From Candidatus Aenigmatarchaeota archaeon (lineage in GTDB: Archaea > Aenigmatarchaeota > Aenigmatarchaeia > CG10238-14 > SpSt-28), in the NCBI GenBank assembly GCA_039000985.1, contig JAWBMD010000004.1, forward strand, positions 2,345 through 66,344: DNA of 64,000 nt, given 5' to 3'. Both the position numbers and the translations under genes were made by a program. Shown in pieces: positions 1-64,000 of this stretch. Numbering within the stretch: the first letter of the stretch is position 1; every line of letters starts with the position of its first letter. The notes beneath the pieces are model-generated. The model was not told where the DNA came from and ran no database searches. It saw only the letters and a list, made by a program, of their open reading frames with translations.

Positions 1-1
1 T

Positions 2-730
2 ATAGATTTTGGTGGATATCCAGAAATTATTTTGCATGAGGAAAAAAATAAAAAGCTAGATATTGCAAAAACTTATTTCGATGCAATTTTTTTCAAAGAT
101 ATAATAGAAAGATTTAAAATTAAAAATGTCGCACTTATGGATTATTTTGTTAGATATTGCATATCTAATTCCTCCTCTTATGTTTCAATATCAAAAATTG
201 AAAATGAATTGAAATCAATAGGTTTTAAAGTTAGTAAAAAAACTCTAGCTAATTATTTAAAATACGCAGAAGAGGCTCTTTTTGTTTTCCCTATAAAAAG
301 ATTTTCTTTTAAATATAGAGAAAGAGCAAAATATCCAGTAAAAAGTTATTTGGTTGATAATATATACTTTCAAATTGAGCCAAGATTTTCTAAAGATGTT
401 GGTAAAAAAATTGAAAATTTAGTTGCTATACAGCTTTTAAAGAAAAAACTTGAAGGAAAAGTTAATGAAATTTTTTATTTTAAATCAAATGATTATGAAG
501 TTGATTTTTTAATTAAAAATGGTTTAGAAATAAAGCAATTAATTCAAGTAACTTATGCTTCTAGTAAAGATGAAATTGAAAAAAGAGAAATAAAAGCTTT
601 GTTAAAAGCTAGTGAGCTATTAAAATGTGAAAACTTGTTAATAATTACCTGGGACTATGAAGATGAATTGAAAATTGAAAATAAAAGTATTAAATGTATT
701 CCTTTATGGAAATGGTTATTAGAAACTTAA
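2..730 (+). CDS. COG1373-type AAA+ ATPase paralog 1 (5' end outside the window)
   Basis: The frame is open from nt 2 (IDFGGYPEII...), matching the GGFPE motif found ~200 aa into paralogs 2-6. The last ~80 aa are near-identical to the other paralogs. Confidence 0.8.
   Translation: MDFGGYPEIILHEEKNKKLDIAKTYFDAIFFKDIIERFKIKNVALMDYFVRYCISNSSSYVSISKIENELKSIGFKVSKKTLANYLKYAEEALFVFPIKRFSFKYRERAKYPVKSYLVDNIYFQIEPRFSKDVGKKIENLVAIQLLKKKLEGKVNEIFYFKSNDYEVDFLIKNGLEIKQLIQVTYASSKDEIEKREIKALLKASELLKCENLLIITWDYEDELKIENKSIKCIPLWKWLLET
485..730 (+). repeat. Shared 3' module, copy 1 (codes SNDYEVDFLIKNGLEIKQLIQVTYASSKDEIEKREIKALLKASELLKCENLLIITWDYEDELKIENKSIKCIPLWKWLL)
   Basis: By-eye nt alignment with 1910-2152 and 7375-7605. 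One ~77-nt stretch is identical to copy 6, third codon positions included. Confidence 0.9.
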
Positions 731-732
731 AG

Positions 733-751
733 TTGTTCTATTAGAGAACAA
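733..751 (+). other. Perfect 7-bp stem, 5-nt loop hairpin (TTGTTCT-ATTAG-AGAACAA) just after the stop of paralog 1
   Basis: The inverted repeat is read directly from the sequence. A terminator or processing role is speculative. Confidence 0.3.
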
Positions 752-798
752 TTTCATATGAAAATTGTTTTGATATAGTACAGTTTTTTTTATATTCA

Positions 799-826
799 TC
801 GGTCAAACATTTAAATATTTGACCGA
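799..826 (+). promoter_or_regulatory. Perfect 9-bp inverted repeat (TCGGTCAAA-N10-TTTGACCGA) bracketing a TATA-like TTTAAATA box upstream of paralog 2
   Basis: The palindrome arms flank the TTTAAATA box (811-818), which sits ~21-28 nt upstream of the ATG at 839. This geometry fits a leaderless archaeal promoter. Confidence 0.35.
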
Positions 827-838
827 TATATATTAATT

Positions 839-2152
839 ATGAATGAAGAAAAAATAATGGAAATTATGTCAGATTGGAATTATTGGGGTAATTATCAAAA
901 GGAATTTATAGAAAGAAAAGATTATCAGTATAAAATAGAGAATCTTTCCAAAGGAAATGAGATAATAGTTATAAAGGGTATTAGAAGGGGTGGAAAATCT
1001 TCTATTTCTTACTTTTTTCTCAAAAAACTTATAAATTCTGGATTAAATCCAAGAAAAATCATAATTATTAATTTTGAAGATCCAAGACTTCCGCCAGTTT
1101 TAACTTTAAGCGAAGTTAATAAGATATTTGAAACTTATTTGAAAAAAGTAGAAAACAGGCCGGAATACGTTATGTTGGATGAAGTTCAATATGTGGAAAG
1201 ATGGGAAAAATTTGCAAGGTTTTTGACAGAAGCGAAAAATATAAAAGTGATTGTTACTGGCTCGTCTTCAAAACTCATGAGTGAAGAATATGTTACTGTT
1301 TTAACCGGTAGGCATGTGGATATCGAAGTGTTTCCGTTATCGTTTAGAGAGTTTCTTCATTTTAAAGGATTAAAAATAGAGGAAGAAATTGAAATGATAA
1401 AAAAAAGAATAGAGATTAAAAGACTTTTGGATGAGTATTTAGAGTGGGGAGGTTTCCCCGAGGTAACTCTTGCAGAAAACAAAGAGAGAAAAATGGAATT
1501 ATTAAAAATATATTTTAACGATATTTTGCTTAAGGATGTGGTTAAAAGATATAAAATAAAGAAAGTTATTGAAATAGAAAATCTGGCAAAACTTTACATT
1601 TCAAACATTTCAACTATTCAATCCTTTCACAAACTAAAAGAAATTCTAAATATAAGTTTAGATAGTGTTGAAAGATTTTCTAAGCATCTATTAACTGCAA
1701 GGCTCTTTCTCTTCTTAGATAATTTTAGTCCTTCCATAAAAACACAAATTAGAAGCAAAAAGAAAGTTTATACAATTGATTTGGGATTTTATAAAATGCA
1801 TGGATTTAGACTTAGCGAAAATATAGGAAGAATAATGGAAAATGTTGTTATGTTACATTTAGCTAGAAAAATGGAGTTTCATCCACTTTTGAAATTTTTT
1901 TATTTTAGGTCAAATGATTATGAAGTTGATTTTTTAATTAAAAATGGTTTAGAAATAAAGCAATTAATTCAAGTAACTTATGCTTCTAGTAAAGATGAAA
2001 TTGAAAAAAGAGAAATTAAAGCTTTGTTAAAAGCAAGTGAATTATTAAAATGTGAAAACTTGTTAATAATAACTTGGGATTATGAAGATGAACTAAAAGT
2101 TAATAATAAAAAGATTAAATGTATTCCTTTATGGAAATGGTTACTATCTTAG
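839..2152 (+). CDS. COG1373-type AAA+ ATPase paralog 2 (AAA_14 + DUF4143-like + conserved C-terminal module)
   Basis: Walker A GIRRGGKSS, Walker B MLDEVQ, GGFPEV motif, and the shared C-terminal module. Confidence 0.85.
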   Translation: MNEEKIMEIMSDWNYWGNYQKEFIERKDYQYKIENLSKGNEIIVIKGIRRGGKSSISYFFLKKLINSGLNPRKIIIINFEDPRLPPVLTLSEVNKIFETYLKKVENRPEYVMLDEVQYVERWEKFARFLTEAKNIKVIVTGSSSKLMSEEYVTVLTGRHVDIEVFPLSFREFLHFKGLKIEEEIEMIKKRIEIKRLLDEYLEWGGFPEVTLAENKERKMELLKIYFNDILLKDVVKRYKIKKVIEIENLAKLYISNISTIQSFHKLKEILNISLDSVERFSKHLLTARLFLFLDNFSPSIKTQIRSKKKVYTIDLGFYKMHGFRLSENIGRIMENVVMLHLARKMEFHPLLKFFYFRSNDYEVDFLIKNGLEIKQLIQVTYASSKDEIEKREIKALLKASELLKCENLLIITWDYEDELKVNNKKIKCIPLWKWLLS

Positions 2153-2191
2153 CAATATAACCACAAGCTTTTTAAAAATGTTTGTGATTAT
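1910..2191 (+). repeat. Shared 3' module, copy 2, extending 42 nt past the stop codon
   Basis: The coding part aligns with copies 1 and 6. The post-stop 42 nt (2150-2191) recur at 4898-4939 with 2 mismatches. Confidence 0.9.
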
Positions 2192-2197
2192 AATATT

Positions 2198-3487
2198 ATG
2201 AACATTGAAGAAATTAAAAGAGTTATAGTAGCTCAAAAAGAAGAAGTTGAGGAAAAATTTAAGAAAACGAAAATAATTAAAAGAGAAGCTGATAAGAATA
2301 AGCTGAAAAAGTATCTGTTACATCCAAATATATTAGCGATTTTGGGAATTAGAAGATGTGGGAAATCAATTTTTTCATTACAAATTTTTGAAGGAGAAAA
2401 ATATGGATATATAAATTTTGATGATGAAAGACTAACAGAATTTACGACAAAAGATTTTGAGAAATTGCTACAAAGCTTTTATGAACTATATGGAGAAATA
2501 GATCATATAATTTTGGATGAACCACATAATATACATGCTTGGGAGCTTTTTACTAATAGATTGAGAAGAACAAAAAAGGTTATAATTACTGGAAGTAATT
2601 CAAAGCTTTTATCTGGCGAATTAGCAACTCATTTAACTGGAAGATATATTGATTTTACTTTGTTTCCATTTAGCTTTAGGGAGTTTTTACAATATAATGA
2701 TATAATTTTTGAGAACGAAAACCTTTACTCAACAAAAAGATTGGCTCTTGTAAAAAATAGTCTTAACAACTATCTAAAAATTGGTGGTCTCCCAGAGGCT
2801 TATTTATTTGGAAAAGAAATTCTTGTGAGAATTTTTTCTGATATAGTCGAAAAGGATATTTTGAAAAGATTAAAAATAAAGAAGAAAGCTACATTTAAAG
2901 AGCTTGCAAAATATTTAATAGCAAATTCTTCATCAGAAACAACATTTTCTAAATTGAGAAATATTTTCAATATAAAAGATTTACATACTATAAAAGATTG
3001 GATAAATGAGATGGAAAATGCGTATCTAATAAAACTTATTAACAGATTTTCTCCTAAGTTAAAAGAACAATTTATTGCACCAAAAAAAGTTTATTGCATT
3101 GATGTCGGAATTGTTAATGTGATTGGATTTAAGATTACTCAAAACATAGGCAGACTTATGGAGAATTTAGTAGCTATAGAGCTTCTTAGAAAAAAAAGTT
3201 ATTGGTTTGATGATTGGGAAATTTTTTATTGGAAAGACTACCAGCAAAATGAAGTGGACTTTATTGTAAAAGAAGGATTAAATATTAAACAACTGATTCA
3301 AGTAACTTATGCTTCTAGCAAAGATGAAATTGAAAAAAGAGAAATAAAAGCTTTAGTTAAAGCTTCTGAGCAATTAAAATGCAAAGATTTATTAATAATT
3401 ACTTGGGATTATGAAGATGAATTAAAAGTGAATAGCAAAAAAATTAAATGCATTCCTTTGTGGAAATGGCTGTTAAGCTTAGCATAA
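2198..3487 (+). CDS. COG1373-type AAA+ ATPase paralog 3
   Basis: Walker A GIRRCGKSI, Walker B ILDEPH, GGLPEA motif, and the shared C-terminal module (variant ASEQLKCKDLL / KVNSKKIKC). Confidence 0.85.
   Translation: MNIEEIKRVIVAQKEEVEEKFKKTKIIKREADKNKLKKYLLHPNILAILGIRRCGKSIFSLQIFEGEKYGYINFDDERLTEFTTKDFEKLLQSFYELYGEIDHIILDEPHNIHAWELFTNRLRRTKKVIITGSNSKLLSGELATHLTGRYIDFTLFPFSFREFLQYNDIIFENENLYSTKRLALVKNSLNNYLKIGGLPEAYLFGKEILVRIFSDIVEKDILKRLKIKKKATFKELAKYLIANSSSETTFSKLRNIFNIKDLHTIKDWINEMENAYLIKLINRFSPKLKEQFIAPKKVYCIDVGIVNVIGFKITQNIGRLMENLVAIELLRKKSYWFDDWEIFYWKDYQQNEVDFIVKEGLNIKQLIQVTYASSKDEIEKREIKALVKASEQLKCKDLLIITWDYEDELKVNSKKIKCIPLWKWLLSLA
3224..3487 (+). repeat. Shared 3' module, copy 3
   Basis: The 5' block (FYWKDYQQNEVDF) matches copy 5, the middle block matches copy 4, and the 3' block matches copy 2. 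Confidence 0.85.
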
Positions 3488-3562
3488 GAAAGTGTGTAGT
3501 TTTCGAATTTAAAGCTGTATAATTTAAAATATGTCACAAATGACGTAAAATATTAATTTTTT

Positions 3563-4900
3563 ATGTCACAAATGATATATATGAAGAAAGAGGAAATAAT
3601 AAATGTGTTATCTCAGGTTAATTTTTGGGGAAGAGAAAATATAGATGTGGGGATAGAGAGAAAATTCTATAATCCTCGAATATTAAATTTTTTAAAAGGT
3701 GTTGAAAAGGTATTAACAATAATTGGAGTTAGAAGAAGTGGAAAGAGTTATATATTAAAACAGATTGGAAAAAAGTTATCAGAAGAGTTTGGAAAAGAAA
3801 ATGTTCTTTATGTTAATTTTGAGGAGGTTAAGTTTTTTGAGGAGCTAAGCTTATCTTTTTTAATAAAAATATACGATGCTTTTAAAGAGATTGTGAGACC
3901 AAAAACAAAACCTTTTTTAATTTTGGATGAAATCCAAGAAGTTCCAAAATGGGAAAAGTTTGTTAGAAGTTTGCATGAAAAAAAGGAAGCTTTTCTTATA
4001 ATTTCCGGCTCTTCCTCTAAGCTTTTTAGCGAGGAACTTGCTACTTTATTAGCTGGTAGAGAATTAGAGATAGAAGTATTTCCATTGGATTTTAAAGAGT
4101 TTCTCCAGTTTAAAAATTTTGAGATAGAAAAGGAAATAGATTTAATTATAAAAAAAGAAAAAATTATAAGATTTCTTAGAGAATTTTTAGAATTCGGTGG
4201 TTTTCCAGAGGTTGTTTTAGAAGAAAATGAAAACAAGAAAATTGGTATTATTAGAAAATATTTTGATACAATAGTATTAAAAGATGTTTTAAGAAGGTTT
4301 AAATTAAAAGAAAGTTATAAGTTAGAAGCGCTTTGTAATTATTATGTTTCAAACTTTTCAAACTTAATAACTTTTAATTCTGTTGCGAGATTTCTTAAAA
4401 TTTCTGAAAAAACTACTGAAAGATTTTCAAAATATTTGCAGATTGCCAGAATTATATTTTTTGTTGAGAGATTTTCATATTCTTTTAAGTCAAGATATAA
4501 ATCTGCTAGGAAAGTTTATGTTATAGATACTTCCTTTTCGAATTTATTAGGAGTAAGGTTTTCAGAAAATATAGGCAGACTTATGGAGAATTTAGTTGCT
4601 ATAGAATTGCTAAGAAGAGCGAAAAGAAGTTTAAAAGAAAATTTCTTTTATTTAAAAATTAATGACAGCGAAGTAGACTTTGTAATTAAAGAAGGTTTAG
4701 AAATAAAGCAATTAATTCAAGTAACTTATGCTTCTAGCAAAGATGAAATTGAAAAAAGAGAAATAAAAGCATTAATTAAAGCTTCCGAGCAATTGAAATG
4801 CAAAGATTTATTAATAATAACTTGGGATTGTGAAGATGAATTGAAAATTGAAAATAAAAGTATTAAATGTATTCCTTTATGGAAATGGTTGCTATCATAG
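3563..4900 (+). CDS. COG1373-type AAA+ ATPase paralog 4 (the ATG at 3581, MKKEEII, may be the true start)
   Basis: Walker A GVRRSGKSY, Walker B ILDEIQ, GGFPEV motif, and the shared C-terminal module. Confidence 0.85.
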   Translation: MSQMIYMKKEEIINVLSQVNFWGRENIDVGIERKFYNPRILNFLKGVEKVLTIIGVRRSGKSYILKQIGKKLSEEFGKENVLYVNFEEVKFFEELSLSFLIKIYDAFKEIVRPKTKPFLILDEIQEVPKWEKFVRSLHEKKEAFLIISGSSSKLFSEELATLLAGRELEIEVFPLDFKEFLQFKNFEIEKEIDLIIKKEKIIRFLREFLEFGGFPEVVLEENENKKIGIIRKYFDTIVLKDVLRRFKLKESYKLEALCNYYVSNFSNLITFNSVARFLKISEKTTERFSKYLQIARIIFFVERFSYSFKSRYKSARKVYVIDTSFSNLLGVRFSENIGRLMENLVAIELLRRAKRSLKENFFYLKINDSEVDFVIKEGLEIKQLIQVTYASSKDEIEKREIKALIKASEQLKCKDLLIITWDCEDELKIENKSIKCIPLWKWLLS

Positions 4901-4939
4901 CAACATAACTACAAGCTTTTTAAAAATGTTTGTGATTAT
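4670..4939 (+). repeat. Shared 3' module, copy 4, extending 42 nt past the stop codon
   Basis: The middle block matches copy 3 and the 3' block matches copies 1, 5 and 6. The post-stop segment 4898-4939 matches 2150-2191. Confidence 0.9.
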
Positions 4940-4993
4940 TAGAGTTTCCCGTTATAGGTAAACTTTTTAAATAATCTTTCCTAAATATATGAT

Positions 4994-6271
4994 ATGTTTG
5001 AAAAGGATTTTGTGCTTCAATATTTCAACAAACTAATGGAAAAAATTAAAACAGAAAGGATTTTTGAAAGAGAATTAAAGGTTGATTTTCTTAAAAATAA
5101 AGCTATAGCAATAATTGGGCCAAGAAGATCTGGGAAAACTTATTTTTTACTCAACATTTTAAGAAACAATAAAAACACTTTGTATGTTGATTTGGAACAT
5201 TCTGCCTTTAGAGAAATCACACATAAAGAATTCTTTGAAATAATATCAATTTTTGAAGAATACTTTAAAGCTAAAGTTGAAAAAGTGATTATTGATGAAA
5301 TACAAAACTTAAATAACTGGGAAAGTTTAGTGAGAAGTTTACTTGATAGTGGATATTATTTGATGTTTTCTGGCTCCTCTTCAAAATTGTTAAGCAAGGA
5401 AATTGCAACCCAATTAAGAGGGAGAAGCATAACTTATTTTTTATTACCCCTAAGCTTTAGAGAGTATCTTGAGTTTAAAAATATAGAAAGAAAAAAACTT
5501 TTCTCAATTTCAGAAAAGGTGAAGATAATTAAATTTTTAGAAGAATTCATAGAATGGGGTAGTTATCCTGAAATATTAGCTTATCCTGAGAAAAAGGAAA
5601 AAATTTTGAAAGAATATTTTGATACAATTTTTCAAAAAGATTTTATAGAAAGATTTGAAATAGTACATACTTACATTGCAAAATTGCTTTTTGAATTCAT
5701 TTTACAAAATTTTTCAAAAGAAATAAGTTTAAACAAAATATCAAACTTTATTTCTTCAAAAATTGGGAAGAATGTTAAAAACATTGTTTATGATTATGCA
5801 GAAAAATTGCCAGAAAGCTTGAGTGTGTTTTTTGTAGAGAAATTTAGCAAAAGCGTTTATGAAAGAAAATCATTAGGAAGAAAGGTTTATGTTTGCGATT
5901 TGGGTTTAGTATCCATGCTAAGTATGGAAAGAAATATAGGTAAAAGAATGGAAAACACGGTCTTTCTCGAGTTATTGAGAAAAACAAACATCATTCCACA
6001 ACAAGAGATTTTTTATTGGAAGGATTACCAGCAAAATGAAGTGGATTTTGTTATAAAGGAAGGATTAAATGTTAAGCAATTAATTCAAGTTACTTATGTA
6101 AACAATAAAGATGAAATTGAAAAAAGAGAAATTAAAGGTTTGTTAAAAGCTAGCGAGCTATTAAAATGTGAAAACTTGCTAATAATAACTTGGGACTATG
6201 AAGATGAATTAAAAATTGAAAATAAAAGTATTAAATGTATTCCTTTATGGAAATGGTTATTGGAGCAGTAA
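4994..6271 (+). CDS. COG1373-type AAA+ ATPase paralog 5
   Basis: Walker A GPRRSGKTY, Walker B IIDEIQ, GSYPEI motif, and the shared C-terminal module. Confidence 0.85.
   Translation: MFEKDFVLQYFNKLMEKIKTERIFERELKVDFLKNKAIAIIGPRRSGKTYFLLNILRNNKNTLYVDLEHSAFREITHKEFFEIISIFEEYFKAKVEKVIIDEIQNLNNWESLVRSLLDSGYYLMFSGSSSKLLSKEIATQLRGRSITYFLLPLSFREYLEFKNIERKKLFSISEKVKIIKFLEEFIEWGSYPEILAYPEKKEKILKEYFDTIFQKDFIERFEIVHTYIAKLLFEFILQNFSKEISLNKISNFISSKIGKNVKNIVYDYAEKLPESLSVFFVEKFSKSVYERKSLGRKVYVCDLGLVSMLSMERNIGKRMENTVFLELLRKTNIIPQQEIFYWKDYQQNEVDFVIKEGLNVKQLIQVTYVNNKDEIEKREIKGLLKASELLKCENLLIITWDYEDELKIENKSIKCIPLWKWLLEQ
6011..6271 (+). repeat. Shared 3' module, copy 5
   Basis: The 5' block matches copy 3. The middle and 3' blocks match copies 1 and 6. 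Confidence 0.85.
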
Positions 6272-6354
6272 ATATAGCTTCTTGCAACAAATAATAAAAA
6301 TTATGTAAAGTTAACTGAACAAAAAATTTAAATTTTATTCACTATACTTAATTT

Positions 6355-7605
6355 ATGAGAGAAATATTGGAAAGGCAAAAAACTGAAGCTAAGGAAATTT
6401 TATCAAAAGAAATCATTCCAAGAGAAAATATTAAAAATATAGAAAAATATATAGAAAAACCTTTAATAAAAGTCATTACAGGTATAAGAAGAAGTGGAAA
6501 ATCTTTGTTGGCACTATTGCTTATTAAAGATAAAAACTATGGATATGTAAATTTTGACGAGAAAGAGTTAAGTACAATAAAATTAGATGATTTGCTGAAT
6601 TATTTAAAAGAAGTATTTGGTGATTTTAAATTTCTGCTCCTTGATGAGATTCAAAATATTGATGGATGGGAACTTTGGGTCAATAGCTTGCAAAGAAGAG
6701 GTTATAATGTTTTAATCACAGGCTCAAATGCAAAGCTTTTAAGCAAAGAATTAGCTACACATTTAACTGGAAGATATGTAGAATTTGAAAATTTTCCATT
6801 TAGCTTTAGAGAGTTTTTAGTATTTAAAAAATTTGACACTAATAACTTACTCTTTTTGAAAGAAAAACAAGGCTTAATAAAGAATTTACTAATGGAATAT
6901 TTAGAAAGGGGTGGTTTTCCAGAATATTTGGTTCATAATTTAGATAAAAATTACTTGGAAACACTTTTTCACTCTATAATTTACAAAGATGTTGTTAAAA
7001 GATGGAATATAAAATATCCTAGAAAAATAGATGATTTAGCAAAATATATAATTTCGAACTATTCCTCGCAATATACTTTTACTAAACTAAAAAATTCTTT
7101 AAATTTTAGAAGTGTTCTAACAGTTGAAAACTACATGAAATATTTAGAAGAAGCATACTTAATATTTTCACTTGAAAGATTCTCATTTAAAGTTAAAGAA
7201 ATGAAAAAATCGCCAAAAAAAGTTTATTGTATTGATACTGGTATAATAAATGCCATTTCTGTAAAATTTTCAAAAGAAATTGGAAAATTAATGGAAAATC
7301 TTGTATTTTTAGAACTTAAAAGAAAAGGATTAAAAGAAAACTTTTCAATATTTTATGGTCAGTTTAATAATAACGAGGTTGATTTTTTAATTAAAAATGG
7401 TTTAGAAATAAAGCAATTAATTCAAGTAACTTATGCTTCTAGTAAAGATGAAATTGAAAAAAGAGAAATTAAAGCTTTGTTAAAAGCAAGTGAATTATTA
7501 AAATGTGAAAACTTGTTAATAATTACCTGGGACTATGAAGATGAATTGAAAATTGAAAATAAAAGTATTAAATGCATACCTTTATGGAAATGGTTATTAG
7601 TATGA
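6355..7605 (+). CDS. COG1373-type AAA+ ATPase paralog 6
   Basis: Walker A GIRRSGKSL, Walker B LLDEIQ, GGFPEY motif, and the shared C-terminal module. Its stop overlaps the next gene's ATG (ATGA at 7602-7605). Confidence 0.85.
   Translation: MREILERQKTEAKEILSKEIIPRENIKNIEKYIEKPLIKVITGIRRSGKSLLALLLIKDKNYGYVNFDEKELSTIKLDDLLNYLKEVFGDFKFLLLDEIQNIDGWELWVNSLQRRGYNVLITGSNAKLLSKELATHLTGRYVEFENFPFSFREFLVFKKFDTNNLLFLKEKQGLIKNLLMEYLERGGFPEYLVHNLDKNYLETLFHSIIYKDVVKRWNIKYPRKIDDLAKYIISNYSSQYTFTKLKNSLNFRSVLTVENYMKYLEEAYLIFSLERFSFKVKEMKKSPKKVYCIDTGIINAISVKFSKEIGKLMENLVFLELKRKGLKENFSIFYGQFNNNEVDFLIKNGLEIKQLIQVTYASSKDEIEKREIKALLKASELLKCENLLIITWDYEDELKIENKSIKCIPLWKWLLV
7375..7605 (+). repeat. Shared 3' module, copy 6
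   Basis: Its middle part matches copy 2 at the nt level and its distal part matches copy 1, giving a mosaic. Confidence 0.9.
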
Positions 7606-8934
7606 GTGAGAAAGAATTACTTAAATTAATAAAAGAAGGTGAATCGGAAACAACAGAGTTAAAGTTAAAGGTTGATGAAGAACTTGGAAAAGTTATCTGT
7701 GTTTTTGCCAATAGTAAAGGGGGAGTTATTTTAGTTGGAGTTAACAATGGATGAAGAGAAAATTGCAAACATAGCAAGCTCGTGCATACCACCAATAAGG
7801 GTGAAAACTAAAAAAATGTTGTTAAAAATTATTGTACCAAAAACTAATGAAATACATTCTTTCAAGAATATAGTATATATTGGGGTAGCTTCCAGTAATA
7901 GAGCCTTAGCTCCAAATGAAATTATTAACCTAGCTCAAAAGCTTGGAAAAGTTTACTGGAATTCTTTAATTTGTGAAGAAGCTACTTTGAAAGATATTGA
8001 TGAAGAAAAAGTTAGATGGTTTTTAAGAAAAGCCAAAATAGAAAGAAGTTTTGACATAGATTTTGAAACTCCAGTTAAAGAAGCTTTGGAGAGGCTAGGA
8101 TTAATAAAAAATGGGAAATTAACAAACGCTGCTATTTTATTATTCGGAAAAAATCCTGAGAAATTCTTTTTGCAGGCTGAAACAAGATGCGCTCGCTTCA
8201 AGGGAACTAGACCAATAGAGTTTTTGGATATGAAGGTTTTTGGTGGAAACATTATAGATCAAATTGAGAAAGCATTGAACTTTGTTCTTGAACATATTTC
8301 AATGAGAATCGAAATTAAGGGCAAAGCAGAAAGAGAGGAAATATATGAATATCCACCAGATGCTATAAGAGAAGCTATTGTAAATGCAATTTGTCATAGA
8401 GATTATACCATACCTTCTAACGTTCAAATTAGAATTTTTGATGATAGAATTGAAGTATGGGGATGTGGACCTTTGCCAGAACCTTTGAAACCTGAAGATT
8501 TTAAAGGAAGACACAAATCAATTTTAAGGAATCCTTTAATTGGTAGGTCTTTCTTTTTAATTAAGTTCATAGAAGAATGGGGAACTGGTACAAATAGAAT
8601 GATTGAAGCCTGCTTAAAACATGGTATACCCGAGCCTGAATTTGATATGGTTGAAGGAAACCTTGTTGTTACTTTCAGAAAGGATATTTATACCGAAGAT
8701 TATTTAAGAGAGTTAGGACTAAAAGAAAGGCAAATAAAAGCAATTAATTATATTAAAGAAAAGGGAAGAATAACAAGGGCAGAGTATGTGAAATTATGCG
8801 GATGTTCTGAAAGAACAGCTCTTAATGACCTTGTAGAGTTGGTTAATAAAAATATTCTTGTTAGGGCTGGTGAGGGTAAAAAAACTTACTATATCTTGCG
8901 CGCAAAAAGGAGCTTGAAAAGAGACAATAGATGA
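7602..8934 (+). pseudogene. COG2865-type protein (AlbA_2/Schlafen-like N-domain + HATPase_c_4 + C-terminal wHTH), interrupted by a frameshift near 7735-7754
   Basis: The N-terminal part (MSEKELLKLIKEGESETTELK...VFANSKGGVILVGVNNG) stops at 7752-7754. The domain continues in another frame (DEEKIANIASSCIPP...). The C-terminal part carries REAIVNAICHRDY and a wHTH. The break is not at a homopolymer. Confidence 0.7.
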
Positions 8935-11447
8935 TTATGAGAAAACCAGAAAAATTGACTAAAACAGTATTAATTGAAATTAGACAAAAACTCTTAACAA
9001 AACTTAACATAGTACTAATTTTAATTTTTTTCATTCACAAAACAGTTATTGTAAATACTCAATTTTTAGACCCAACAAAACAATTTAACCAAACTTCTTC
9101 AATAAACATAACTGGATATGCTTCTACAATTCTTCAATCAGAAATAGATTCAGCATTAAATATTAATTCAGATGGCTTAACTTGGGATGTTACTGAAGCT
9201 GATGTTACTCCACCTTTTCTTGGTCCGACAATATTCACTACTCATCAGGTCGAATCTTTATCCGTTACTCCTCTAGATTCTAATAGAATAATTTTAGCTT
9301 GGTGTGATGAAGTAAGCAAATCAATAAACTTTAAAATTTACTCTACAACAGGAGAAGTTTTAGTTGATACAGTAACAGTTGATACAAGTCCCGGAATAAC
9401 AAATGCATGTGATTATAATTCTGTTTCTGTTTCAGCTTTAAATTCAACTCATTTTGTAATAGCTTGGTTTGATGCTAGCGAACAAGATGTTTCGTTTGCT
9501 ATCTATAATTATTTAGGAAATTTGAATATTGGACCAATAGATGAAGATACGGCTGTAGGAACAAATAGTTGGGGCGTTTCTGTTTCAGCTTTCAATTCAA
9601 CTCATATTGTCATTGGATATTATGATTATGTAGATCAAGACGCTACCTTCTCAACTTGGAATTTGGTTACACAAACAAGAGTTGCTAGACCTATAGATGT
9701 TGATACAGCTGTTGGTGCAGATAGCTACAATGTTCATGTAGCAGCCTTGAATTCTACTCATTTTGTTTTTTTCTATTATGATGCTGGAGCTACTGACGAT
9801 GCAACCTTTGCTATATATACAATAACAGGAAATGTTGTAATAGCAGCTACAGACGAAGATACAAACATAGGAAATTCTTATTCTTTAGCTTCAACTGTTC
9901 TAAACTCGAGTTATTTTGTTCTTGCCTATTATGATGCTGTGGATGCAGATATTACTTTTTCTATTTATAATAGTGCTGGAACAAGAGTTGTTGGTCCAAT
10001 AGATGAAGATATAGATGTGGGGACAAGCGGAGCTTTTGTCTCTGTATCGGCTTTGAATTCAACTCACTTCGTGATAGCTTATTATGATACTATAGATGGT
10101 CAACATACTTTTTCAATTTATAACTGGAATACAAGGATTGTCGGACCTGTAGATGTTAGCAATGTAGCATCTGGTTTAAAATGGCTATCCGTTTCTTCTT
10201 ATCTTGCTGGAATTAATTTGGGGATTTGTAACCAAAATTTCGTCTTTGCAGAAGTTAATGCAACAAACAGTGCAAGATTTTTCACTTATACTCCATCTGG
10301 GACAGCATGGAACGGCTACTGCTCACCGATTTATCAAGTAACTGTTGAACATAATTCAACTATAAGCTATGTTGGAAATTTGGTTAGTTTGAATGTTTCG
10401 ATAAACTTCACTTCTACTGTTGATGATTTATATAATATGAGTATTTACGATTTTGTTAATTCAAGATGGGATTCTTCTCAATGCCAAAATATTTCGGTTA
10501 CTGCTGGTAATTATTATTTGATTTGGTGCAATATTACTACTAATCCAACAAACTATGTATCTGGAAATATAGTAGCAATAAGACTTAATTCTTCAATAGA
10601 TACAGATAAGGGAACTTTGAAAGAAGAATATGTTCAATTTTATGTTGGTTATTCTGTTGGATATTTAGAAGTTGAATTAGTACAACCAAATCCTTTAACA
10701 ATTACATACATAATACAAAACAACACATTCATAGTTAATTCTACAGTATATTGTAGAAATGCGCCTTGTGGTGATGTTTATGGTACATTAATGTACAACC
10801 TATCTTCTCCTTATCCTGATACACCAATAAACACAAGCTATGGTGATAAACCATTTTTTATAAATGAAACCCCGGCACAAGCAACAAAAGCTTGCCCGAA
10901 CAATCCTTTAAATGCAAATGATTTTTGTAATTTAACATGGATTATTAATGCTAGCGGAGAAATAAATACTAATTGGAAAATTGGTGTATTATTTAATTCA
11001 TCATTTGCTGATGTTGAAAAAAATCATACATCAAATGCAACAATTTCAATAGTTGGTTGTACAATATCTTTTACTTTACAATTTTCAACAATAGATTTTG
11101 GAAATCTTTTACCAAGAACATATAATAACTCCGCAATTGGAAACTCAAACAATTTATATAATATTACTGTGAATGAAGGTAGTTGTAATTTAAATTTATA
11201 TATTAATGGAACAGACCTTGTAAATCAAACATTTAATTCTTTTATTAAAGTTGGAAATATTAGTTGGAGTAACATAAGTAGTAATATGGATGATGGATAC
11301 TTTCCTTTATCTTATTCAGAATCTCTTATAAGAGCAAATGTCCCTGCAAACACAAATGTAACAACATGGTATTGGATAAATGTACCATCTGTATATGCTG
11401 GTATTTACAAAGGAAACATAAGTATAAAAGCAGAAAGAAGTAGCTAA
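8931..11447 (+). CDS. Large membrane-anchored or secreted surface protein with seven ~50-aa repeats and a sequon-rich, Cys-containing C-terminal half
   Basis: N-terminal hydrophobic helix (LNIVLILIFFI). Seven repeats of consensus vSVSALNSTHFVIAyYD..d.d.tFsIYn..g..v.gPiDeDt.vG. More than 30 N-x-S/T sequons counted by eye. ATGA overlap with the upstream gene. Confidence 0.75.
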   Translation: MIMRKPEKLTKTVLIEIRQKLLTKLNIVLILIFFIHKTVIVNTQFLDPTKQFNQTSSINITGYASTILQSEIDSALNINSDGLTWDVTEADVTPPFLGPTIFTTHQVESLSVTPLDSNRIILAWCDEVSKSINFKIYSTTGEVLVDTVTVDTSPGITNACDYNSVSVSALNSTHFVIAWFDASEQDVSFAIYNYLGNLNIGPIDEDTAVGTNSWGVSVSAFNSTHIVIGYYDYVDQDATFSTWNLVTQTRVARPIDVDTAVGADSYNVHVAALNSTHFVFFYYDAGATDDATFAIYTITGNVVIAATDEDTNIGNSYSLASTVLNSSYFVLAYYDAVDADITFSIYNSAGTRVVGPIDEDIDVGTSGAFVSVSALNSTHFVIAYYDTIDGQHTFSIYNWNTRIVGPVDVSNVASGLKWLSVSSYLAGINLGICNQNFVFAEVNATNSARFFTYTPSGTAWNGYCSPIYQVTVEHNSTISYVGNLVSLNVSINFTSTVDDLYNMSIYDFVNSRWDSSQCQNISVTAGNYYLIWCNITTNPTNYVSGNIVAIRLNSSIDTDKGTLKEEYVQFYVGYSVGYLEVELVQPNPLTITYIIQNNTFIVNSTVYCRNAPCGDVYGTLMYNLSSPYPDTPINTSYGDKPFFINETPAQATKACPNNPLNANDFCNLTWIINASGEINTNWKIGVLFNSSFADVEKNHTSNATISIVGCTISFTLQFSTIDFGNLLPRTYNNSAIGNSNNLYNITVNEGSCNLNLYINGTDLVNQTFNSFIKVGNISWSNISSNMDDGYFPLSYSESLIRANVPANTNVTTWYWINVPSVYAGIYKGNISIKAERSS
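9258..10316 (+). repeat. Seven tandem intragenic protein repeats (period ~50-53 aa), consistent with a 7-bladed beta-propeller
   Basis: Repeat starts were read at aa 110, 165, 215, 268, 319, 370 and 419 of the 838-aa ORF. Confidence 0.7.
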
Positions 11448-11525
11448 AAAAAGATTACTTTGAATTAACAATTGACAATAAAATAATAATCAATAATCAA
11501 AAGAATAATTATAACAAAATTTTAA

Positions 11526-11883
11526 GAAGCTGAAATTTTAAAAGAAAAAGCTCTTTAATTCCTAGAGACAGCAAAATATTTATTAAAAAAGAAAAACTTT
11601 GATTTGGCTGCATTTAATCTTGAGCAATTTTTTCACCTCTATTTAAAACATAAATTATTTCTTCTTTTTAGAGATTTCCCAAAAACACATTCGATTACCT
11701 TTCTCCTAAGAGAGCTTCTAAAAATTAGAAAAAAAGACTGAAATTAAAAATTTTTAAACGAAAACATAACCATAATCAAAAATTTGGAAAATGCCTATAT
11801 TTCATCAATTTGAGAAAGCTGAAGTTGCAAAAAGTTTAAAGAATTTGTTGATAAGCTATGAAAAGCTTCTTACAAGTGCTTAG
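11526..11883 (+). pseudogene. Decayed HEPN-domain gene (partner of the downstream MNT)
   Basis: The translation reads ...FLETAKYLLKKKNFDLAAFNLEQFFHLYLKHKLFLLFRDFPKTHSITFLLRELL...NLENAYISS. This has HEPN-like helices and a decayed R-x4-6-H region. It is broken by in-frame TAA/TGA stops (the first at 11556-11558) plus a frameshift before the tail FEKAEVAKSLKNLLISYEKLL. Confidence 0.6.
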
Positions 11884-12205
11884 CGAAATTGAAAGAGAAA
11901 ACAAGAAATATTTTAAGAATTATATAAAATATGCAAAAATTGCTAAAGTAGTTAGCAAAAGAGAGCTGGGTGGGGTGAAAGTTTTTGTTTTTGGTTCAGT
12001 TATAGAAGGACTAGCAACTCCGGCTAGTGATATAGATTTACTCATAGTTTCAAAAAATATGCCAAGTTTGATGAATGAACGAGCAAAATTAAGTGTAAAA
12101 ATTCTAAAGAAAATTGGTTTACTTTCATCTTTTGAAATTCACTTAGTAAATGAAAGAGAATTTGAATGGTATAAAAGATTTATAAAAAGAAAAATTGAAA
12201 TTTAA
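11858..12205 (+). CDS. Minimal nucleotidyltransferase (MNT, pol-beta superfamily)
   Basis: GS...D-x-D motif: FGSVIEGLATPASDIDLLIV. The size is 115 aa. It overlaps the end of the HEPN remnant. Confidence 0.8.
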   Translation: MKSFLQVLSEIERENKKYFKNYIKYAKIAKVVSKRELGGVKVFVFGSVIEGLATPASDIDLLIVSKNMPSLMNERAKLSVKILKKIGLLSSFEIHLVNEREFEWYKRFIKRKIEI

Positions 12206-12436
12206 GAAGCCTGTTCCACTAAAATTTGTGACTTGAAGTATTCTTGACCCTTTACTTGATTGCAACATTGAATAATCGGTAACTCGAGTTTTAACACTTT
12301 GCCTCCAAAAGACTTATCCTAAATATATCAAACATTTATCTAGAGAAAGAAACTAGCAACATTGAAATTTCTACAAGCTAAAATATAGTAACTAATTCAA
12401 AAGTATTCCACATGTGGGGCATAGTAGAAATAGAAT

Positions 12437-12511
12437 TGCCCCCACCGGGATTTGAACCCGGAATCTTTGCCTCCGCAGGGCAACGTTTTATCCAAATTAA
12501 ACTATAGGGGC
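12437..12511 (-). tRNA. tRNA-Arg (anticodon GCG)
   Basis: Hand-folded cloverleaf: acceptor GCCCCTA/TGGGGGC, D stem GTTT/AAAC, anticodon stem TTGCC/GGCAA with loop CTGCGGA, T arm CCGGG-TTCAAAT-CCCGG, discriminator A. CCA is not encoded. Confidence 0.9.
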
Positions 12512-12543
12512 TTAAATTTATTTTTGAAAAGCAAGATTAAATC

Positions 12544-13641
12544 ATGGAAAAAGTTACGATATCAGCAATAAAAGCCGATATAGGAGCTGTAGGTGGGCAT
12601 ACAAAACCGAGTAAAGAAGTTTTGGAAGAAATAATATCAACAGTAAAAGAAAGGAAAGATTTAATAAGAGATTTTTATGTTGGATTTTGTGGAGATGATA
12701 TTCACATAATAATGACACATTTCAATGGAATAAATAACCCAGAAGTACATAAATTGGCATTTGATGCTTTTGTTAATGCAACAGAAATAGCTAAGGAACA
12801 AGGACTATATGGGGCTGGTCAAGATATATTAAAAACAGCATTTTCTGGAAATGTAAAAGGTATGGGGCCCGGGGTTGCTGAAATGGAATTTGTTGAAAGG
12901 CCAAATGAAGCTGTTATTGTATTTCCAGCAGATAAAACCGAACCTGGTGCTTTCAATTTACCTTTATACTATGCATTTGTAGAAGTTTCAAGAAGTCCTG
13001 GATTAATTTTAAGTCCATCAATGAGAAAAGGTGTAAAATTTGTTATAATGGATGTTAGCTATACAGAAAGAGATAAAATAATAGAGCTTTTCACTCCGGA
13101 AAACTACATAGATATTGCTTCCTTGCTTTTCAATCCACATAGATTTGTTGTTGAATCGATTTGGCTAAGAGAAAATAATGAACCAATTGTTTCTGTAAGC
13201 ACAACAAGATTGCATAATATAGCTGGTAGATATGTTGGTAAAGATGACCCTATAATGATAGCTAGAGCACAAAAACCATTTTTAGCTACAGAAGAAATTT
13301 GCTCAGTTTTTGCAATAGCTCATTATGTTGGAGGAGATACGAGAGGTTCTCATAACATGGCATTAATGCCAGTAAAGCTAAATTCTCAAGCATCAACATA
13401 CTTATGCAATCCGATGGTTAGCTGTTTAGTAATGTCGATAAAAAATGGAAAAATAACTTCTTACATAGATGGATTTGATGATCCAATATTTGAAGAAGTT
13501 AGAAGAAAGGCTACAGGAAAATCATTTTATATGAGGGAACAAGGATTTATTATGCCAGCAATGTTACCCATGGAGGAAATAGAATATACCGCATTAAAAG
13601 AAAAAATAGAAGAACTAGAAAAGAAATTCATATTGAGGTGA
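12544..13641 (+). CDS. fbp: Fructose-1,6-bisphosphate aldolase/phosphatase (class V FBPase)
   Basis: The N-terminus ISAIKADIGAVGGHTKPS and the 365-aa length are typical of the archaeal bifunctional enzyme. Confidence 0.85.
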   Translation: MEKVTISAIKADIGAVGGHTKPSKEVLEEIISTVKERKDLIRDFYVGFCGDDIHIIMTHFNGINNPEVHKLAFDAFVNATEIAKEQGLYGAGQDILKTAFSGNVKGMGPGVAEMEFVERPNEAVIVFPADKTEPGAFNLPLYYAFVEVSRSPGLILSPSMRKGVKFVIMDVSYTERDKIIELFTPENYIDIASLLFNPHRFVVESIWLRENNEPIVSVSTTRLHNIAGRYVGKDDPIMIARAQKPFLATEEICSVFAIAHYVGGDTRGSHNMALMPVKLNSQASTYLCNPMVSCLVMSIKNGKITSYIDGFDDPIFEEVRRKATGKSFYMREQGFIMPAMLPMEEIEYTALKEKIEELEKKFILR

Positions 13642-14879
13642 AATTAGAATTTTTAGGAGCTTTGAATTGCATAGGAGCCTCGGCAGTTCATGTAAATACT
13701 GAAAAAATATCTTTATTGCTAGATTATGGTGCTAAAACAAGAGAAAAACCACCAAAACCACCTTTACCAATAAAGGGAAAAGTAGATTTTACATTTCTAA
13801 CACATGCTCATTTAGACCATTCTGGATTTTTACCAACTATTACTAAAAAATTCAATTCTTTTGTTTATTGTACAGATATTACAATGGAGCTTACAGAATT
13901 ACTTTTACTTGATAGCATAAAAATTAGTAAGGAAGAAAATTTTGAATTGCCGTTTAATAAAAAAGATATAACTGAGTTAAAAAGAAAAACTGTTTTTATA
14001 GAATATGATACAGAATATTATTTTGATAATGTAATGGTTAAATTTTTAGATGCTTGCCATATTCCTGGCTCTTCTCAAATATTAATAGAATTTAAAAACA
14101 AGAAAATTTTATATACTGGAGATTTCAACACAATAGAAACTAGGTTAATTAAAGCTAAAAAAGTAAAAGTAGAAAATCCAAATGCTTTAATAATTGAAAG
14201 CACTTACCATGATAGAGAGCATGAAAAAAGAGAAAAAGAAGAAAAAAGATTAGTTGAAATAGTAGAAAAAACAGTTGAAAATGGTGGAATTTGCTTAATA
14301 CCTGCTTTTGCAGTTGGAAGAGCACAAGAAGTTTTTTCAATTTTAACAAAAGAAAAAGTTCAATGCCCAATTTATATAGATGGAATGGCAAAAAGAGCAA
14401 CAATAATCATAAACAAGTATAAAAAATATTTGAAAGAAAAAGATATTATTGATAAAGCTTTAAAAAGTATTGAATTCGTGAATAAAAATAAAAGAAAAAA
14501 AGTACTAAAAGAAAAAAGCTGTGTAATAATTTGTGGTAGCGGATTTTTAGATGGTGGTATGGCAGAATTTTATTTCAAGAAAATAAAAGATGATGAAAAA
14601 AATAGTGTTGTTTTTGTTGGTTATCAAGTAAAAGATAGTAAAGGTAGAAAAGTTTTGGAAGAGAAAAAATACGAAAATGAAAAAGTGAAAGCTTTTGTAG
14701 AGAAAGTTGATTTGAGTGCACATGCGGGTAGAAAAGAATTATTAGAATTCATAAAAGATAATAATCCTGAAAAAGTTTTTTGCGTTCATGGTGAAAACAT
14801 AGATAGTTTTGTTAAAGAATTAAATGAAATGGGATTTGATGCAATTAATCCTTTAGAAGAAAAAGTTTATTCAATATGA
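13638..14879 (+). CDS. Metallo-beta-lactamase / beta-CASP family ribonuclease (aCPSF2-like)
   Basis: HAHLDH motif, DACHIPGS, ESTY, SAHAG and VHGE motifs. GTG start overlaps the fbp stop (GTGA). Confidence 0.75.
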   Translation: MKLEFLGALNCIGASAVHVNTEKISLLLDYGAKTREKPPKPPLPIKGKVDFTFLTHAHLDHSGFLPTITKKFNSFVYCTDITMELTELLLLDSIKISKEENFELPFNKKDITELKRKTVFIEYDTEYYFDNVMVKFLDACHIPGSSQILIEFKNKKILYTGDFNTIETRLIKAKKVKVENPNALIIESTYHDREHEKREKEEKRLVEIVEKTVENGGICLIPAFAVGRAQEVFSILTKEKVQCPIYIDGMAKRATIIINKYKKYLKEKDIIDKALKSIEFVNKNKRKKVLKEKSCVIICGSGFLDGGMAEFYFKKIKDDEKNSVVFVGYQVKDSKGRKVLEEKKYENEKVKAFVEKVDLSAHAGRKELLEFIKDNNPEKVFCVHGENIDSFVKELNEMGFDAINPLEEKVYSI

Positions 14880-15100
14880 ATAAATTACCTTTACATACAT
14901 TAAAGAACTTTTGCAAAAGTCTTGGTGCAAAAAGAGTTTCAAAGGAATTTTTACTAGAGCTTGAAAAAATTTTAATCGAGGATTTAGAAAAAATAGTTTT
15001 ATTAGCTATTGAATTCTCAAAAAACGAAAAAAGAAATACAATTTTGGAAAGAGATGTAGAAATGGCGATAAAAGAAATTATAAAAGAGGAAAATCTTTAA
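14876..15100 (+). CDS. Archaeal histone-fold protein
   Basis: 74 aa. LGAKRVSKEFLLELEKILIEDLEKIVLLAIEFSKNEKRNTILERDVEMAI matches the HMf-type pattern. Confidence 0.6.
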   Translation: MNKLPLHTLKNFCKSLGAKRVSKEFLLELEKILIEDLEKIVLLAIEFSKNEKRNTILERDVEMAIKEIIKEENL

Positions 15101-15590
15101 CAACTTTATATATAGGTCCTTCTCTAGTTAAAATGCTTTCAACAAAACTTATTTTCTCAACATTAAATTTTTTTCTTTCAGTTTTTATTAATGCAATTTT
15201 TTCTTTAAAAGTTTTTCTATCAAAAATTTCTTTTACCCTGGCTAAAGTCAAATGTGGCTCTTTATAATCGCCACCTATTTTTTCAGCAATTTTAGTTATT
15301 GAATTATTTTCATCAAAAACATTTAAGGCTATAACCCTAACAAAACTTTCATTAGGAATTAACTTAATACTATTTAACCCAACTTCAAATTTTTTAAACA
15401 ATTTTGCAATTTCATCTAATTGGGGCAAATATTTTTTTTCATCTATTTCACCAAGAAATGTTATTGAAATGTGTAAATTTTCTCTTTCTACAAATTTTGC
15501 TTTTAATGGTAAATTAAAGAGCTTTTCCTTTATACTTTCAACATAATCAACAATTTCTTTAGGAGGAAATATAGCAACAAATGCTCTCAC
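15078..15590 (-). CDS. RNA 2',3'-cyclic phosphodiesterase / 2'-5' RNA ligase (LigT/ThpR family)
   Basis: Two H-x-T/S-x motifs (LHISITF and PHLTLAR). Confidence 0.75.
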   Translation of the reverse strand: MRAFVAIFPPKEIVDYVESIKEKLFNLPLKAKFVERENLHISITFLGEIDEKKYLPQLDEIAKLFKKFEVGLNSIKLIPNESFVRVIALNVFDENNSITKIAEKIGGDYKEPHLTLARVKEIFDRKTFKEKIALIKTERKKFNVEKISFVESILTREGPIYKVVKDFPLL

Positions 15591-16378
15591 TCTATTAATT
15601 CTATTACATCTCTCTCTGTTATTATGCCAACTAACTTATCATTATCATCAACAACAATTAAACCACCTATGAATTTATCCTTTGTTAAACTTATAAACTT
15701 TGAAACATCTTCATTTTCATTAATTTTTAAAACTTCTTTAACAGCAATTTCCATAACATTTCTTGAAAGAATATTCTTTTTAAACTCATTGAGAGCTATG
15801 TATTTTATTAAATCTGCCAATGTTATTATACCAACTAGATTACCAGAATTATCCACAATTGGAAATCTTCTAAAGCCACTCATTATAAACGATTTTGCGC
15901 ATTCTTCTAAAGTAAAACTACTTTTTATAACCAAAGGTTTTTTTGTCATAACATCCTTTACTTTAATACCAAAATTTACATTTTCAAAAAGCCTTACAAA
16001 ATCTCTTTCAGTTACAACAGCTTTCAACTTTCCATTATTATCAACAACAGGAAAACCACCTCTCTTGCTAAATTTGAAAAGCTTCAATAAAAAATCTATA
16101 GTTTCATTTTCGTTTATAACAATAGGTTCTCTTAACATTATATCTTTAACTTTACTTTTTTCAACATCCAAAAAAACATAGCATTTTAAAGCATCTATTA
16201 AAGTAACAATTCCTGTAACAAAACCGTCTTTATCAATAACAGGAAGCCTTCTATAACCAACATACATTTTTTTGAGTAAATCAACAACTTTATCATTTTC
16301 ATAACAAAAAACAGGATTAGAAGATATTTTTATGACTTTTTCGCTCCTTTTTAAACTAGATTCCTCGATAAGTACCAT
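15587..16378 (-). CDS. CBS-domain protein (four CBS repeats)
   Basis: Repeated CBS pattern (GFPVVDNNGKLKAVVTERD, RFPIVDNSGNLVGIITLAD, GLIVVDDNDKLVGIITERD). Confidence 0.75.
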   Translation of the reverse strand: MVLIEESSLKRSEKVIKISSNPVFCYENDKVVDLLKKMYVGYRRLPVIDKDGFVTGIVTLIDALKCYVFLDVEKSKVKDIMLREPIVINENETIDFLLKLFKFSKRGGFPVVDNNGKLKAVVTERDFVRLFENVNFGIKVKDVMTKKPLVIKSSFTLEECAKSFIMSGFRRFPIVDNSGNLVGIITLADLIKYIALNEFKKNILSRNVMEIAVKEVLKINENEDVSKFISLTKDKFIGGLIVVDDNDKLVGIITERDVIELIE

Positions 16379-16924
16379 TTATTCTTGAAGAGCTTCATCC
16401 ATACAATTAGGGCAGAGCCATTTATCATCATATTGTCTTAATAAATCAGAATAATTTTCACAATAATCGCAAATACCAATAGTTGTTTGTTCTTTTATAA
16501 CAATCTCCTCTCCCCTCTCCTCTATTTTTTCTCTTAACATTTCATACATTTTTGAAGAACTTTTAGCTATATCTGTTAAAGATATTAAACCCACTGGCTT
16601 ACCTTTTTCATCAACAACACATAATCTTTTTACTTTATTTTTTTCCATTTTTTCAACTGCTTCCTCTAGCTTTCCTTCTGGGGAAATTTTTATCAATGGT
16701 CTCCCCATAACATTTTTTACTTTAACTTTTGATGGAAGCTTTCCTTCAGCTACAACTTTTTTAATAATATCGCTATCTGTAAGCATTCCAACAGCTTTTC
16801 CCCTTTTAACAACAATTAAACAACCTATTCTATTTTTTTTCATTAATTTAGCTGCATCCTTTATACTTTTTTCCATATCAATAGTAACTACTGGCTTGCT
16901 CATTATATCCTTAACTAATGCCAT
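16379..16924 (-). CDS. CBS-pair protein with C-terminal Zn-ribbon
   Basis: CBS motifs (GCLIVVKRGKAVGMLTDSD, RLCVVDEKGKPVGLISLTD) plus CDYC...CPNC. Confidence 0.75.
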   Translation of the reverse strand: MALVKDIMSKPVVTIDMEKSIKDAAKLMKKNRIGCLIVVKRGKAVGMLTDSDIIKKVVAEGKLPSKVKVKNVMGRPLIKISPEGKLEEAVEKMEKNKVKRLCVVDEKGKPVGLISLTDIAKSSSKMYEMLREKIEERGEEIVIKEQTTIGICDYCENYSDLLRQYDDKWLCPNCMDEALQE

Positions 16925-16954
16925 AATAAAATTTTTATTTAAATAAAATTAATT

Positions 16955-17473
16955 GTGACAGTACTATCTAGAGAAAAAATTTTAGAATTAATAAATAAAG
17001 GGGAAATAAAAATAACTCCATTTGAAAAATCCCAGGTTGGTCCGGCATCTGTAGATTTGCATCTAGGTAATAAATTTAGATTTTTTAATAGAGTTGAAAG
17101 ACCTTTTAAAATAAAAGAAAGTTCTGATTATAAAAAAATCACGCAATTAGTAGAACTTGGAGATAAAAGCTCTTTTCTTATATTGCCAGGAGAATTGGTT
17201 ACAGGAATAACAATGGAAAGAATAAAGTTGCCAAATTATATTTGTGGAAGAATAGAGGGGAGAAGTAGATTTGCTCGAACTGGTTTATTAATACACCTTA
17301 GCTCTGGTTTCATACAACCTGGCTCAGATAATAAAGTTGTTTTAGAAATAGTAAACATGTCACCAGTACCTTTAGCATTGACTCCTGGCATAAAAATTTG
17401 TCAAATAATATTTGAAACAATTGAAGGTGCTGCTGAATATAAAGGTAAATTTCAGTATCAAACAGAACCTTGA
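16955..17473 (+). CDS. dcd: dCTP deaminase family protein
   Basis: GPASVDLHLG and GRSRFARTGLLIH motifs. GTG start. Confidence 0.8.
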   Translation: MTVLSREKILELINKGEIKITPFEKSQVGPASVDLHLGNKFRFFNRVERPFKIKESSDYKKITQLVELGDKSSFLILPGELVTGITMERIKLPNYICGRIEGRSRFARTGLLIHLSSGFIQPGSDNKVVLEIVNMSPVPLALTPGIKICQIIFETIEGAAEYKGKFQYQTEP

Positions 17474-17757
17474 GTAGTAGCTTCCTCTTCTTCTATTTTT
17501 TCTGCACTAGGTATTTCTACATGCTTTATTATTACTATATCCCCAATAGCTCTAACCATTGAATAAGGGACTATTACTCCTTTTTTGCTACCAAGTATTT
17601 TTGAAAACAAACCTTCTTTACTTATTTCAACAACAATCGACCTTATTCTATACTTACTTAAATCAAGCTCAACATCACTAACCCTACCAGCATAATAACC
17701 TTTTTCTGTAAAAACTTCTCTTGCCATTAAATCCATTATGTTTTGAGTTGATACCAT
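17458..17757 (-). CDS. PRC-barrel domain protein
   Basis: Small beta-barrel pattern (GYYAGRVSDVELDLSKYRIRSIVVE). Confidence 0.45.
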   Translation of the reverse strand: MVSTQNIMDLMAREVFTEKGYYAGRVSDVELDLSKYRIRSIVVEISKEGLFSKILGSKKGVIVPYSMVRAIGDIVIIKHVEIPSAEKIEEEEATTQGSV

Positions 17758-17783
17758 ATAATATTAATTAGATTTATAAATAT

Positions 17784-19013
17784 TTAAACCAATAAATCGA
17801 GCTTATAAATGAAAAAACTATCTGTTATATTAAAGTAAAAATAGCTTAAATGGCTTGGGACTCTATTTTCTCTAGTTGATAACCAAATGAGAGTTGAAAG
17901 TAGTGCAACTTTTTTATCATCACTTATATTATCATTAAAATTTTGAAACCAAGCAACTTTATAATATGTTGAATTTGTTATTAAAACGGGTACTCCATCA
18001 CTTCTTGTTAAAATTTTTCTAGTAACTTCATTATCTACTGGTTGTATATTTACATTTTTTGTTATATCATCAAAAACCAAATTGTACTTATCAAAACTTA
18101 TAAGTATGGAAGCATTAGTTATTTTTTTTAATGTGACATTTGTTTGAAATTCAGAAAATACTAACTTACTTCCCATGGTTTTATATTCATCGTCTTCAAA
18201 ACTATTATTTCTATTCAAATCTATTGCTACATGTGTTGAGTTACAAATAACAAATGGATAAACAAAAGATTTATTAAAAATTTTGATTTCACCTCTTCTG
18301 TTTAAATTACATCCAGGTAAGCTTTGTAAACCTGGAGCTACTAAATATAAACTTATTCCATAATAGTTTTTATACACAGGATAAAAATTTTTAAAAATTT
18401 TTTCATCATAAGTAGAGAGGGAAGAAGAAAAGCTTATATTAAATTTTCCAGAAGTAGTTCCAATCTTTCTTATTCCAGTTATATTGAGAGATATATTGTT
18501 GTTAACAAATGTATTAGAAGAAGCGTCTGCATAAATAAGCAAACCAATATTATTGTTTATTACTCTTTTAAGGAATTCATAATACTTATCACTTGGTAAG
18601 TAATCTATTACTAAAACGTTGGAATTTAAAATACAATAATTAAAAGACTCTAAATTAGTTAAACACATTATTGAATTAATTTTTTTTCCATTTATTTCAC
18701 TTTCAAATAAGCTTGTTATTAAAGATTGTGTTTCATTCGAGCAATTGCATGCTATTCTCATTTCATTTGGATTAATAGTTAGAGAAATGGGGAAAAAAGG
18801 TAAGTTATATTTATTTCCAAAAACATATTCATGTAAAATATTTGCATTACTTAAAGATTCTAAAAAATCGAAAATACCAATTTTTTGTTTTATTATATGC
18901 CAAGATGATGTTTTTCCATACTCTAAAGAAAGAAAAAGATACATACTAACAAGCAATGCTGAAACAGCTATTACAAGCTCTAATACATTAAACTGTCCTT
19001 TTAGGCCTGCCAT
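17784..19013 (-). CDS. Pilin-like surface protein with class III signal peptide
   Basis: N-terminus MAGLKG/QFNVLELVIAVSALLV. Sequon-rich body. Confidence 0.6.
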   Translation of the reverse strand: MAGLKGQFNVLELVIAVSALLVSMYLFLSLEYGKTSSWHIIKQKIGIFDFLESLSNANILHEYVFGNKYNLPFFPISLTINPNEMRIACNCSNETQSLITSLFESEINGKKINSIMCLTNLESFNYCILNSNVLVIDYLPSDKYYEFLKRVINNNIGLLIYADASSNTFVNNNISLNITGIRKIGTTSGKFNISFSSSLSTYDEKIFKNFYPVYKNYYGISLYLVAPGLQSLPGCNLNRRGEIKIFNKSFVYPFVICNSTHVAIDLNRNNSFEDDEYKTMGSKLVFSEFQTNVTLKKITNASILISFDKYNLVFDDITKNVNIQPVDNEVTRKILTRSDGVPVLITNSTYYKVAWFQNFNDNISDDKKVALLSTLIWLSTRENRVPSHLSYFYFNITDSFFIYKLDLLV

Positions 19014-19494
19014 ATATTTTTATATTAACTATGCTATTATCAGAAGAAAATGCAAATCTTTCTAAACTAACATTTCCAATTAAAGTTTCATGTGATGTGC
19101 AATTAAATATAACTTGCTGAATAGGATAAATTTTTGAAATGTTTAAGGAAATGACTATATCACTATCTAAATAATAAGTTATGTTTGAACAATTATTTGT
19201 CGATGGATTTATATTTTTTAAATAGCTCAACTTCGTAGAATTTAAAAAATTTTTTGATGTAATATTCGTTGCCAAACCTATTCTTACAAAATTGCTTGGA
19301 TCCCAAAAAGCTGGGTATCCGACATCATTTATTAGTATTTCAGAAATTTTATAGAGCTCCAAGCTTACTAATTCTATATTTAAATTATCCATTGTAACTG
19401 TTTTGTAATTATATAAACTAAAAAAAAGATAACTAACAAAACTTATAAATGCTATAGTTGTTACTAAAAACTCAATAGAAACTTGAGATTTCAT
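18988..19494 (-). CDS. Archaeal type IV pilin-like protein (Q-x-S-x-E-F class III signal peptide)
   Basis: Using the internal start MKS/QVSIEFLVTTIAFISFV. The ORF-track start at 19527 would add 11 non-signal residues. Confidence 0.6.
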   Translation of the reverse strand: MKSQVSIEFLVTTIAFISFVSYLFFSLYNYKTVTMDNLNIELVSLELYKISEILINDVGYPAFWDPSNFVRIGLATNITSKNFLNSTKLSYLKNINPSTNNCSNITYYLDSDIVISLNISKIYPIQQVIFNCTSHETLIGNVSLERFAFSSDNSIVNIKIYGRPKRTV

Positions 19495-20089
19495 ATAAAG
19501 ATTTAATGCAGTTTTTTCCATTACCATATCTATCTATTAATATACTTTTAATTCCAATGCTTTGTGGATTTAAATAATCAAAAACAAAATCATTTCCAAC
19601 ATGCATTACATTTTCTGGTTTTACTCTAAAAAAATTAAGCAACATTTGGAAAGCCTTTCTAGTTTTTCCACCAATACCAAAATCATCTGTTATTGAAATA
19701 ATTTTACAAAAATACTTTTTTAAACCTGTGTTATAAATCTTTATTGGAAAAAATTCTTTTGTGTTTGTAGTAAATAAAACAAGTTTATATCTTTTATTTA
19801 GTTTTCTTAAAGCTAATTTTACATCTGGAAACACTTTAATTTTATTCTTTAAACTACTAATCACATCTATTGGATTTTCTTTTATTCCAAACCTTTTAAA
19901 CCAATAAACTGCACTATACCATTCGCGTTTTTTATTACTTACCTTATTATATTCTAGCTTACAAAATTTTAAAGCTCTCTCAAAACTAATGTTTTTTTGA
20001 TTTGATAATAATTTTGGCACTACATAAAACCAGAAAAAGTCATTTATGCTTTCATCTATTAATGTACCATCTAAATCAAAACTAATCAA
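19472..20089 (-). CDS. HAD-superfamily hydrolase
   Basis: Motif I FDLDGTLID and motif IV VGNDFVFD. The start is set to TTG at 20087-20089 because the longer ORF runs through tRNA-Val. Confidence 0.65.
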   Translation of the reverse strand: MISFDLDGTLIDESINDFFWFYVVPKLLSNQKNISFERALKFCKLEYNKVSNKKREWYSAVYWFKRFGIKENPIDVISSLKNKIKVFPDVKLALRKLNKRYKLVLFTTNTKEFFPIKIYNTGLKKYFCKIISITDDFGIGGKTRKAFQMLLNFFRVKPENVMHVGNDFVFDYLNPQSIGIKSILIDRYGNGKNCIKSLYEISSFY

Positions 20090-20098
20090 TTGTAAATT

Positions 20099-20169
20099 TG
20101 GGCCTGCACGGAATTGAACCGTGATCTCCGCCTCGTAAGAGCGGCGTCCTTCCATTAGACTACAGGCCC
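20099..20169 (-). tRNA. tRNA-Val (anticodon TAC)
   Basis: Hand-folded: acceptor GGGCCTG/CAGGCCC, anticodon stem CCGCT/GGCGG with loop CTTACGA, T arm CACGG-TTCAATT-CCGTG, discriminator A. Confidence 0.85.
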
Positions 20170-20204
20170 ACATATATATTAGTTAGGACACCAAAATTTA
20201 ATTA

Positions 20205-22727
20205 ATGATAAAAAAAGTTATAAAAAGAGATGGAAAAATAGTTGATTTCGATCCTTTGAAAATAAAGAATGCTATAAAAAAAGCAATGATAGCAACAAAT
20301 TCTCTTGATGAGAAAATTTTGGAAGATGTTTTAAAAAAAGTTTTGAAAACCATAGAGGAAAAATATAAAGAAACAATACATGTAGAAGAAATACAAGATA
20401 TAGTGGAAAGTACATTAGTAAGTTACAATCTTTTCGAAGTTGCTAAAGCATACATACTTTATAGAAAAGATAGGGAAAAAATAAGAGAAGAAAAAAAGAA
20501 AATTTTAGAAAAAGATAGTATAGATGAAGTAGATAAAAAATTTTCATTAAATGCTTTGAGAATATTAGCATCTAGATATCTAAAAAGGGATGAAAATGGT
20601 AAAATAATAGAAAGTCCTAAACAGCTTTTTGAAAGAGTAGCTTTATTAGTTGTTATTCCAGATATTTTACATGATGAAAAAATTTTTGATAAAGGTGGAA
20701 AACAAAAACCTTTCCAAAAAGAAGAATTCGATTTTATATCTAACGAAGGAAAAATAGGTATAAAAGATAAAAAGTTTAATAGATATCACTTGGAAAGAAT
20801 GAAATATTTGTATGATGAATTGAATAATGAAGGAAAAATGAAAGTAAAATTCTCCGAAATTATTGAAATGTTAAGAAATGGTTATTTTGATAATTATTAT
20901 AAAAACTTTGAAGAATATTTCTCACTAATGATTAATCAAATATTTTTACCAAATTCTCCAACTTTGTTTAATGCGGGCAATACACTTGGACAGCTTAGTG
21001 CTTGTTTTGTTTTGGATATAGAAGATGACTTAAGAAATATAATGGATGTTGCAAAAGAAATTGCCCTAATATTTAAAAGTGGGGGAGGAGTTGGTATAAA
21101 TTATTCAAAAATAAGACCTGAAGGAGATATAGTTGGAAGCACAAGTGGTATAGCGAGTGGTCCAGTTTCTTTTATGAAATTAATAGATTCTGTAACAGAA
21201 GTTGTGAAGCAAGGATCAAAAAGAAGAGGAGCTAACATGGGAATTTTAGAAATTTGGCATCCTGATATAGAAAAGTTTATAACAAGCAAAGAAAACCAAA
21301 ACTTTTTACAAAATTTTAACATATCTGTAATGATAAACGAAGGATTTTGGAATGCTTATGAAAATAATTTACCATTTAAACTAATAAATCCGAGAAATAA
21401 TAAACCTGTTAAAGAAGTAAACCCAAAAGAACTTTTAGAATTAATAGCTTATATGGCTTGGAAAACTGGTGATCCTGGTGTTGTTTTCTTAGATAACATT
21501 AATAAACTTAATCCTATGAAAAATAGCTTGGGTTTAATAAGATCAACAAATCCATGTGGAGAAGAACCTCTTTATCCATATGAATCTTGCAACTTAGGTT
21601 CTATAAATATTTATAAGTTTGTAGAAGATGGAAAATTTAATTGGGAAGAATATAGAAAATGTATTAGAACGTGCTTAAGATTTTTAGATAATTGCATTTC
21701 TGTTAATAAATTCCCTTTTGAAAGAATAGAAAAAACAACAAAGCAACTAAGAAGAGTTGGCCTTGGAATAATGGGTTTAGCAGAAGCTTTATTTGCTTTA
21801 AAAATTCCATATAGTAGTGAAGAAGGTTTTGAATTCATGAGCAAAATAGCAGAGAATTTAACTTTCTTTGCCTTTAAGGAATCTATTGATCTAGCTAAAA
21901 AAAGAGGAAGCTTTCCTTTATTTGAGAAATCATTTTATAAAGAAGAAAAATTGCCAATCCAAGGTTTCTATGAAAAAGAATCTTGGAACTTAAATTGGAA
22001 TGAAATTGTTGAAGATATTAAAAAATTTGGATTAAGAAATGTTGAAGTGACTTGTATAGCACCAACTGGAAGTATATCAATGATTGCAGATACAAGTAGT
22101 GGTATAGAACCTCAATTTGCTTTAGTTTTTGAAAAAAGAGTTAGTTTGGGAGAGTTTTTCTATGTTGATCAAGAACTTGTAAAAGAATTGAAAAAAAGGA
22201 ATTTGTATAATGAAAGTATGCTAAAAGAAATTTGCAATAATGGTGGCTCACTTCAAAACATAGAAAAAATTCCAGAAGATATGAAAAAAATTTTCTTGGT
22301 TGCTTATGATATACCGTGGTGGGAACATCTTAGAGCTCAGCAAACATTTCAGAAATGGATTTGCTCTGCAATAAGTAAAACAATTAATTTGCCAAACTGG
22401 TCAACAAAAGAAGATATTGAGAAAATATATATTGTTGCGCATAAACTTGGATTAAAAGGAATAACAATTTATAGAGATGGTTCAAAAAACACTCAAGTAC
22501 TTATAACCCCTACACAAAGAATTGGTAAATATGTTTTAATAAGCAATACTAAAACAATTAATATGTTAAAATCAATAGGTATTGAAGTTGATATGGAAGA
22601 AAAGAAAATAGAAATTTATAAAAAATTTGGAGAAATTGTTTGTGAAAACTGCAAAAGCAAACAAATAGTTTTTCAAGATACTTGTGTTAGATGCTTAGAA
22701 TGTGATTGGATTGTTTGCTTTGTATGA
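20205..22727 (+). CDS. nrdJ: Class II (adenosylcobalamin-dependent) ribonucleotide reductase with N-terminal ATP-cone
   Basis: ATP-cone VIKRDGKIVDFD, active-site STNPCGEEPL, and a C-terminal Cys cluster CENC...CVRCLEC. Confidence 0.9.
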   Translation: MIKKVIKRDGKIVDFDPLKIKNAIKKAMIATNSLDEKILEDVLKKVLKTIEEKYKETIHVEEIQDIVESTLVSYNLFEVAKAYILYRKDREKIREEKKKILEKDSIDEVDKKFSLNALRILASRYLKRDENGKIIESPKQLFERVALLVVIPDILHDEKIFDKGGKQKPFQKEEFDFISNEGKIGIKDKKFNRYHLERMKYLYDELNNEGKMKVKFSEIIEMLRNGYFDNYYKNFEEYFSLMINQIFLPNSPTLFNAGNTLGQLSACFVLDIEDDLRNIMDVAKEIALIFKSGGGVGINYSKIRPEGDIVGSTSGIASGPVSFMKLIDSVTEVVKQGSKRRGANMGILEIWHPDIEKFITSKENQNFLQNFNISVMINEGFWNAYENNLPFKLINPRNNKPVKEVNPKELLELIAYMAWKTGDPGVVFLDNINKLNPMKNSLGLIRSTNPCGEEPLYPYESCNLGSINIYKFVEDGKFNWEEYRKCIRTCLRFLDNCISVNKFPFERIEKTTKQLRRVGLGIMGLAEALFALKIPYSSEEGFEFMSKIAENLTFFAFKESIDLAKKRGSFPLFEKSFYKEEKLPIQGFYEKESWNLNWNEIVEDIKKFGLRNVEVTCIAPTGSISMIADTSSGIEPQFALVFEKRVSLGEFFYVDQELVKELKKRNLYNESMLKEICNNGGSLQNIEKIPEDMKKIFLVAYDIPWWEHLRAQQTFQKWICSAISKTINLPNWSTKEDIEKIYIVAHKLGLKGITIYRDGSKNTQVLITPTQRIGKYVLISNTKTINMLKSIGIEVDMEEKKIEIYKKFGEIVCENCKSKQIVFQDTCVRCLECDWIVCFV

Positions 22728-23851
22728 ATATTGATATAATTGTTGCCATATCCATATTCATTGTCTCTGTTACATTCATAATATTTTTAGTGTTTAGTTA
22801 TGTTAGTAATCAATTAACTTTAAAAGAAATGTCTGATATAAGATTGAGAGCAATAGAAGTTTTTAGAAAATTCATTGCTGGTGATTTATCTGTAACTAAA
22901 ACAATTTATAGAATACCTGTGTTAATAAAAGAACCAAATTTTGATAATAGGGAAAATGAATTTGTTGAACTGTTTTTAACCTTAGATACTAATTGTAAGC
23001 TAAACATAACTAACTCATCAATATTTATTACTGATGAAAATTTTCAAGAAATTGAATTTAATAAAACAATAGTTGAAAATTGTTTTGAGGATAAAGTAAA
23101 AAGCATAGAAATATATTTTAACATAAATATTAGCAAGAATGATGAAAAAAATATCTTTGTTTATTTTCACAATGAAAATGTTGTTGCTAGGAATTTTTCT
23201 GTTGTGATTAATACTAATAGCTTTGCCCCGAAGGATGGGGATAAATATACAGAAAGCAGTAGCTCGTGGGAAAGAATAGGTGGAACAAATTCTTTACCTG
23301 AAGTAACACAAATGAGAAAAATTGGAAAATACGCTGTAAAAATAGAGGATTCCCCGACTAATAAAATTGGGCTTTTATTTAACTTTCCAACTGATCCAGC
23401 TAATAGATTTTTCGATAATTTAGTATCTGTAAATATAAACTGGTTTTTAAGGGCATATCTTTATACAAATTCTACAACAAACATAAAAAACTTTAACATT
23501 TTATTAGAAGATTATTCTGGTAATATAATTTTTAAAAATTTTAGCCTAAATATAGGTTGGAATATATTTGAAGAAGAATTGAATAGCACAAACTGGTATA
23601 ATTGGACCTCATTTAATCCAAATAATATAACAAAATTTCGCTTTATAGCAGAAAATGAAAGTATTTCTCCTCCAATTTTTTTAGCAGTAGATGGTTTAAG
23701 ATTTGAAAAAAAGCCATTAAATAAAATAATTTATCCAATAGAAAGCATCGAAGTAGTTTCAAAAGACTTAATGAAAAAAATAAAAGATGAGGAGCTAGAA
23801 ATATTAAGAAGAACATATGGAGATAGATTTTATATAGAAATTTCTAAATGA
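22724..23851 (+). CDS. Membrane-anchored hypothetical surface protein
   Basis: The start at 22724 gives an ATGA overlap with the nrdJ stop. N-terminal hydrophobic helix IIVAISIFIVSVTFIIFLVF. Sequon-rich. Confidence 0.55.
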   Translation: MNIDIIVAISIFIVSVTFIIFLVFSYVSNQLTLKEMSDIRLRAIEVFRKFIAGDLSVTKTIYRIPVLIKEPNFDNRENEFVELFLTLDTNCKLNITNSSIFITDENFQEIEFNKTIVENCFEDKVKSIEIYFNINISKNDEKNIFVYFHNENVVARNFSVVINTNSFAPKDGDKYTESSSSWERIGGTNSLPEVTQMRKIGKYAVKIEDSPTNKIGLLFNFPTDPANRFFDNLVSVNINWFLRAYLYTNSTTNIKNFNILLEDYSGNIIFKNFSLNIGWNIFEEELNSTNWYNWTSFNPNNITKFRFIAENESISPPIFLAVDGLRFEKKPLNKIIYPIESIEVVSKDLMKKIKDEELEILRRTYGDRFYIEISK

Positions 23852-24405
23852 AAGGTCAGGGTTTTACTTTAGCTTATGTAATAATTGGCATTTCTCTCAT
23901 TTTGCTTTTATTTAACTTTCAAGCTAGAATTTTAAAAGCTAGAGAAAATATAAATGAAATTTCCAACTTATACAACAAAATTACAGATAACATAATAAAA
24001 GAAAGTTTTTTCATATTAAGAATAAATGGTGCAATAAATGATTTTCTTAATATTACAAAAATGGAATATGATGTAAGCTCATTAATTTTAATTGCTAATT
24101 ATAAAAAAAATGAAAACTACCTTAACATAACAATTATAAACTTTTTAGATGAGGATTATATTTTCGATATTTGGCTCAATGATACAAATAAAATTGTTGT
24201 AGTAAATAAAAACAGCATAAACTCAACAAACTTTTCTGTTACAAATGGGACTTATATATTAAACTTCACATATAAATTAAATAATCAAAAAACTATTGAA
24301 ATAAGCACAAATCTAAATTATGTATATAGTTTCATAGAAACAGATTATATAAGAAATGAAATTAATATAGTAAAAGTAAAAGAGGATGAATTTTATTTTA
24401 GATAA
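23848..24405 (+). CDS. Pilin-like protein with class III signal peptide
   Basis: N-terminus MKG/QGFTLAYVIIGISLILLLF. ATGA overlap with the upstream gene. Confidence 0.55.
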   Translation: MKGQGFTLAYVIIGISLILLLFNFQARILKARENINEISNLYNKITDNIIKESFFILRINGAINDFLNITKMEYDVSSLILIANYKKNENYLNITIINFLDEDYIFDIWLNDTNKIVVVNKNSINSTNFSVTNGTYILNFTYKLNNQKTIEISTNLNYVYSFIETDYIRNEINIVKVKEDEFYFR

Positions 24406-25176
24406 ATGAAAAAAAGATTTCAAAATGATATATTTGGGTTTGAAGAAAGCAACGTGGTATTTATAGGAGTACCAATTTTACCTATTGGGGAAAAAATTTT
24501 AGAAAAGCTAAGAGAAGTTAGCTGGTATGTAGAACCTTTCGATACTTTAAAAAATGCAAGAATTTTTGATGCTGGAAATTTTGATATAGAAAAAATTGGA
24601 GAATATGTTAAAAAAACTATGGAAATGAAAAAAATTCCTTGTATTTTTAGCAATTCCCATTTAATTTCTTACTATGTTTTAAAAGCAATAAATAAAAATG
24701 CTAATATCTTGATTTTTGATGCTCATCTTGACTTGAAAAACAAATATAAAGATGAAAAAACATATGGAGATGAAAAATTGAATGATGCTACCTGGCTTAG
24801 AAGATGTATTGAAGAAAATTTGGTATCTAAAATAAAAATATTTGGAGCGAGGTCTTTTGATGAAGATGAGTATAATTTTGCAAAGCAGAAAAAAATAGAA
24901 ATTATTAAAAAACAAAAAAAACTCGAACTAAAAAATCTTTATATATCTTTTGATTTTGATGTTTTTGACCCAAGTATTCTTAAATCTACAGAATATCCGG
25001 AACCGGATGGTAAAAGATTTTCTGATATTAAGAAATTTTTAAAAAATTGCAAGCTAGATATAATTGCTATAGATTTCTCATTAATGAATTTTAGTAGTGT
25101 TCCTGAATTATATGAATATTTTCTTATGGTAAAAACTATTTTTGAATTAATTCATAAAATTAATTTATGGCAGTAA
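24406..25176 (+). CDS. Arginase/agmatinase-fold (ureohydrolase) protein, divergent
   Basis: FDAHLDL and SFDFDVFDPS motifs are present. The usual GGDHS motif is replaced by SNSHL. Confidence 0.55.
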   Translation: MKKRFQNDIFGFEESNVVFIGVPILPIGEKILEKLREVSWYVEPFDTLKNARIFDAGNFDIEKIGEYVKKTMEMKKIPCIFSNSHLISYYVLKAINKNANILIFDAHLDLKNKYKDEKTYGDEKLNDATWLRRCIEENLVSKIKIFGARSFDEDEYNFAKQKKIEIIKKQKKLELKNLYISFDFDVFDPSILKSTEYPEPDGKRFSDIKKFLKNCKLDIIAIDFSLMNFSSVPELYEYFLMVKTIFELIHKINLWQ

Positions 25177-26924
25177 AATTCTTCATAACCCCAACGCGTG
25201 GTGAAGATGTTGTAGAAGCAGTTGGATTTGGTGAAGGTTTAAATATATTACATCCATTTGCAATAGAAAAGGTAAATCCAACTCTTAAAGTTGGTGCTGG
25301 TAGTGCATTATTTTTCAAAACAATAGGATTTTTTAAAAAGAATGGTTTTGAAATATATAAGGTTGAAGATAGTGTAGAAATAACTCCGCTATTTCCAACT
25401 TATCAATCAATAATAAAAGAAAAGGAACAAATAATTGCTCAAATAAAACAACACTTAGCTAGTATAGCTACAGCAATAGCAGATGTGGATCTGGTAAAAC
25501 ATGATTTGAGAAAGTATAAAGAATTTGCAACACTTTTAAGAAATATAAAAAAAGGTAAAGAACTTATTAAACAAGGTAAAAAAGAAGAAGGTAAAAAAAT
25601 ATTTAAGCAGGCTGATCAATCTTTGCGCTCAATTTTTATAGATCAAATAGATGTACACACTGGAGAAACAGTAGCTCTTAAATTAATAGCGCCAAGATGG
25701 CCAACTATTATTTCTGATTTTATGAAACTAGATGATGAAGATAAAGATCAAGAACAAATAAAAAACAAATACAATGTTTCTGAAGCAGAGGCTGTAATTC
25801 TAGCTACAAAAAACAAACTATACTTGGAATGGAGAGATAATCTATTTGGTAAAGCTGTAGAAGAAAGATTTAAAGAATTAATGAAATTGCTAGAAATGAG
25901 GAAAAAATCTGTAGAAGAATATAAAAACATGTGTAGACCATTAATAGCTAGATATAGAGCAGTAAAAGAAATGACTGGCCCAAGAATTTATACTATAGCT
26001 GCATTAAGACATAGTGCTCAAGCAAGCATGGTAGATAAGGTAGTGATGTATGCCTGGAGACCTATATTACCAAAAGAAATTGCGAAAAAAACTAGAACTA
26101 TGTTTGAACATATTAGACCTGGTTTGCCAACTAGCGTAATTAAAGGTGTTGGTTTTTATGATGATGAAATAAAGTATATAAAAGAAGAATTAAGAAAGCG
26201 TGGAGAAAAACTATCTTCTGAAGAAGTTTTCTTTCTTGAAAAAGAAAGACTAGAATCTTTGCCAATTGAACCGTCAATAGATAATGTTGTAAGAAAGGGA
26301 ATAAAGCTAATAGAAAATGAATATAAAGTTGAAATAAATCCATTAGATGTGTTTCAAGCTAGATTAAGACTTGTCCAATTCTTCAAACAAATAACAAGTA
26401 TGCAATTAGCAGAAACGTGGCCATATAGTGGCTATTATGCCTTTTTAGAAATTCCTATTGATAGAGTGTATGGACGTTTACCAAATGGTGCTGAGTTTGA
26501 AGATGTTACAGTAGAATTAAAGGGTTATTTAAGAACTCAAAACTTTATTATACTCCAATATTTAGAACTAATCGCAATAGAAAAAAGTGCTGATAAATTC
26601 ATTAAAGAAATGCTTGGTGAATTAGGTGTTGGGGGAATAGAAATAGATGAAATAATAGCTAAAGAATTGGGAGAAGAATATAAAAAGTTTCGCATAGATA
26701 TGCTAAGAACACACTATCTTTTATCACAAAAGATTAAAAATTTAATTAAAAAGTTTTTAATAACATTTAATCTAGTTGGATTTTTCCCAGTAGAAATAAC
26801 AAATATAGGATACTATGAACATCATTTATCAAAATATTTAGAAAAATATATAATTCCTGAAGCTATAAATGTTTTCAAGAAAACTGTTAATATGTATAAA
26901 TCGTCCTTAGGTATACCGTTGTAA
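25167..26924 (+). CDS. Hypothetical protein, 585 aa, with a long charged coiled-coil-like middle region
   Basis: Long ORF with coding-like composition, overlapping the upstream gene by 10 nt. No family recognised. Confidence 0.6.
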   Translation: MAVKFFITPTRGEDVVEAVGFGEGLNILHPFAIEKVNPTLKVGAGSALFFKTIGFFKKNGFEIYKVEDSVEITPLFPTYQSIIKEKEQIIAQIKQHLASIATAIADVDLVKHDLRKYKEFATLLRNIKKGKELIKQGKKEEGKKIFKQADQSLRSIFIDQIDVHTGETVALKLIAPRWPTIISDFMKLDDEDKDQEQIKNKYNVSEAEAVILATKNKLYLEWRDNLFGKAVEERFKELMKLLEMRKKSVEEYKNMCRPLIARYRAVKEMTGPRIYTIAALRHSAQASMVDKVVMYAWRPILPKEIAKKTRTMFEHIRPGLPTSVIKGVGFYDDEIKYIKEELRKRGEKLSSEEVFFLEKERLESLPIEPSIDNVVRKGIKLIENEYKVEINPLDVFQARLRLVQFFKQITSMQLAETWPYSGYYAFLEIPIDRVYGRLPNGAEFEDVTVELKGYLRTQNFIILQYLELIAIEKSADKFIKEMLGELGVGGIEIDEIIAKELGEEYKKFRIDMLRTHYLLSQKIKNLIKKFLITFNLVGFFPVEITNIGYYEHHLSKYLEKYIIPEAINVFKKTVNMYKSSLGIPL

Positions 26925-26925
26925 A

Positions 26926-28704
26926 ATGGGTTATATAATAGGAGTTTCAAGTGGTTTGTGGGGGATATCAAGACAAAGAGGAGCATATGAATCTTTATCA
27001 GCATTAGGAATATACAGAAAAGCTATGCAAGCAATAACAAAAGGTGTTAGCTTTATTCAAATAGACATAGATAATATTTCCGAGTTTAACGAAATGGATC
27101 TAAAAGAAAAAATGGAAAAGGTAAAAAAAATGGGTATTAGTTATGGTTTTCATGCTGAAAGTGCTGCTACTGGTGGAAGATCGGAATATGTTCTTTTAGA
27201 TTCTTCAATAGAGGAAGATTACTTGCTAACTCATAAGAGATTAGAACAAACAATAGATAAAGTTGGTGAAATTGGTGGTACTTACATAGTGTATCATGCT
27301 TCAGAAAGTCCAGGATACTTAGAAATGGGTAGAGATTTGAAATCAACTCGAGTAGTTGATTTTTTTGGTAGACCATTGCACGAATTCATAGAAAGTTTAC
27401 CAAAAGATATAAAAGATAAATTACTAGACTGGGCAATAAGAAGAGTTGAAATAATGGAAAGGGTTTGGAGAGGCAGATATAGAGCAAGTAATAATTTTGA
27501 AGAAGCTGTAGAAAAGGCAAGCCGAAACATAGAAAATTCTCTCAGAAGAGGAGATATTAATGTTGTTCCCCCCGAAATTCTAGAAAAGTTCAGAAAAAGA
27601 GCTGAAGAAATTTTAGAAGAAAAGAGAAAAAAAGACCCTAAAGCTGAATTAGACGAAAACGATAGAAATAAAATAGTAAATGAATTAAAACCATTCATTA
27701 AATCAAAAACAGAAGAGATAACGAAAGAAGAATTTATAGAAGATATTCTTGATTTTTCTAAAAGAAGTGACTTATCTTATGGAACAGAAAGGGTGCCATA
27801 TTTAATTATAGCAAAATATATGGAAATAACAAATGATAAACTTTTTAAGAATATTGTAAAAGCTAGCATTTCATATTACTCAAAAATAGAAAATAAAAGT
27901 GAAGAAGAATTTCTTTCTTCCAAAGGAATAAAAAATGTTAGCATGGATGATGAAAACTTTATAAAAGAATATAAATTTTGGATACCTGCAGTTTCCGCTA
28001 AATATATATGGGGACACTTCAATAAAGATAATGGTAAACTAAAAAATCTCGTTAAAAGAAGGAATATTATAATTGCTATAGAAACAGCTATGGGTGAAGA
28101 AGAGAAATTAAGATTAGCTAATCCTCTACATATTTATTATTTAGTTAAAGAACTTGGAGAAAATTTCTCTATAACATTGGATTTAGAGCATATATTAAGC
28201 GCTAATATAAACCCAGAAATCTCTATAGATTTATTACCAGAAGACGCTGGAAAATATATAAGAGTTATACATAGTGGTCATCCTTCACCTCTTTCACCAG
28301 CTCATCTTAGAATAGCTCTTGGATCTGAAGAACAAATGTATCTATACAAAATTTATTATAAACTAAGAAAGAAAAAAATGGGTGTTGAAAATGATACTTA
28401 CATAGTTTTTGAAAGAGGGGAAGAAACAGAATTCCAAGAATCTATTCAAAGCTTGAGAATTATAAAAGAATTTTTAGAAAAAGATGTGGAAGTAGAAAAA
28501 GCATTTAAGGATCCAAAATTTTTTGGAATAAGTGCTGAAGAATTTAAAGCTATTGAAAGACAAGAGCAAATAATAAAAGAACATGCTTTAGATCCATTAC
28601 AAGGATTAATTGTGGTAAGTGAAGAAACACATGGCCAACTAGGGAAGCTTGCTTTAGAAAAAGGTAAAAGGCCTGAAGAGTGGTTAAGGGAAAGATATAG
28701 ATAA
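26926..28704 (+). CDS. Xylose-isomerase-like TIM-barrel protein with a ~200-aa charged insertion
   Basis: TIM-barrel metal-site-like motifs at the expected spacing (FHAES, VYHASE, AIETAMGE, LDLEH, HSGHP). The start lies 1 nt after the upstream stop. Confidence 0.5.
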   Translation: MGYIIGVSSGLWGISRQRGAYESLSALGIYRKAMQAITKGVSFIQIDIDNISEFNEMDLKEKMEKVKKMGISYGFHAESAATGGRSEYVLLDSSIEEDYLLTHKRLEQTIDKVGEIGGTYIVYHASESPGYLEMGRDLKSTRVVDFFGRPLHEFIESLPKDIKDKLLDWAIRRVEIMERVWRGRYRASNNFEEAVEKASRNIENSLRRGDINVVPPEILEKFRKRAEEILEEKRKKDPKAELDENDRNKIVNELKPFIKSKTEEITKEEFIEDILDFSKRSDLSYGTERVPYLIIAKYMEITNDKLFKNIVKASISYYSKIENKSEEEFLSSKGIKNVSMDDENFIKEYKFWIPAVSAKYIWGHFNKDNGKLKNLVKRRNIIIAIETAMGEEEKLRLANPLHIYYLVKELGENFSITLDLEHILSANINPEISIDLLPEDAGKYIRVIHSGHPSPLSPAHLRIALGSEEQMYLYKIYYKLRKKKMGVENDTYIVFERGEETEFQESIQSLRIIKEFLEKDVEVEKAFKDPKFFGISAEEFKAIERQEQIIKEHALDPLQGLIVVSEETHGQLGKLALEKGKRPEEWLRERYR

Positions 28705-28803
28705 TTTGGATTTTGGTGGATGTGCATCTTCTGTTTCTGAATTACATTTTGAGCATTTACTTTTCAATGTATAAAAATCGCAAGCACTACAATATCTTAT
28801 CAC
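28684..28803 (-). CDS. nop10: Nop10-like Zn-ribbon protein (39 aa, short C-terminus)
   Basis: Absent from the ORF track. The translation is (GTG)IRYCSACDFYTLKSKCSKCNSETEDAHPPKSKLSISFP, which fits the Nop10 pattern C-x2-C...YTLK..C..C....AHPPK. The GTG overlaps the trkA stop (GTGA). Confidence 0.45.
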   Translation of the reverse strand: MIRYCSACDFYTLKSKCSKCNSETEDAHPPKSKLSISFP

Positions 28804-29435
28804 CTCAATTTATCAAAAAGAACTTTTGAATCTAATGAAGAAAATAAAACTAAAGTATCTCCTTCTTCAATAATAGATTTAGAAAAAGCTACTTCTCCAT
28901 TTTTTCTTATTAAAAATAAAATTCTATAACCATCTCCAACGATTTTATCCATTGACTTACCAATAACATTTAAAAGTTTTGTAGCTTTTATAAAAAATAT
29001 TTTTTTATTTGAATCTATTGGCATAACTTTAATAACTTCCTCTCTAAGCATTTCTAATAAATATTTTGCTGTCATTTCTTCTGAACTAAAAAAATTCGTT
29101 AATCCCATTTTTAGCAAAAATGGTACTATCTTTTTTTCTCTAACTCTTATAAATATTTTTTTAACTCCATATTCCTTAGCTAATAAACCAATAAATGCAT
29201 TAATTGATTCCTCTGGAGTTGCACATATAATAACATCAGCTTCTTTTATGCCAGCTTCCTCTAATTTTAATGTATCTGTAGCATCTCCAACAACAACATT
29301 AATTCCAAAATTCTTTTTTAATTCTTCTGCTTTTTTCTCGTATTTTTCTATAACAGATACTTCAAAACCATTATCTAAAAGTGATTTAACTAATGAAGTG
29401 CCTAAAGAACCACCTCCTGCTATTAAAACTTTCAT
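28800..29435 (-). CDS. trkA: TrkA-N/TrkA-C (RCK) K+ transport regulatory protein
   Basis: Rossmann motif MKVLIAGGGSLGTSL plus a C-terminal TrkA-C-like domain. Confidence 0.75.
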   Translation of the reverse strand: MKVLIAGGGSLGTSLVKSLLDNGFEVSVIEKYEKKAEELKKNFGINVVVGDATDTLKLEEAGIKEADVIICATPEESINAFIGLLAKEYGVKKIFIRVREKKIVPFLLKMGLTNFFSSEEMTAKYLLEMLREEVIKVMPIDSNKKIFFIKATKLLNVIGKSMDKIVGDGYRILFLIRKNGEVAFSKSIIEEGDTLVLFSSLDSKVLFDKLR

Positions 29436-29492
29436 AAATAAAAATAAACTAGGAAAATAAAAAGGGGATTTGACATAAGAAAAGTTTAAAAA
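29421..29492. repeat. Direct repeat A (covers the trkA start codon and upstream region)
   Basis: The first 27 nt (TATTAAAACTTTCATAAATAAAAATAA) are identical to 30229-30255. The remainder is similar with scattered mismatches and 1-nt gaps. Confidence 0.8.
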
Positions 29493-29495
29493 ATA

Positions 29496-30041
29496 TTATT
29501 TTTGTTTTGTTTGTCTTTCTTCTCCTTCTATAAAAACTCTTCCTCCTTGCCATTGTCCTTTGTATAAGTTAGTTTTGCCAGAAATTTCGAGAAAAACCAT
29601 GCTTGCGATTCTTGCTCCCAATTCAATCTCAAAAGGTCTGTTGCTTATATTACTCATCATAAAAGTAAACTCACCTTTGTAACCAGGATCTGTACGAATT
29701 CCTTGCACTATAATTCCACATCTATAAAAAGTAGAACGTGGTAAAAACCAACCTAATAAATTTTGTGGTGTATTAATTTTTTCAATTGTTTTACCTAAAT
29801 AAACTTTTCCTGGTTCAAGATTTACACGAATCGATTTACCTTTTTCGTATTTTGCAATTAACTTAAATTTGGGTGTATCACGTGTTTCTATGAGAAGTTT
29901 TCCCTCCCCATCTTCCATTTCATAAACTTCTCCAAGTCTCAAATCAATTCCACAACCCTCGATATTCAATTCATTTTCTTCCAAACCTTCTATCAACCCA
30001 TCTCTAATTAACCTCTTTAATTTATCTATACCGACCAACAT
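29496..30041 (-). CDS. dUTPase / dCTP-deaminase family protein (second paralog)
   Basis: GIDLRLGE and PRSTFYRCGIIVQGIRTDPGYKGEFTFMMSN motifs. Confidence 0.7.
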   Translation of the reverse strand: MLVGIDKLKRLIRDGLIEGLEENELNIEGCGIDLRLGEVYEMEDGEGKLLIETRDTPKFKLIAKYEKGKSIRVNLEPGKVYLGKTIEKINTPQNLLGWFLPRSTFYRCGIIVQGIRTDPGYKGEFTFMMSNISNRPFEIELGARIASMVFLEISGKTNLYKGQWQGGRVFIEGEERQTKQK

Positions 30042-30228
30042 TATTAGTATATTTAGCTTAATAAAATAAATTAATGAATAAAATACCGACTGAAATTACA
30101 AGAAAGTTCTCTAGCGACTTTAACAAAACTTCATTAAAATTATTGGTATTGCGTCATAGTAAAACAGTTAAAAAGCGTTATATACGAATAACTTAATTAT
30201 TGACAAAGTAGTCAAAATTATCAATTAT

Positions 30229-30302
30229 TATTAAAACTTTCATAAATAAAAATAATTTATGAAAATAAAAAAGAGGTTTTGGCATAAAAAGCAGTTTTTA
30301 AA
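30229..30302. repeat. Direct repeat B (copy of the trkA 5' end/promoter, 808 bp from repeat A)
   Basis: See repeat A. On the minus strand it retains ATGAAAGTTTTAATA followed by a 16-codon dead-end ORF. Confidence 0.8.
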
Positions 30303-30328
30303 GAAGCTAAAAGCTTTAATGGGTAAAT

Positions 30329-30637
30329 TTGTTTACAAAAAATGAAATGATTAACAGCGAAACATTTGTAAAGGAAATATTACCGTCTATAAAAAAACAA
30401 TTGGTGAAACTATTATACTTTAAACACAAAGTAAAGCAAAAAGAAATAGCTGAAAAATTACATATAAGCCAAGCACTTGTTTCATATTATATAAATGATA
30501 AAAGAGCCATTAAGAATTTTGAAATTGAGAGCAAAATAAAAAATAAACTTGAAAATTTTGCAAGTAAAATAAGTATGAATAATATTAGCAAAAAGGAAAT
30601 TGAAGAATTCTATGAAGAAATTAAGAATTGCTTATGA
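30329..30637 (+). CDS. Small HTH transcriptional regulator (COG2522-like)
   Basis: HTH VKQKEIAEKLHISQALVSYYINDKR. The start is uncertain: TTG at 30329 or ATG at 30347. Confidence 0.45.
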   Translation: MFTKNEMINSETFVKEILPSIKKQLVKLLYFKHKVKQKEIAEKLHISQALVSYYINDKRAIKNFEIESKIKNKLENFASKISMNNISKKEIEEFYEEIKNCL

Positions 30638-31082
30638 AATAAAAGCGGCTTTAATATCTTTTTTAATAACTTTAATAATTTTTTCAATAGTGAAAAACTT
30701 GGAATTTAAAAAAATTGAAAAATTTAAAGTAATAAAAGTTATAGATGGTGATACAATAGTTTTAGAAAATGGTGAAAAAGTTAGGTTAATAGGAATTGAT
30801 ACCCCAGAAATTGGTGAAAAATGCTATTTGGAAGCAAAAAATTTTCTTCAAAAACTTATAGAAAACAAAACTATTTATTTAGAAATAGATGGCTTAAATA
30901 AAGATAAATATGGTAGATTGTTAAGACATGTTTACTTAAATGGTAGTTATGTTAATTTGCTTATGATAAAAGAAGGCTTGGCTTTTTATTTTCCATATAA
31001 ATCAAAATACTCGAATATACTTTTTAAAGAGGAAGAAATGGCTAGAAAAAATAAAATTGGTTGTTTGTGGAATAACATATAA
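30612..31082 (+). CDS. Membrane-anchored thermonuclease (staphylococcal nuclease/SNase family)
   Basis: N-terminal TM helix, then VIDGDTIVLENGEKVRLIGIDTPE and RLLRHVYLNG. Confidence 0.8.
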   Translation: MKKLRIAYEIKAALISFLITLIIFSIVKNLEFKKIEKFKVIKVIDGDTIVLENGEKVRLIGIDTPEIGEKCYLEAKNFLQKLIENKTIYLEIDGLNKDKYGRLLRHVYLNGSYVNLLMIKEGLAFYFPYKSKYSNILFKEEEMARKNKIGCLWNNI

Positions 31083-31107
31083 ATACTTTTATTTTACCAA
31101 AAAAATT

Positions 31108-31422
31108 ATGGCAAGAATAATTAATAGGAAAGATGTATTAACAGACAATGAAATTGAAAACATTTTAAAATTTTATAAAGTAGTAAAAAACAATGAAGAT
31201 ATCTATATGGAAATAAAAGGAGGTTGGTATAGTCGTTGCTATCCTATTTATTCTAATGAAAAAATAGAAGGATTTGTTATAAAACTAGGAAATAAAGGTG
31301 ATATATTTCATGAATTAGAGCACGTAAAAAGATTTTTAGAAAATAAATCTCAAAACGAAATAATCGTAGAACTATATGCAAATGTTAGCAAATTAAAATA
31401 TTATCTTTCTAAACTTTTATAA
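31108..31422 (+). CDS. Hypothetical small protein with an HExxH motif
   Basis: The ORF starts MARIINRK and contains FHELEH. No family recognised. Confidence 0.35.
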   Translation: MARIINRKDVLTDNEIENILKFYKVVKNNEDIYMEIKGGWYSRCYPIYSNEKIEGFVIKLGNKGDIFHELEHVKRFLENKSQNEIIVELYANVSKLKYYLSKLL

Positions 31423-32131
31423 CTTTTATTCCTTGCTTTGTTATTTCAAATGGATGAATATAAATTGAATGATTTGTTCTTCTCATTTTTCTTATAGTTA
31501 AAGTTCTTTTGAATTCCTCAGCAACTGGAACAAAATCCAATTTTATAACACCATCTACCAAAAATTCTATTATACCACTCTCACTAAGTGCTTCTGAATC
31601 CTCTTTTATTGTTCCTGTTAAAACAGATGTTACACCAAGATCTTTTAACCTATTTATTATTTGCATTAAAGCAACTTTTCTCAAATAATCATCTTTAATA
31701 AAAGTTTCTATTATCGACATTGAGTCTATAACAACTCTTTTAGCTCTTATTGCATTTACTTCACTTTCTATTTTATTCATCAAATCAAAAACATAAAGCT
31801 TTGTTATAGATGTTATATCTTCGCTAGCTATAGATCTAGATGGTAAAGTTGGTCTTAAACTTAAAAATGCTAATAATCTTTTTTCTTCCAATTTTCTAAG
31901 GTCTATATTAAAAACGGATATTATATCATCCTTTATATCTTCTTCTCTTTCTTCAGTAGTTAAGTATACTCCTGGTTCTCCTCTTATACATCCGGCATAA
32001 ATAAAAGAAGCTGCAAAAGATGTTTTACCAGTACCTGTTTTTCCAGCTATATAATTTACACTTCCCTTTACAAAACCTCCTTCAATTAATTCATCCAAAC
32101 CGAAAATACCTGTAACAATTCTTTCAACCAC
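31409..32131 (-). CDS. KaiC/RecA-superfamily ATPase (ArlH/FlaH-like size)
   Basis: GLDELIEGGF and Walker A GKTGTGKTS. 240 aa. Confidence 0.7.
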   Translation of the reverse strand: MVERIVTGIFGLDELIEGGFVKGSVNYIAGKTGTGKTSFAASFIYAGCIRGEPGVYLTTEEREEDIKDDIISVFNIDLRKLEEKRLLAFLSLRPTLPSRSIASEDITSITKLYVFDLMNKIESEVNAIRAKRVVIDSMSIIETFIKDDYLRKVALMQIINRLKDLGVTSVLTGTIKEDSEALSESGIIEFLVDGVIKLDFVPVAEEFKRTLTIRKMRRTNHSIYIHPFEITKQGIKVIKV

Positions 32132-32136
32132 AATAA

Positions 32137-32982
32137 TTAATATTTTAAATAAATAACTTTTATATCATCTTCTATGCCATCCCCATCTTTATCAAAACCT
32201 TTCAATATGCAATAATAATTACTGCCTTTATAATTTTCTAGAATTTCATCATGAAAATTAGTTAAAGCTATTATTCCAGCTCTTGTACCATTAAATCTTA
32301 TACCAGCTATTAAAATTATCTTTTTGAATTTATCAAATGGATTATTTATTTTGCATATTAAACAAATTTCATCATCAAAATAATTTTTATCGTTAAAAGA
32401 AATATACCAGCTTTTGTCCCAAAAAAATTTTATTTCTAGATAATTATTTATTTCATAAGAAATTATGTTTGAAACTGGACCTCCTATTAAAATCAAATTA
32501 TTTTTTTCCAATCTTTCACTTTTTATTTCTGTATCTAGCTTTATTATTAATCTCCCACCAACATCTCCAAATTTACCTAAAAGAAAGGAAAGCTGAGAAG
32601 AGTAATGAAGATCCCTAGCTGAAGTTAAAAATGGGCCATGTGGCAATGGTGAACCTACAACAATATATCCATTAAAAATTTTACCTGAAAAAAACTCTGA
32701 AAAAAACTTTTCCAAATTCCCATACTTACTTTTATCTTCACTAAAATATTTAAAAATGTTAATTTTTGTTGGATAATAATATTTTTCACTAAATCCCCTT
32801 ACTTTTTCCTCTCTAAATACATCAATTAAATTTTCCTCTCTTAGCTTTTTTAAATAATAATAAACTAATTGCTCGTGCATATTCAAGGCTTTTGCTATTT
32901 CATTTGCAGTAGATGGTACCTTACTTATAAAATTTAAAATTTTTATAGCCTTTTCATTAGTCAATATTTTTGGAATTCTCAT
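32137..32982 (-). CDS. wHTH (ArsR-like) protein with an uncharacterised C-terminal domain
   Basis: N-terminal TANEIAKALNMHEQLVYYYLKKLREENLI. It lies 5 nt upstream of the KaiC-like gene. Confidence 0.5.
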   Translation of the reverse strand: MRIPKILTNEKAIKILNFISKVPSTANEIAKALNMHEQLVYYYLKKLREENLIDVFREEKVRGFSEKYYYPTKINIFKYFSEDKSKYGNLEKFFSEFFSGKIFNGYIVVGSPLPHGPFLTSARDLHYSSQLSFLLGKFGDVGGRLIIKLDTEIKSERLEKNNLILIGGPVSNIISYEINNYLEIKFFWDKSWYISFNDKNYFDDEICLICKINNPFDKFKKIILIAGIRFNGTRAGIIALTNFHDEILENYKGSNYYCILKGFDKDGDGIEDDIKVIYLKY

Positions 32983-33056
32983 AATTATAAATTATTTTAT
33001 AATATTTTAAATGTTGTTATAAAAAACTTTATAAAATATTCTGATAAATAATTTTT

Positions 33057-34841
33057 ATGTGTGGTATAATTGGATTCATAGGTAAAATAGAAGCTAATTC
33101 AATGATTCTTGATGGCTTAAAGCATTTGGAATATAGAGGTTATGATTCATGTGGAGTTTCTTTCATTACTTTAAATGATTTAATAATAAAGAAAGATGTT
33201 GGGAAAATAGATGAAGTAAATTCTACACTAGATTTTCTTAATCCTCCAAGTAATATAATAATAGCTCACACACGTTGGGGAACACATGGTGGTATAACTC
33301 AATATAATGCTCACCCTCACACAGATTGCAAAAATGAAATTACTATTGTTCATAATGGTATAATAGAAAATTTTCTTAGCTTAAAAGGAGAATTAATTAA
33401 GAAGGGGCATATTTTTAAAAGCGAAACAGATACAGAAGTAGTGCCACACTTAATTGAAGAAGAATTAAAAAATGGTAAAAATTTTGAAGAAGCGTGCATA
33501 TCTTTATTCAAAAAAATAAAAGGAACTGCTGCATTAGTTATTGGTAAAAGGGGTGAAGAAAAAATAATAGGAATTAAAATAGGTTCTCCGCTTGTTGTTG
33601 GAATAAGTGATTTGGGAAATTTTTTAGCTAGTGATATACCAGCTTTTTTAAAATATACTAATAGAGTTGCTTACATAAGAGATTATGAAATGGTTGTTGC
33701 AACTAAAGAAAATGTAAAATTTTTCAAAGTATATAAAAATGGAACAATGAAGAGAGTTAAAAAGAAAATTTATGTTATAGATTGGGATGCTAAAAAAGCA
33801 GAAAAAGGAGATTTCGAACATTATATGATAAAAGAAATTTTGGAGCAAGCCAATACAATAAAGCTTGCCTCTATACAAAACTATGAAAAAATAAATTTTT
33901 TTGTAAGAGAAATAAAAAAGCATAATAATAAAGTATTTTTTGTTGGTGCTGGTTCAAGCTTTCATGCCTCTTTAGTTGGAAAATATTTGTTTTCAAAAAT
34001 AGCTAAAATCAATAGCTTTCCTATATTGGCTTCTGAATTCTTTCACTATGAAAATTTAATAGATGAAAATAGCTTAATTATTGCAATTTCTCAAAGTGGT
34101 GAAACATATGATGTCCTTGAAGCTGTTAGAGCTGCTAAAAAAAGAGGAGCTAAAATTCTTTCTATAGTTAATGTTAATGGTTCTAGTTTAACATGGGAAA
34201 GTGAAGAATATTTATTAATGAATGCTGGTCCGGAAATAGGTGTCGCTGCTACAAAAACCTATACTGCTGAAATAGTTATTTTATCTTTATTAGCCTATGC
34301 TATAGCTAACAAAATAGAGGAAGGTAAAAGAAAAATAAACTACTTAGAAAACATAATTTATAATTTAACAGCAGAAACAACAAGAAAAAAAATAGAAAAA
34401 ATTGCAAATGTATTAAAAAATAAAAAAAGCATTTTTGTTATAGGTAGAGGATTACTATATCCAACAGCAATGGAAGGTGCTTTAAAAATAAAGGAAATAT
34501 CATACATACATGCAGAAGCATTTGCCGGTGGCGAACTAAAGCATGGTACACTTTCTTTAATAGAGAATGGAGTACCAGCTATAGTTTTAGTAGATGAAGA
34601 AACTAAAGATGATATAATTTCAAATGCGCATGAAATAAAAGCTAGAGGGGGATTAATAATTGGTATATCTCCATTTAATAATGAAGCTTTCGATTATTTC
34701 ATAAAAGTTTCTGAATGTAATTATGAAAATCCTATATCACATATTATTCCAATGCAATTATTAGCATATTATTTATCTGTTCTAAAAGGTTTGAATCCAG
34801 ATAAACCTAGAAATTTGGCCAAATCTATTACTGTTAAATAA
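33057..34841 (+). CDS. glmS: Glutamine--fructose-6-phosphate aminotransferase
   Basis: MCGIIGFIG N-terminal nucleophile and two SIS domains (SQSGET). Confidence 0.9.
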   Translation: MCGIIGFIGKIEANSMILDGLKHLEYRGYDSCGVSFITLNDLIIKKDVGKIDEVNSTLDFLNPPSNIIIAHTRWGTHGGITQYNAHPHTDCKNEITIVHNGIIENFLSLKGELIKKGHIFKSETDTEVVPHLIEEELKNGKNFEEACISLFKKIKGTAALVIGKRGEEKIIGIKIGSPLVVGISDLGNFLASDIPAFLKYTNRVAYIRDYEMVVATKENVKFFKVYKNGTMKRVKKKIYVIDWDAKKAEKGDFEHYMIKEILEQANTIKLASIQNYEKINFFVREIKKHNNKVFFVGAGSSFHASLVGKYLFSKIAKINSFPILASEFFHYENLIDENSLIIAISQSGETYDVLEAVRAAKKRGAKILSIVNVNGSSLTWESEEYLLMNAGPEIGVAATKTYTAEIVILSLLAYAIANKIEEGKRKINYLENIIYNLTAETTRKKIEKIANVLKNKKSIFVIGRGLLYPTAMEGALKIKEISYIHAEAFAGGELKHGTLSLIENGVPAIVLVDEETKDDIISNAHEIKARGGLIIGISPFNNEAFDYFIKVSECNYENPISHIIPMQLLAYYLSVLKGLNPDKPRNLAKSITVK

Positions 34842-34850
34842 ATATTAATT

Positions 34851-36206
34851 ATGAGCGATTTAGATACTCTATTAAGAATGTATGATATAAGGGGAATTTA
34901 CCCAGAGCAAATTAATAAAGAATTTGCAAAAGAATTGGGTAATGCTTTCTCTACATATATGGGTAAATATGATGAAATAGTTGTTGGAAGAGATATGAGA
35001 TTTGGAGGAAAAATATTAAAAAATGCTTTTATAAAATCTCTTTTAAATAATGGAAAAAATGTAGTAGATATTGATTTAGTACCAACATCACTAGTTAATT
35101 TATATGTTGTTAAAAACAAAGTATTTGGTTGTTCAGTAACAGCTTCTCATAATCCACCAAATTGGAATGGTTTTAAATTTTTTAATAAAAATGGTTCACA
35201 TTGCTTTTATGGTAATGGACTAGAAAAAGTTAAAGATATCATGCTATCTAAAAAATATTTAAAATCTAATAAAAGTGGAAAAATTGAGAAAAATAATGAA
35301 TTTGTTAATGAATATATAGATGAAATATCTTCAAAAATAAAAATAGAAAAAAAGCTAAAAGTTGTTTTTGACTTAAGTAATGGCACTGTAAATATAACAA
35401 TTAAAAAAGCACTTAAAAACTTTGATATTGATTATAAACTAATAAATACAAAAATGGATGGAACATTTGCTCATTCACCGGAACCAAATGAGGAAAGTAT
35501 AAAACAATTAGTAAAAGAAGTTTTGAATGAAAAAGCAGACATTGGAGTTTTTTTCGATGCAGATGGTGATAGAGGTGCTTTTGTAGATGATAAAGGAAGA
35601 TATGTAACTGGAGATTTAGCATTAATAATTTATTACTTAGCATTAAAAAACAAAAAAGTTAAAGTTGTTGAAACAATTAATTGTACATTAGCTCTAAAAG
35701 AAATAGTAGAAAAAAATGGTGGAAAAATAATAGATGAAAGAATCGGCAATGTTTTTATATTGGAAAGATTAAAAAAAGAAAAAGCTTTTCTTGGAGGAGA
35801 AAGAAGTTGCCACTTTTTCTTTAAAGATTTTTATTATATAGATGATGGTCTCTTCTCAGCTCTTAAAATGATAGAATCTTTATCAAAACTAAACAAAAAA
35901 ATGTCTGAAATAATAGATGAATTTAATAAGTATTATCCAATACCACCATATGAAGCATATAAAATTAAATGCGATGATAAAAGAAAATTTTTAATAACAG
36001 AAAAAGTAAAAGAGAAATTGAGAAAAATGAATTTTGAAATTAATGAAATAGATGGAGTGAAAGCAATTAGTGAAGATGGATGGATTTCAATAAGACCATC
36101 GAATACAGAACCATTAATAAAACTAACAGTGGAAGGAAAAAATAAAGAAAGGGCTGAACATTTGTTTAATCTTGCTTTAAAACTTTTAAAAGAAGAAGGA
36201 ATATAA
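34851..36206 (+). CDS. glmM: Phosphoglucosamine/phosphohexose mutase
   Basis: Active-site TASHNPP and Mg site FDADGDR. Confidence 0.85.
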   Translation: MSDLDTLLRMYDIRGIYPEQINKEFAKELGNAFSTYMGKYDEIVVGRDMRFGGKILKNAFIKSLLNNGKNVVDIDLVPTSLVNLYVVKNKVFGCSVTASHNPPNWNGFKFFNKNGSHCFYGNGLEKVKDIMLSKKYLKSNKSGKIEKNNEFVNEYIDEISSKIKIEKKLKVVFDLSNGTVNITIKKALKNFDIDYKLINTKMDGTFAHSPEPNEESIKQLVKEVLNEKADIGVFFDADGDRGAFVDDKGRYVTGDLALIIYYLALKNKKVKVVETINCTLALKEIVEKNGGKIIDERIGNVFILERLKKEKAFLGGERSCHFFFKDFYYIDDGLFSALKMIESLSKLNKKMSEIIDEFNKYYPIPPYEAYKIKCDDKRKFLITEKVKEKLRKMNFEINEIDGVKAISEDGWISIRPSNTEPLIKLTVEGKNKERAEHLFNLALKLLKEEGI

Positions 36207-37372
36207 TGCAAGCAGTAATACTTGCAGCTGGAAAGAGTGAAAGATTAAGACCTTTAACAGATGATAAACCAAAATCTCTTTTACCAATTTGCAATAAACA
36301 ATTGATAGATTATTTAATAGAAAAATTAAGAAATATTGGAATAGATGAAATAGCTGTAGTAGTTGCTTACCAAAAAGAAAAAATTATTGAACATTTAAAA
36401 GAAAAAAATGTAAAAATAATAGAGCAAAAAGAGATTAGTGGAACAACTAGTGCTTTATATTGTTCTAAAAATTTTGTAAAAGATAAGTTTTTAGCAATTT
36501 ATGGAGATTTGTTTTTTGAAGATAATTTAGAAATTTTTGTGAAAAACAATGAAACTACAGTTGGAGTAGTTGAAGTAGAAGATGTTTCAAGATTTGGTAA
36601 AGTTGAAGTAAAAAATGGTAAATTAATTGGCATTAAAGAAAAAAGTGAAAGCGGAAAAGGTTTAATAAATGCTGGCATATATATTTTTTATCCTGATATT
36701 TTTGATGCAATAGAAAAAACTGAAATAAGTTCTAGAAATGAATATGAATTAACAACATCAATAATGCTTTTAAAAAATGAAGTTAAAGTAGAAAAAATAA
36801 ATGGATATTGGAGTGATATTGGTTATCCGTGGGAATATTTAGATGTGAATTTATATATGCTAAAAAAAATTGGTTTTTCAGTTGGGGAAAATACAGAAAT
36901 ATGGGAAAATGCAACAATAAGAAAACCTGTTGTTATTGGAAATAACTGTGAAATAAAAAATTGTGTTCTAGATAATTGTATTATTGGTAATAATTGTACA
37001 ATTGGTGAATTTTCTGTAGTAAAAAGAAGTGTTATAATGAACAATAGCAATGCTCCTCATTTTAATTATGTAGCTGATAGCATAATTGGTGAAAATGTTA
37101 ATTTGGGAGCTGGTACTAAAATAGCTAATTTAAGATTTGATGAAAAGAATGTGAAAGTAAATATTAAGAATGTTGGAGTAGATAGCAAAAAAAGAAAGTT
37201 TGGTGCTATTATAGGTAATAATGTTAAAATTGGTATAAATGTTTCTATTTATCCTGGAAGAAAAATAGGATCAAATAGCTGGATAGATGCAGAAGCTTTG
37301 ATTAGAGAGGATATTCCTAACAATTCATATGTTAAATTAATCCAAAACAAAGAAATTATATTAAAGAAATAA
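36206..37372 (+). CDS. glmU: Bifunctional sugar-1-phosphate nucleotidyltransferase/acetyltransferase (archaeal GlmU-like)
   Basis: N-terminal ILAAGKSERLRPLT and C-terminal left-handed beta-helix hexapeptide repeats. Confidence 0.75.
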   Translation: MQAVILAAGKSERLRPLTDDKPKSLLPICNKQLIDYLIEKLRNIGIDEIAVVVAYQKEKIIEHLKEKNVKIIEQKEISGTTSALYCSKNFVKDKFLAIYGDLFFEDNLEIFVKNNETTVGVVEVEDVSRFGKVEVKNGKLIGIKEKSESGKGLINAGIYIFYPDIFDAIEKTEISSRNEYELTTSIMLLKNEVKVEKINGYWSDIGYPWEYLDVNLYMLKKIGFSVGENTEIWENATIRKPVVIGNNCEIKNCVLDNCIIGNNCTIGEFSVVKRSVIMNNSNAPHFNYVADSIIGENVNLGAGTKIANLRFDEKNVKVNIKNVGVDSKKRKFGAIIGNNVKIGINVSIYPGRKIGSNSWIDAEALIREDIPNNSYVKLIQNKEIILKK

Positions 37373-37393
37373 AGTCGAAGAAGAAAAAGCTAT

Positions 37394-38839
37394 TTATTTA
37401 ATTCTATATTCTATTTTCTTCTTTTCAAACTCACCTGGAGCCATTCTATGTAAAAGATCAGCTATTGTCTGTCTATATTCCACCGCAATATCCATTATAA
37501 TTTTTAAATCTTTATTATCAATCCTCTTATCTGGAAATAATACTTTTGCTAGACCGGAAGCGAATCTAAATATACTTTTCTCGTCTCTTATTGTTACATT
37601 CTCTAAATCTACTCTATCTCTAAGGAATGAAGTAAAGTCTCTTTTTCTCAACTCATGTAAAATTTCTGAAAAGAAATCAACCGAAAATCCAAAATTTTTA
37701 GATAGGTGTATATCTGTCTTCTTAATTTTGGTAATTTCCCATCCAGGTATTACAGCATTTATTCTATCTAGAAAAGCTGTATCCCCTCTCATAAAGTCTG
37801 GTAAAGAGTAATTTATATCCTCTACTGGAATATAGCCCGATTCTGTTGGTTTGATATCCAAATTGCCCATGAAAACTAAGGAGCATAAAGATGTAGCTTT
37901 CTTTGGTCCTCTTTCAAAATGACCGCTTTCCATATAATCTTTTAACTTACCCATCATTTCATCTGTATTTCCAAATCTAATCTTTGCAATTTCATCAAAA
38001 ACTATACAATCTTTTACGCCAATTTCACCTATTGTTCTTCTAGCTATATTAAAGAATAGCTGTGCGGGGGTAATTAATCCGCCAGAAATTATTCTGGTAT
38101 AAAATGAAATATTTCGGTAGAAATATGTTTTTCCTGTAGCTCTTGGACCGAGCTCAAGTAAGTTTATGTTATTCTCAACTAAAGGAACAAAACGTGAAAT
38201 TAGTATTAATTTTTGCCTTTCACTATAAATTTCTGGATTCAGGCCAATAGTATTTATTAGAACATCTATCCATTCTTCTGTTGTAAAATATTTCCTTTTC
38301 TCAATAAATTCAGAAATATTTACATTGGTAACATGAAAAGGTTCAAACTCGTCTATCAAAATAGGTAAAGTTAATCTGTTTCCATATTCATCAGTAATAG
38401 GATTGGAAGGTCTCAAAGAAGCTAATCCCCATATACCAGAAGATAACAACTCTGGATTTTCATCGACTATCGAATCTAAAATCATAGCATCTCTAATATT
38501 GAGAGAAGGTATAATTGCTTTTCTTATCTCATGCTTTTCATCGATTTCAACTTTAATCTCATCTATAATTTTATGAGTTTCTTTTCTTATAATTATCTTA
38601 TCTAGTATTTTATCCCTATCCTTTGCTTCTGGATAAAAATTAGTTATAAGTTCAATGATTTTTCCTATTTTTTCACCTATTTTCTCTTCGCCTTTTTCTG
38701 CTACCTTTGTTAGCAAATGCTCAGAAACAAATTTGGGAACTTGTCTAATATCTTGAATATTCACTATTTTTTTGTTTACTATGTATTCTGGATAGTAATA
38801 TTTCAGTTTTGCATTTAGCTCATCTTGGTTTACTGTCAT
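37394..38839 (-). CDS. BrxL-type AAA+ ATPase lacking the C-terminal Lon protease domain
   Basis: Motifs recalled from BREX BrxL are present: EEWIDVL, VENNINLLELGPRATGKTY, GGLITPAQLFFNIARRTIG, VFDEIAKIRF, KDYMESGHFERG, VFMGN, DTAFLDRINAVIPGWEI and LRKRDF. It is 481 aa, versus ~680 aa for BrxL as I recall it. Confidence 0.75.
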   Translation of the reverse strand: MTVNQDELNAKLKYYYPEYIVNKKIVNIQDIRQVPKFVSEHLLTKVAEKGEEKIGEKIGKIIELITNFYPEAKDRDKILDKIIIRKETHKIIDEIKVEIDEKHEIRKAIIPSLNIRDAMILDSIVDENPELLSSGIWGLASLRPSNPITDEYGNRLTLPILIDEFEPFHVTNVNISEFIEKRKYFTTEEWIDVLINTIGLNPEIYSERQKLILISRFVPLVENNINLLELGPRATGKTYFYRNISFYTRIISGGLITPAQLFFNIARRTIGEIGVKDCIVFDEIAKIRFGNTDEMMGKLKDYMESGHFERGPKKATSLCSLVFMGNLDIKPTESGYIPVEDINYSLPDFMRGDTAFLDRINAVIPGWEITKIKKTDIHLSKNFGFSVDFFSEILHELRKRDFTSFLRDRVDLENVTIRDEKSIFRFASGLAKVLFPDKRIDNKDLKIIMDIAVEYRQTIADLLHRMAPGEFEKKKIEYRIK

Positions 38840-39012
38840 TTTTCCAACATTTGGAAAATCTTACTCCTAGCCAAATCATAATAGCTCGTAAAAAATTAAT
38901 ATGGGTCTACCTGACTCTATATTCGAAATAAATATCGCTAATAACATGACACAAAAACAAATTAAAACTGTCGTTGCACTCCTCGAAATGATTCTATTTT
39001 CTGACACTTTTC

Positions 39013-40398
39013 TCATCTCAACATTTCCTCAATTTCTTTATCTAAATCACTTTTAATCTTTTTTACTTTCTTTTCAGCTCCCACAAATAATTTTCTTCTT
39101 TCCTCACTTTTACTTCCACCTATATCTAAAACTACTCTTAAATTATATTCCCCAGATTTAAGTTTAGGCAAATCAAAATTTATTGTATAGAATGATTCCT
39201 TATCAATTTTCTTTATATTTTCAGAGCTTAGTATGTCAGAGTCCAGGTATACAGATATTTTAATGTCGGATAATACTTTTTCTGAATTATTAGAAATAAT
39301 ACAATTTAACTTTTTTACTTCATTTTCCTTGACAAATAATGGTTCGATTTTTATTTCAATATCTTTAGGTTTAGGTAATTCAATTTGTTCTTCTTCAATT
39401 TCCTCTTCCTCGGCTTCTCCTTCTTTTAAAATTTTCAAAGTTTTCTTTATTTCTTCTAATTCATCATCAGTAATTCCATATAGCTTAGCAACAGTCTTAT
39501 CAATTTCTTCTTCAACTTTTTTTAGTTCTTCCCAGGCAACTAAATCATTTTGTTCATAATATTTTTTAGCTAGTTCATGGGCTTTTTTGGAGAGTTCTGA
39601 AAGTTTTAAGTGAAGTTCATTTTTGGAGTTAAATTTTGGTATATTTAAATAATCTAATATATGTGACTGTAAATGTAAATGATGGTATGTTTTAATTATA
39701 AAATTTGAAATTGTAGAATTTAATATAGAACATATATAATGCGCTTCTTTATCATTTCCCAACGCAATATAATTAACAGTATAATCTGGAATGGGAATTT
39801 TATTATCAATTGATGAGTTCTCGGGATTAATCACACAAGCCTTTATTTCTTTATCTATATCTCTCCATCCTACTTTGAATTTCGACAACACATAGTTATT
39901 TAATCTATATAAGAGATAGAAAGGCTGATTTATATTTCTCTTTACATCTGCTCTGTTTTTTAGTTCTTTTTCAAATTTTTTAAAATACTCAAATGTATTA
40001 GGGTATAAAGTTTTTAATTCCTTCTCAGAAAGTGGTTCAATAGATTTAAGATTATATGGTACAATTCCAAAACTGCTAGATTTAAAATAATATTTAAAAA
40101 TGTCTTTGCCCAGTATAACTGGATATATCAAATCTTTTTCTAATGTCCAAGTTATTCTTTTAACATTTAATTTGACGTTGTCAATCATATTTTCTATAAT
40201 CACAACATCAGAACCTGTATCACCCTTTATATTAATCAAAAAAATTCCACGTGGAGTAAAACTAACACCTTCGTGGGCTTCATACCCAGAGTTACCTATT
40301 ATATTTCTTAGTTTTTCTAATAGATCTCTAGTAGGTAAAGATGCTAATGGTGGGATAAATTTTTTTTCGGGTTGTATCCCCCTATAGGTTCTGCCCAC
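39013..40398 (-). CDS. C-terminal part of an MmeI/PglX-like type IIG enzyme (target-recognition region + Glu-rich linker + CARDB-like beta-sandwich)
   Basis: TaqI_C/Eco57I-C-like patterns (LIYPVILGKDIFKYYF, YICSILNSTISNFIIK). The apparent GTG start is probably just the ORF finder's first in-frame start. The frame joins the upstream ORF through the A8 tract. Confidence 0.7.
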   Translation of the reverse strand: MGRTYRGIQPEKKFIPPLASLPTRDLLEKLRNIIGNSGYEAHEGVSFTPRGIFLINIKGDTGSDVVIIENMIDNVKLNVKRITWTLEKDLIYPVILGKDIFKYYFKSSSFGIVPYNLKSIEPLSEKELKTLYPNTFEYFKKFEKELKNRADVKRNINQPFYLLYRLNNYVLSKFKVGWRDIDKEIKACVINPENSSIDNKIPIPDYTVNYIALGNDKEAHYICSILNSTISNFIIKTYHHLHLQSHILDYLNIPKFNSKNELHLKLSELSKKAHELAKKYYEQNDLVAWEELKKVEEEIDKTVAKLYGITDDELEEIKKTLKILKEGEAEEEEIEEEQIELPKPKDIEIKIEPLFVKENEVKKLNCIISNNSEKVLSDIKISVYLDSDILSSENIKKIDKESFYTINFDLPKLKSGEYNLRVVLDIGGSKSEERRKLFVGAEKKVKKIKSDLDKEIEEMLR

Positions 40399-42677
40399 AT
40401 GACTATTCTATTAGTTTTTTTCATAAACTCCTCCAAAGATATTTCCTGATCTATTTCTTTTCTATCAGACTTATAAAGAATGTAAGGCGTGGGAAATTCT
40501 GTTTTCTCTCCTTTTACAGCTACAAAAAGAGCCGTTCTATTCTTTGCACCCTCAAATGGTAAAAGTTCAGATAAATCGTGAACCTTTAATAATTTTATAT
40601 CGAAGTTATCTGTTCTTAATCTTAGAAAACCAGATCCTGCAAACGATTTAAAAACAATTTGAGTAATTAGAAAACCTAAAATACCCTTATCTTTTAAATA
40701 ATAGTCGATACATCTATATACAAAAAGAGTAGAAATATCTATCTTAGTTGAATAAGGTCCTGGTGGTAAAATATTGTATTTTTTATATAACTCCTTTATC
40801 CTCTCTCTATAGGCTTCTGGAAGATTTGGCCAATGCACCCAAGGAGGATTTCCAACAACATAGTCAAACTTTCCAATTAGCAATGGAGCAAAAGAGTTTT
40901 TCAATAATTGTGTCCAAATCTTATTTTTATGATACTTATATTCTAAATCATAAATTTTCTTGTATAATCTCATTATTCTTCCAAAAGAAATCTTTGATAT
41001 AGTAATATTTAGTTCTATTAACTTCCTACTAAGATATTCTCGAAATTCGTCTCCACTATATTCTAATTTTACCCCCTCATCAATGTAAAGAAGAATTTCT
41101 TTTAGAATATTTTTTTCAATAATTTCCTTAGGTATCCAAAATTCTCCTTCAGTAGTATATAGTCTAAATTCTTCTTCTCCTTCAGTAGCTAATGTTTTCC
41201 ATTTTTGCCCAATTTCAACAGATATGGAATCGGCAAGATAAATTGGAATTTCTATTCCTTCTCTTGGTCTATATCTAAGTAAATCCGACAAAGCTATCAA
41301 ATAGTTTGCTTTTGATGCTAAAACGGCGAGAGGATTAAGATCAATTCCTTTAACATTATTTATTATTTTTTGTATTAATTCACGTTTATCGAGAAAATGC
41401 TCATCTGCATATTCCTTAATTCGTTTAATAGCCAACACGAGAAATGTACCAGAACCACAAGCTGGATCTAAAACTCTTTTATCAGGATTTCCATCATAAC
41501 CAACTTCATTCAAAAGTAATTCAGCTAACCAATCTGGTGTAAAATATTCGCCCAATCTGTGTCTTATGTCTCTTGGAAGTAAATTCTGATATAATCTTTT
41601 AAATAAGTCCTTCACTCTTTCAGGATTTAATTCAATCGTAGCTGGTTCGTAATCTAAAAGTTTTTTGATTAATTCAAAAATAGATTCAGCTATTTTATCG
41701 TTCCATTCATCTAAATACCAAGCAAAATAATCAGCTTCTAAGAAATTTCTTATTCCAAGTTTTGCAAATATTCCACCTTCTTCCAAATCTTTCAGCTCTT
41801 CCAACATTTCATTATGATTTCGGTAGTAAGCTTCTTCAAGTTTCTTAAGATAAGAACCTAGAAGACTATCAGCAAAAAGAGTGACAATTTCAGAGGTTAA
41901 TAATTTCATCAAAATTGTATAATAAGTATGAATAGCGAAGAGTAATTTTTCAACATCGATTTTCTCTTGATTAGCTAATTCATAATATTCGACTAAACCA
42001 GCTAATTTATCTTTAGAGTAGGAACATACTTGAGAAAATACTCTCTTCCAGTCATTAAACAACATTTCAGTTCTCGGCAAATTTTTGCCTACCAGAGAAT
42101 TGTAAAGTGTTAAAATAATTTTTTTACTTATTGTACTTTTAGGTCCAAAATCTAAAAGTAGAAATTCTATATCTATTAGTTTTCTTCTTAAGCCTCGAAT
42201 AGACTCTAACAATCTAAGAACAGTTTGTGCATTAACCTTTAGCGGCTTTTCTTGCTCTTCCCACTCGTTTTTTCTAAATCTAACGAATGCAATATTATAA
42301 CCATCAAGAACTATAGCAAAGTACCTTCCATAATATTTTTGATCAACAGCTTCCTTTTTGATATATTCTTTAACCTGTTCTTTTGCTTTGTTAAATTCAG
42401 CTCTATTATCTAACTTTCCTGGAGCTTTATATTCTATTATAACATGTCCGTAAAGAGCGTCCTTTCTAACACCAGAAATCTCATGTCTATGCTCATAAGA
42501 AGCCCATTGAATACCCCATTTTTCTAATATTGGTCTTAAAGTTGTTTCAACTCTTATTTTTAATTCTTCTTCATTTTTAGACTCAGATGCATGTTGTAGT
42601 ATTTCGTTAGCTAGCTTACGAGTGTCTATTTGCTCTAGACCAATTTCTTCTCGAGATGTCTTTACTATTTCATTCAT
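40344..42677 (-). CDS. N-terminal part of an MmeI/PglX-like type IIG enzyme (PD-ExK-like motif + helical region + gamma-class N6-adenine methyltransferase)
   Basis: SAM motif VLDPACGSGTFLV and catalytic GNPPWV. The N-terminal RKDALYGHVIIEYKAPGKL fits the D-x(n)-E-x-K pattern of MmeI-family enzymes. Confidence 0.8.
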   Translation of the reverse strand: MNEIVKTSREEIGLEQIDTRKLANEILQHASESKNEEELKIRVETTLRPILEKWGIQWASYEHRHEISGVRKDALYGHVIIEYKAPGKLDNRAEFNKAKEQVKEYIKKEAVDQKYYGRYFAIVLDGYNIAFVRFRKNEWEEQEKPLKVNAQTVLRLLESIRGLRRKLIDIEFLLLDFGPKSTISKKIILTLYNSLVGKNLPRTEMLFNDWKRVFSQVCSYSKDKLAGLVEYYELANQEKIDVEKLLFAIHTYYTILMKLLTSEIVTLFADSLLGSYLKKLEEAYYRNHNEMLEELKDLEEGGIFAKLGIRNFLEADYFAWYLDEWNDKIAESIFELIKKLLDYEPATIELNPERVKDLFKRLYQNLLPRDIRHRLGEYFTPDWLAELLLNEVGYDGNPDKRVLDPACGSGTFLVLAIKRIKEYADEHFLDKRELIQKIINNVKGIDLNPLAVLASKANYLIALSDLLRYRPREGIEIPIYLADSISVEIGQKWKTLATEGEEEFRLYTTEGEFWIPKEIIEKNILKEILLYIDEGVKLEYSGDEFREYLSRKLIELNITISKISFGRIMRLYKKIYDLEYKYHKNKIWTQLLKNSFAPLLIGKFDYVVGNPPWVHWPNLPEAYRERIKELYKKYNILPPGPYSTKIDISTLFVYRCIDYYLKDKGILGFLITQIVFKSFAGSGFLRLRTDNFDIKLLKVHDLSELLPFEGAKNRTALFVAVKGEKTEFPTPYILYKSDRKEIDQEISLEEFMKKTNRIVMWAEPIGGYNPKKNLSHH
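40360..40367 (-). other. A8 homopolymer on the coding strand at the junction of the two methyltransferase ORFs
   Basis: The coding strand reads CCG AAA AAA AAT TTA TCC. An A9 tract, or a -1 slip on A_AAA_AAT, gives ...NPKKKFIPPLASLPTRD... and fuses both ORFs. Confidence 0.9.
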
Positions 42678-43112
42678 CTTCCGACATTTCTTTTTGTAGC
42701 CTCTTCTAGACTTACTGGTTTATATAACATCTCTTAAATCTTCTTGCTGAGATATTGTTTTCCATCTATATCTTTGTTTCAATTCAGATAAAATAATGCT
42801 CATCATATCTTCATCTATTTTTTGTAAGTATTCTCATAATTAAATTCTTTATTTCTGAAATTAGCCTGTACTTCAAACAAGCACTCATCATCCACACAGA
42901 TAAAACTCCTATCATTTCATATCGCGATTATACGTTTATAATTATAACATAATTAATATTATTTTTTTAAAAATTTTATAAACTTAACTATAACAATATA
43001 ATATTTAGATGTGGTTTACGTTATTAAATAGAGGTAGTGAATTGGAAGCTTCAACACACTATTCTCTAACATCAAAAACTTATTAAAGAAATAAAAATTA
43101 ATTTTGAATTAA

Positions 43113-43508
43113 ATGAGAAGAAAAAGACCAAAAGAAGAGAAAGTTATGGAAATAATAAAAAGAATAGTTTCTTCAAGATTAATGGTAGATTCACTTGAAA
43201 AGCTATACTTTTTTGTTTTGGAGAAGCTGAAAAAAGAAGATAAAGAATACAGTATATCTCCTCAAAGAATTAAAAAAATAGTAATGAAAATGAATGAAAT
43301 AAACATGAAAGTGAAAACTAGGGAAAGTACAAGCATTAAAAAAATAAATGAATGTCCTGTATGCAAAAGTAGTTTGGAAGAAATTAAAACAAAAAATTTA
43401 GCAAACAAAGATGTTGTTATTGGTTATAAATGTAGTAAATGCGGATACAAAAGTGATTTAAAATCGTTTGCTCCAATGAGATATGTTTTTCTGAAAAAAA
43501 TAAACTAA
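43113..43508 (+). CDS. Hypothetical protein with C-terminal Zn-ribbon
   Basis: CPVC...CSKC. No family recognised. Confidence 0.45.
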   Translation: MRRKRPKEEKVMEIIKRIVSSRLMVDSLEKLYFFVLEKLKKEDKEYSISPQRIKKIVMKMNEINMKVKTRESTSIKKINECPVCKSSLEEIKTKNLANKDVVIGYKCSKCGYKSDLKSFAPMRYVFLKKIN

Positions 43509-44917
43509 TAAACTTTACCAATTAAAGTTAATCTATCAGTTTCTTTATTACAAATTATGCATTTACCAAATTCTCTCTCCTCTAAAAATCCTATTGCTTC
43601 AACAGAACTTTCTATTTGAGAAATTTTCTCAAAACATTCCTTATCACCACACCAATTTGCTTTAGCTATTTTACCTTCTTTAATACATTTTTCAACCTCA
43701 CTTAATTCATTACAACTTACAATTATATTTTTGTAATATTTCTCTACTTTTTCAAACAAAAACTTTGGCATTTCTATTTCTAAAATTTTTTTTATCTTAT
43801 TAACTATTTCATCTACTTTAACTTTAATTCTCTCTTTTGTATCTCTTCTATACAAAGTATAGAATTTTTCTTTAACTTCTTTTTCACCAATTTCTATTCT
43901 TATTGGCACACCTTTAATATCCCAAATATTAAATTTTTCACCTGGTATTTTTTCACTCTTATCAACAAAAACTCTTATGTTCTCTTTATTAAATTCTTCA
44001 CTAAGTTTTTCTGCCTCATCAAAAAAATCATTTTCCTTTGTTGGAATTGTAATTATAATAACTTGATAAGGAGATATTTTTGGAGGCAAAACTAAACCCC
44101 TTTCATCACCATGTAAAGTAAAAGCAGCTACCAAAAACCTCGCTCCATTACCAGTACAAACTTGCCAAACATATTGTTTTTCTCCATTTTCATTAACAAA
44201 AAATAAATCAAATTTCTTTGCATATGCTTGGCCAAGATTATTTATGCTTCCATTTTCCAAAAGCTTTCCATTTGGTAAAATAGAATAGAACTCAAAAGCA
44301 GATTCAGCACCTGGAAATATTTCATATTTTGGTTTTTCGACAATTATTGGTGGTATACACAAAACTTCTTTCCATATAAAATTATAAATTTCTTTATGTT
44401 TTTCCATTTCTTCTAAAGCTTCTTCTCTTGTTTTATGAACAGTATGTATTTCATGCCAAAAAGTTATTTCCCTATCTCTAATAAGTGAATGTGTTGTTTT
44501 TCCTTCTTTTCTAAATGAAGAAACTGTTTGAACAATTCTTATTGGTAATTTACCATCCTTTATCCAATACTTAAAAATGGGATACATAGCTGGTTCTCCA
44601 GTAGGTCTTAAAATAGCATTTTCGTTTTCAACATAAAAAGCTTCATTTTTAAATCCTTCATACCATTCTTCGTTAATCCTAGCAAAATCTAATGGAACGA
44701 AAAGAGGAAAATAAACTTCCTCTATACCATTTTTTTCAAAAATTTCATTCAATATCTCAACAAGCATTTTCATTATTTTAAAACCATAAGGCAACCAAAT
44801 AAAAGTACCTTTAACAGGATATCTTCTATCTATTATTTCAGCTAATTCTAAGCATGCATAATACCAATTAATTAAATCATCTTTGATTGGTAATCTTTCC
44901 GGCTTTATTTCAAACAT
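43505..44917 (-). CDS. proS: Prolyl-tRNA synthetase (archaeal/eukaryotic type)
   Basis: Class II motifs (RPTGEPAMY, SSFRKEGKTTHSLIRDREITFWHEIHT) and a C-terminal Zn-binding domain. Confidence 0.85.
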   Translation of the reverse strand: MFEIKPERLPIKDDLINWYYACLELAEIIDRRYPVKGTFIWLPYGFKIMKMLVEILNEIFEKNGIEEVYFPLFVPLDFARINEEWYEGFKNEAFYVENENAILRPTGEPAMYPIFKYWIKDGKLPIRIVQTVSSFRKEGKTTHSLIRDREITFWHEIHTVHKTREEALEEMEKHKEIYNFIWKEVLCIPPIIVEKPKYEIFPGAESAFEFYSILPNGKLLENGSINNLGQAYAKKFDLFFVNENGEKQYVWQVCTGNGARFLVAAFTLHGDERGLVLPPKISPYQVIIITIPTKENDFFDEAEKLSEEFNKENIRVFVDKSEKIPGEKFNIWDIKGVPIRIEIGEKEVKEKFYTLYRRDTKERIKVKVDEIVNKIKKILEIEMPKFLFEKVEKYYKNIIVSCNELSEVEKCIKEGKIAKANWCGDKECFEKISQIESSVEAIGFLEEREFGKCIICNKETDRLTLIGKVY

Positions 44918-46475
44918 AATAACATTCTAAAACAGTACCTATACCTTTAGTTTTACCTTCCCTAAATATTAACTTATCACCGACTTCAATATAATGTGGT
45001 CTATATTTAAATGAAAATATTGCTTTACAATGCTCTCCACTTTTAACAAACTCTTTATCAATTAACTTTATTTTAGCTGATTCTTCTATTGTGTTTATAT
45101 GAACAACTGGTTCATAACCATCTGAAATTTTTGTTGGATGTGTTAAAACTAAAATCTCCGCTAAAAAGCTTTTAACTGGTTTTGGATTAATAGATTTATC
45201 AAATAATACCATTCCTCTCCTAACATCTTTTGCCTCTACTCCCTTTATTGCAATTCCAACAATATTACCAGCAAAAGCTTCACTAACTCTATAATTATGT
45301 ATTTCTATACTAGAAACTTTTACCTCTTTAAAACTACCGTCATTAAATGGACCGAAAAGCAAAGATTGATTTTCCTTTATGCTTCCTCTCAAAATGCTTC
45401 CACTAACTACACAACCAGCTCCTTCAATATTATAAACTTTATCAACATAAAGCAAAAATGGCTTATTGTTTTCTATTTTTCTGCTTTTTAACAAAGAAAA
45501 AATATCAATTAATAAATCAATCCCCTCCATTGTTACACAAGATGTTTTAATTATTGGAACCACTATATCAATTTTATCTAAAATTATTCCAATATCATTT
45601 TTATCTTTAATTAAAAAAGGTATTCTACCAACATTTTTTAATAGCAAATTTACATCCTCAATAACCTTATTTAATTTATTTTCATTACACAAATCAATTT
45701 TAGTAATACAAACAATAATTGGTAAATTAATTGAAAGCATTATACCTAAATGCTCTTTTGTTATATTTGTAATTCCTTCTGGAGCTGAAATTACTAAAAG
45801 ACCATAATCCAAATTTTGACCTATTAAACCCCTTATGCTAGAATATATCCAAGCATCGTGACCAACATTATCAACAAAATTTACTATTTTATCGCTTTCT
45901 GAAATAATTTTTCTTTTTTCCTTTCTATCAATTGGATTTGAAAAAAGTAATGGCTTTCCATTTTTATATGCTAAAAAAGTATAATGTAAATCTGCAGTCA
46001 ATCTTCTTTTTATTTCATGTGGTAAAACATTCAAATACAACCAGTTTTTTCCTTCACTATCTGGCTTACCTGTAATTAAAGTCGCTATTAAAGTAGATTT
46101 ACCATGATGAACATGTCCTCCAATACCAACATTTATCGATTCTATTCCTTTTCCATTTATAATTTTTCTAATAACAACTCTACCTATTAAATTACCATTA
46201 TCGAAAAATTTCTCAACTTTATAAATTTCTGCATTTAAAGAAGAAGCTATTTCTTTTAATACTTGCAAAGTTTCCTCGAATTCATATTCATTAATACCAA
46301 TAGCATTACCATTATCATCTAAACCTATAATATAAACAGCAAAACCATTGTTAGTTTCTAATAAATAATTCATTTGAGTTACTAAGTGCTCCTTTCTTTC
46401 GCCTTTCAGATGAATTTCCCTACTTAGTTTACTTTTCAGCTCTATACTTTTACTCTCTTTTCTCGGAATTTTCAT
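44910..46475 (-). CDS. EF-1A/EF-Tu-superfamily GTPase (GTPBP1-like)
   Basis: G1 GGHVHHGKST, G3 DNVGHD, G4 TKID, and beta-barrel domains II/III. Confidence 0.7.
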   Translation of the reverse strand: MKIPRKESKSIELKSKLSREIHLKGERKEHLVTQMNYLLETNNGFAVYIIGLDDNGNAIGINEYEFEETLQVLKEIASSLNAEIYKVEKFFDNGNLIGRVVIRKIINGKGIESINVGIGGHVHHGKSTLIATLITGKPDSEGKNWLYLNVLPHEIKRRLTADLHYTFLAYKNGKPLLFSNPIDRKEKRKIISESDKIVNFVDNVGHDAWIYSSIRGLIGQNLDYGLLVISAPEGITNITKEHLGIMLSINLPIIVCITKIDLCNENKLNKVIEDVNLLLKNVGRIPFLIKDKNDIGIILDKIDIVVPIIKTSCVTMEGIDLLIDIFSLLKSRKIENNKPFLLYVDKVYNIEGAGCVVSGSILRGSIKENQSLLFGPFNDGSFKEVKVSSIEIHNYRVSEAFAGNIVGIAIKGVEAKDVRRGMVLFDKSINPKPVKSFLAEILVLTHPTKISDGYEPVVHINTIEESAKIKLIDKEFVKSGEHCKAIFSFKYRPHYIEVGDKLIFREGKTKGIGTVLECYYV

Positions 46476-46481
46476 AAAGAA

Positions 46482-47534
46482 CTATTTTAGTTTATCTAAA
46501 AATATTAATCTTTTTGGTATTGGCGGGTGAGAAGATAGAAATTCCTCTATTGCAGAATATTTTTCTTTTTTTACTTTTTCTATTTCTATTTCCCTAAAAG
46601 GATTTGCTAAAGAATTAGTAAAAGCATATATGAAAAGTGTCTTGAATGAACTATCTTTTAATTTTTGTATTGATTCTACATAACCTTTATAATAATAATG
46701 TATTTTTGCTAAAGAGCTTTGCATATTTATTTTGCCAGCTGATTTTGCCCCAACTGTATCTGCATAATATTCTCTTAATCTACTAAACGCTAAAACTAAT
46801 ATCTGAACTATAAATGATGCTAACATTGCAACTATTCCCAGAATAGCTAAAATAGCACTAGAACCCCCTTCTCTTCTACTACCTCTTGAAAACAAACCAG
46901 CTCTAAATAAAAAATAACCCAAATAATATAACAAAGCTGGTAATAAACCAAATAAAAGCATTATAGCATTATCTCTATGAATATGATGACCTATTTCATG
47001 TCCAATAACAGCTTTTAGCTCATTTTCATTTGTTAAATTAATCATTCCTGGAGTTACAGCAACATATTTCCCAAATATAAAATTTCCATATGCGAATGCA
47101 TTTGGTAAACCAAATCTCCTAGTCACAACAGCATTTAATTTTCCTTTATACTTTAATTTATTTTTAACATCATCAACAATTCTTTGCATCTTTTGATCTT
47201 TTTCACATCCATGCATTAAATTTATTAAAAGTGGAGAAAATATGTAGATTAATAAATTAGAAATAATTACCAAAAAAGTTATATAAAATATTAAAGATGA
47301 TATTGGAGTAGAACTTCCAAATGCTTGAGAAGAAATGCTTATTATAGCTGCTAAAACTAAAGAAAAAACACCAATTACAACTGATGCTAATATTACCATA
47401 GAAGTAAATAATGAAAACTTACCAGAAAATCTATTAGCTACTTTAGGTGCAATAAAAGCAGCAAGTATAAACATTACTACATAACCAATTATTGCCCAAA
47501 GTATATAAAGTGGGTCTAAAAGCAAAAATACCAT
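46482..47534 (-). CDS. htpX: M48-family Zn metalloprotease (HtpX-like)
   Basis: HEIGHH motif and multiple TM helices. Confidence 0.75.
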   Translation of the reverse strand: MVFLLLDPLYILWAIIGYVVMFILAAFIAPKVANRFSGKFSLFTSMVILASVVIGVFSLVLAAIISISSQAFGSSTPISSLIFYITFLVIISNLLIYIFSPLLINLMHGCEKDQKMQRIVDDVKNKLKYKGKLNAVVTRRFGLPNAFAYGNFIFGKYVAVTPGMINLTNENELKAVIGHEIGHHIHRDNAIMLLFGLLPALLYYLGYFLFRAGLFSRGSRREGGSSAILAILGIVAMLASFIVQILVLAFSRLREYYADTVGAKSAGKINMQSSLAKIHYYYKGYVESIQKLKDSSFKTLFIYAFTNSLANPFREIEIEKVKKEKYSAIEEFLSSHPPIPKRLIFLDKLK

Positions 47535-47569
47535 ACTAAATATTTATCAATACTTATTTAAATATTTTT

Positions 47570-47728
47570 ATGAACTGTACATCCTGTAATAGAAACATAT
47601 TGGAAAAAGAACATTTTACAAGATTTAAATGTCCGAATTGTGGGGAATTTGAAATAATTAGATGCAAAACTTGTAGAGCTCTCTCGATTCCATATACATG
47701 CCAAAAATGTAATTTTATGGGACCATGA
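47570..47728 (+). CDS. Zn-ribbon protein (COG2888-like) upstream of aEF-1beta
   Basis: Absent from the ORF track. The translation is MNCTSCNRNILEKEHFTRFKCPNCGEFEIIRCKTCRALSIPYTCQKCNFMGP, with four CxxC pairs. ATGA overlap with the next gene. Confidence 0.6.
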   Translation: MNCTSCNRNILEKEHFTRFKCPNCGEFEIIRCKTCRALSIPYTCQKCNFMGP

Positions 47729-47982
47729 GTAAAGTATTGGTTATTCTTAAAGTATTTCCAAAAGGAATTGAAGTTGATATCGAAAAATTAAAAGAAAAAA
47801 TAGAAACAATGACAAGGGCTGAAAAAATAGAAATAGAAGATTTTGTTTTTGGATTAAAATGCTTAAAAGTCCATAAACTTATAGATGATAGTGGTAATTT
47901 GCTTGAAGAACTAGAAAACAAAATTAGATCTATAGAGGAAATTAGCAATGTTGAAGTTGAGAAAATAACTAGAACTATTTAA
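47725..47982 (+). CDS. Translation elongation factor aEF-1beta
   Basis: 85 aa. MSKVLVILKVFPKGIEVDIEKLKEKI...FGLKCLKV matches the aEF-1beta pattern. Confidence 0.8.
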   Translation: MSKVLVILKVFPKGIEVDIEKLKEKIETMTRAEKIEIEDFVFGLKCLKVHKLIDDSGNLLEELENKIRSIEEISNVEVEKITRTI

Positions 47983-48979
47983 TTAAAAAATAAAGCAAAA
48001 CTGAAAAAAGTTCCATTAAAATAAAAATAACTGAAATTTGCCATTCTTTAAACTTACCAATTTTCATTATTAAATGAGTTAAGCTATAAATTTTCCTGTA
48101 TCTACTTTTTAAATAACCGTTTTTTAAAATACCTAAGCTGCTTGCTTTAAATTTCGACCTTAGCTTTAAAAAAAACTCTATAAAAAATGGTAGGAAAACA
48201 AAAATTAAAGGCTTTTCCATATCTCCGGCAACGGAAGCACTTATAACTAAAGAACCTAAAAAATATGTTAAACTATCCCCTGGCAATATTTTTGCTGGAT
48301 AGAAATTGAAAATAAAAAAGGGTAATAAAGAAAAAAATGCTATTAAAAATATTGGAAAAGCAATTGAATTGGCTAAAAAAGCAACATAAGATAAAAATCC
48401 TAAATATACTAAACCCATTCCAGATTCCATTCCATTAAAACCAGCTAACATATTAACAACATTTGAAGAAAAAACAAAAGCTAAAGGAACAATAACTAAA
48501 GGGTAAAAAATTCCAAAATTTACTTCACCAAAAATAGGTAAACTTATTGTTGGATTTCCTATATTGAGAACCATTAACGGTAATGCGGCGGGAAATGTTA
48601 ATAATGGCTTTATCCATTGTGGCAAACCAACTCTTATATCTTTCTCATTTTTTTTGCTTCTATATTGTTTTCTTTTTATCAAAACATCATCAATAAAACC
48701 AACAAATGTAACTAAAAGTACAGATAAAAGAATAGAAAACACTATCAAAGCATTTTCTATTGTTTTAAAAATAAAAGTTCTTATACCTATAAAAACTAAT
48801 AATGAAAAAATGAATGAAAAAGAAATCGCTATACCACCAGAGGTTGCTATTTTTCTTTTATCTTTTTTATGTTGGTCAATTCCAACTATCCCAAACTTTT
48901 CAAACAAAATTTTAATTTTCTTTAAAGAAATGGAAGAAACGAAAAAAGCTAAAATTGATGAAAATATGTATTCAATCAT
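47975..48979 (-). CDS. Polyprenyl-phosphate GlcNAc-1-phosphate transferase (MraY/WecA/AglH family)
   Basis: Polytopic membrane protein with VGFIDDV and NMLAGFNGME motifs. Confidence 0.6.
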   Translation of the reverse strand: MIEYIFSSILAFFVSSISLKKIKILFEKFGIVGIDQHKKDKRKIATSGGIAISFSFIFSLLVFIGIRTFIFKTIENALIVFSILLSVLLVTFVGFIDDVLIKRKQYRSKKNEKDIRVGLPQWIKPLLTFPAALPLMVLNIGNPTISLPIFGEVNFGIFYPLVIVPLAFVFSSNVVNMLAGFNGMESGMGLVYLGFLSYVAFLANSIAFPIFLIAFFSLLPFFIFNFYPAKILPGDSLTYFLGSLVISASVAGDMEKPLIFVFLPFFIEFFLKLRSKFKASSLGILKNGYLKSRYRKIYSLTHLIMKIGKFKEWQISVIFILMELFSVLLYFLIK

Positions 48980-50030
48980 TTTCAGCTAAAGGCTCTAAAA
49001 GTTTTTTATTAGATGGTTTTTCAAAATGCTCTCTAATTGGTTTAACAATTTCATTTATTTCTCTAGCAACATTAACTTTTAAATCTAATGGATGTATTTT
49101 GCCATCTAAATAAGCTTTTTCCAACTCTTCATAAGAATGAAATTCCAAATTTTCGCCATATTTGCTTTCTCTTTCTAAAAGAAATATATCTTTAAATCTA
49201 AAAATCAAATATTTGACTATTTCTAAAACTGGATTATTTTCAACTGTTTTAGGTGGGCAATAAGCATTTTTCAATTTTTCTAAAATTTCTTTTTCGCTAT
49301 CATGAATAAATATAGCTGTCCCTGGCTTGCTCTTACTCATTTTCATTTGTAAAACAAATTCTTCTTTATTTTTAATTTGAGTGGGTGGTTGGGATAATCC
49401 AAGTAATAAATGATGATGTATTGCTATAGGTTTCTCCCAACCAAGTTTTGGAAATATCTCTCTACATAATACATGAACTTTTCTTTGATCCATCCCACCA
49501 TGAGCTATATTGCATAAATATTTAACATCAATAGCTTGCATAGGAGGATAAATAAATTGAGAAAATGTTAATTCATCTTTAATACTTCTTCCCATTATAG
49601 TTAAACATCTTATAATTCTTTTTAAAGTTACATGAGATGAAAACTTTACCAAATCTTCCCAATAATTATTATTGTTATAATACAAATCGGAACCTAAAAT
49701 AATTTCTGTACCTTTACAAAAAAATTTAAATGCCTCTTCATAATATTTAGAAAAAAGCTTTATTCTTTCCCAATCACCACCTAGTTTTTTATTTAAATAA
49801 CTATGCCAATCGGCTAAAAAAACTTTTGTTTTTATACCTGCTTTTTGCAAATCATTTATTTTCATTCCAGATATAAAAAGGGTACCTAAGTGCAAATAAC
49901 CAGAAATCTCAAAACCTATATAATGCTCTATTTTTGAACTAGTTTCCAATAAAATTTTTAATTCACTTTCTGTTAAAATTTCTTCTGTTGGTGGTTTTTT
50001 AATTAATTCCAACCTTTCTTCTATATCCAT
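48972..50030 (-). CDS. tyrS: Tyrosyl-tRNA synthetase (archaeal type)
   Basis: It aligns by eye with my recollection of M. jannaschii TyrRS: YIGFEISGYLHLG, YPPMQAIDV, GGMDQRKVH, KMSKSKP, YCPP...NPVLEI. Confidence 0.85.
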   Translation of the reverse strand: MDIEERLELIKKPPTEEILTESELKILLETSSKIEHYIGFEISGYLHLGTLFISGMKINDLQKAGIKTKVFLADWHSYLNKKLGGDWERIKLFSKYYEEAFKFFCKGTEIILGSDLYYNNNNYWEDLVKFSSHVTLKRIIRCLTIMGRSIKDELTFSQFIYPPMQAIDVKYLCNIAHGGMDQRKVHVLCREIFPKLGWEKPIAIHHHLLLGLSQPPTQIKNKEEFVLQMKMSKSKPGTAIFIHDSEKEILEKLKNAYCPPKTVENNPVLEIVKYLIFRFKDIFLLERESKYGENLEFHSYEELEKAYLDGKIHPLDLKVNVAREINEIVKPIREHFEKPSNKKLLEPLAEND

Positions 50031-50038
50031 AAATTATT

Positions 50039-52480
50039 TTATAACGAAGAAACTAAATCTTTGTTTCCTTGATAAAATAGTTTATTTAATTTTCTAATTT
50101 CAAGCAAATAATTTATTGTCGTGCTATATTTTTTTCTAAAAGGTTTCAAAAAATTGTTAAGATCATTTTCTCTATCAAAATTTGTTGAAAAAATTAAGCA
50201 GCGAATAAAATCTCTAAAAATCATAAATGATTTTTCAAGCTTTTTAACAAAATCTAAATTATTATTTGCCCAATCAAAAACTAAGGTTGCTTTTGGATTT
50301 AAAGAAAGAGATGAAAAAAATATTCTCATATCTTGCAATCTTAATTTATTTTCTATGTTATTTAATAAATCAATCAAAATTTCTTCATTTCTAAAATTTG
50401 CCATTGAAGATACTGATATAACTTTTAGCTCTGGGTCTATTGTACTATTATAAACTTCTAAAAATTTATTAAATTCATCCTTTCCACCATGCATTGAAAC
50501 AACAAAACATACTTGCGATAAAATATCTCTTTTAATATTTGGAAAATTTTTAAAAGTATTAAAGCATTTTTCTACAATTTCTGAATTATCAGAATAACCT
50601 AAATATATTGTTGAGATTTTTCTAGCAAATTTTTCATTTATAGTATCGTTATCTTTAACATCAAAACCAAGTATTTTAAAATTATTTTCAAATATGTTTA
50701 ATGGTATTTTTCTTATATTTTTTTCATAACCAAATATTCTTTCAATATCAAAAATGTTGCTAGCTATTAATGAAAGAACAAGCCAATCGTTTTCAAGCTC
50801 AAGTGATTTTATAAATGATAAATAATAATCTAAAGAAATTTTTCCAATTTTTGCAAATGAATATAAATCAGCTAAAATTGAAAATCTTGCAATAGAGCTT
50901 ATTTCTTTTTTGAACATTAAAGGTTTGATTTTATCTAACAATTTTTTTGAATAATTTACTCTAATGAATGAAGTTAATTCTGGATTTAAAACAACATTAT
51001 TTGGCTTTTCTTCTAATTCTATAATTTCTAAATTTTTATCAAACAAAATTTCCTTCTCTTTTCCATTTATTAAAATTTTCAAAGGAATTGGCCATGTAAA
51101 TTTATCCCTTATCCTAAATCCAAATCTTTTTTGTTTTAACTTCAAAGATTTTCCTCTTGCTTTCACTTCTAAGCAAGGATAACCTTCTTTTTTTATCCAG
51201 CTTTCTATTAAATTTTTTACTGGTTTATCTGAATACTTTGAAAAATACTCAAACAAATTATTTGCATCCGCAACATTATAAGAAAAATCGTTTAAAAAGT
51301 TTTTTATAGCATTTCTGAAATTTTCTTCTCCAATAAAGCTTTCAATCATTCTCAAAATATTGGCACCTTTATCATAGCTTATTTCATCAAAAATTTCTTC
51401 TATTTCATTAACATTTTTAATCTCAACTTTTATTGGATGAGTTGATTTAACAGAATCTCTTATTAATGCATCACTTGTTTCATTAAAAATAAAATAATTT
51501 TTTACATTTAAAGAAGGATAAAGCTTTTCTAAAGCTTTGTAAGCCATGTATGAAGCAAAACTTTCGTTTAACCACAAATCATCCCACCATTTCATTGTAA
51601 CTAAATTACCACTCCACTGATGCCATAATTCGTGTGCAATAACCAAAAATGCTTTAATTTTCGTTTCTTCACTAACATTTTTTTCATCAAATAACAATAA
51701 AACTTCTCTAAATGTTATTGCTCCCCAGTTTTCCATTGCTCCAGCTGCGAAATCTGGAATAGCTATTAAATCAAGCTTTGGTAATGGATATTTTATTCCA
51801 GTATAATCTTCAAAAAACGATAAGCATTTTTCACAAAATTCTAATGAAGTAAATCCTAAATTAGCTTTGTTTGGTGGAGCAACTACTCTAAATCTTCCTT
51901 TCTCTAAAAAATCAAAATTTCCAATGCCAATATAGAGAAGGTAAGTAACCATGGGTGGTGTATTATCAAAAACAACAAGCTTTTTTTCATTTAAAATTTT
52001 TTCCTCTTTAATTGGCATATTAGAAACAGCTTTTAAATCTTTGTTTATTAATAAAGAAAGTTTAAAGGGGGATTTAAATTTTGGCTCATCAAAACAAGGA
52101 AAGCATCTCCTTGCATAATTTGGTTCGAATTGTGTTGTTATAATATATTCATTTTCCTTTACTTTACTTACATAAATTCCTATTAAATTTTCCTCTATTT
52201 TACCTTCAAACTCTATTTGAATTTTTATATCTCCACTTAAAAACTTTATAAGTTTTAATTCCAAAATTTCTTTTTCATCATTAGTTTCAAAAACACAATC
52301 ATTATTATTAACTAAAACTTTATTTATTTTCAAACCCTTTGAATTTAAAAAAAATTTATCTGTAAAATCTTTAATTTCAGCATCTATTATTACTTTTCCA
52401 TAATAAGTCAATTTTTTTTCATCTATATCTAAAAACAAATCATAAAATTTTGGTTTTACATTATCTGGAAGCATATTCAA
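50039..52480 (-). CDS. M1-family aminopeptidase (aminopeptidase N-like)
   Basis: GAMENWG exopeptidase motif and HELWHQW-x18-E zinc site. The start may be at 52474. Confidence 0.85.
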   Translation of the reverse strand: MNMLPDNVKPKFYDLFLDIDEKKLTYYGKVIIDAEIKDFTDKFFLNSKGLKINKVLVNNNDCVFETNDEKEILELKLIKFLSGDIKIQIEFEGKIEENLIGIYVSKVKENEYIITTQFEPNYARRCFPCFDEPKFKSPFKLSLLINKDLKAVSNMPIKEEKILNEKKLVVFDNTPPMVTYLLYIGIGNFDFLEKGRFRVVAPPNKANLGFTSLEFCEKCLSFFEDYTGIKYPLPKLDLIAIPDFAAGAMENWGAITFREVLLLFDEKNVSEETKIKAFLVIAHELWHQWSGNLVTMKWWDDLWLNESFASYMAYKALEKLYPSLNVKNYFIFNETSDALIRDSVKSTHPIKVEIKNVNEIEEIFDEISYDKGANILRMIESFIGEENFRNAIKNFLNDFSYNVADANNLFEYFSKYSDKPVKNLIESWIKKEGYPCLEVKARGKSLKLKQKRFGFRIRDKFTWPIPLKILINGKEKEILFDKNLEIIELEEKPNNVVLNPELTSFIRVNYSKKLLDKIKPLMFKKEISSIARFSILADLYSFAKIGKISLDYYLSFIKSLELENDWLVLSLIASNIFDIERIFGYEKNIRKIPLNIFENNFKILGFDVKDNDTINEKFARKISTIYLGYSDNSEIVEKCFNTFKNFPNIKRDILSQVCFVVSMHGGKDEFNKFLEVYNSTIDPELKVISVSSMANFRNEEILIDLLNNIENKLRLQDMRIFFSSLSLNPKATLVFDWANNNLDFVKKLEKSFMIFRDFIRCLIFSTNFDRENDLNNFLKPFRKKYSTTINYLLEIRKLNKLFYQGNKDLVSSL

Positions 52481-53552
52481 AAATTCTTTTCCTAGCTATT
52501 TCTAATGCTGAATCAACAACTGCAATATTTTTATCTTTAGCATTTTCCAATATTTCAATTAAATTTTTTTCTATTATTTTCTTAATTTCATCAAAAACAA
52601 TATCTTTACCTTCTGCTCCCTGTATCATTTCAACATAACTACTTATTACTCCTCCAGCGTTAGCTATTTTATCTGGAACTATTTTTATCCCTTTTTTCTC
52701 TAAATATTTTTCTATTTCATATGAAATTGGAATATTACCTGCTTCAACAATCATTTTTGCTTTTATTTTATCCTTATTTTTTTCATTTATAGAGTCTGGC
52801 CTTGCTCCTGGAATTAATATATCCACATCTAATTCAAAAAGCTTTACACTATCAAAAACGATCCCATCTTTATAATTTATTACACTTCCCGTATTTTTCT
52901 TTACTTCAATTAATTCCTCAATATTTATACCATTTTTGTTATATATCATTCCCTTAGAATCACTTACAGCAACAATTTTAAACCCATTTTTCTCTAAAAA
53001 CTTAGCTGCATAAATACCAACACTACCAAATCCCTCAATAGCTACAGTTGAATTTTTATTCATATCAAAAAACTTGGCAGCTATTTTTGTAGCTAAGGCT
53101 ACCCCATACCCAGTTGAGCCAATCTCGTGTGGTATACCATTCATATCTAATGGCTTACCTGTTGCTGCTTTTTCTGTTTTTAATTCATTTGTTATTATAG
53201 CCATTTCTTTCTCTCCAGTACCCATATCTGGACCAGGTACATATTCATCTGGAACAAACTTGCTTATCATTCTAGCAAAACTTCTAATTATATCTTCTTT
53301 ATCATTTCTTTTAGGATTGGCCTTTATTCCTGCTTTAGCTCCTCCTAATGGTAAATCAACTAAAGCGCATTTGTACGTCATAACCCTAGCTAATTTGGTT
53401 ATTTCTTCCAATGTTATATCTGGCAAAAATCTAATACCTCCTTTTCCAACTCCACGTATAGTATTATCTATAACCAAATAGGCTTCGAACTTCAAATTCC
53501 TATCATAACCAATGATGACTTTCTCTGGACCTATTTCGTCAAAAAACAACAT
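52461..53552 (-). CDS. Glu/Leu/Phe/Val dehydrogenase family protein
   Basis: GKGGIRF and LPLGGAKAGI motifs plus a Rossmann GFGSVG. Confidence 0.7.
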   Translation of the reverse strand: MLFFDEIGPEKVIIGYDRNLKFEAYLVIDNTIRGVGKGGIRFLPDITLEEITKLARVMTYKCALVDLPLGGAKAGIKANPKRNDKEDIIRSFARMISKFVPDEYVPGPDMGTGEKEMAIITNELKTEKAATGKPLDMNGIPHEIGSTGYGVALATKIAAKFFDMNKNSTVAIEGFGSVGIYAAKFLEKNGFKIVAVSDSKGMIYNKNGINIEELIEVKKNTGSVINYKDGIVFDSVKLFELDVDILIPGARPDSINEKNKDKIKAKMIVEAGNIPISYEIEKYLEKKGIKIVPDKIANAGGVISSYVEMIQGAEGKDIVFDEIKKIIEKNLIEILENAKDKNIAVVDSALEIARKRIFEYASR

Positions 53553-53601
53553 TAAAATAAACTTATATAAAATAAAAATAAAAAAGCTTCCATAAATAAT
53601 T

Positions 53602-54135
53602 ATGAAATTGGTTACATTGGTTTTTTTAACTTTATTTATTCAATATTCGGTGGCAATAACTATAAGCGAGGAAAGCTTAAAAAAAGTAATAAACTCTTTA
53701 GGTTATGTTGGTATATTTTTATCTTCTCTTGTTTTTTCACTCTCGCTATTTTTACCTATACCACTATATATACCAATGATAGCAATAGCCATAGCAAAAG
53801 ATTTTAATCCAATAGCAACAATATTGCTTGCATCTATTGGTTCTTCAATTGGAGAAATAACTTCTTACTTAATAGGACTTGGGGCATATACAAAACTAGA
53901 AAAATTTAAATCTATTAAAAAATTTAGAAAGCTATTTGATAAATATGGTTCTGTTATAATAATAATTTTATCTTTTTTACCATTTGCAGATATAGCTGGT
54001 ATATTAGCTGGAAGTAGTAAGTATGAATTTAAAAAATTTTTTATTTTTACCTTTGTTGGTAAACTATTGAAAATGTACTTAATCTTTTATTCACTTTATT
54101 TTGGAATTGATATTTTGGTATCTAAATGGATTTGA
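53602..54135 (+). CDS. Small membrane protein (DedA/VTT-like)
   Basis: Four to five TM helices. The family assignment is weak. Confidence 0.4.
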   Translation: MKLVTLVFLTLFIQYSVAITISEESLKKVINSLGYVGIFLSSLVFSLSLFLPIPLYIPMIAIAIAKDFNPIATILLASIGSSIGEITSYLIGLGAYTKLEKFKSIKKFRKLFDKYGSVIIIILSFLPFADIAGILAGSSKYEFKKFFIFTFVGKLLKMYLIFYSLYFGIDILVSKWI

Positions 54136-54830
54136 AAATAATAAATGTTCTAAAAAATTTTGGAATAGAAAAAATTTTGGAATTGGAAAGAGAAGACATA
54201 CAATTTAAATCAATTTCTCTGCTAAAAGAAAAATTTGATGAAAAAACTGTATCGAAGCTTGTTATGTTTAACTCTTTAATAACTTATAAGCTTGTTGGAA
54301 AGGGGGAAGAACATTGGATGTTTTTTGCAAACTATTTTTTAAAAAACAAAAAAGATTTTTTCCAATATATAAAAGAAAGTCCTTTCCTGATATTAAACAG
54401 AGAAAAAAGAATAGAAAGAATAAAAAAAGTATACAATTATAACCCGGATATAAACGATTTGGAAAAAGTATGGATTGATCTTTCTTCTATATTAAAAGTA
54501 GATAAAAACTCTAAAACTATTGTTTTCACAATAAAAATGCTAAATTACGTTTACAGAATTTTTAGAAATAAAGAAAGAATATTACCTAAAAACATTCCCA
54601 TACCTGTTGATTTGCGAGTAATAAAATTAACTAAATTGGCTGGATTAATAAATAGTGAAAAAATTAGCTATAAAAAAGTTCAGGAAATCTGGAATGAAAT
54701 TTCAGAAAAGACAAATATTCCTCCTTTACATTTAGACTCTATACTTTGGTTAGCTGGAAGAACAGTTATACATAAAGATAAAATTTATAATATACCAAAA
54801 GAAATAATTGAAATATTCACTCAACAATAA
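54126..54830 (+). CDS. Putative archaeal N-glycosylase/DNA lyase (AGOG-like)
   Basis: Pattern ITYKLVGKGEEHWMFFANYF...IPVDLRV...PPLHLDSILW, as recalled for AGOG. Not verified. Confidence 0.45.
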   Translation: MDLKIINVLKNFGIEKILELEREDIQFKSISLLKEKFDEKTVSKLVMFNSLITYKLVGKGEEHWMFFANYFLKNKKDFFQYIKESPFLILNREKRIERIKKVYNYNPDINDLEKVWIDLSSILKVDKNSKTIVFTIKMLNYVYRIFRNKERILPKNIPIPVDLRVIKLTKLAGLINSEKISYKKVQEIWNEISEKTNIPPLHLDSILWLAGRTVIHKDKIYNIPKEIIEIFTQQ

Positions 54831-56355
54831 AATTTTTTAACGAGTTTGGCATTTTTTTAATAATTTTCTTTATTTCCAATGGCCATTCTTTAAAATCAAA
54901 ACCATGTCTTATTAAAAAAACGTAAGCAAACCTTGTTATGCCTAAACCAGTACAACCAGTCCAAACAATTCTATTTTTTCTTTCTTTGTATTTAAACCTT
55001 TCTGCATAAAAGTCTTTGTGTATATGGAATGAAGCTATCTCAAGCTCCTTCTCTTTCCTACTCAAAGTTTCGAAAGGTAGTAAAATTGATAGATCATATG
55101 TTTTAACAAATTCCTCTTTTTCTTCTTCAACTTTACCAGAATGTTCTAAATAAATAGGAATTGTTTTCTCTATTTTCCATTCTAAATCAAATATTTTATC
55201 AACTATTTCAACAGTTCTATTTAAAATTTCATCCCTAGTATCTTTCACAAATTCTGGTGAACCTAAATACATCAATTCCATTCTATAAAATTCGTCTAAT
55301 CTTTCTAACCCTCTAACACCACCAAATTCTGCTCTCCATGTTGGTCCAAACCTATCGAAAAATCTTAATGGTTTATCTATATCAACAACTTTTTTTTCAA
55401 ATAGCTGATAAAATCCTTCACATTGAGCATAAGCTAAACCGGCAATTGGTTTATCTAATTTATTTTTTAAAATTTCAGTTGGTATTTCTTGAGTTATTTC
55501 AACATAATCTATAAAATCATCGAAGTACTCACTTTCTCTAGAAAATGGTGGACAAACCCAAAATATCTCATTTGGAATAGCTAAATGTCCCTTTTTATAT
55601 TCTGTATCAAAAGGTATTAACCTTGGTAACAATATTTCTTCAAACTTCATTGGCTTTATAACTTTTTTAATTATAAGAGCCTCTATTGCTCTTATTAAAG
55701 AAGCGATAGGTGGAGAAAATCCCCAAATACCAGATAATGAAAATTTCTTTGCCCAGCCAATTTCTTCTAAAATTTCAGATATATCTTTTTTCATTACATA
55801 CTTCTCTATTCTCTTCTCGCTTCTTTTAATCTCTTGAGTCAATCCAGCTTTTCCATGAACATATTGTTTAGCTATTTTTTCTTCAATTCTTTTTAAAATT
55901 CTTTCTACATATCTATCTTCAAAACACTTTGCATCCAAATTTTCTAATACTATTTTAAATGCTTTACCATCAAAATCAATATTTTTTACCCAAGGTACTT
56001 TTATCTCAATTTTATCTAATGGTTTTCTAGTAGGAGTATAAAAAATTGTATATTTTTTACCAAAAATACCTCTAACACCAATTCTTTCTTTTCCTAATTT
56101 TTCAATAAAATAATTTCTTAATCTTAATAATGCATCATGTGGTCTTAAATAGCTACTACCTTCTATCAATAAATTTAACTTATTACTCACAATACTCCAA
56201 TCAATAATTCGGGAACCTTCTTTATCTTCAGGCACTCCTTTTCTAAATAATACAGGATTTACTTCTTTAGCTACTAATATTGGAAATTTCTCTTTTAAAA
56301 TATTTTCTATTGGTACATTAAACTCTATCGAGCATTCCAAATTAAAATCTGCCAT
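54817..56355 (-). CDS. serS: Seryl-tRNA synthetase, methanogen-type (atypical SerRS)
   Basis: By-eye match to my recollection of M. barkeri SerRS: YLRPHDALLRLRNYFIEKLGKERIGVRGI, FWVCPPFSRESEYF, AGLAYAQCEGFY, FDRFGPTWRAEFGGVRGLERLDEFYRME, WTGCTGLGITRFA. Confidence 0.8.
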   Translation of the reverse strand: MADFNLECSIEFNVPIENILKEKFPILVAKEVNPVLFRKGVPEDKEGSRIIDWSIVSNKLNLLIEGSSYLRPHDALLRLRNYFIEKLGKERIGVRGIFGKKYTIFYTPTRKPLDKIEIKVPWVKNIDFDGKAFKIVLENLDAKCFEDRYVERILKRIEEKIAKQYVHGKAGLTQEIKRSEKRIEKYVMKKDISEILEEIGWAKKFSLSGIWGFSPPIASLIRAIEALIIKKVIKPMKFEEILLPRLIPFDTEYKKGHLAIPNEIFWVCPPFSRESEYFDDFIDYVEITQEIPTEILKNKLDKPIAGLAYAQCEGFYQLFEKKVVDIDKPLRFFDRFGPTWRAEFGGVRGLERLDEFYRMELMYLGSPEFVKDTRDEILNRTVEIVDKIFDLEWKIEKTIPIYLEHSGKVEEEKEEFVKTYDLSILLPFETLSRKEKELEIASFHIHKDFYAERFKYKERKNRIVWTGCTGLGITRFAYVFLIRHGFDFKEWPLEIKKIIKKMPNSLKNFIVE

Positions 56356-56382
56356 AAATTAAATCCAAAATCAAATAAATTT

Positions 56383-58272
56383 ATGTCTGCTTTTTATGAA
56401 AAAACATGTAATTACCTAGGTAAATTTCTAAAATTAAGGTTTGGTGAGGAAACTGAAAAAAAACTAGACGCTGTTCTTAGTTTTTGCGGATTCGAAACAA
56501 ACAGTATAAATGTTTTGAATGCCACAGTTTTAATAGCATTATTAACAATAGCTATAGCGACAATATTTTTTCTATTAAAATTAACTATTTTTGGCTTATT
56601 TTTGATTTTAATAGGTTCTTCACTCTCCCTTTACCTACTTTACTACCCATACATATTATCAAAATATGTAAGAATAACATCTTCTCCTGATTTAATACTT
56701 ACAATTCTATATATGATTATTTCACTAAAAGTTATCCCAAATTTGGAAAATGCGGTTAAATTTGCATCTGAAAATGTAAAAGGTTATATAGGTAAGCAAC
56801 TCAGAAAACTATTTTATGATCTTCGAATAGGTATATATAAAAATGCGGATGAAGCTCTTGAAAAATTTTCAAATTTCTGGAAAATTGAAAATGAAGAATT
56901 TTATGATGCAATAGAAACTATAAGAGCCGCTATGTATAAATCTGAAATCGAAAGAAACAAAATATTTGAAGAATTAGTTGATACATTACTTGAGAGGAAT
57001 ACCGACAGAATGAAAATATATGCACAAAACTTGAAAATAACAATAACAATAATAACATACATGGGAATTGTATTACCGGTATTAGTTACTATAATGATGC
57101 CCATTCTTGTCTCTTTCTTGCAAACCGGAATTAATCCAATTTACATAGCAATTTTATACAATGTTGTTATACCATTAACAATTCTAATACTAACTAATAT
57201 TTACCTAAAATCATTCCCAACATTTTTATCTGAAATAAATTTCGAGGAAATTGGTGGAAATAAAATTGGGTATTTGGATATTAAAAAAGTAAGCATACCA
57301 ATTTTTCCATTCTCTATATTGATTGCACTAATTTTCTTTTACATTGGATATAATATAATTTCCAATAATAGAGAGTCGGGAATTATGAGATTGATTGGAT
57401 CTGAAATAATAATTTTTGGTATTGCCTTATCAATAATAATTTATTCTTTCATTTCTCATTACAAAAATTCTAAAATAAGAGATAGAATTGTTAAAATTGA
57501 AGAAGAATTCCCAACAGCTTTATATAATTTAGGTAACTTGTTAACACTTGGTTATTCGACAGAAAGCATAATACAAAAACTCAATGAAAAAATAAAAAAT
57601 CTTGAAATTCATGAGTTATTTGAAAAAGCATTATACAACATAAAAACATTTGGATTTAGTTTTCAAAAAGCATTGTTTGATAAAGAAATTGGTGCAATAA
57701 AGAGATTCAAATCTAGTTTAATAGAAAATACAATGAAAATAATTTCTGAAGCTATGAAAATGGGTGGTTTTGCAGTATCTCAATCAGTAATAACAATTTC
57801 AAATTACTTGAGAAGTGTGAAAAGGGTTGAAATGTTTTCTAAAGAAATTTTTGATGATATAACAAGCGAATTAAATATTTTACTACTTCTTTTAATACCA
57901 TTATTTTGTGGGATAATTGTTGGTGTTTCTGGTTTAATAACAGATATTATGGATATGTTGGGTAACTTTTTTGGTAAAATTGTTGGAACTGGAAATACAA
58001 CTATGCCAATTAGTGGAACAGCTTTTTTATCTTTTAAGTTTAAAAGTACTATGCCTGCTGAATATTTTTCACTAATATTTGGATTTTACATGATTGAAAT
58101 TTCTATCATTACAATCTTATTTCTTTCTTCATTAGAAGGTGGAAAAGATAAAATAAAAAAATATGAAAAGATGACTAAAATTTTATTTATTCAAATTGTT
58201 TTATTCATAGTTTCATCTTTTTTAGTTTATTCCTTATCTGCTTTTCTACCTTTTCAAACTATGTTAAGCTAA
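56383..58272 (+). CDS. FlaJ/TadC-like polytopic membrane protein (type IV pilus/archaellum platform, two T2SF-like domains)
   Basis: 629 aa with alternating TM clusters and soluble helical domains. Confidence 0.55.
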   Translation: MSAFYEKTCNYLGKFLKLRFGEETEKKLDAVLSFCGFETNSINVLNATVLIALLTIAIATIFFLLKLTIFGLFLILIGSSLSLYLLYYPYILSKYVRITSSPDLILTILYMIISLKVIPNLENAVKFASENVKGYIGKQLRKLFYDLRIGIYKNADEALEKFSNFWKIENEEFYDAIETIRAAMYKSEIERNKIFEELVDTLLERNTDRMKIYAQNLKITITIITYMGIVLPVLVTIMMPILVSFLQTGINPIYIAILYNVVIPLTILILTNIYLKSFPTFLSEINFEEIGGNKIGYLDIKKVSIPIFPFSILIALIFFYIGYNIISNNRESGIMRLIGSEIIIFGIALSIIIYSFISHYKNSKIRDRIVKIEEEFPTALYNLGNLLTLGYSTESIIQKLNEKIKNLEIHELFEKALYNIKTFGFSFQKALFDKEIGAIKRFKSSLIENTMKIISEAMKMGGFAVSQSVITISNYLRSVKRVEMFSKEIFDDITSELNILLLLLIPLFCGIIVGVSGLITDIMDMLGNFFGKIVGTGNTTMPISGTAFLSFKFKSTMPAEYFSLIFGFYMIEISIITILFLSSLEGGKDKIKKYEKMTKILFIQIVLFIVSSFLVYSLSAFLPFQTMLS

Positions 58273-58346
58273 AAAACTATTTAGTAAAAGCTTGCAAATA
58301 CAAATGTTCTTTGCTCTTACACATTAGAAAGCCAAATAAGATTTTT

Positions 58347-59000
58347 CTAACTATTTTTATCTGATAAAAGTATTGTAGTTCTAAAAATTTTTTTACCTCT
58401 TTTAAATCCAATCAATTTTTTTGTCAATTTTCTTTTCAATTCAAATTTTCCTATTAATAAATTAGAAACTCTGAAAAGATCCATTTCTTTAATAAATCCA
58501 AGATCGAAACCATTCGGGTAATACTCGGTAATAAAAAAAGAATTGTTCATGATTCCATTTAAAAAATCTAATATTTCATTCCATTTTTCAGACCTAACTT
58601 GTAAAACGGATAATCCCTTACCAACCATTATTTTAACACACTTTTCACACTTTATGTTTTTTAACTTTATTTTTAATTCAAAAATTCTTGATAATTTTAA
58701 TCCTTTAACTTTATCCTCTATTCTACAAAAAAACTTTCCATTTTCTACAATAAGCTCTGCATTTAAAAAATTTCTCTTAATTCTTTCTATAAATTTTAAC
58801 AAAACTGTTTCTATTGAATTTAATTTCTCTTTTTCATTTTCAAAATAAAAAGAATTGCAAACAACACAATGCTTTATTTTTACAATATTATCTATTTTTA
58901 TATCATCCTTATGCTTTTCCTCAAAGCATTTCTTGCATATATTTTCATATAATTTTTTAACTTCTTTCCCACATAATGGACAAAATTTGGATAGCTTCAA
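58347..59000 (-). CDS. NMD3-family protein (archaeal homolog)
   Basis: N-terminal Cys clusters CPLCG...CKKC...HCVVCNSFY. TTG start overlaps the uS14 stop (TTGA). Confidence 0.55.
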   Translation of the reverse strand: MKLSKFCPLCGKEVKKLYENICKKCFEEKHKDDIKIDNIVKIKHCVVCNSFYFENEKEKLNSIETVLLKFIERIKRNFLNAELIVENGKFFCRIEDKVKGLKLSRIFELKIKLKNIKCEKCVKIMVGKGLSVLQVRSEKWNEILDFLNGIMNNSFFITEYYPNGFDLGFIKEMDLFRVSNLLIGKFELKRKLTKKLIGFKRGKKIFRTTILLSDKNS

Positions 59001-59143
59001 TTATACTTTTTAAATCCTAAACTTTTTGCAACTGCTCTAAAACATTGCCTACAATAATATAAATCATATTTTCTAATAACAGCATCATTTCTACCACAAA
59101 TTCTACATTTAATAACACCTTTACCAAACTTATAACCCCTCAT
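58997..59143 (-). CDS. rps14: Ribosomal protein uS14 (Zn-binding type)
   Basis: Absent from the ORF track. The translation is MRGYKFGKGVIKCRICGRNDAVIRKYDLYYCRQCFRAVAKSLGFKKYN. Confidence 0.85.
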   Translation of the reverse strand: MRGYKFGKGVIKCRICGRNDAVIRKYDLYYCRQCFRAVAKSLGFKKYN

Positions 59144-59334
59144 TGACCAACATTACCCAATAAACTTAAAATATCAAAATCATTAATCTCTACAAAATCT
59201 TCAAAACAATAAAACAAATTTGAGACTTTGATAAATAAGTTTTCAATATCATTTATATTATTCATTCTAGTAGATGCTATTTGTATTACATCGATGAAAA
59301 ACATTACCCTTTCTTTAATATTTTCACTCAACAT
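59140..59334 (-). CDS. Hypothetical acidic 64-aa protein inserted between uL5 and uS14
   Basis: The ORF overlaps uL5 by 11 nt and shares an ATGA with uS14. No family recognised. Confidence 0.35.
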   Translation of the reverse strand: MLSENIKERVMFFIDVIQIASTRMNNINDIENLFIKVSNLFYCFEDFVEINDFDILSLLGNVGQ

Positions 59335-59815
59335 TTACATTAAATTTTGTTTTTAAAAAATTTATAGTTTCCTCTTTGGTTATCAAATGCTTTTTACCTA
59401 CTTTACTTCTTTTTACTCTTCTCAATTTCACTCTGTAACCGGGTCTTTTTAAGTTAACACAAACATCAAAACCAAGCATTCCTATATCATGCCTATATTT
59501 AATTCCAGTTATGTCTATGTATTCTTTAACTCCGAAAGAAAAATGGCCATTATTTATTTGTTCTTTTTTTAATATATTGTTAACAGCAGTTAAAGCTTTT
59601 TTCAAAAATTCTTCAGCTTCTTTTTTTCTTAAAGTAACTTTAACTCCAACTGGCTTATTTCTAGCTATTCCAAAAGTACTTCTTTTTCTTGATAGAGTAA
59701 CAATGGGTTTTCTTCCTGTTAAATATTCAATTAGTTTTTTACTTCTTTCTATTTTATCCAAATCTCCTCCACAACCAAAATTTAAAACTACTTTATCTAT
59801 CTTTATTTCCCTCAT
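59324..59815 (-). CDS. rpl5: Ribosomal protein uL5
   Basis: KIDKVVLNFGCGG...GVKVTLR...GMLGFDVCV. Confidence 0.9.
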   Translation of the reverse strand: MREIKIDKVVLNFGCGGDLDKIERSKKLIEYLTGRKPIVTLSRKRSTFGIARNKPVGVKVTLRKKEAEEFLKKALTAVNNILKKEQINNGHFSFGVKEYIDITGIKYRHDIGMLGFDVCVNLKRPGYRVKLRRVKRSKVGKKHLITKEETINFLKTKFNVNVE

Positions 59816-60483
59816 ATAGTAATTAAAGGCTTTTCTCTACCAACAACATAAATGTATTCTATTTTAGTGGAATATTCATTTCCATTTTCTGAAAAACTAA
59901 CTATTTTTGTTTTTTCATCAAAAGCTTTTACAATTCCCTTATCTCCACTTTTAGCAACAACATAACTACTTATCCCAAAATTTAAAACATCTAAAATTTT
60001 CAAGCTTGGAAGCTCTAATAGTAAAGATGAATGTGTCGATATTTTTTCATTATATATTAAATTTTTTCCATCATGTAGATTCAACTGAATATTACCATTT
60101 TTAACAACAGTTTTATTAACAACTTTGCAAATTTTTAAATTGCTTTCACTTTTATCTATTTCCTTTAAAATTAAACCATGATTATAAGGCACAATCCTAT
60201 AATATTTCTCAATTTTTTCTATAGCTAACGTATCAAAAAGCCCAACAGGATATCTAAAATTTTTAACAATTTTACCGTCAACTTTTACCTCTCCTTTTTT
60301 AATAATTTTTTCAGCCTCTTTTCCTATTTCAGCAAGCTTTAAAATATTCCTTAAAATTATCGCTAATGGAATGCATTCAAACTTTTTATGAAGTCCTGGA
60401 GATGGAGAATAAACCCAATGCTGCTCTTTTTTTGGTACTCTCCAAAACCATGGTGCTAAATAAGATTTTAACTTTCTAACCAT
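59812..60483 (-). CDS. rps4e: Ribosomal protein eS4
   Basis: LKSYLAPWFWRVPKK...SPSPGLH...VKVDGKIVKNFRYPVGLFD. Confidence 0.9.
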   Translation of the reverse strand: MVRKLKSYLAPWFWRVPKKEQHWVYSPSPGLHKKFECIPLAIILRNILKLAEIGKEAEKIIKKGEVKVDGKIVKNFRYPVGLFDTLAIEKIEKYYRIVPYNHGLILKEIDKSESNLKICKVVNKTVVKNGNIQLNLHDGKNLIYNEKISTHSSLLLELPSLKILDVLNFGISSYVVAKSGDKGIVKAFDEKTKIVSFSENGNEYSTKIEYIYVVGREKPLITI

Positions 60484-60824
60484 AATCTTTTTTTATCAGA
60501 AAGGTTTAAGTTTATTATTTTAACCTTTGAGGGATGAATGGGAACTAAGTATTCTGCACCAGTACTTTTTTTCTTTTTAATATTTTCTACATAAATTCTA
60601 TAATTTTTATAATCACACTTAATTACTTTTCCTCTAACTTTTCTAAATTCGCCTCTCATTATTTCAACTTCATCCCCCTTCCTTACTGGTAAACTTCTTC
60701 TTTTTAATTGTTCTCTTAATTCTTTTGACAATGTAGCACTCATCATTTTTCTCCTAAGATGCCATGGTGCATTATAAATAAATTTTCTCTGTTTTCTTGG
60801 TTTTTTTGATTTTGGTCTTTTCAT
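60468..60824 (-). CDS. rpl24: Ribosomal protein uL24
   Basis: KPRKQRKFIYNAPWHLRRK...LPVRKGDEVEIMRGEF. Confidence 0.9.
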   Translation of the reverse strand: MKRPKSKKPRKQRKFIYNAPWHLRRKMMSATLSKELREQLKRRSLPVRKGDEVEIMRGEFRKVRGKVIKCDYKNYRIYVENIKKKKSTGAEYLVPIHPSKVKIINLNLSDKKRLWLES

Positions 60825-60855
60825 AAAATACTTTAACTCAGTAAAGATTTAAATT

Positions 60856-62187
60856 CTATAAGCTATATAACTTCTCAATATATTGCTCCACTATTCTATC
60901 CCAAGAATACTTTTTTTCTAAATTTTTTCTATTTTCTAGAACATTTTCTCTAAGCATTTCTATATTCGATATTGCGAACTCGATTCCATCAACAACTGAA
61001 TTTAAATCCTTTATATCTACTAATATACCAGTTTTTTTGTTTTCAATAGTCTCTGGTAAACCCCCTGCATTTCCAACAATTACTGGAACGCCACATGCCT
61101 GTGCTTCAAGTGAAACCAATCCAAATGCCTCTTTAGCTGATGGAAAACATGCTAAAAATGCATTTCTTAGAATTGCAACTTTTTCGACTTCTGGAAGCAT
61201 ATGTGTATATATTTTTATTTTTTCCCTTTTTTCAATTGGTAATTTTTGATATTCTGTCATTACTTCATCATTGAAATATTTCAAACCCCCCATTAGACCA
61301 AAGATTGCTAATCCAATTTCCTTATCCGAAACCTTTCCATACGCATTTATTAGTTCCTTTACACCTTTTTCTTTTTCAATTCTACCAAAAAATACCATAT
61401 ATTTCCTAGGTTGAAGTCCATATCTCTTTAGTATTTCCTCATCAATTATCTTTTCTCCATGCAATGGTGGTCTGAAAACTTCTAAATCTACTCCATTTGG
61501 AATACAAACAACTTTTTCTTCTCTTAAATTGTAAGCATTTATAAGTAATTTTGCCTGATAATTTGAAACACCATGAACCTTATCTGCCAATTTACAACCT
61601 ATTTGCTCCCATTGTAATCTAGCATCATTTTTTATTTCCTCTTCACTTCTATCAGAGCTCATATGAACACTTAATACTGTCTTACTATCCGGAAGCTCTC
61701 TAATAGTTTTTATAACATAGATAAATTGTGCACCAAACCAATCATGCCCATGAATTATTGTGTTTTTTACATCATACAATTTTTTCTTCAAATTTTCATT
61801 AAAATCAAAAATATAGTTTAGTGTTGTAAAAATATAATCTAGATTTTTCACACATTCAGTTGGCTGATTTCTATAAAGAGTGTCGCAAGTAGATGTAACT
61901 CTCCCTCCTAAATGAGTACATGGTGGAATACTAAATACATCTACGTTTGGGACAGGCTTATAATGTGTAATATTTTCTAGTTTATAGTAATCTGTTGGAT
62001 AGATCCATCCAGGCTTTTCAGTAAAAACAGTTACATGATATCCGTATTTTGGTAATTTTTCGGATATCTCGGCGACTACTCTTCCTAGTCCGCCCCCCTT
62101 ATTTATATTCTCTATACGTCCTTCAACAATCATTCCTTTATTTTCTATCCACCAATATTGTGGAGAAAACATTATCACTTCCTTCAC
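60856..62187 (-). CDS. GT-B glycosyltransferase (glycogen-synthase-like)
   Basis: N-terminal GGGLGRVVAEISEKLPKYGYHVTVF and C-terminal EAFGLVSLEAQACGVPVI. Confidence 0.7.
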   Translation of the reverse strand: MKEVIMFSPQYWWIENKGMIVEGRIENINKGGGLGRVVAEISEKLPKYGYHVTVFTEKPGWIYPTDYYKLENITHYKPVPNVDVFSIPPCTHLGGRVTSTCDTLYRNQPTECVKNLDYIFTTLNYIFDFNENLKKKLYDVKNTIIHGHDWFGAQFIYVIKTIRELPDSKTVLSVHMSSDRSEEEIKNDARLQWEQIGCKLADKVHGVSNYQAKLLINAYNLREEKVVCIPNGVDLEVFRPPLHGEKIIDEEILKRYGLQPRKYMVFFGRIEKEKGVKELINAYGKVSDKEIGLAIFGLMGGLKYFNDEVMTEYQKLPIEKREKIKIYTHMLPEVEKVAILRNAFLACFPSAKEAFGLVSLEAQACGVPVIVGNAGGLPETIENKKTGILVDIKDLNSVVDGIEFAISNIEMLRENVLENRKNLEKKYSWDRIVEQYIEKLYSL

Positions 62188-62529
62188 AATAAAATAATTA
62201 AAAATAAAAAATTAATAAAAATAAATGCTTAATAAAATTACTATGTAAACTTGTATCTTAAGAATTTTTACCATCGATAAGAAAATATTTAGTAAAAAAG
62301 TATCAAGAGGGGTGAACTAAAAAGAAATAGAAAAAAACTTTAGGAATTTATCAATCTTTCATCTCACTATATTTAAACAATAAATGGATAAAAATTAAAA
62401 TAGAAAAAAGCTTTGAAAAATGAATTAGATAAATCGTGCTTTAATATATTAAGCAAAAAAACTTAATAAATTTGAAATGTGTAAAATTAAAAACTAATAG
62501 CTCCTCGCTTACGAAATGAATTAAAACTA

Positions 62530-62765
62530 AAGCTAAATGAAAAACTTGTAAAAGAAATTTCATTAATAAAAGGGTTGAAAATAATAAAGTAAAAACTATA
62601 CATGATGTAAGCTCTAGTTATATGGATGAAGAAAAAGTACTTTACCTCTCGTCTAGAGGAATGAATGAAAATGAAGCAAGATTTTTAATAGCTAAAGGGT
62701 TTCTTAAAAAAATGAAAAACGAAAATTTTGCTAATTTAAATCTTTCAAAACAAAAAATACCTTAA
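62530..62765 (+). pseudogene. C-terminal remnant of a SufB/SufD-family gene
   Basis: HDVSSSYMDEEKVLYLSSRGMNENEARFLIAKGF matches the SufB/D tail H-x7-DEE..FYL.SRGi...A..li..gF. There is an in-frame stop just upstream and no N-terminal body. Confidence 0.5.
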
Positions 62766-63241
62766 ACTTCATGAACTATATCGTTTAAATCTCTTCTTTT
62801 AGTTATATATGGCTTTTCAGCAAGATATCCTATTGGTTTGAGATTTTTTATTTTAAAAATTGATTTAACCATTTTTTCATCAAAAGCACTAATCCAACAA
62901 CAACCCAAACCTAATGATGTAGCTGCAAGCGTTGCAAAAGTACAAGCAATTATAGCATCTTGAATACAATATAAATCTCTTCCTCTTTCTCCATATCTTA
63001 TTTCTGAACGAAAAGAATTTGCACAAAAAACTAAAACTACTGGTGCTTCTTTTATAAAATCTTGAGAATAGGCTGCAAAAGCCAATTTTTCTTTACAACA
63101 AATATTTCATATGCTTGCAAATTTCCAGCTGAAGGTGCTAAATTCGTTAACTCTAATATTTTTTAATTTTTCCTCTTCTATTTCTTTTTGTAAAAATGCT
63201 CTTATCGAATGCCTATTTTTAACAACAGCTTCGAAATCCAT
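62762..63241 (-). pseudogene. Nitroreductase-family gene with two opposing frameshifts
   Basis: The N-terminus MDFEAVVKNRHSIRAF and the C-terminal 107 aa are in one frame. The conserved LAPSAGNLQAYEIFVV segment is in the +1 frame. The shifts sit at a T6 run (63159-63164) and a T5 run (63086-63090) on the + strand. Confidence 0.7.
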
Positions 63242-64000
63242 TATTTAAAAATTAAAAACTTCAGCAATACAAATACTAAAACAGAAATCAGAACTCCAAC
63301 AATTATTTTAGTTATATTTGCTAAATCTAAATTTGCTTTTACTGGAGCTGTAACAAATGCTGTTTTTATATCTTCTTTTTCTTTTGTTTCATTTTTCTTT
63401 TCAACTTGCTCACTACTTTCATTTTTACTTATTTCAATTGTTGTAGTACTTTCGTTTAAAGTTATGTTTGGAACTAATGTTATTTTACTTTCATTTTTCA
63501 TCAAAATAAAACGTGATGATGAAGTTGTTGAAGTACCCTCATTTGAAAGCATTTGTGGAACATAGCTTGGAGAACATGGTGTACCAAAATCTATTAAGCT
63601 TTCTCCCCAAACACCATTGTTCTTAGGCTCTAAACTTCTTTTATTCCCATTTCCTCCCATGTTGTTTGAATAAAACACACTTTCAAAAACATGTTTTGAA
63701 GAATTCGCTAAACCAATTGTTTCGTTTGTATTCCTTAAAGAAAAGCTTGACTTAACAATTAAACAATTAGCATTTGGGTAATCTAACTTAAATTGAGTTA
63801 TATTTGTTGTTATTATTGCATATTCGTTAGCATGTAAAATTGGAGAAGAATTGCTCGCAACAATCTTATGATATCCACTTTCATCCACAAAATATATTTT
63901 GCTCAAATCAAAATCACAATTACCTTTATTAAAAATTTCTACCCATTCTCTACCAGTATCTCTACCATAAGGATTATACATTATTTCCGTTATTATTAAA
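63241..64000 (-). CDS. Surface protein with lamin-tail domain (LTD) and C-terminal TM anchor, 5' end outside the window
   Basis: ITEIMYNPYGRDTGREWVEIFN is the LTD signature. The frame stays open to nt 64000. C-terminal helix IIVGVLISVLVFVLL. Confidence 0.65.
   Translation of the reverse strand, partial: LIITEIMYNPYGRDTGREWVEIFNKGNCDFDLSKIYFVDESGYHKIVASNSSPILHANEYAIITTNITQFKLDYPNANCLIVKSSFSLRNTNETIGLANSSKHVFESVFYSNNMGGNGNKRSLEPKNNGVWGESLIDFGTPCSPSYVPQMLSNEGTSTTSSSRFILMKNESKITLVPNITLNESTTTIEISKNESSEQVEKKNETKEKEDIKTAFVTAPVKANLDLANITKIIVGVLISVLVFVLLKFLIFK

Follow-up and report, generated by a model that had tools for sequence, protein, structure and literature searches.

In the window, the 64,000-nucleotide stretch of DNA analysed here, six COG1373 genes of a hot-spring Candidatus Aenigmatarchaeota archaeon (DPANN) occupy positions 2–7605 of one strand (+). 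As judged from sequence comparison, the last 75 codons of these genes have a history of their own, distinct from that of the preceding codons. We consider it probable that the locus is made up of COG1373/PDC-S01 paralogs of ancient divergence, arranged in tandem, whose 3′ ends—hereafter called the "tails", as distinct from the "bodies"—evolve separately and are exchanged by homologous recombination, possibly as an antiviral panel. Neither tandem arrays of three to nine paralogs nor a separately evolving 3′ tract is mentioned in the PDC-S01 literature that we found, and the word "tandem" occurs 0 times in PMC12988326. The genes, spacers and downstream neighbour are as follows.

2–730, + strand: c1, 3′ part of 242 codons, 5′ end cut by the window edge; DUF4143 match
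731–838, + strand: spacer c1–c2; TATA-like box about 30 nt before the ATG
839–2152, + strand: c2, 437 aa; Pfam AAA_14 1.6e-32 and DUF4143 8.8e-16; PADLOC PDC-S01 1.3e-110
2153–2197, + strand: spacer c2–c3; TATA-like box at −29
2198–3487, + strand: c3, 429 aa; Pfam and PADLOC matches
3488–3562, + strand: spacer c3–c4; TATA-like box at −41; kept 5′ of c4-type bodies in loci L014 and L001
3563–4900, + strand: c4, 445 aa; Pfam and PADLOC matches
4901–4993, + strand: spacer c4–c5; TATA-like box at −30; kept 5′ of c5-type bodies in L014 and L001
4994–6271, + strand: c5, 425 aa; Pfam and PADLOC matches
6272–6354, + strand: spacer c5–c6; TATA-like box at −29; kept 5′ of the c6 ortholog in L014
6355–7605, + strand: c6, 416 aa; Pfam and PADLOC matches
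7602–8934, + strand: gene with AlbA_2 (Schlafen-type), HATPase_c_4 and HTH, in two frames (7602–7754 and 7747–8934); downstream neighbour

The earlier note had described a six-gene, same-strand array with its first gene truncated, and the six open reading frames with spacers of 45–108 bp (in order from c1 to c6, 108, 45, 75, 93 and 83 bp) agree with it. All genes of the array are intact, and each is preceded by a separate spacer that contains a TATA-like box, called by pattern match only. The stop codon of c6 and the start of the gene after it overlap (ATGA). Locus L037, from a related assembly, overlaps window positions 1–2051 with 0 mismatches; it gives a full-length c1 of 425 aa and places another copy, c0 (428 aa), upstream of it, so that the population carries at least seven copies.

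What kind of protein do these genes encode? DUF4143 (Pfam) is matched by 6 of 6 copies and AAA_14 by the five full-length ones, above gathering scores, and all five complete copies match the PADLOC PDC-S01 model over their full length (E 1e-87 to 1e-118). The COG1373-type ATPase identity is thereby confirmed; the earlier note had known of no described system of this architecture, and the class does exist, as PDC-S01. This family is a common, archaea-enriched candidate defence gene (PMC12988326) that lacks validation (PMC12988326; bioRxiv 10.1101/2024.01.29.577857). The literature presents it as a fusion of an ATPase with a PD-(D/E)XK-superfamily domain (PMC12988326; PMC3424549), and the listing of that superfamily includes DUF4143 (PMC3424549). 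According to the predicted structures, the protein is a P-loop ATPase of the ORC/Cdc6-STAND type, followed by a helical lid, a winged helix and a C-terminus with a non-canonical PD-(D/E)XK fold; in c2, these parts appear as the AAA_14 ATPase, a helical and winged-helix part and the PD-(D/E)XK-like C-terminus. The AlphaFold2 model of whole c6 (pLDDT 91.7) matches PAB2304, Apaf-1, Orc1/Cdc6, STAND proteins and Avs. For the C-terminal 114 residues, a model with pLDDT 91.4 resembles the Can2 nuclease domain (TM 0.63–0.65) and also McrC, Card1 and EndoMS, which supports the nuclease fold suspected earlier at this end of the protein.

The canonical catalytic E-x-K motif is missing from this domain, where D343, Q357-V-T359, R370-E371 and T391-x-D393 are found instead. 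E314, N315, D343, R370, E371 and T391 are invariant across the subfamily, and K347, Q357 and D393 are nearly so. The segment [QN]-V-[TSA] is also present in members only 30–35% identical, from Sulfuricurvum, Acinetobacter and Ruminococcus plasmids. Since Q-V-T is family-wide, it is not an inactivation particular to the array, and the earlier proposal of an inactivated nuclease-fold domain needs correction on this point. The shared tract begins at strand β2, in the middle of the PD-(D/E)XK-like domain, and runs to the C-terminus, leaving helix α1 and strand β1 in the divergent body. Therefore, the tract is not a domain.

The bodies are as strongly divergent as had been claimed. Their identity among copies is 33–47% in protein and about 52–61% in DNA, and their synonymous sites are saturated, since identical residues use the same codon in a fraction of 0.569, when codon usage by itself predicts 0.558. 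The tails, from E-V-D-F to W-L-L, are 80–100% identical in protein and 79–97% in DNA. Their positions were taken from the codon alignment.

497–730, + strand: c1 tail, from E-V-D-F to the stop codon; 97% nt identity with the c6 tail, 93% with the c2 tail
1922–2152, + strand: c2 tail; 146-nt exact run in common with c6
3251–3487, + strand: c3 tail, the most divergent; dS 1.0–1.7 from c1, c2, c5 and c6
4670–4900, + strand: c4 tail; shared 3′ tract
6038–6271, + strand: c5 tail; 5′ block c3-like, middle block c1/c2/c6-like, 3′ block c1/c4/c6-like
7375–7605, + strand: c6 tail; shared 3′ tract

The tails use the same codon in a fraction of 0.763 overall (range 0.64–0.90), against 0.546 expected, although part of their DNA identity is codon bias, because the genome has a G+C content of 26%. 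The near-identity including synonymous sites, stated earlier for all copies, holds for c1, c2 and c6 (93–97% nt, dS 0.2–0.3) but not for c3, c4 and c5, whose tails differ by 12–21% in DNA from those of c1, c2 and c6 and from one another (dS 0.55–1.7). Several tail pairs have a dS of 1 or more, and for these pairs, taken alone, conversion is indistinguishable from old shared ancestry plus constraint. Inside the window the tails have a mean identity of 0.84, no higher than in comparisons of the window with other Aenigmatarchaeota genomes (0.84–0.85), which makes strict homogenisation a weak description. On these comparisons, the tails are rather a pool with a DNA divergence of about 15%, in which shuffling exceeds homogenisation.

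The mosaic itself is well marked. Every block form listed earlier is present in the copies named. Among 38 informative sites of the tail, 344 of 703 site pairs are incompatible, and the PHI test gives p ≤ 0.0005 with 5, 6 or 7 copies, as compared to p 0.17–0.41 for four 225-nt body chunks; a single tree does not account for the tails, as had been stated. In the tails of the L014 array, PHI p is 0.0005–0.005. Exact runs are shared by c1 and c6 (92 nt, even longer than the 77 nt or so first noticed), c1 and c2 (107 nt) and c2 and c6 (146 nt). L007_2234 differs from its 99%-identical ortholog at an internal ELEIDNKK patch, which matches that of its neighbour, and the conversion patches are shorter than one sequencing read. 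In other genomes, the LIKNGLEIK block goes with c1-type bodies, and the orthologs of c2 elsewhere carry another 5′ block than the window c2, which therefore acquired its own locally. The proposal of recent gene conversion confined to the 3′ end thus stands as to the place of the exchange, and as to recency only for c1, c2 and c6.

The bodies and tails are likewise uncoupled between genomes. Over 406 pairs of 29 genes from seven Aenigmatarchaeota bins, body and tail identities show a Spearman correlation of −0.04. Only 3 of the 29 genes have their nearest tail on the nearest body; the nearest tail lies in the same genome in 14, as compared to 2 for the nearest body. Orthologs in L014 and L001 have a dS of 0.09 and a dN of 0.006 in the body and a dS of 0.67–0.77 and a dN of 0.05–0.08 in the tail. 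The orthologs of c4 in these loci are 96–97% identical in the body, with a dS of 0.28 there and of 0.9–1.1 in the tail. The body and tail identities are 86% and 81% for the c3 ortholog L007_3551, 88–89% and 84–85% for the c5 orthologs, and 92% and 83% for the c6 ortholog L014_10001. The survey of related genomes suggested earlier revealed arrays of 3–9 copies, with the same contrast between body and tail, in every Aenigmatarchaeota bin examined, and at least 12 copies in one genome of at least 685 kb.

The spacers remain with the downstream body across genomes. The c4–c5 spacer is conserved in L014 and L001 regardless of which tail precedes it, and the c1–c2 spacer is retained in L014 although the c2 gene is absent there. 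L014_14035 and L001_3429 differ in body and are followed by the same cassette, and their tails are 93–96% identical. The gene order is c4-c5-c6 in the window, c6-c5-..-c4 in L014 and ..-c5-c4 in L001.

How could such a pattern arise? The comparisons show that the paralogs exchange tails through homologous recombination. Short conversion patches create the tail mosaic, while crossovers within the tract or at its edge re-pair bodies with tails and alter the order and content of the array between genomes. In this genome, the most recent events carried a tract of c1 type into c2 and c6. The tract is presumably the sole stretch with sufficient DNA identity to initiate recombination, and the process would therefore be self-sustaining. 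Two further factors probably help the copies to stay alike: purifying selection acting on the tail, with a dN/dS of about 0.1, and a codon usage rich in A and T.

Could purifying selection and codon usage do this without any recombination among paralogs? The several tail pairs with a dS of at least 1, the tail dN/dS and the same-codon fraction of 0.55 already expected fit such an account, as do members from other metagenomes with bodies 31–46% and tails 65–84% identical in protein, a sample biased by retrieval with a tail-derived 26-mer. However, in 185 relatives from elsewhere, sampled without such bias, the tails track the bodies: tail identity is about 1.15 times body identity in 72 c6-like homologs (r 0.54) and about 1.07 times in 113 relatives from a body-only query with c2 (r 0.65). 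This baseline predicts 35–50% tail identity for the window paralogs (bodies 33–45%), as compared to the observed 84–96%. The tails of the relatives fall to 36–43% identity, and therefore the C-terminal fold tolerates divergence. Moreover, a tail dS of about 0.7 between orthologs with a body dS of 0.09 is impossible under constraint, and PHI is significant in the tail alone. We consequently regard constraint as a very improbable sole cause. Mis-joins or collapsed repeats, which might have produced the array, its pairings, the mosaic or the order differences, are slightly less improbable but still unlikely. All of the sequences are short-read metagenome bins, c1, c2 and c6 are linked by exact repeats of 92–146 nt, and contigs of two other assemblies break inside or beside the array. 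L037 ends within the 146-nt c2/c6 repeat and L015 in c4. L013, a locus of this same population whose sequence begins within a tail, conflicts in gene order, joining the c6 body to the c2 tail and the c4 body to the c6 tail precisely within the shared runs. Mis-joins could thus account for some of the re-pairings and of the differences in order. On the other hand, the bodies are unique sequence, and the window adjacencies each recur in other assemblies at 99.9–100%: c0-c1-c2 in L037, c2 tail-c3-c4 in L013 and c4-c5-c6-AlbA_2 in L015. Several mosaic switches fall within 225 nt—under a read pair and often under one read—so a graph mis-join would be unable to make them, and genome-specific residues (YASS or YASN; KCKN, KCKD or KCEN) are not producible in this way either. 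The same pattern is also seen in five or more independent bins and in JGI contigs of other lineages (L035 and L029); in L035, bodies 35% identical carry tails 85% identical.

A third account, which we consider possible but rather doubtful, holds that selection keeps the tail alike, for mixed oligomers assembled via the C-terminal half-domain, for a common partner or substrate, or as a recombination joint by which sensor cassettes of an immune repertoire could be duplicated, deleted and reordered. The multicopy arrays throughout the Aenigmatarchaeota bins, the different cassette order and content of close relatives, and the candidate-defence status of the family accord with it; so does the coexistence of discrete tail block forms across genomes, with no drift to uniformity. 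The mid-domain start of the tract, however, suits a process at the DNA level better than a protein module, and the bodies, with a dN/dS of about 0.06 between orthologs, are under plain purifying selection with no arms-race signal. No conserved partner gene was found beside the arrays compared across genomes. The AlbA_2 gene adjoins the array only in loci of this population, and none lies beside the arrays fetched from other genomes, which probably places it outside the system, contrary to the co-occurrence considered earlier. The other neighbours are housekeeping genes, and the array is embedded in neither a defence island nor a known defence system. Finally, the tract might hold an RNA structure, an integron- or shufflon-like recombinase site or the promoter of the next gene. 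Every tract does sit upstream of the next gene of the array, and about 40 nt after the stop codon, the first part of the c2–c3 spacer, are common to c2 and c4. Nevertheless, RNAalifold, run on 17 tracts, yields −5.4 kcal/mol and practically no covariation, the Rfam search of the window returns two tRNAs and nothing else, and the gene tables show neither an integrase nor a transposase or recombinase for about 10 kb to each side. In addition, the TATA-like boxes are located in the spacers, outside the tract, whose variation tracks codon structure. A non-coding element is thus hardly credible.

Returning to exchange among diverged paralogs, the predicted folds suggest, more tentatively, that the proteins are ATP-dependent nucleic-acid-binding switches, in which divergent ATPase and winged-helix parts may confer differing specificities on a common nuclease-like output. 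If so, the array would be a panel of specificities, possibly antiviral, a function argued from fold and family only; the missing E-x-K motif, the housekeeping neighbours and the unvalidated status of PDC-S01 speak against it. The genes share with PDC-S01 the domain content (AAA_14 plus DUF4143) and the full-length profile match, but PDC-S01 is described as a single-gene candidate, whereas the window has an array. The ATPase, lid and winged-helix part is structurally best matched by PAB2304 (PDB 2qen), Orc1/Cdc6 and STAND NTPases (Apaf-1 and Avs), at a sequence identity of only 12–16%; the window proteins have a small nuclease-fold domain in place of a C-terminal repeat sensor. Residues 303–416 have the same fold as the PD-(D/E)XK domains of Can2/Card1 and McrC (TM 0.58–0.65). 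The window proteins differ from these in lacking E-x-K, and they have no CARF domain. They resemble McrBC in pairing an ATPase with a PD-(D/E)XK module, but the system has no separate McrB-type GTPase.

As for the exchange itself, comparable cases are the concerted evolution and unequal crossing-over of the gene arrays of poxviruses (PMC6115191) and the exchange of cassettes in polymorphic toxin loci (PMC3482391). Plant NLR clusters, with their tandem immune genes, are another, as an analogy rather than a homology. In all of these, as here, tandem paralogs recombine via a common segment, which yields mosaics, changes in copy number and new pairings of variable and constant parts. In polymorphic toxins, the constant part is N-terminal and the cassettes are silent 3′ fragments, whereas the window array consists of whole genes, each with a promoter of its own.

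The first 7605 nucleotides of the window contain six ORFs encoding COG1373-type ATPases, all on the plus strand and separated, in order from c1 to c6, by spacers of 108, 45, 75, 93, and 83 bp:

2-730, plus strand: c1, with its 5′ end outside the window
839-2152, plus strand: c2, ORF
2198-3487, plus strand: c3, ORF
3563-4900, plus strand: c4, ORF
4994-6271, plus strand: c5, ORF
6355-7605, plus strand: c6, ORF

The ORFs and their Pfam matches bear out the tandem, same-strand arrangement described at 1-7605 in the earlier note, including the truncation of the first gene by the window edge. AAA_14 is matched by the five complete copies (E 1e-31 to 1e-34; 109-120 bits, against a gathering cut-off of 27), and DUF4143, located C-terminal to the ATPase, by all six (57-87 bits; cut-off 28.1). 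The Walker A (G-x-R-R-x-G-K-[ST]) and Walker B (D-E) motifs are intact and invariant in the five complete copies. The G-G-F-P-E motif is intact there too, in the form G-S-Y-P-E in c5; the c1 fragment, without its ATPase part in the window, retains G-G-Y-P-E. No NCBIfam model matches any copy. The PADLOC profile PDC-S01 (model PDLC04787) matches the five complete copies over approximately positions 5-408 of 412, with E values of 8.7e-87 to 2.9e-118. The genes are members of a known and common candidate defence family, COG1373/PDC-S01. This family, in which an ATPase is joined to a domain of the PD-(D/E)XK superfamily, is one of the candidates made searchable in PADLOC; it ranks fourth among prokaryotic defence calls by frequency and is enriched in Archaea, with 9,986 archaeal hits (PMC12988326; bioRxiv 10.1101/2024.01.29.577857). 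Tandem arrays and a separately evolving tail are absent from these two reports, and literature searches on DUF4143, COG1373, AAA_14, PDC-S01, and Aenigmatarchaeota together with gene conversion turned up no account of such arrays. The impression that no comparable system had been described is thus wrong for the gene family, which the PDC-S01 profile recognizes, and right for the architecture: the array organization is new for this family, and so is a half-domain with a separate evolution.

How far does the array extend? The window's population is also represented by three contigs of two other assemblies (L013, L015, and L037), which we used for cross-checks. L015 differs from window 4361-17605 by 7 mismatches, L037 is identical to window 1-2051 (0 mismatches), and L013 consists of window segments joined together, with 0-5 mismatches per segment. 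In L037, c1 is complete (425 aa) and is preceded by a further copy, c0 (428 aa); the array therefore comprises at least seven genes. Unrelated genes on the opposite strand precede c0 (VIT1-like, Lactamase_B, Cdc6-like, and RNase P subunits), and at its 3′ end the array stops at an AlbA_2-type gene, the ATG of which overlaps the c6 stop codon. The remaining 56 kb of the window contain no additional copy. The array region has 26% G+C, and the remainder of the window is alike. A TATA-like box, identified by pattern match only, lies 27-41 nt upstream of every ATG from c2 to c6, and this pattern suggests that these genes may be transcribed as separate, nearly leaderless units. The c6 protein finds a 100% match in a Candidatus Aenigmatarchaeota metagenome bin, and closely related proteins are found in bins of this phylum from hot springs; a 36-nt pattern from the c1 body had no match in the JGI metagenomes.

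Each copy consists of a divergent N-terminal body and a tail of 75 codons that starts at E-V-D-F. Among the copies, the bodies share 33-47% protein identity, with dN of 0.46-0.66 and saturated dS, and their identical residues use the same codon in 56.9% of cases, versus the 55.8% expected from codon usage. The tails share 80-100% protein and 79-97% DNA identity, with dN of 0-0.12 and dS of 0.2-1.7, and their same-codon fraction is 76.3%, versus 54.6% expected. Near-identical tails are found only in c1, c2, and c6 (93-97% at the nucleotide level, with exact common runs of 92-146 nt). Accordingly, the near-identity at synonymous positions that had been attributed to all six tails applies to these three copies and was overstated for c3, c4, and c5. 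With that one correction, the array observation is real and far beyond chance.

Does this similarity merely reflect constraint on the tail? A first family baseline, in which the bodies were 31-46% and the tails 65-84% identical, was set aside as biased, because a 26-mer of the tail itself had served to retrieve its metagenome loci. Two other samples took its place: homologs picked on the whole c6 protein (n = 72) and relatives found with the c2 body alone (n = 113). Tail identity is about 1.15 times the body identity in the former sample (r 0.54; lowest tail 43%) and about 1.07 times in the latter (r 0.65; lowest tail 36%); in the family at large, the tail and the body therefore evolve about equally fast. 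Since the tail tracks the body across the family, paralogs with 33-45% identical bodies are expected to have tails of 35-50% identity. The tails of the window paralogs show 84-96%, and by this comparison their similarity exceeds the family-wide constraint.

The relationships among orthologs point to exchange. The c3, c4, c5, and c6 orthologs in other Aenigmatarchaeota bins have bodies that are 86-97% identical and tails that are only 81-89% identical. In the closest species pair, represented by the loci L014 and L001, the body dS is 0.09 and dN 0.006, versus a tail dS of 0.67-0.77 and dN of 0.05-0.08; over the closest ortholog pairs overall, the body dS is 0.09-0.29 versus a tail dS of 0.67-1.1. 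Across 29 genes (406 pairs), body and tail identities are uncorrelated (Spearman -0.04, p 0.46), and the mean tail nucleotide identity is 0.863 for ortholog pairs and 0.849 for non-orthologs. The gene with the nearest tail is also the one with the nearest body in 3 of the 29, and the nearest tail comes from the same genome in 14. The tails are also mosaic, as the earlier note had claimed: in the six window tails, 344 of the 703 pairs formed by 38 informative sites are incompatible, and PHI gives p ≤ 0.0005, versus p 0.17-0.41 for four body chunks of equal length. The tails of the nine-copy L014 array likewise give PHI p values of 0.0005-0.005.

Individual tracts can be followed. The LIKNGLEIK block is present in the c1 orthologs L008_3139 and L007_882 (98% identical over the 165 c1 body residues in the window) and absent from the c2 orthologs (P0122 and P0123) and the c6 ortholog (L014_10001); c2 and c6 therefore gained a c1-type tract in this lineage, which gives the direction of the most recent event. 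Some tail differences are internal patches with the gene's own sequence on both sides. For example, gene L007_2234 carries an internal ELEIDNKK patch that is unlike its 99%-identical ortholog and the same as its neighbour's. Such patches are the signature of conversion, and a contig mis-join would not produce them.

Strict homogenization of the tails appears weak. Mean tail identity is 0.84 within the window and 0.84-0.85 between the window and other genomes; within genomes, it reaches 0.89 in L014 (versus 0.82-0.84 between genomes) and 0.92 in L001. A few discrete block forms coexist in every genome covered. Among them are two sharply different forms of the middle block, ALIKASEQL (serine encoded by TCN) and ALLKASELL (serine encoded by AGY), which are both present in the window, L014, and L001, map to approximately columns 100-145 of the tail alignment (window 1922-2152 and the other tails), and resemble ancient alleles retained in several species. 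The tails act as one common pool that is being shuffled. The best explanation is recombination limited to the 3′ end, the effect of which is less to homogenize the copies than to shuffle their diverse tails and rearrange the array. The proposed 3′-confined gene conversion is upheld as to the place of recombination and revised as to its effect.

Where do the crossovers fall with respect to the neighbouring genes? Across genomes, the spacer upstream of each body type stays with that body, whatever tail comes before. Between L014 and L001, the whole tail is associated with the downstream cassette: genes L014_14035 and L001_3429 have unrelated bodies (38%) and 93-96% identical tails, and both lie upstream of a c4-type gene. 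When a link of the tail thirds to their own body or to the downstream cassette was sought in all genomes, the trend was weak (n = 8-13) and clear only for L014/L001, and this candidate rule was rejected. The gene order also differs, being c4-c5-c6 in the window, c6-c5-x-x-c4 in L014, and x-c5-c4 in L001. At L014 9791-10000, in a related species, a spacer of the c2 type and the opening codons of c2 (ATGAATGAAGAA...) lie between two other copies and the c2 gene is missing; this segment is the remnant of a cassette loss.

All of the sequences are of short-read metagenome origin, which is a main caveat on array order and pairings. L013 1-4320 (GCA_044343585.1, JAWBZA010000008.1) reads c6 body::c2 tail, c3, c4 body::c6 tail, and AlbA_2. 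Its two junctions (window 7547|2095 and 4776|7489) fall within exact shared runs of 146 and 44 nt, and the contig may represent either a genuine block swap or a mis-join made during assembly. COG1373 copy numbers in metagenome bins are probably underestimated, because the array repeats break or scramble short-read assemblies. An 8.5-kb contig (L012, JBDRXT010000052.1) in a bin labelled candidate division WOR-3 bacterium carries two copies with bodies 96-99% identical to those of the Aenigmatarchaeota bin JAVYPJ, and is probably mis-binned.

The AlphaFold2 model of c6 (pLDDT 91.7) comprises an N-terminal helix, a P-loop ATPase, a helical lid, a winged helix, and a C-terminal α/β domain. No PDB relative was found by sequence (best E 0.28); the top structural matches are the archaeal ATPase PAB2304, Apaf-1, Orc1/Cdc6, STAND proteins, and Avs. 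The ATPase, lid, and winged helix thus resemble those of the STAND NTPases. However, STAND NTPases carry a C-terminal repeat sensor, whereas the present proteins have no TPR, WD40, or LRR and end in a 114-residue nuclease-fold domain. Modelled separately (pLDDT 91.4), these 114 residues form a helix, three strands, a helix, and more strands, containing the α-β-β-β-α-β core of the PD-(D/E)XK fold, and resemble the nuclease domains of Can2, McrC, Card1, and EndoMS, as well as SfsA (TM 0.58-0.65 versus Can2 and McrC). The suspected nuclease-type fold at the C-terminus is thereby supported, in agreement with the assignment of DUF4143 to the PD-(D/E)XK superfamily (PMC3424549).

The catalytic D ... 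(D/E)-x-K motif was not found in this domain: Asp343 is invariant, but Q-V-T or Q-V-C is found in the third strand. In the subfamily, Glu314-Asn315, Asp343, Arg370-Glu371, and Thr391 are invariant, and Lys347, Gln357-Val358, and Asp393 are nearly so. Plasmid-borne members that are 30-35% identical also have [QN]-V-[TSA], and Q-V-T in place of E-x-K is thus a trait of the family. That the nuclease fold was inactivated at this locus, as the earlier note had supposed, is not established, because Q-V-T is family-wide, with distant members reading [QN]-V-[TSA], and many polar residues are conserved. The exchanged tract starts at residue 341, in strand β2 inside the nuclease-fold domain, and helix α1 and strand β1 of the same domain fall in the divergent body. 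In the predicted structure, this boundary agrees better with a process at the DNA level than with a docking module that folds on its own.

Is the tract itself an element on which recombination acts? RNAalifold on 17 tracts found no conserved RNA structure (-5.4 kcal/mol, no covariation), and an Rfam scan of the window returned two tRNAs only; on these results, an RNA or DNA element in the tract was rejected. Integrons and shufflons have an adjacent site-specific recombinase and structured sites, in contrast to this tract, which is without conserved structure, and the gene tables covering about 10 kb on either side of the array list no recombinase. A more ambitious proposal, which we consider unlikely, is that the common 3′ tract is a selected joint for homologous recombination, and maybe also a mixed-oligomer interface, serving an immune repertoire. 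A genome-reduced DPANN archaeon would then duplicate, delete, reorder, and re-pair complete ATPase-nuclease sensor cassettes, the array would be a recombination-driven immune-repertoire locus in Archaea, and the block forms of the tails would be held by selection.

The arrays amount to a natural domain-swap experiment, in which the interchangeable part is strand β2 to the C-terminus of the nuclease-fold domain and the paralog-specific identity is carried by the N-terminal helix, the ATPase, and the winged helix. This pattern supplies concrete chimeras and point mutants for PDC-S01/COG1373. A very small DPANN genome thus devotes 7-12 or more genes to the COG1373 family; at least 12 copies are present in a related genome with a size of at least 685 kb. 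The DPANN lineage is thought to be poor in defence genes, and 7-12 or more copies are unexpected. The high copy number suggests either that viruses or mobile elements exert strong pressure or that a housekeeping role has been overlooked.

Association with known defence systems, on which the candidate status of PDC-S01 is based, was not found at the array, which is flanked on both sides mostly by housekeeping genes (VIT1, Lactamase_B, Cdc6-like, RNase P subunits, FBPase, beta-CASP, CBS, and DCD). Of the neighbours, just the AlbA_2-type gene and a lone nucleotidyltransferase could be related. The AlbA_2 + HATPase_c_4 gene adjoins the array in loci of the window's own population only and was not beside the other arrays fetched; AlbA_2 was rejected as a conserved partner. 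In the window, it looks like a single gene (AlbA_2 of the Schlafen type, HATPase_c_4, and HTH) in two frames, 7602-7754 and 7747-8934, split at ATGGATGA. A PF04326 match to the fused translation spans the junction. L013 and L015 have the split too, but as contigs of this population they give no independent confirmation. A pseudogene, a sequencing error, or a programmed frameshift could each account for the split. Next, window 8931-11447 encodes an 838-aa protein with a hydrophobic N-terminus and no Pfam match; it contains many repeats of about 40 residues (...SVSALNSTHFVIAYYD..D..FSIYN...), after which comes a C-terminal half rich in Asn, and may be a surface protein. The nucleotidyltransferase at 11858-12205 is minimal (PF01909, 115 aa), of the type known from HEPN-MNT toxin-antitoxin pairs; the ORFs next to it are all short (41-54 aa), and none is an intact HEPN partner.

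The arrays of other genomes occupy other loci; that of L014 lies between Nre and ParA. On a JGI contig (L035 10001-12600, Ga0453288_0075), two tandem copies have bodies 35% identical and tails 85% identical in amino acids and 87% in nucleotides, and a further contig (L029) has two tandem copies with an identical 3′ block of the tail. Both contigs belong to other lineages (28-31% G+C), and the contrast between body and tail may not be restricted to Aenigmatarchaeota bins. Few phages carry the COG1373 family (20 of 50,697 records of the phage collection); among 72,556 plasmids, 258 have a member, most of them from Acinetobacter and with about 30% identity. A virus or plasmid origin of the locus was considered and dropped, the phage and plasmid counts being uninformative for the locus. 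The Sulfolobus islandicus conjugative plasmid pSOG2 (L018, ~2460-2701) carries the tail part of a COG1373 gene only, with 43% identity to c6. This piece, for which the annotation gives a hypothetical protein of 60 aa, runs from Y-E-I-D-F to P-L-W-K-F-L-L, and its start coincides almost exactly with that of the exchanged tract.

Follow-up and report, generated by a model that had tools for sequence, protein, structure and literature searches.

There is still no settled account of how BREX stops phages, including what BrxL does there. BrxL and a helicase are known to replace each other among BREX types. To our knowledge, BREX has no classical restriction nuclease. BrxL forms MCM-like, ATP-dependent rings on DNA, and its ATPase is required for restriction (PMC10164562). 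In BREX, methylation is attributed to the five core components besides BrxL, and a BrxL without the Lon-like domain is already known as the type-4 BREX form (PMC12839542). One preprint's definition of BREX requires PglZ and BrxC (PglY) in the locus (bioRxiv 10.64898/2026.04.28.721311). Hma or 'BREX-related' (BR) loci comprise a DUF1156 methyltransferase, a DUF499 ATPase, and a helicase, with or without PglZ (PMC12839542). Single-chain type IIG/IIL enzymes (Eco57I-like; DrdV, 7LO5; BpuSI, 3S1S) carry a nuclease, a gamma-class methyltransferase, and a target-recognition domain (TRD) in one chain. Type ISP enzymes (LlaGI and LlaBIII) unite nuclease, N6-adenine methyltransferase, and TRD with a motor driven by ATP. 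Here we describe an archaeal locus in which a type IIG enzyme gene is followed by a short brxL gene.

The window, that is, the whole 64-kb stretch of DNA that was analysed, contains an island at 37394-42677 on the minus strand, consisting of the type IIG enzyme gene and then the short BrxL gene, with exactly 173 nt between them. The G+C content is ~0.30 in the island and ~0.26 in the flanks. GlmS, GlmM, and GlmU-like genes lie on one flank and a ProRS block lies on the opposite flank. The coordinates and open reading frames of the island, the 173-bp spacing, the 481-aa ATPase on the same strand, and the glmSMU genes on one side were all as the original prediction had them. The features are as follows.

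39013..42677, minus strand: type IIG restriction-modification gene, whole, 1221 aa after frame restoration (PADLOC PDLC03630 REase_MTase_IIG)
40344..42677, minus strand: ORF 1, 777 aa; N-terminal PD-(D/E)XK nuclease, helical region, gamma-class N6-adenine methyltransferase
42426..42461, minus strand: nuclease catalytic motif D73-x8-E82-x-K84, DALYGHVIIEYK, with conserved D/E/K
41442..41468, minus strand: methyltransferase motif I, DPACGSGTF, SAM binding (motif conservation)
40839..40853, minus strand: methyltransferase motif IV, GNPPW, catalytic (motif conservation)
40360..40367, minus strand: A8 run on the coding strand (T8 on the plus strand), frameshift site; A9 restores the frame
39013..40398, minus strand: ORF 2, 461 aa as listed, GTG start; TRD, helical hairpin, C-terminal tail
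39016..39396, minus strand: C-terminal tail, residues ~1095-1221; acidic linker, CARDB/Ig-like beta-sandwich, short basic helix
38840..39012, minus strand: spacer, 173 nt, with a 46-codon ORF and a palindrome inside
37394..38839, minus strand: short BrxL, 481 aa; BrxL_N DNA-binding region and MCM-like AAA+ ATPase, without Lon-like domain
38126..38149, minus strand: BrxL Walker A, GPRATGKT, residues 231-238
37991..37996, minus strand: BrxL Walker B, D282 E283, invariant in the family alignment

The region 39013-42677 is a single gene for a 1221-aa type IIG enzyme with nuclease, N6-adenine methyltransferase, and TRD. The window holds no uninterrupted type IIG reading frame. The ORFs of 777 and 461 aa are one gene split at the A8 run; the frame shifts after residue 768, and the last 8 codons of ORF 1 are out of frame. 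One added A yields the 1221-aa protein, which is identical at every residue to the intact enzyme P0242 from another assembly of the same organism. The suggestion of a ~1220-aa fused enzyme was sound, but it covered the frameshift, one of three alleles described below, only by the words 'when fused'. PDLC03630, the PADLOC type IIG model, matched with 729 bits over model positions 12-770 and 235 bits over positions 783-1099. In the gene as intact in P0242, all three domains lie in one chain with their catalytic motifs. The predicted D-x(n)-E-x-K nuclease pattern and gamma-class methyltransferase motifs were located and proved conserved in family alignments. Alignment A2 (15 sequences) shows no variation at the nuclease D, E, and K; in alignment A4 (33 sequences), E never varies, and D and K are conserved at ≥90%. 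Motif I has the invariant residues D, P, C, G, S, G, T, and F, along with an A conserved at ≥90%. The AF2 models had a mean pLDDT of 81.4 (ORF 1) and 83.6 (ORF 2). The best PDB folds for ORF 1 were PglX/BrxX 8C45 (the top Foldseek match), DrdV 7LO5, LlaBIII, and BpuSI, and the TRD of ORF 2 resembles that of M.BseCI. From its sequence and models the enzyme is confidently assigned to type IIG, with cleavage and methylation as predicted activities.

Two narrower family assignments were rejected. The enzyme is not a BREX PglX/BrxX: the best NCBIfam PglX model gave 48.7 bits against a cut-off of 400 (the cut-offs of these models are 400-900, and the enzyme scores at most 49 bits), and in PADLOC the type IIG model outscored PglX by 729 to 53 bits. 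Nor does it belong to the MmeI family in the strict sense. The sole Pfam MmeI domain matched was MmeI_Mtase (35.6 bits, residues 401-456, 56 residues), and MmeI_N, MmeI_hel, MmeI_TRD, and MmeI_C had no Pfam match in the enzyme. The earlier description 'MmeI/PglX-like' holds for the Foldseek resemblance and fails for strict membership; judged from profiles and models, the likeness is one of fold and superfamily.

The downstream product matched Pfam BrxL_ATPase (374.8 bits) and BrxL_N (94.4 bits), and scored 489.7 bits against the short-BrxL profile TIGR02688 (NCBIfam; cut-off 329.3), a 449-residue model without a protease part. Its alignment with the 679-aa BrxL of Acinetobacter (structure 8EMC) spans residues 4-464 of the latter (E = 3e-71); because the alignment stops at residue 464 of 679, the protein ends before the C-terminal Lon-like domain. 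These strong family matches and the truncated alignment agree with the prediction of a BrxL without protease domain. The long form of type-1 BREX, TIGR02653, was rejected, as its cut-off is 628 bits and the match reached 336 bits over positions 2-466 of the 675 in the model, and neither this model nor the 8EMC alignment revealed a C-terminal Lon-like (or HKD) domain. Alignment A1 shows no variation at the Walker A residues G231, P232, A234, T235, G236, and K237. Four NCBI MAG protein accessions carry exactly this BrxL sequence. The novelty lies in the partner of the short BrxL, not in the short form itself. In the spacer, the 46-codon ORF is not conserved. The palindrome TTCCAAATGTTGGAA noted earlier upstream of the BrxL start is present at 38842-38856; the significance given to it did not stand, as perfect inverted repeats of the 6-3-6 form number 56 in the window and the palindrome was not found at the orthologous loci L003, L001, and L088. 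It is at chance level and not meaningful.

Whether the pairing recurs had been asked at the outset, and it does. The enzyme family lies just upstream of a short BrxL on the same strand in 20 of 58 informative GTDB species-representative loci, and the same order is seen in L001, L002, L083, and L173. Among metagenome loci with at least 1.5 kb of downstream sequence, BrxL follows the enzyme in 9 of 42; the remaining 33 have no BrxL match there, several having a helicase or other conserved neighbours instead. Altogether, order and strand are kept in more than 30 loci. The hosts are Aenigmatarchaeota, Pacearchaeota, Woesearchaeota, Bathyarchaeia, Nitrososphaerota, ANME-1, Thermoplasmata, Korarchaeia, Thermoproteota, and Thermotogaceae, and the chromosomal setting differs from lineage to lineage. 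In the BrxL tree, the enzyme is present upstream in all members of the enzyme-linked clades that have upstream DNA. Pairwise identities of enzyme and BrxL are correlated (r = 0.82; none of 2000 permutations was as high). The pairing is not due to chance. In a sister clade of the enzyme family, an SNF2 helicase occupies the position of BrxL, with BrxHI as its best PADLOC match (342 bits); this mirrors the BrxL/helicase swap among BREX types. In relatives, the slot between enzyme and BrxL holds varying defence genes (pAgo, GmrSD-HNH, PIN, an RNase H-like exonuclease, and an SMC-like ATPase), and the outer pair is kept.

The C-terminal tail of the enzyme follows the same distribution. It matches Pfam CARDB at 25.5 bits, and Foldseek found the CARDB structures 2KL6 and 3IDU (TMt ~0.7). 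Enzyme length is 1207-1253 aa where BrxL is a neighbour and 1054-1157 aa where it is not, with a single exception of 1193 aa in the latter group; in this comparison the extra length is confined to enzymes having a BrxL neighbour. The layout of acidic linker and beta-sandwich is found in nine other clades, where the Ig-like matches are weak. This correlation suggests that the tail may contact BrxL.

Compared with type IIG/IIL enzymes, the full-length PDLC03630 match and the folds are shared, whereas the tail (~127 aa) and the dedicated AAA+ partner gene are extra; classical members and solo relatives are one gene. The locus shares with BREX types 1 and 4 a true BrxL family member, and with type 4 the same short form (PMC12839542). 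It also has in common with BREX a methyltransferase of PglX-like fold, the alternation of BrxL and a BrxHI-like helicase as partner, and extra defence genes embedded in the locus. It differs in comprising two genes only, without PglZ, BrxC, BrxA, BrxB, and PAPS reductase, and in a methyltransferase whose profile scores set it apart from PglX and which bears a conserved nuclease. As predicted, no PglZ or BrxC is present in the 64-kb window, so the locus is outside the BREX definition there: PADLOC (E ≤ 1e-5) detected no PglZ, BrxC, BrxA, or BrxB in the remaining 47 ORFs of 150 aa or longer, and Pfam detected no BREX core gene in ten selected ORFs, including all of at least 585 aa. The nearest functional analogy for the mechanism proposed below is type ISP, whose structures LlaBIII 4XQK and LlaGI 5FFJ the enzyme also matched in fold; the type ISP motor is an SF2 helicase-like domain in the same chain, whereas the motor of the present pair is a protein of its own, ring-forming and MCM-like, of the AAA+ class. 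Hma/BR loci are likewise methylation-based with a swappable motor, and 14 of the 58 GTDB loci with close relatives of this BrxL are of Hma/BR type. Their methyltransferase is of a different family without a fused nuclease, and they have DUF499 and PglZ-like genes, none of which occurs in the window. The type IIG-BrxL pair seems undescribed, as the searchable literature confines BrxL to BREX types 1 and 4. The original prediction of a hybrid-like pair, a nuclease-bearing PglX-like enzyme with a protease-less BrxL, is supported; three findings that would have spoken against it (PglZ or BrxC close by, no BrxL profile match, no second genome with the pair) were looked for and none was made.

Our best explanation, which we consider probable, is that a DPANN (Aenigmatarchaeota) genome gained a two-gene defence module by horizontal transfer, with the tailed type IIG enzyme and BrxL working together. 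The first gene encodes a complete single-chain restriction-modification enzyme with an Ig-like tail on a flexible acidic linker, and the second a short BrxL, the MCM-like AAA+ protein that forms rings on DNA in BREX. The enzyme would methylate its own asymmetric site in host DNA. It would remain bound to foreign DNA that is unmethylated, and the tail would recruit or load BrxL rings. ATP-driven BrxL would then license cleavage through long-range communication or translocation, and/or block replication of the invader. BrxL would thus supply the long-range function missing from single-chain type IIG enzymes, and the system would correspond to an ATP-dependent type ISP or type III enzyme that is split and has a BREX flavour. 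Solo members of the enzyme family speak against this reading, as BrxL could add an independent layer and not license cleavage. More tentatively, and leaning slightly towards doubt, we propose that tailed type IIG enzyme and short BrxL form an undescribed, self-contained, ATP-dependent restriction system, widespread in archaea, with a sister form using a BrxHI-like helicase, that bridges single-chain restriction enzymes and BREX, and in which BrxL docks via the Ig-like tail and is required for restriction.

We regard it as unlikely that BrxL is a safety or regulatory partner, which restrains or times the nuclease of a potentially self-toxic type IIG enzyme or promotes host methylation and has no action against invaders itself. 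Repeated knock-outs in near-identical genomes affect the enzyme gene, not BrxL, which suggests that the enzyme is costly. Solo enzymes exist (both plasmid copies examined lack BrxL), so the enzyme core does not need BrxL and could cleave without it. BREX argues for the opposite, since restriction there requires the BrxL ATPase (PMC10164562) and methylation is left to other components (PMC12839542), and replacement by a BrxHI-like helicase in the sister clade points to a motor role.

That the frameshift is a mere assembly or sequencing error, with the gene intact in the organism, is quite unlikely. The break does fall in a homopolymer; L083 and L173 have A9 at this site, no homopolymer occurs there in L003, an ortholog of 85% identity, and the assembly with the intact copy differs by one SNP across 14.6 kb. 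However, the truncated 777-aa product is found in three separate NCBI MAG protein accessions, another assembly carries a second frameshift in the same gene outside the homopolymer, and the other A/T runs of 8 within the 21.7 kb common to the window and L083 show no length difference (20 others occur in the whole window). Among near-identical genomes there are three alleles of the enzyme gene, namely intact, A8 frameshift, and second frameshift, and the A8 frameshift is a real, polymorphic allele. Because the A9 tract has contracted to A8, the enzyme gene in the window is off, or leaky at best, and BrxL is intact; the system in the window may therefore be inactive. The enzyme gene is fragmented in about one fifth of BrxL-linked loci (the window, L083, L001, L013, and L019), and part of this fragmentation may be MAG assembly noise.

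It is highly unlikely that enzyme and BrxL are independent genes merely co-located in a defence island. Defence genes tend to cluster, others are inserted between the two, and the enzyme family can stand alone; the recurrence of order and strand in distant lineages and unrelated contexts, the co-divergence, the restriction of the tail to enzymes followed by BrxL, and the failure of inserted cargo to break the pair argue against it. A remnant of an ordinary type 1 or 4 BREX locus that lost PglZ, BrxC, and the rest is scarcely credible, for although BrxL is otherwise reported solely from these types (PMC10164562, PMC12839542) and the short form resembles the type-4 style, no BREX core gene was found in the 64 kb, the methyltransferase is not PglX (≤49 bits against cut-offs ≥400) and bears a conserved nuclease, and the two-gene layout is stable across phyla.

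The presence of BrxL beside type IIG enzymes contradicts its stated confinement to BREX types 1 and 4. It also shows BrxL to be a mobile motor module common to BREX, Hma/BR-like loci, type IIG enzymes, and possibly MADS-like neighbourhoods. We expect that tools calling systems by known gene sets would probably label such loci plain type IIG and miss BrxL. Stable coupling to an enzyme with a conserved nuclease offers a minimal two-gene setting for questions on BrxL, such as cleavage licensing, translocation, and replication block. If the proposal is true, this system, with two genes instead of six, would be the simplest for working out the function of BrxL. The intact and frameshifted alleles in near-identical DPANN genomes are a hint that an episymbiotic archaeon switches restriction on and off.

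The type IIG restriction-modification enzyme of the window is split into two overlapping reading frames and is followed, 173 nt downstream on the same strand, by a short BrxL gene:

40344-42677, minus strand, enzyme ORF 1, 777 aa
39013-40398, minus strand, enzyme ORF 2, 461 aa
37394-38839, minus strand, short BrxL, 481 aa, with Pfam BrxL_N and BrxL_ATPase domains

ORF 1 and ORF 2 overlap at a run of eight A residues (A8), and one extra A joins both, the DNA then reading ...GGYNPKK/K/FIPPLAS... in translation. The joined 1221-aa protein covered the PADLOC type IIG model PDLC03630 end to end: of the 1100 model positions, 12-770 were matched by ORF 1 (729 bits) and 783-1099 by ORF 2 (235 bits). 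Pfam matches were Eco57I, N6_Mtase, a short stretch of MmeI_Mtase, and CARDB near the C-terminus. The nuclease residues D73, E82, and K84 (window numbering) and methyltransferase motifs I and IV were invariant or nearly so in two alignments, one of 15 family members and one of 33. Sequence varied most in the target-recognition region (from about residue 750 to 1000) and in the C-terminal tail; a variable recognition region is typical of restriction enzymes whose specificity diversifies. The structure model of ORF 1 (mean pLDDT 81.4, pTM 0.82) had its closest PDB folds in PglX/BrxX (8C45, 9EWZ), DrdV (7LO5), LlaBIII and LlaGI, and BpuSI. By profile score, the enzyme is neither PglX nor MmeI in the strict sense.

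The 481-aa protein matched NCBIfam TIGR02688 with 489.7 bits (cut-off 329.3). The model is 449 residues long; therefore, the family it describes has no protease domain. In the 679-aa structure of Acinetobacter BrxL (8EMC), residues 4-464 aligned with the window BrxL (E = 3e-71), in which both Walker motifs, A (GPRATGKT) and B (DE), are intact. Short BrxL is a large family: 1463 of the candidate proteins reached E <= 1e-10, and almost all are about 475-485 aa long. The BrxL ORFs of two relatives' loci (L015 and L022, at about 10001-11395) were called at 632 and 645 aa, compared with the usual 475 or so.

The original prediction had placed the enzyme motifs, the 173-nt gap, and a palindrome upstream of the BrxL start correctly, and all were found at the positions it gave. 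An ordinary BREX locus with PglZ or BrxC nearby was ruled out by scanning the window ORFs with PADLOC and Pfam. No PglZ, BrxC, BrxA, or BrxB was detected by PADLOC (E <= 1e-5) in the 47 other window ORFs of at least 150 aa, and among ten selected ORFs, including all those of at least 585 aa, the Pfam matches were to ribonucleotide reductase, M1 peptidase, tRNA synthetases, and the like. A virus-borne origin was unsupported, as the IMG/VR scan returned only 7 distant BrxL relatives (31-38% identity); no tRNA gene that could mark an integration site lay within 28-50 kb of the window. A 46-codon ORF in the spacer overlaps the enzyme stop codon (ATGA) and includes a run of hydrophobic residues. 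It was rejected as a gene, since neither the 85%-identical ortholog L003 nor L088 has anything corresponding to the central part of the spacer, and L001 carries only an unrelated 24-codon ORF there. The palindrome is not an operator or other regulatory site: it is at chance level among 56 perfect 6-3-6 inverted repeats in the window, and it is not conserved in L003, L001, or L088.

The genomic contexts of short BrxL were surveyed with one genome per GTDB species, giving 80 loci whose ORFs were called and clustered. Of the 58 informative loci, 20 carried the same type IIG family immediately upstream on the same strand, 14 were DUF1156 methyltransferase/DUF499 ATPase loci, 6 contained PglZ, and 18 were of other kinds. 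The pair recurred in two further loci, L001 (Pacearchaeota) and L002 (Bathyarchaeia), in different chromosomal surroundings; the L002 enzyme is intact (1219 aa) and ends two bases ahead of BrxL. Carriers include many archaeal lineages and Thermotogaceae bacteria. In a neighbour-joining tree, the enzyme-linked BrxLs formed a few large clades, with the enzyme present in every member for which upstream DNA was available. Enzyme and BrxL have also co-diverged: their pairwise identities correlated across 20 complete pairs (r = 0.82), a value reached by 0 of 2000 permutations. A metagenome scan with the enzyme family gave 80 loci. Downstream sequence extended for 1.5 kb or more in 42 of them, and BrxL followed in 9 of these; BrxL fragments stood at contig ends in three more loci (L093, L096, and L132). 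Distant homologs of the enzyme on bacterial plasmids (28-31% identity, about 1050-1085 aa) were solo genes in the two records examined; therefore, the enzyme core is self-sufficient.

Enzymes with BrxL next to them are 1207-1253 aa long; the remainder fall within 1054-1157 aa except for L139 (1193 aa). A C-terminal tail accounts for the extra length. In the AlphaFold model of ORF 2 (mean pLDDT 83.6), a target-recognition domain similar to that of M.BseCI comes first and is followed by a helical hairpin and a disordered acidic linker. A beta-sandwich of seven strands comes next, and a short terminal helix ends the chain. The beta-sandwich matched two CARDB structures, 2KL6 and 3IDU (TMt about 0.7), as well as complement MG domains. 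The same layout recurs in the tails of nine other clades, where an acidic linker leads to about 100 residues rich in beta structure and then to a basic peptide at the C-terminus. Their Pfam matches were mostly sub-threshold and Ig-like, with CopC (30.4 bits) passing the cut-off. Given these weak matches, tail homology rests on the shared layout and the single model of the window protein. Tail and BrxL were gained together by one enzyme clade.

Within the enzyme family, a sister clade of 11 loci carries downstream a gene for an SNF2 helicase of about 900 aa, for which the best PADLOC match was BrxHI (342 bits, E = 3e-102). Type IIG enzymes of about 1090-1120 aa followed by SNF2 helicases of about 900-945 aa were seen in L107, L125, L130, L147, L150, L152, and L160. 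BREX types without BrxL carry a helicase instead (PMC10164562; PMC12839542). The slot between enzyme and BrxL acts as a hotspot for other defence genes, with variable genes inserted on the same strand and the outer pair retained:

Cargo genes in the slot between enzyme and BrxL (locus, coordinates where given, product)
L003, 4096-4620, RNase H/PolB-exonuclease-like protein
L004, DUF6978 and DUF1828
L009, L088, and L008, PIN domain proteins
L012, 335-2461, Argonaute (Piwi and PAZ)
L088, 3019-5666, GmrSD-HNH enzyme, beside PIN
L019, 6908-9409, SMC-like ATPase
L008, 5776-9912, second methyltransferase and BrxC/D-like ATPase

Retention of the outer pair around the cargo is expected if enzyme and BrxL cooperate. 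Auxiliary effectors are embedded in BREX loci as well (PMC12839542). The helicase replacing BrxL and the embedded cargo tie the pair to BREX-type logic.

Short BrxL and the enzyme family also occur in other settings. Around position 10000 of L014, L033, L036, L039, L040, L045, L048, L049, L052, L059, L060, L068, and L076, short BrxL lies among genes for an HmaB-like DUF1156 methyltransferase, an ATPase of the DUF499/HmaC-like kind, a weakly PglZ-like protein of 270-300 aa, and a small DUF7680-type protein. These loci resemble the published 'Type-3 BR' system, but BrxL takes the place of the helicase described there. Seventeen other-context loci were scanned jointly (L024, L026, L028, L031, L032, L037, L044, L046, L047, L050, L056, L057, L058, L061, L063, L074, and L079). 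Among the BrxL neighbours, five proteins were mad3-like and three mad8-like, both components of MADS, a methylation-associated system; one protein matched BrxC and one BrxB. BrxL seems to partner with several methylation-based systems. The enzyme family has a further conserved setting (L109, L116, L122, L123, L127, L134, L138, L151, and L157), in which two genes lie upstream, one of about 382 aa and a weakly mad8-like one of about 557 aa. On the downstream side, as far as sequence was available, there is a gene of about 465 aa, a radical-SAM-like gene of about 360 aa, or both.

The window was 99.986% identical over 21.7 kb to JAWBNI010000007.1 (L083), a contig of the Aenigmatarchaeota MAG GCA_039000875.1. 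Two of the three differences are single-base indels within the enzyme gene: the frameshift indel (A8 in the window, A9 in L083), and a C at window position 39592 that L083 does not have, which cuts its enzyme to 1035 aa. An exact-sequence look-up recovered three enzyme alleles among near-identical genomes. The 777-aa product of the window allele occurred in three NCBI MAG protein accessions and the 1035-aa product in one assembly. The intact 1221-aa enzyme, identical to the frame-restored window reconstruction, was found in the Logan assembly of SRR27730013, whose contig differed from the window over 14.6 kb by one SNP and the A9/A8 indel. BrxL was identical across four NCBI protein accessions. 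The window frameshift is therefore most probably a genuine allele, one among at least two independent enzyme knock-outs in the population. L003 has no homopolymer at the frameshift site, which reads CCGAGAAAAGAA. As regards programmed frameshifting, the A9 tract is lineage-specific and is therefore not a conserved recoding signal. By analogy with other AT-rich genomes, slippage at A8 may rescue some full-length enzyme. The system in the window is probably off, or leaky by A-tract slippage.

The SNP separating the window from the intact-allele contig (L173) lies at 43223, inside a 131-aa zinc-ribbon ORF (43113-43508, plus strand) divergent from the enzyme gene. This ORF had only weak matches (NCBIfam GapS6a, E = 1.2e-4; Elf1; Trm112), and none adjoins the enzyme/BrxL system in L001 or L003. 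Elsewhere in the window, five tandem paralogous ORFs (839-7605, plus strand) encode proteins of 437, 429, 445, 425, and 416 aa, with 40-51% identity to the first. AAA_14 and DUF4143 were found in the one scanned with Pfam, and all five matched the PADLOC candidate system PDC-S01 (best E = 2.9e-118). A 399-aa HATPase_c_4/HTH protein and an 838-aa ORF without a Pfam match follow (7735-11447, plus strand). The PADLOC batch over the window ORFs also gave single matches to pAgo, Aga_SIR2-PNTD, an SNc+LTD protein, Csa3, and mad8.

BrxL free of the Lon-like domain is already known from type-4 BREX (PMC12839542), and BrxL has been stated to be limited to BREX types 1 and 4 (PMC12839542; PMC10164562). 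No description of BrxL linked to a type IIG enzyme was found in the literature searched, a scope outside which most subscription-journal papers fell, so an earlier mention is possible. On these two grounds, the pairing with a type IIG enzyme seems to be new; the BrxL form itself is known. The enzyme would mark host DNA by m6A and, at unmethylated sites, would recruit or load BrxL rings via its tethered Ig-like tail. ATP-driven BrxL might then license cleavage by long-range communication, like type ISP and type III motors, or might instead block replication of the invader. This specific tail-docking and motor model is tentative, with the odds somewhat against it. That the enzyme and BrxL form one functional defence module is considerably firmer, and we regard it as quite probable.
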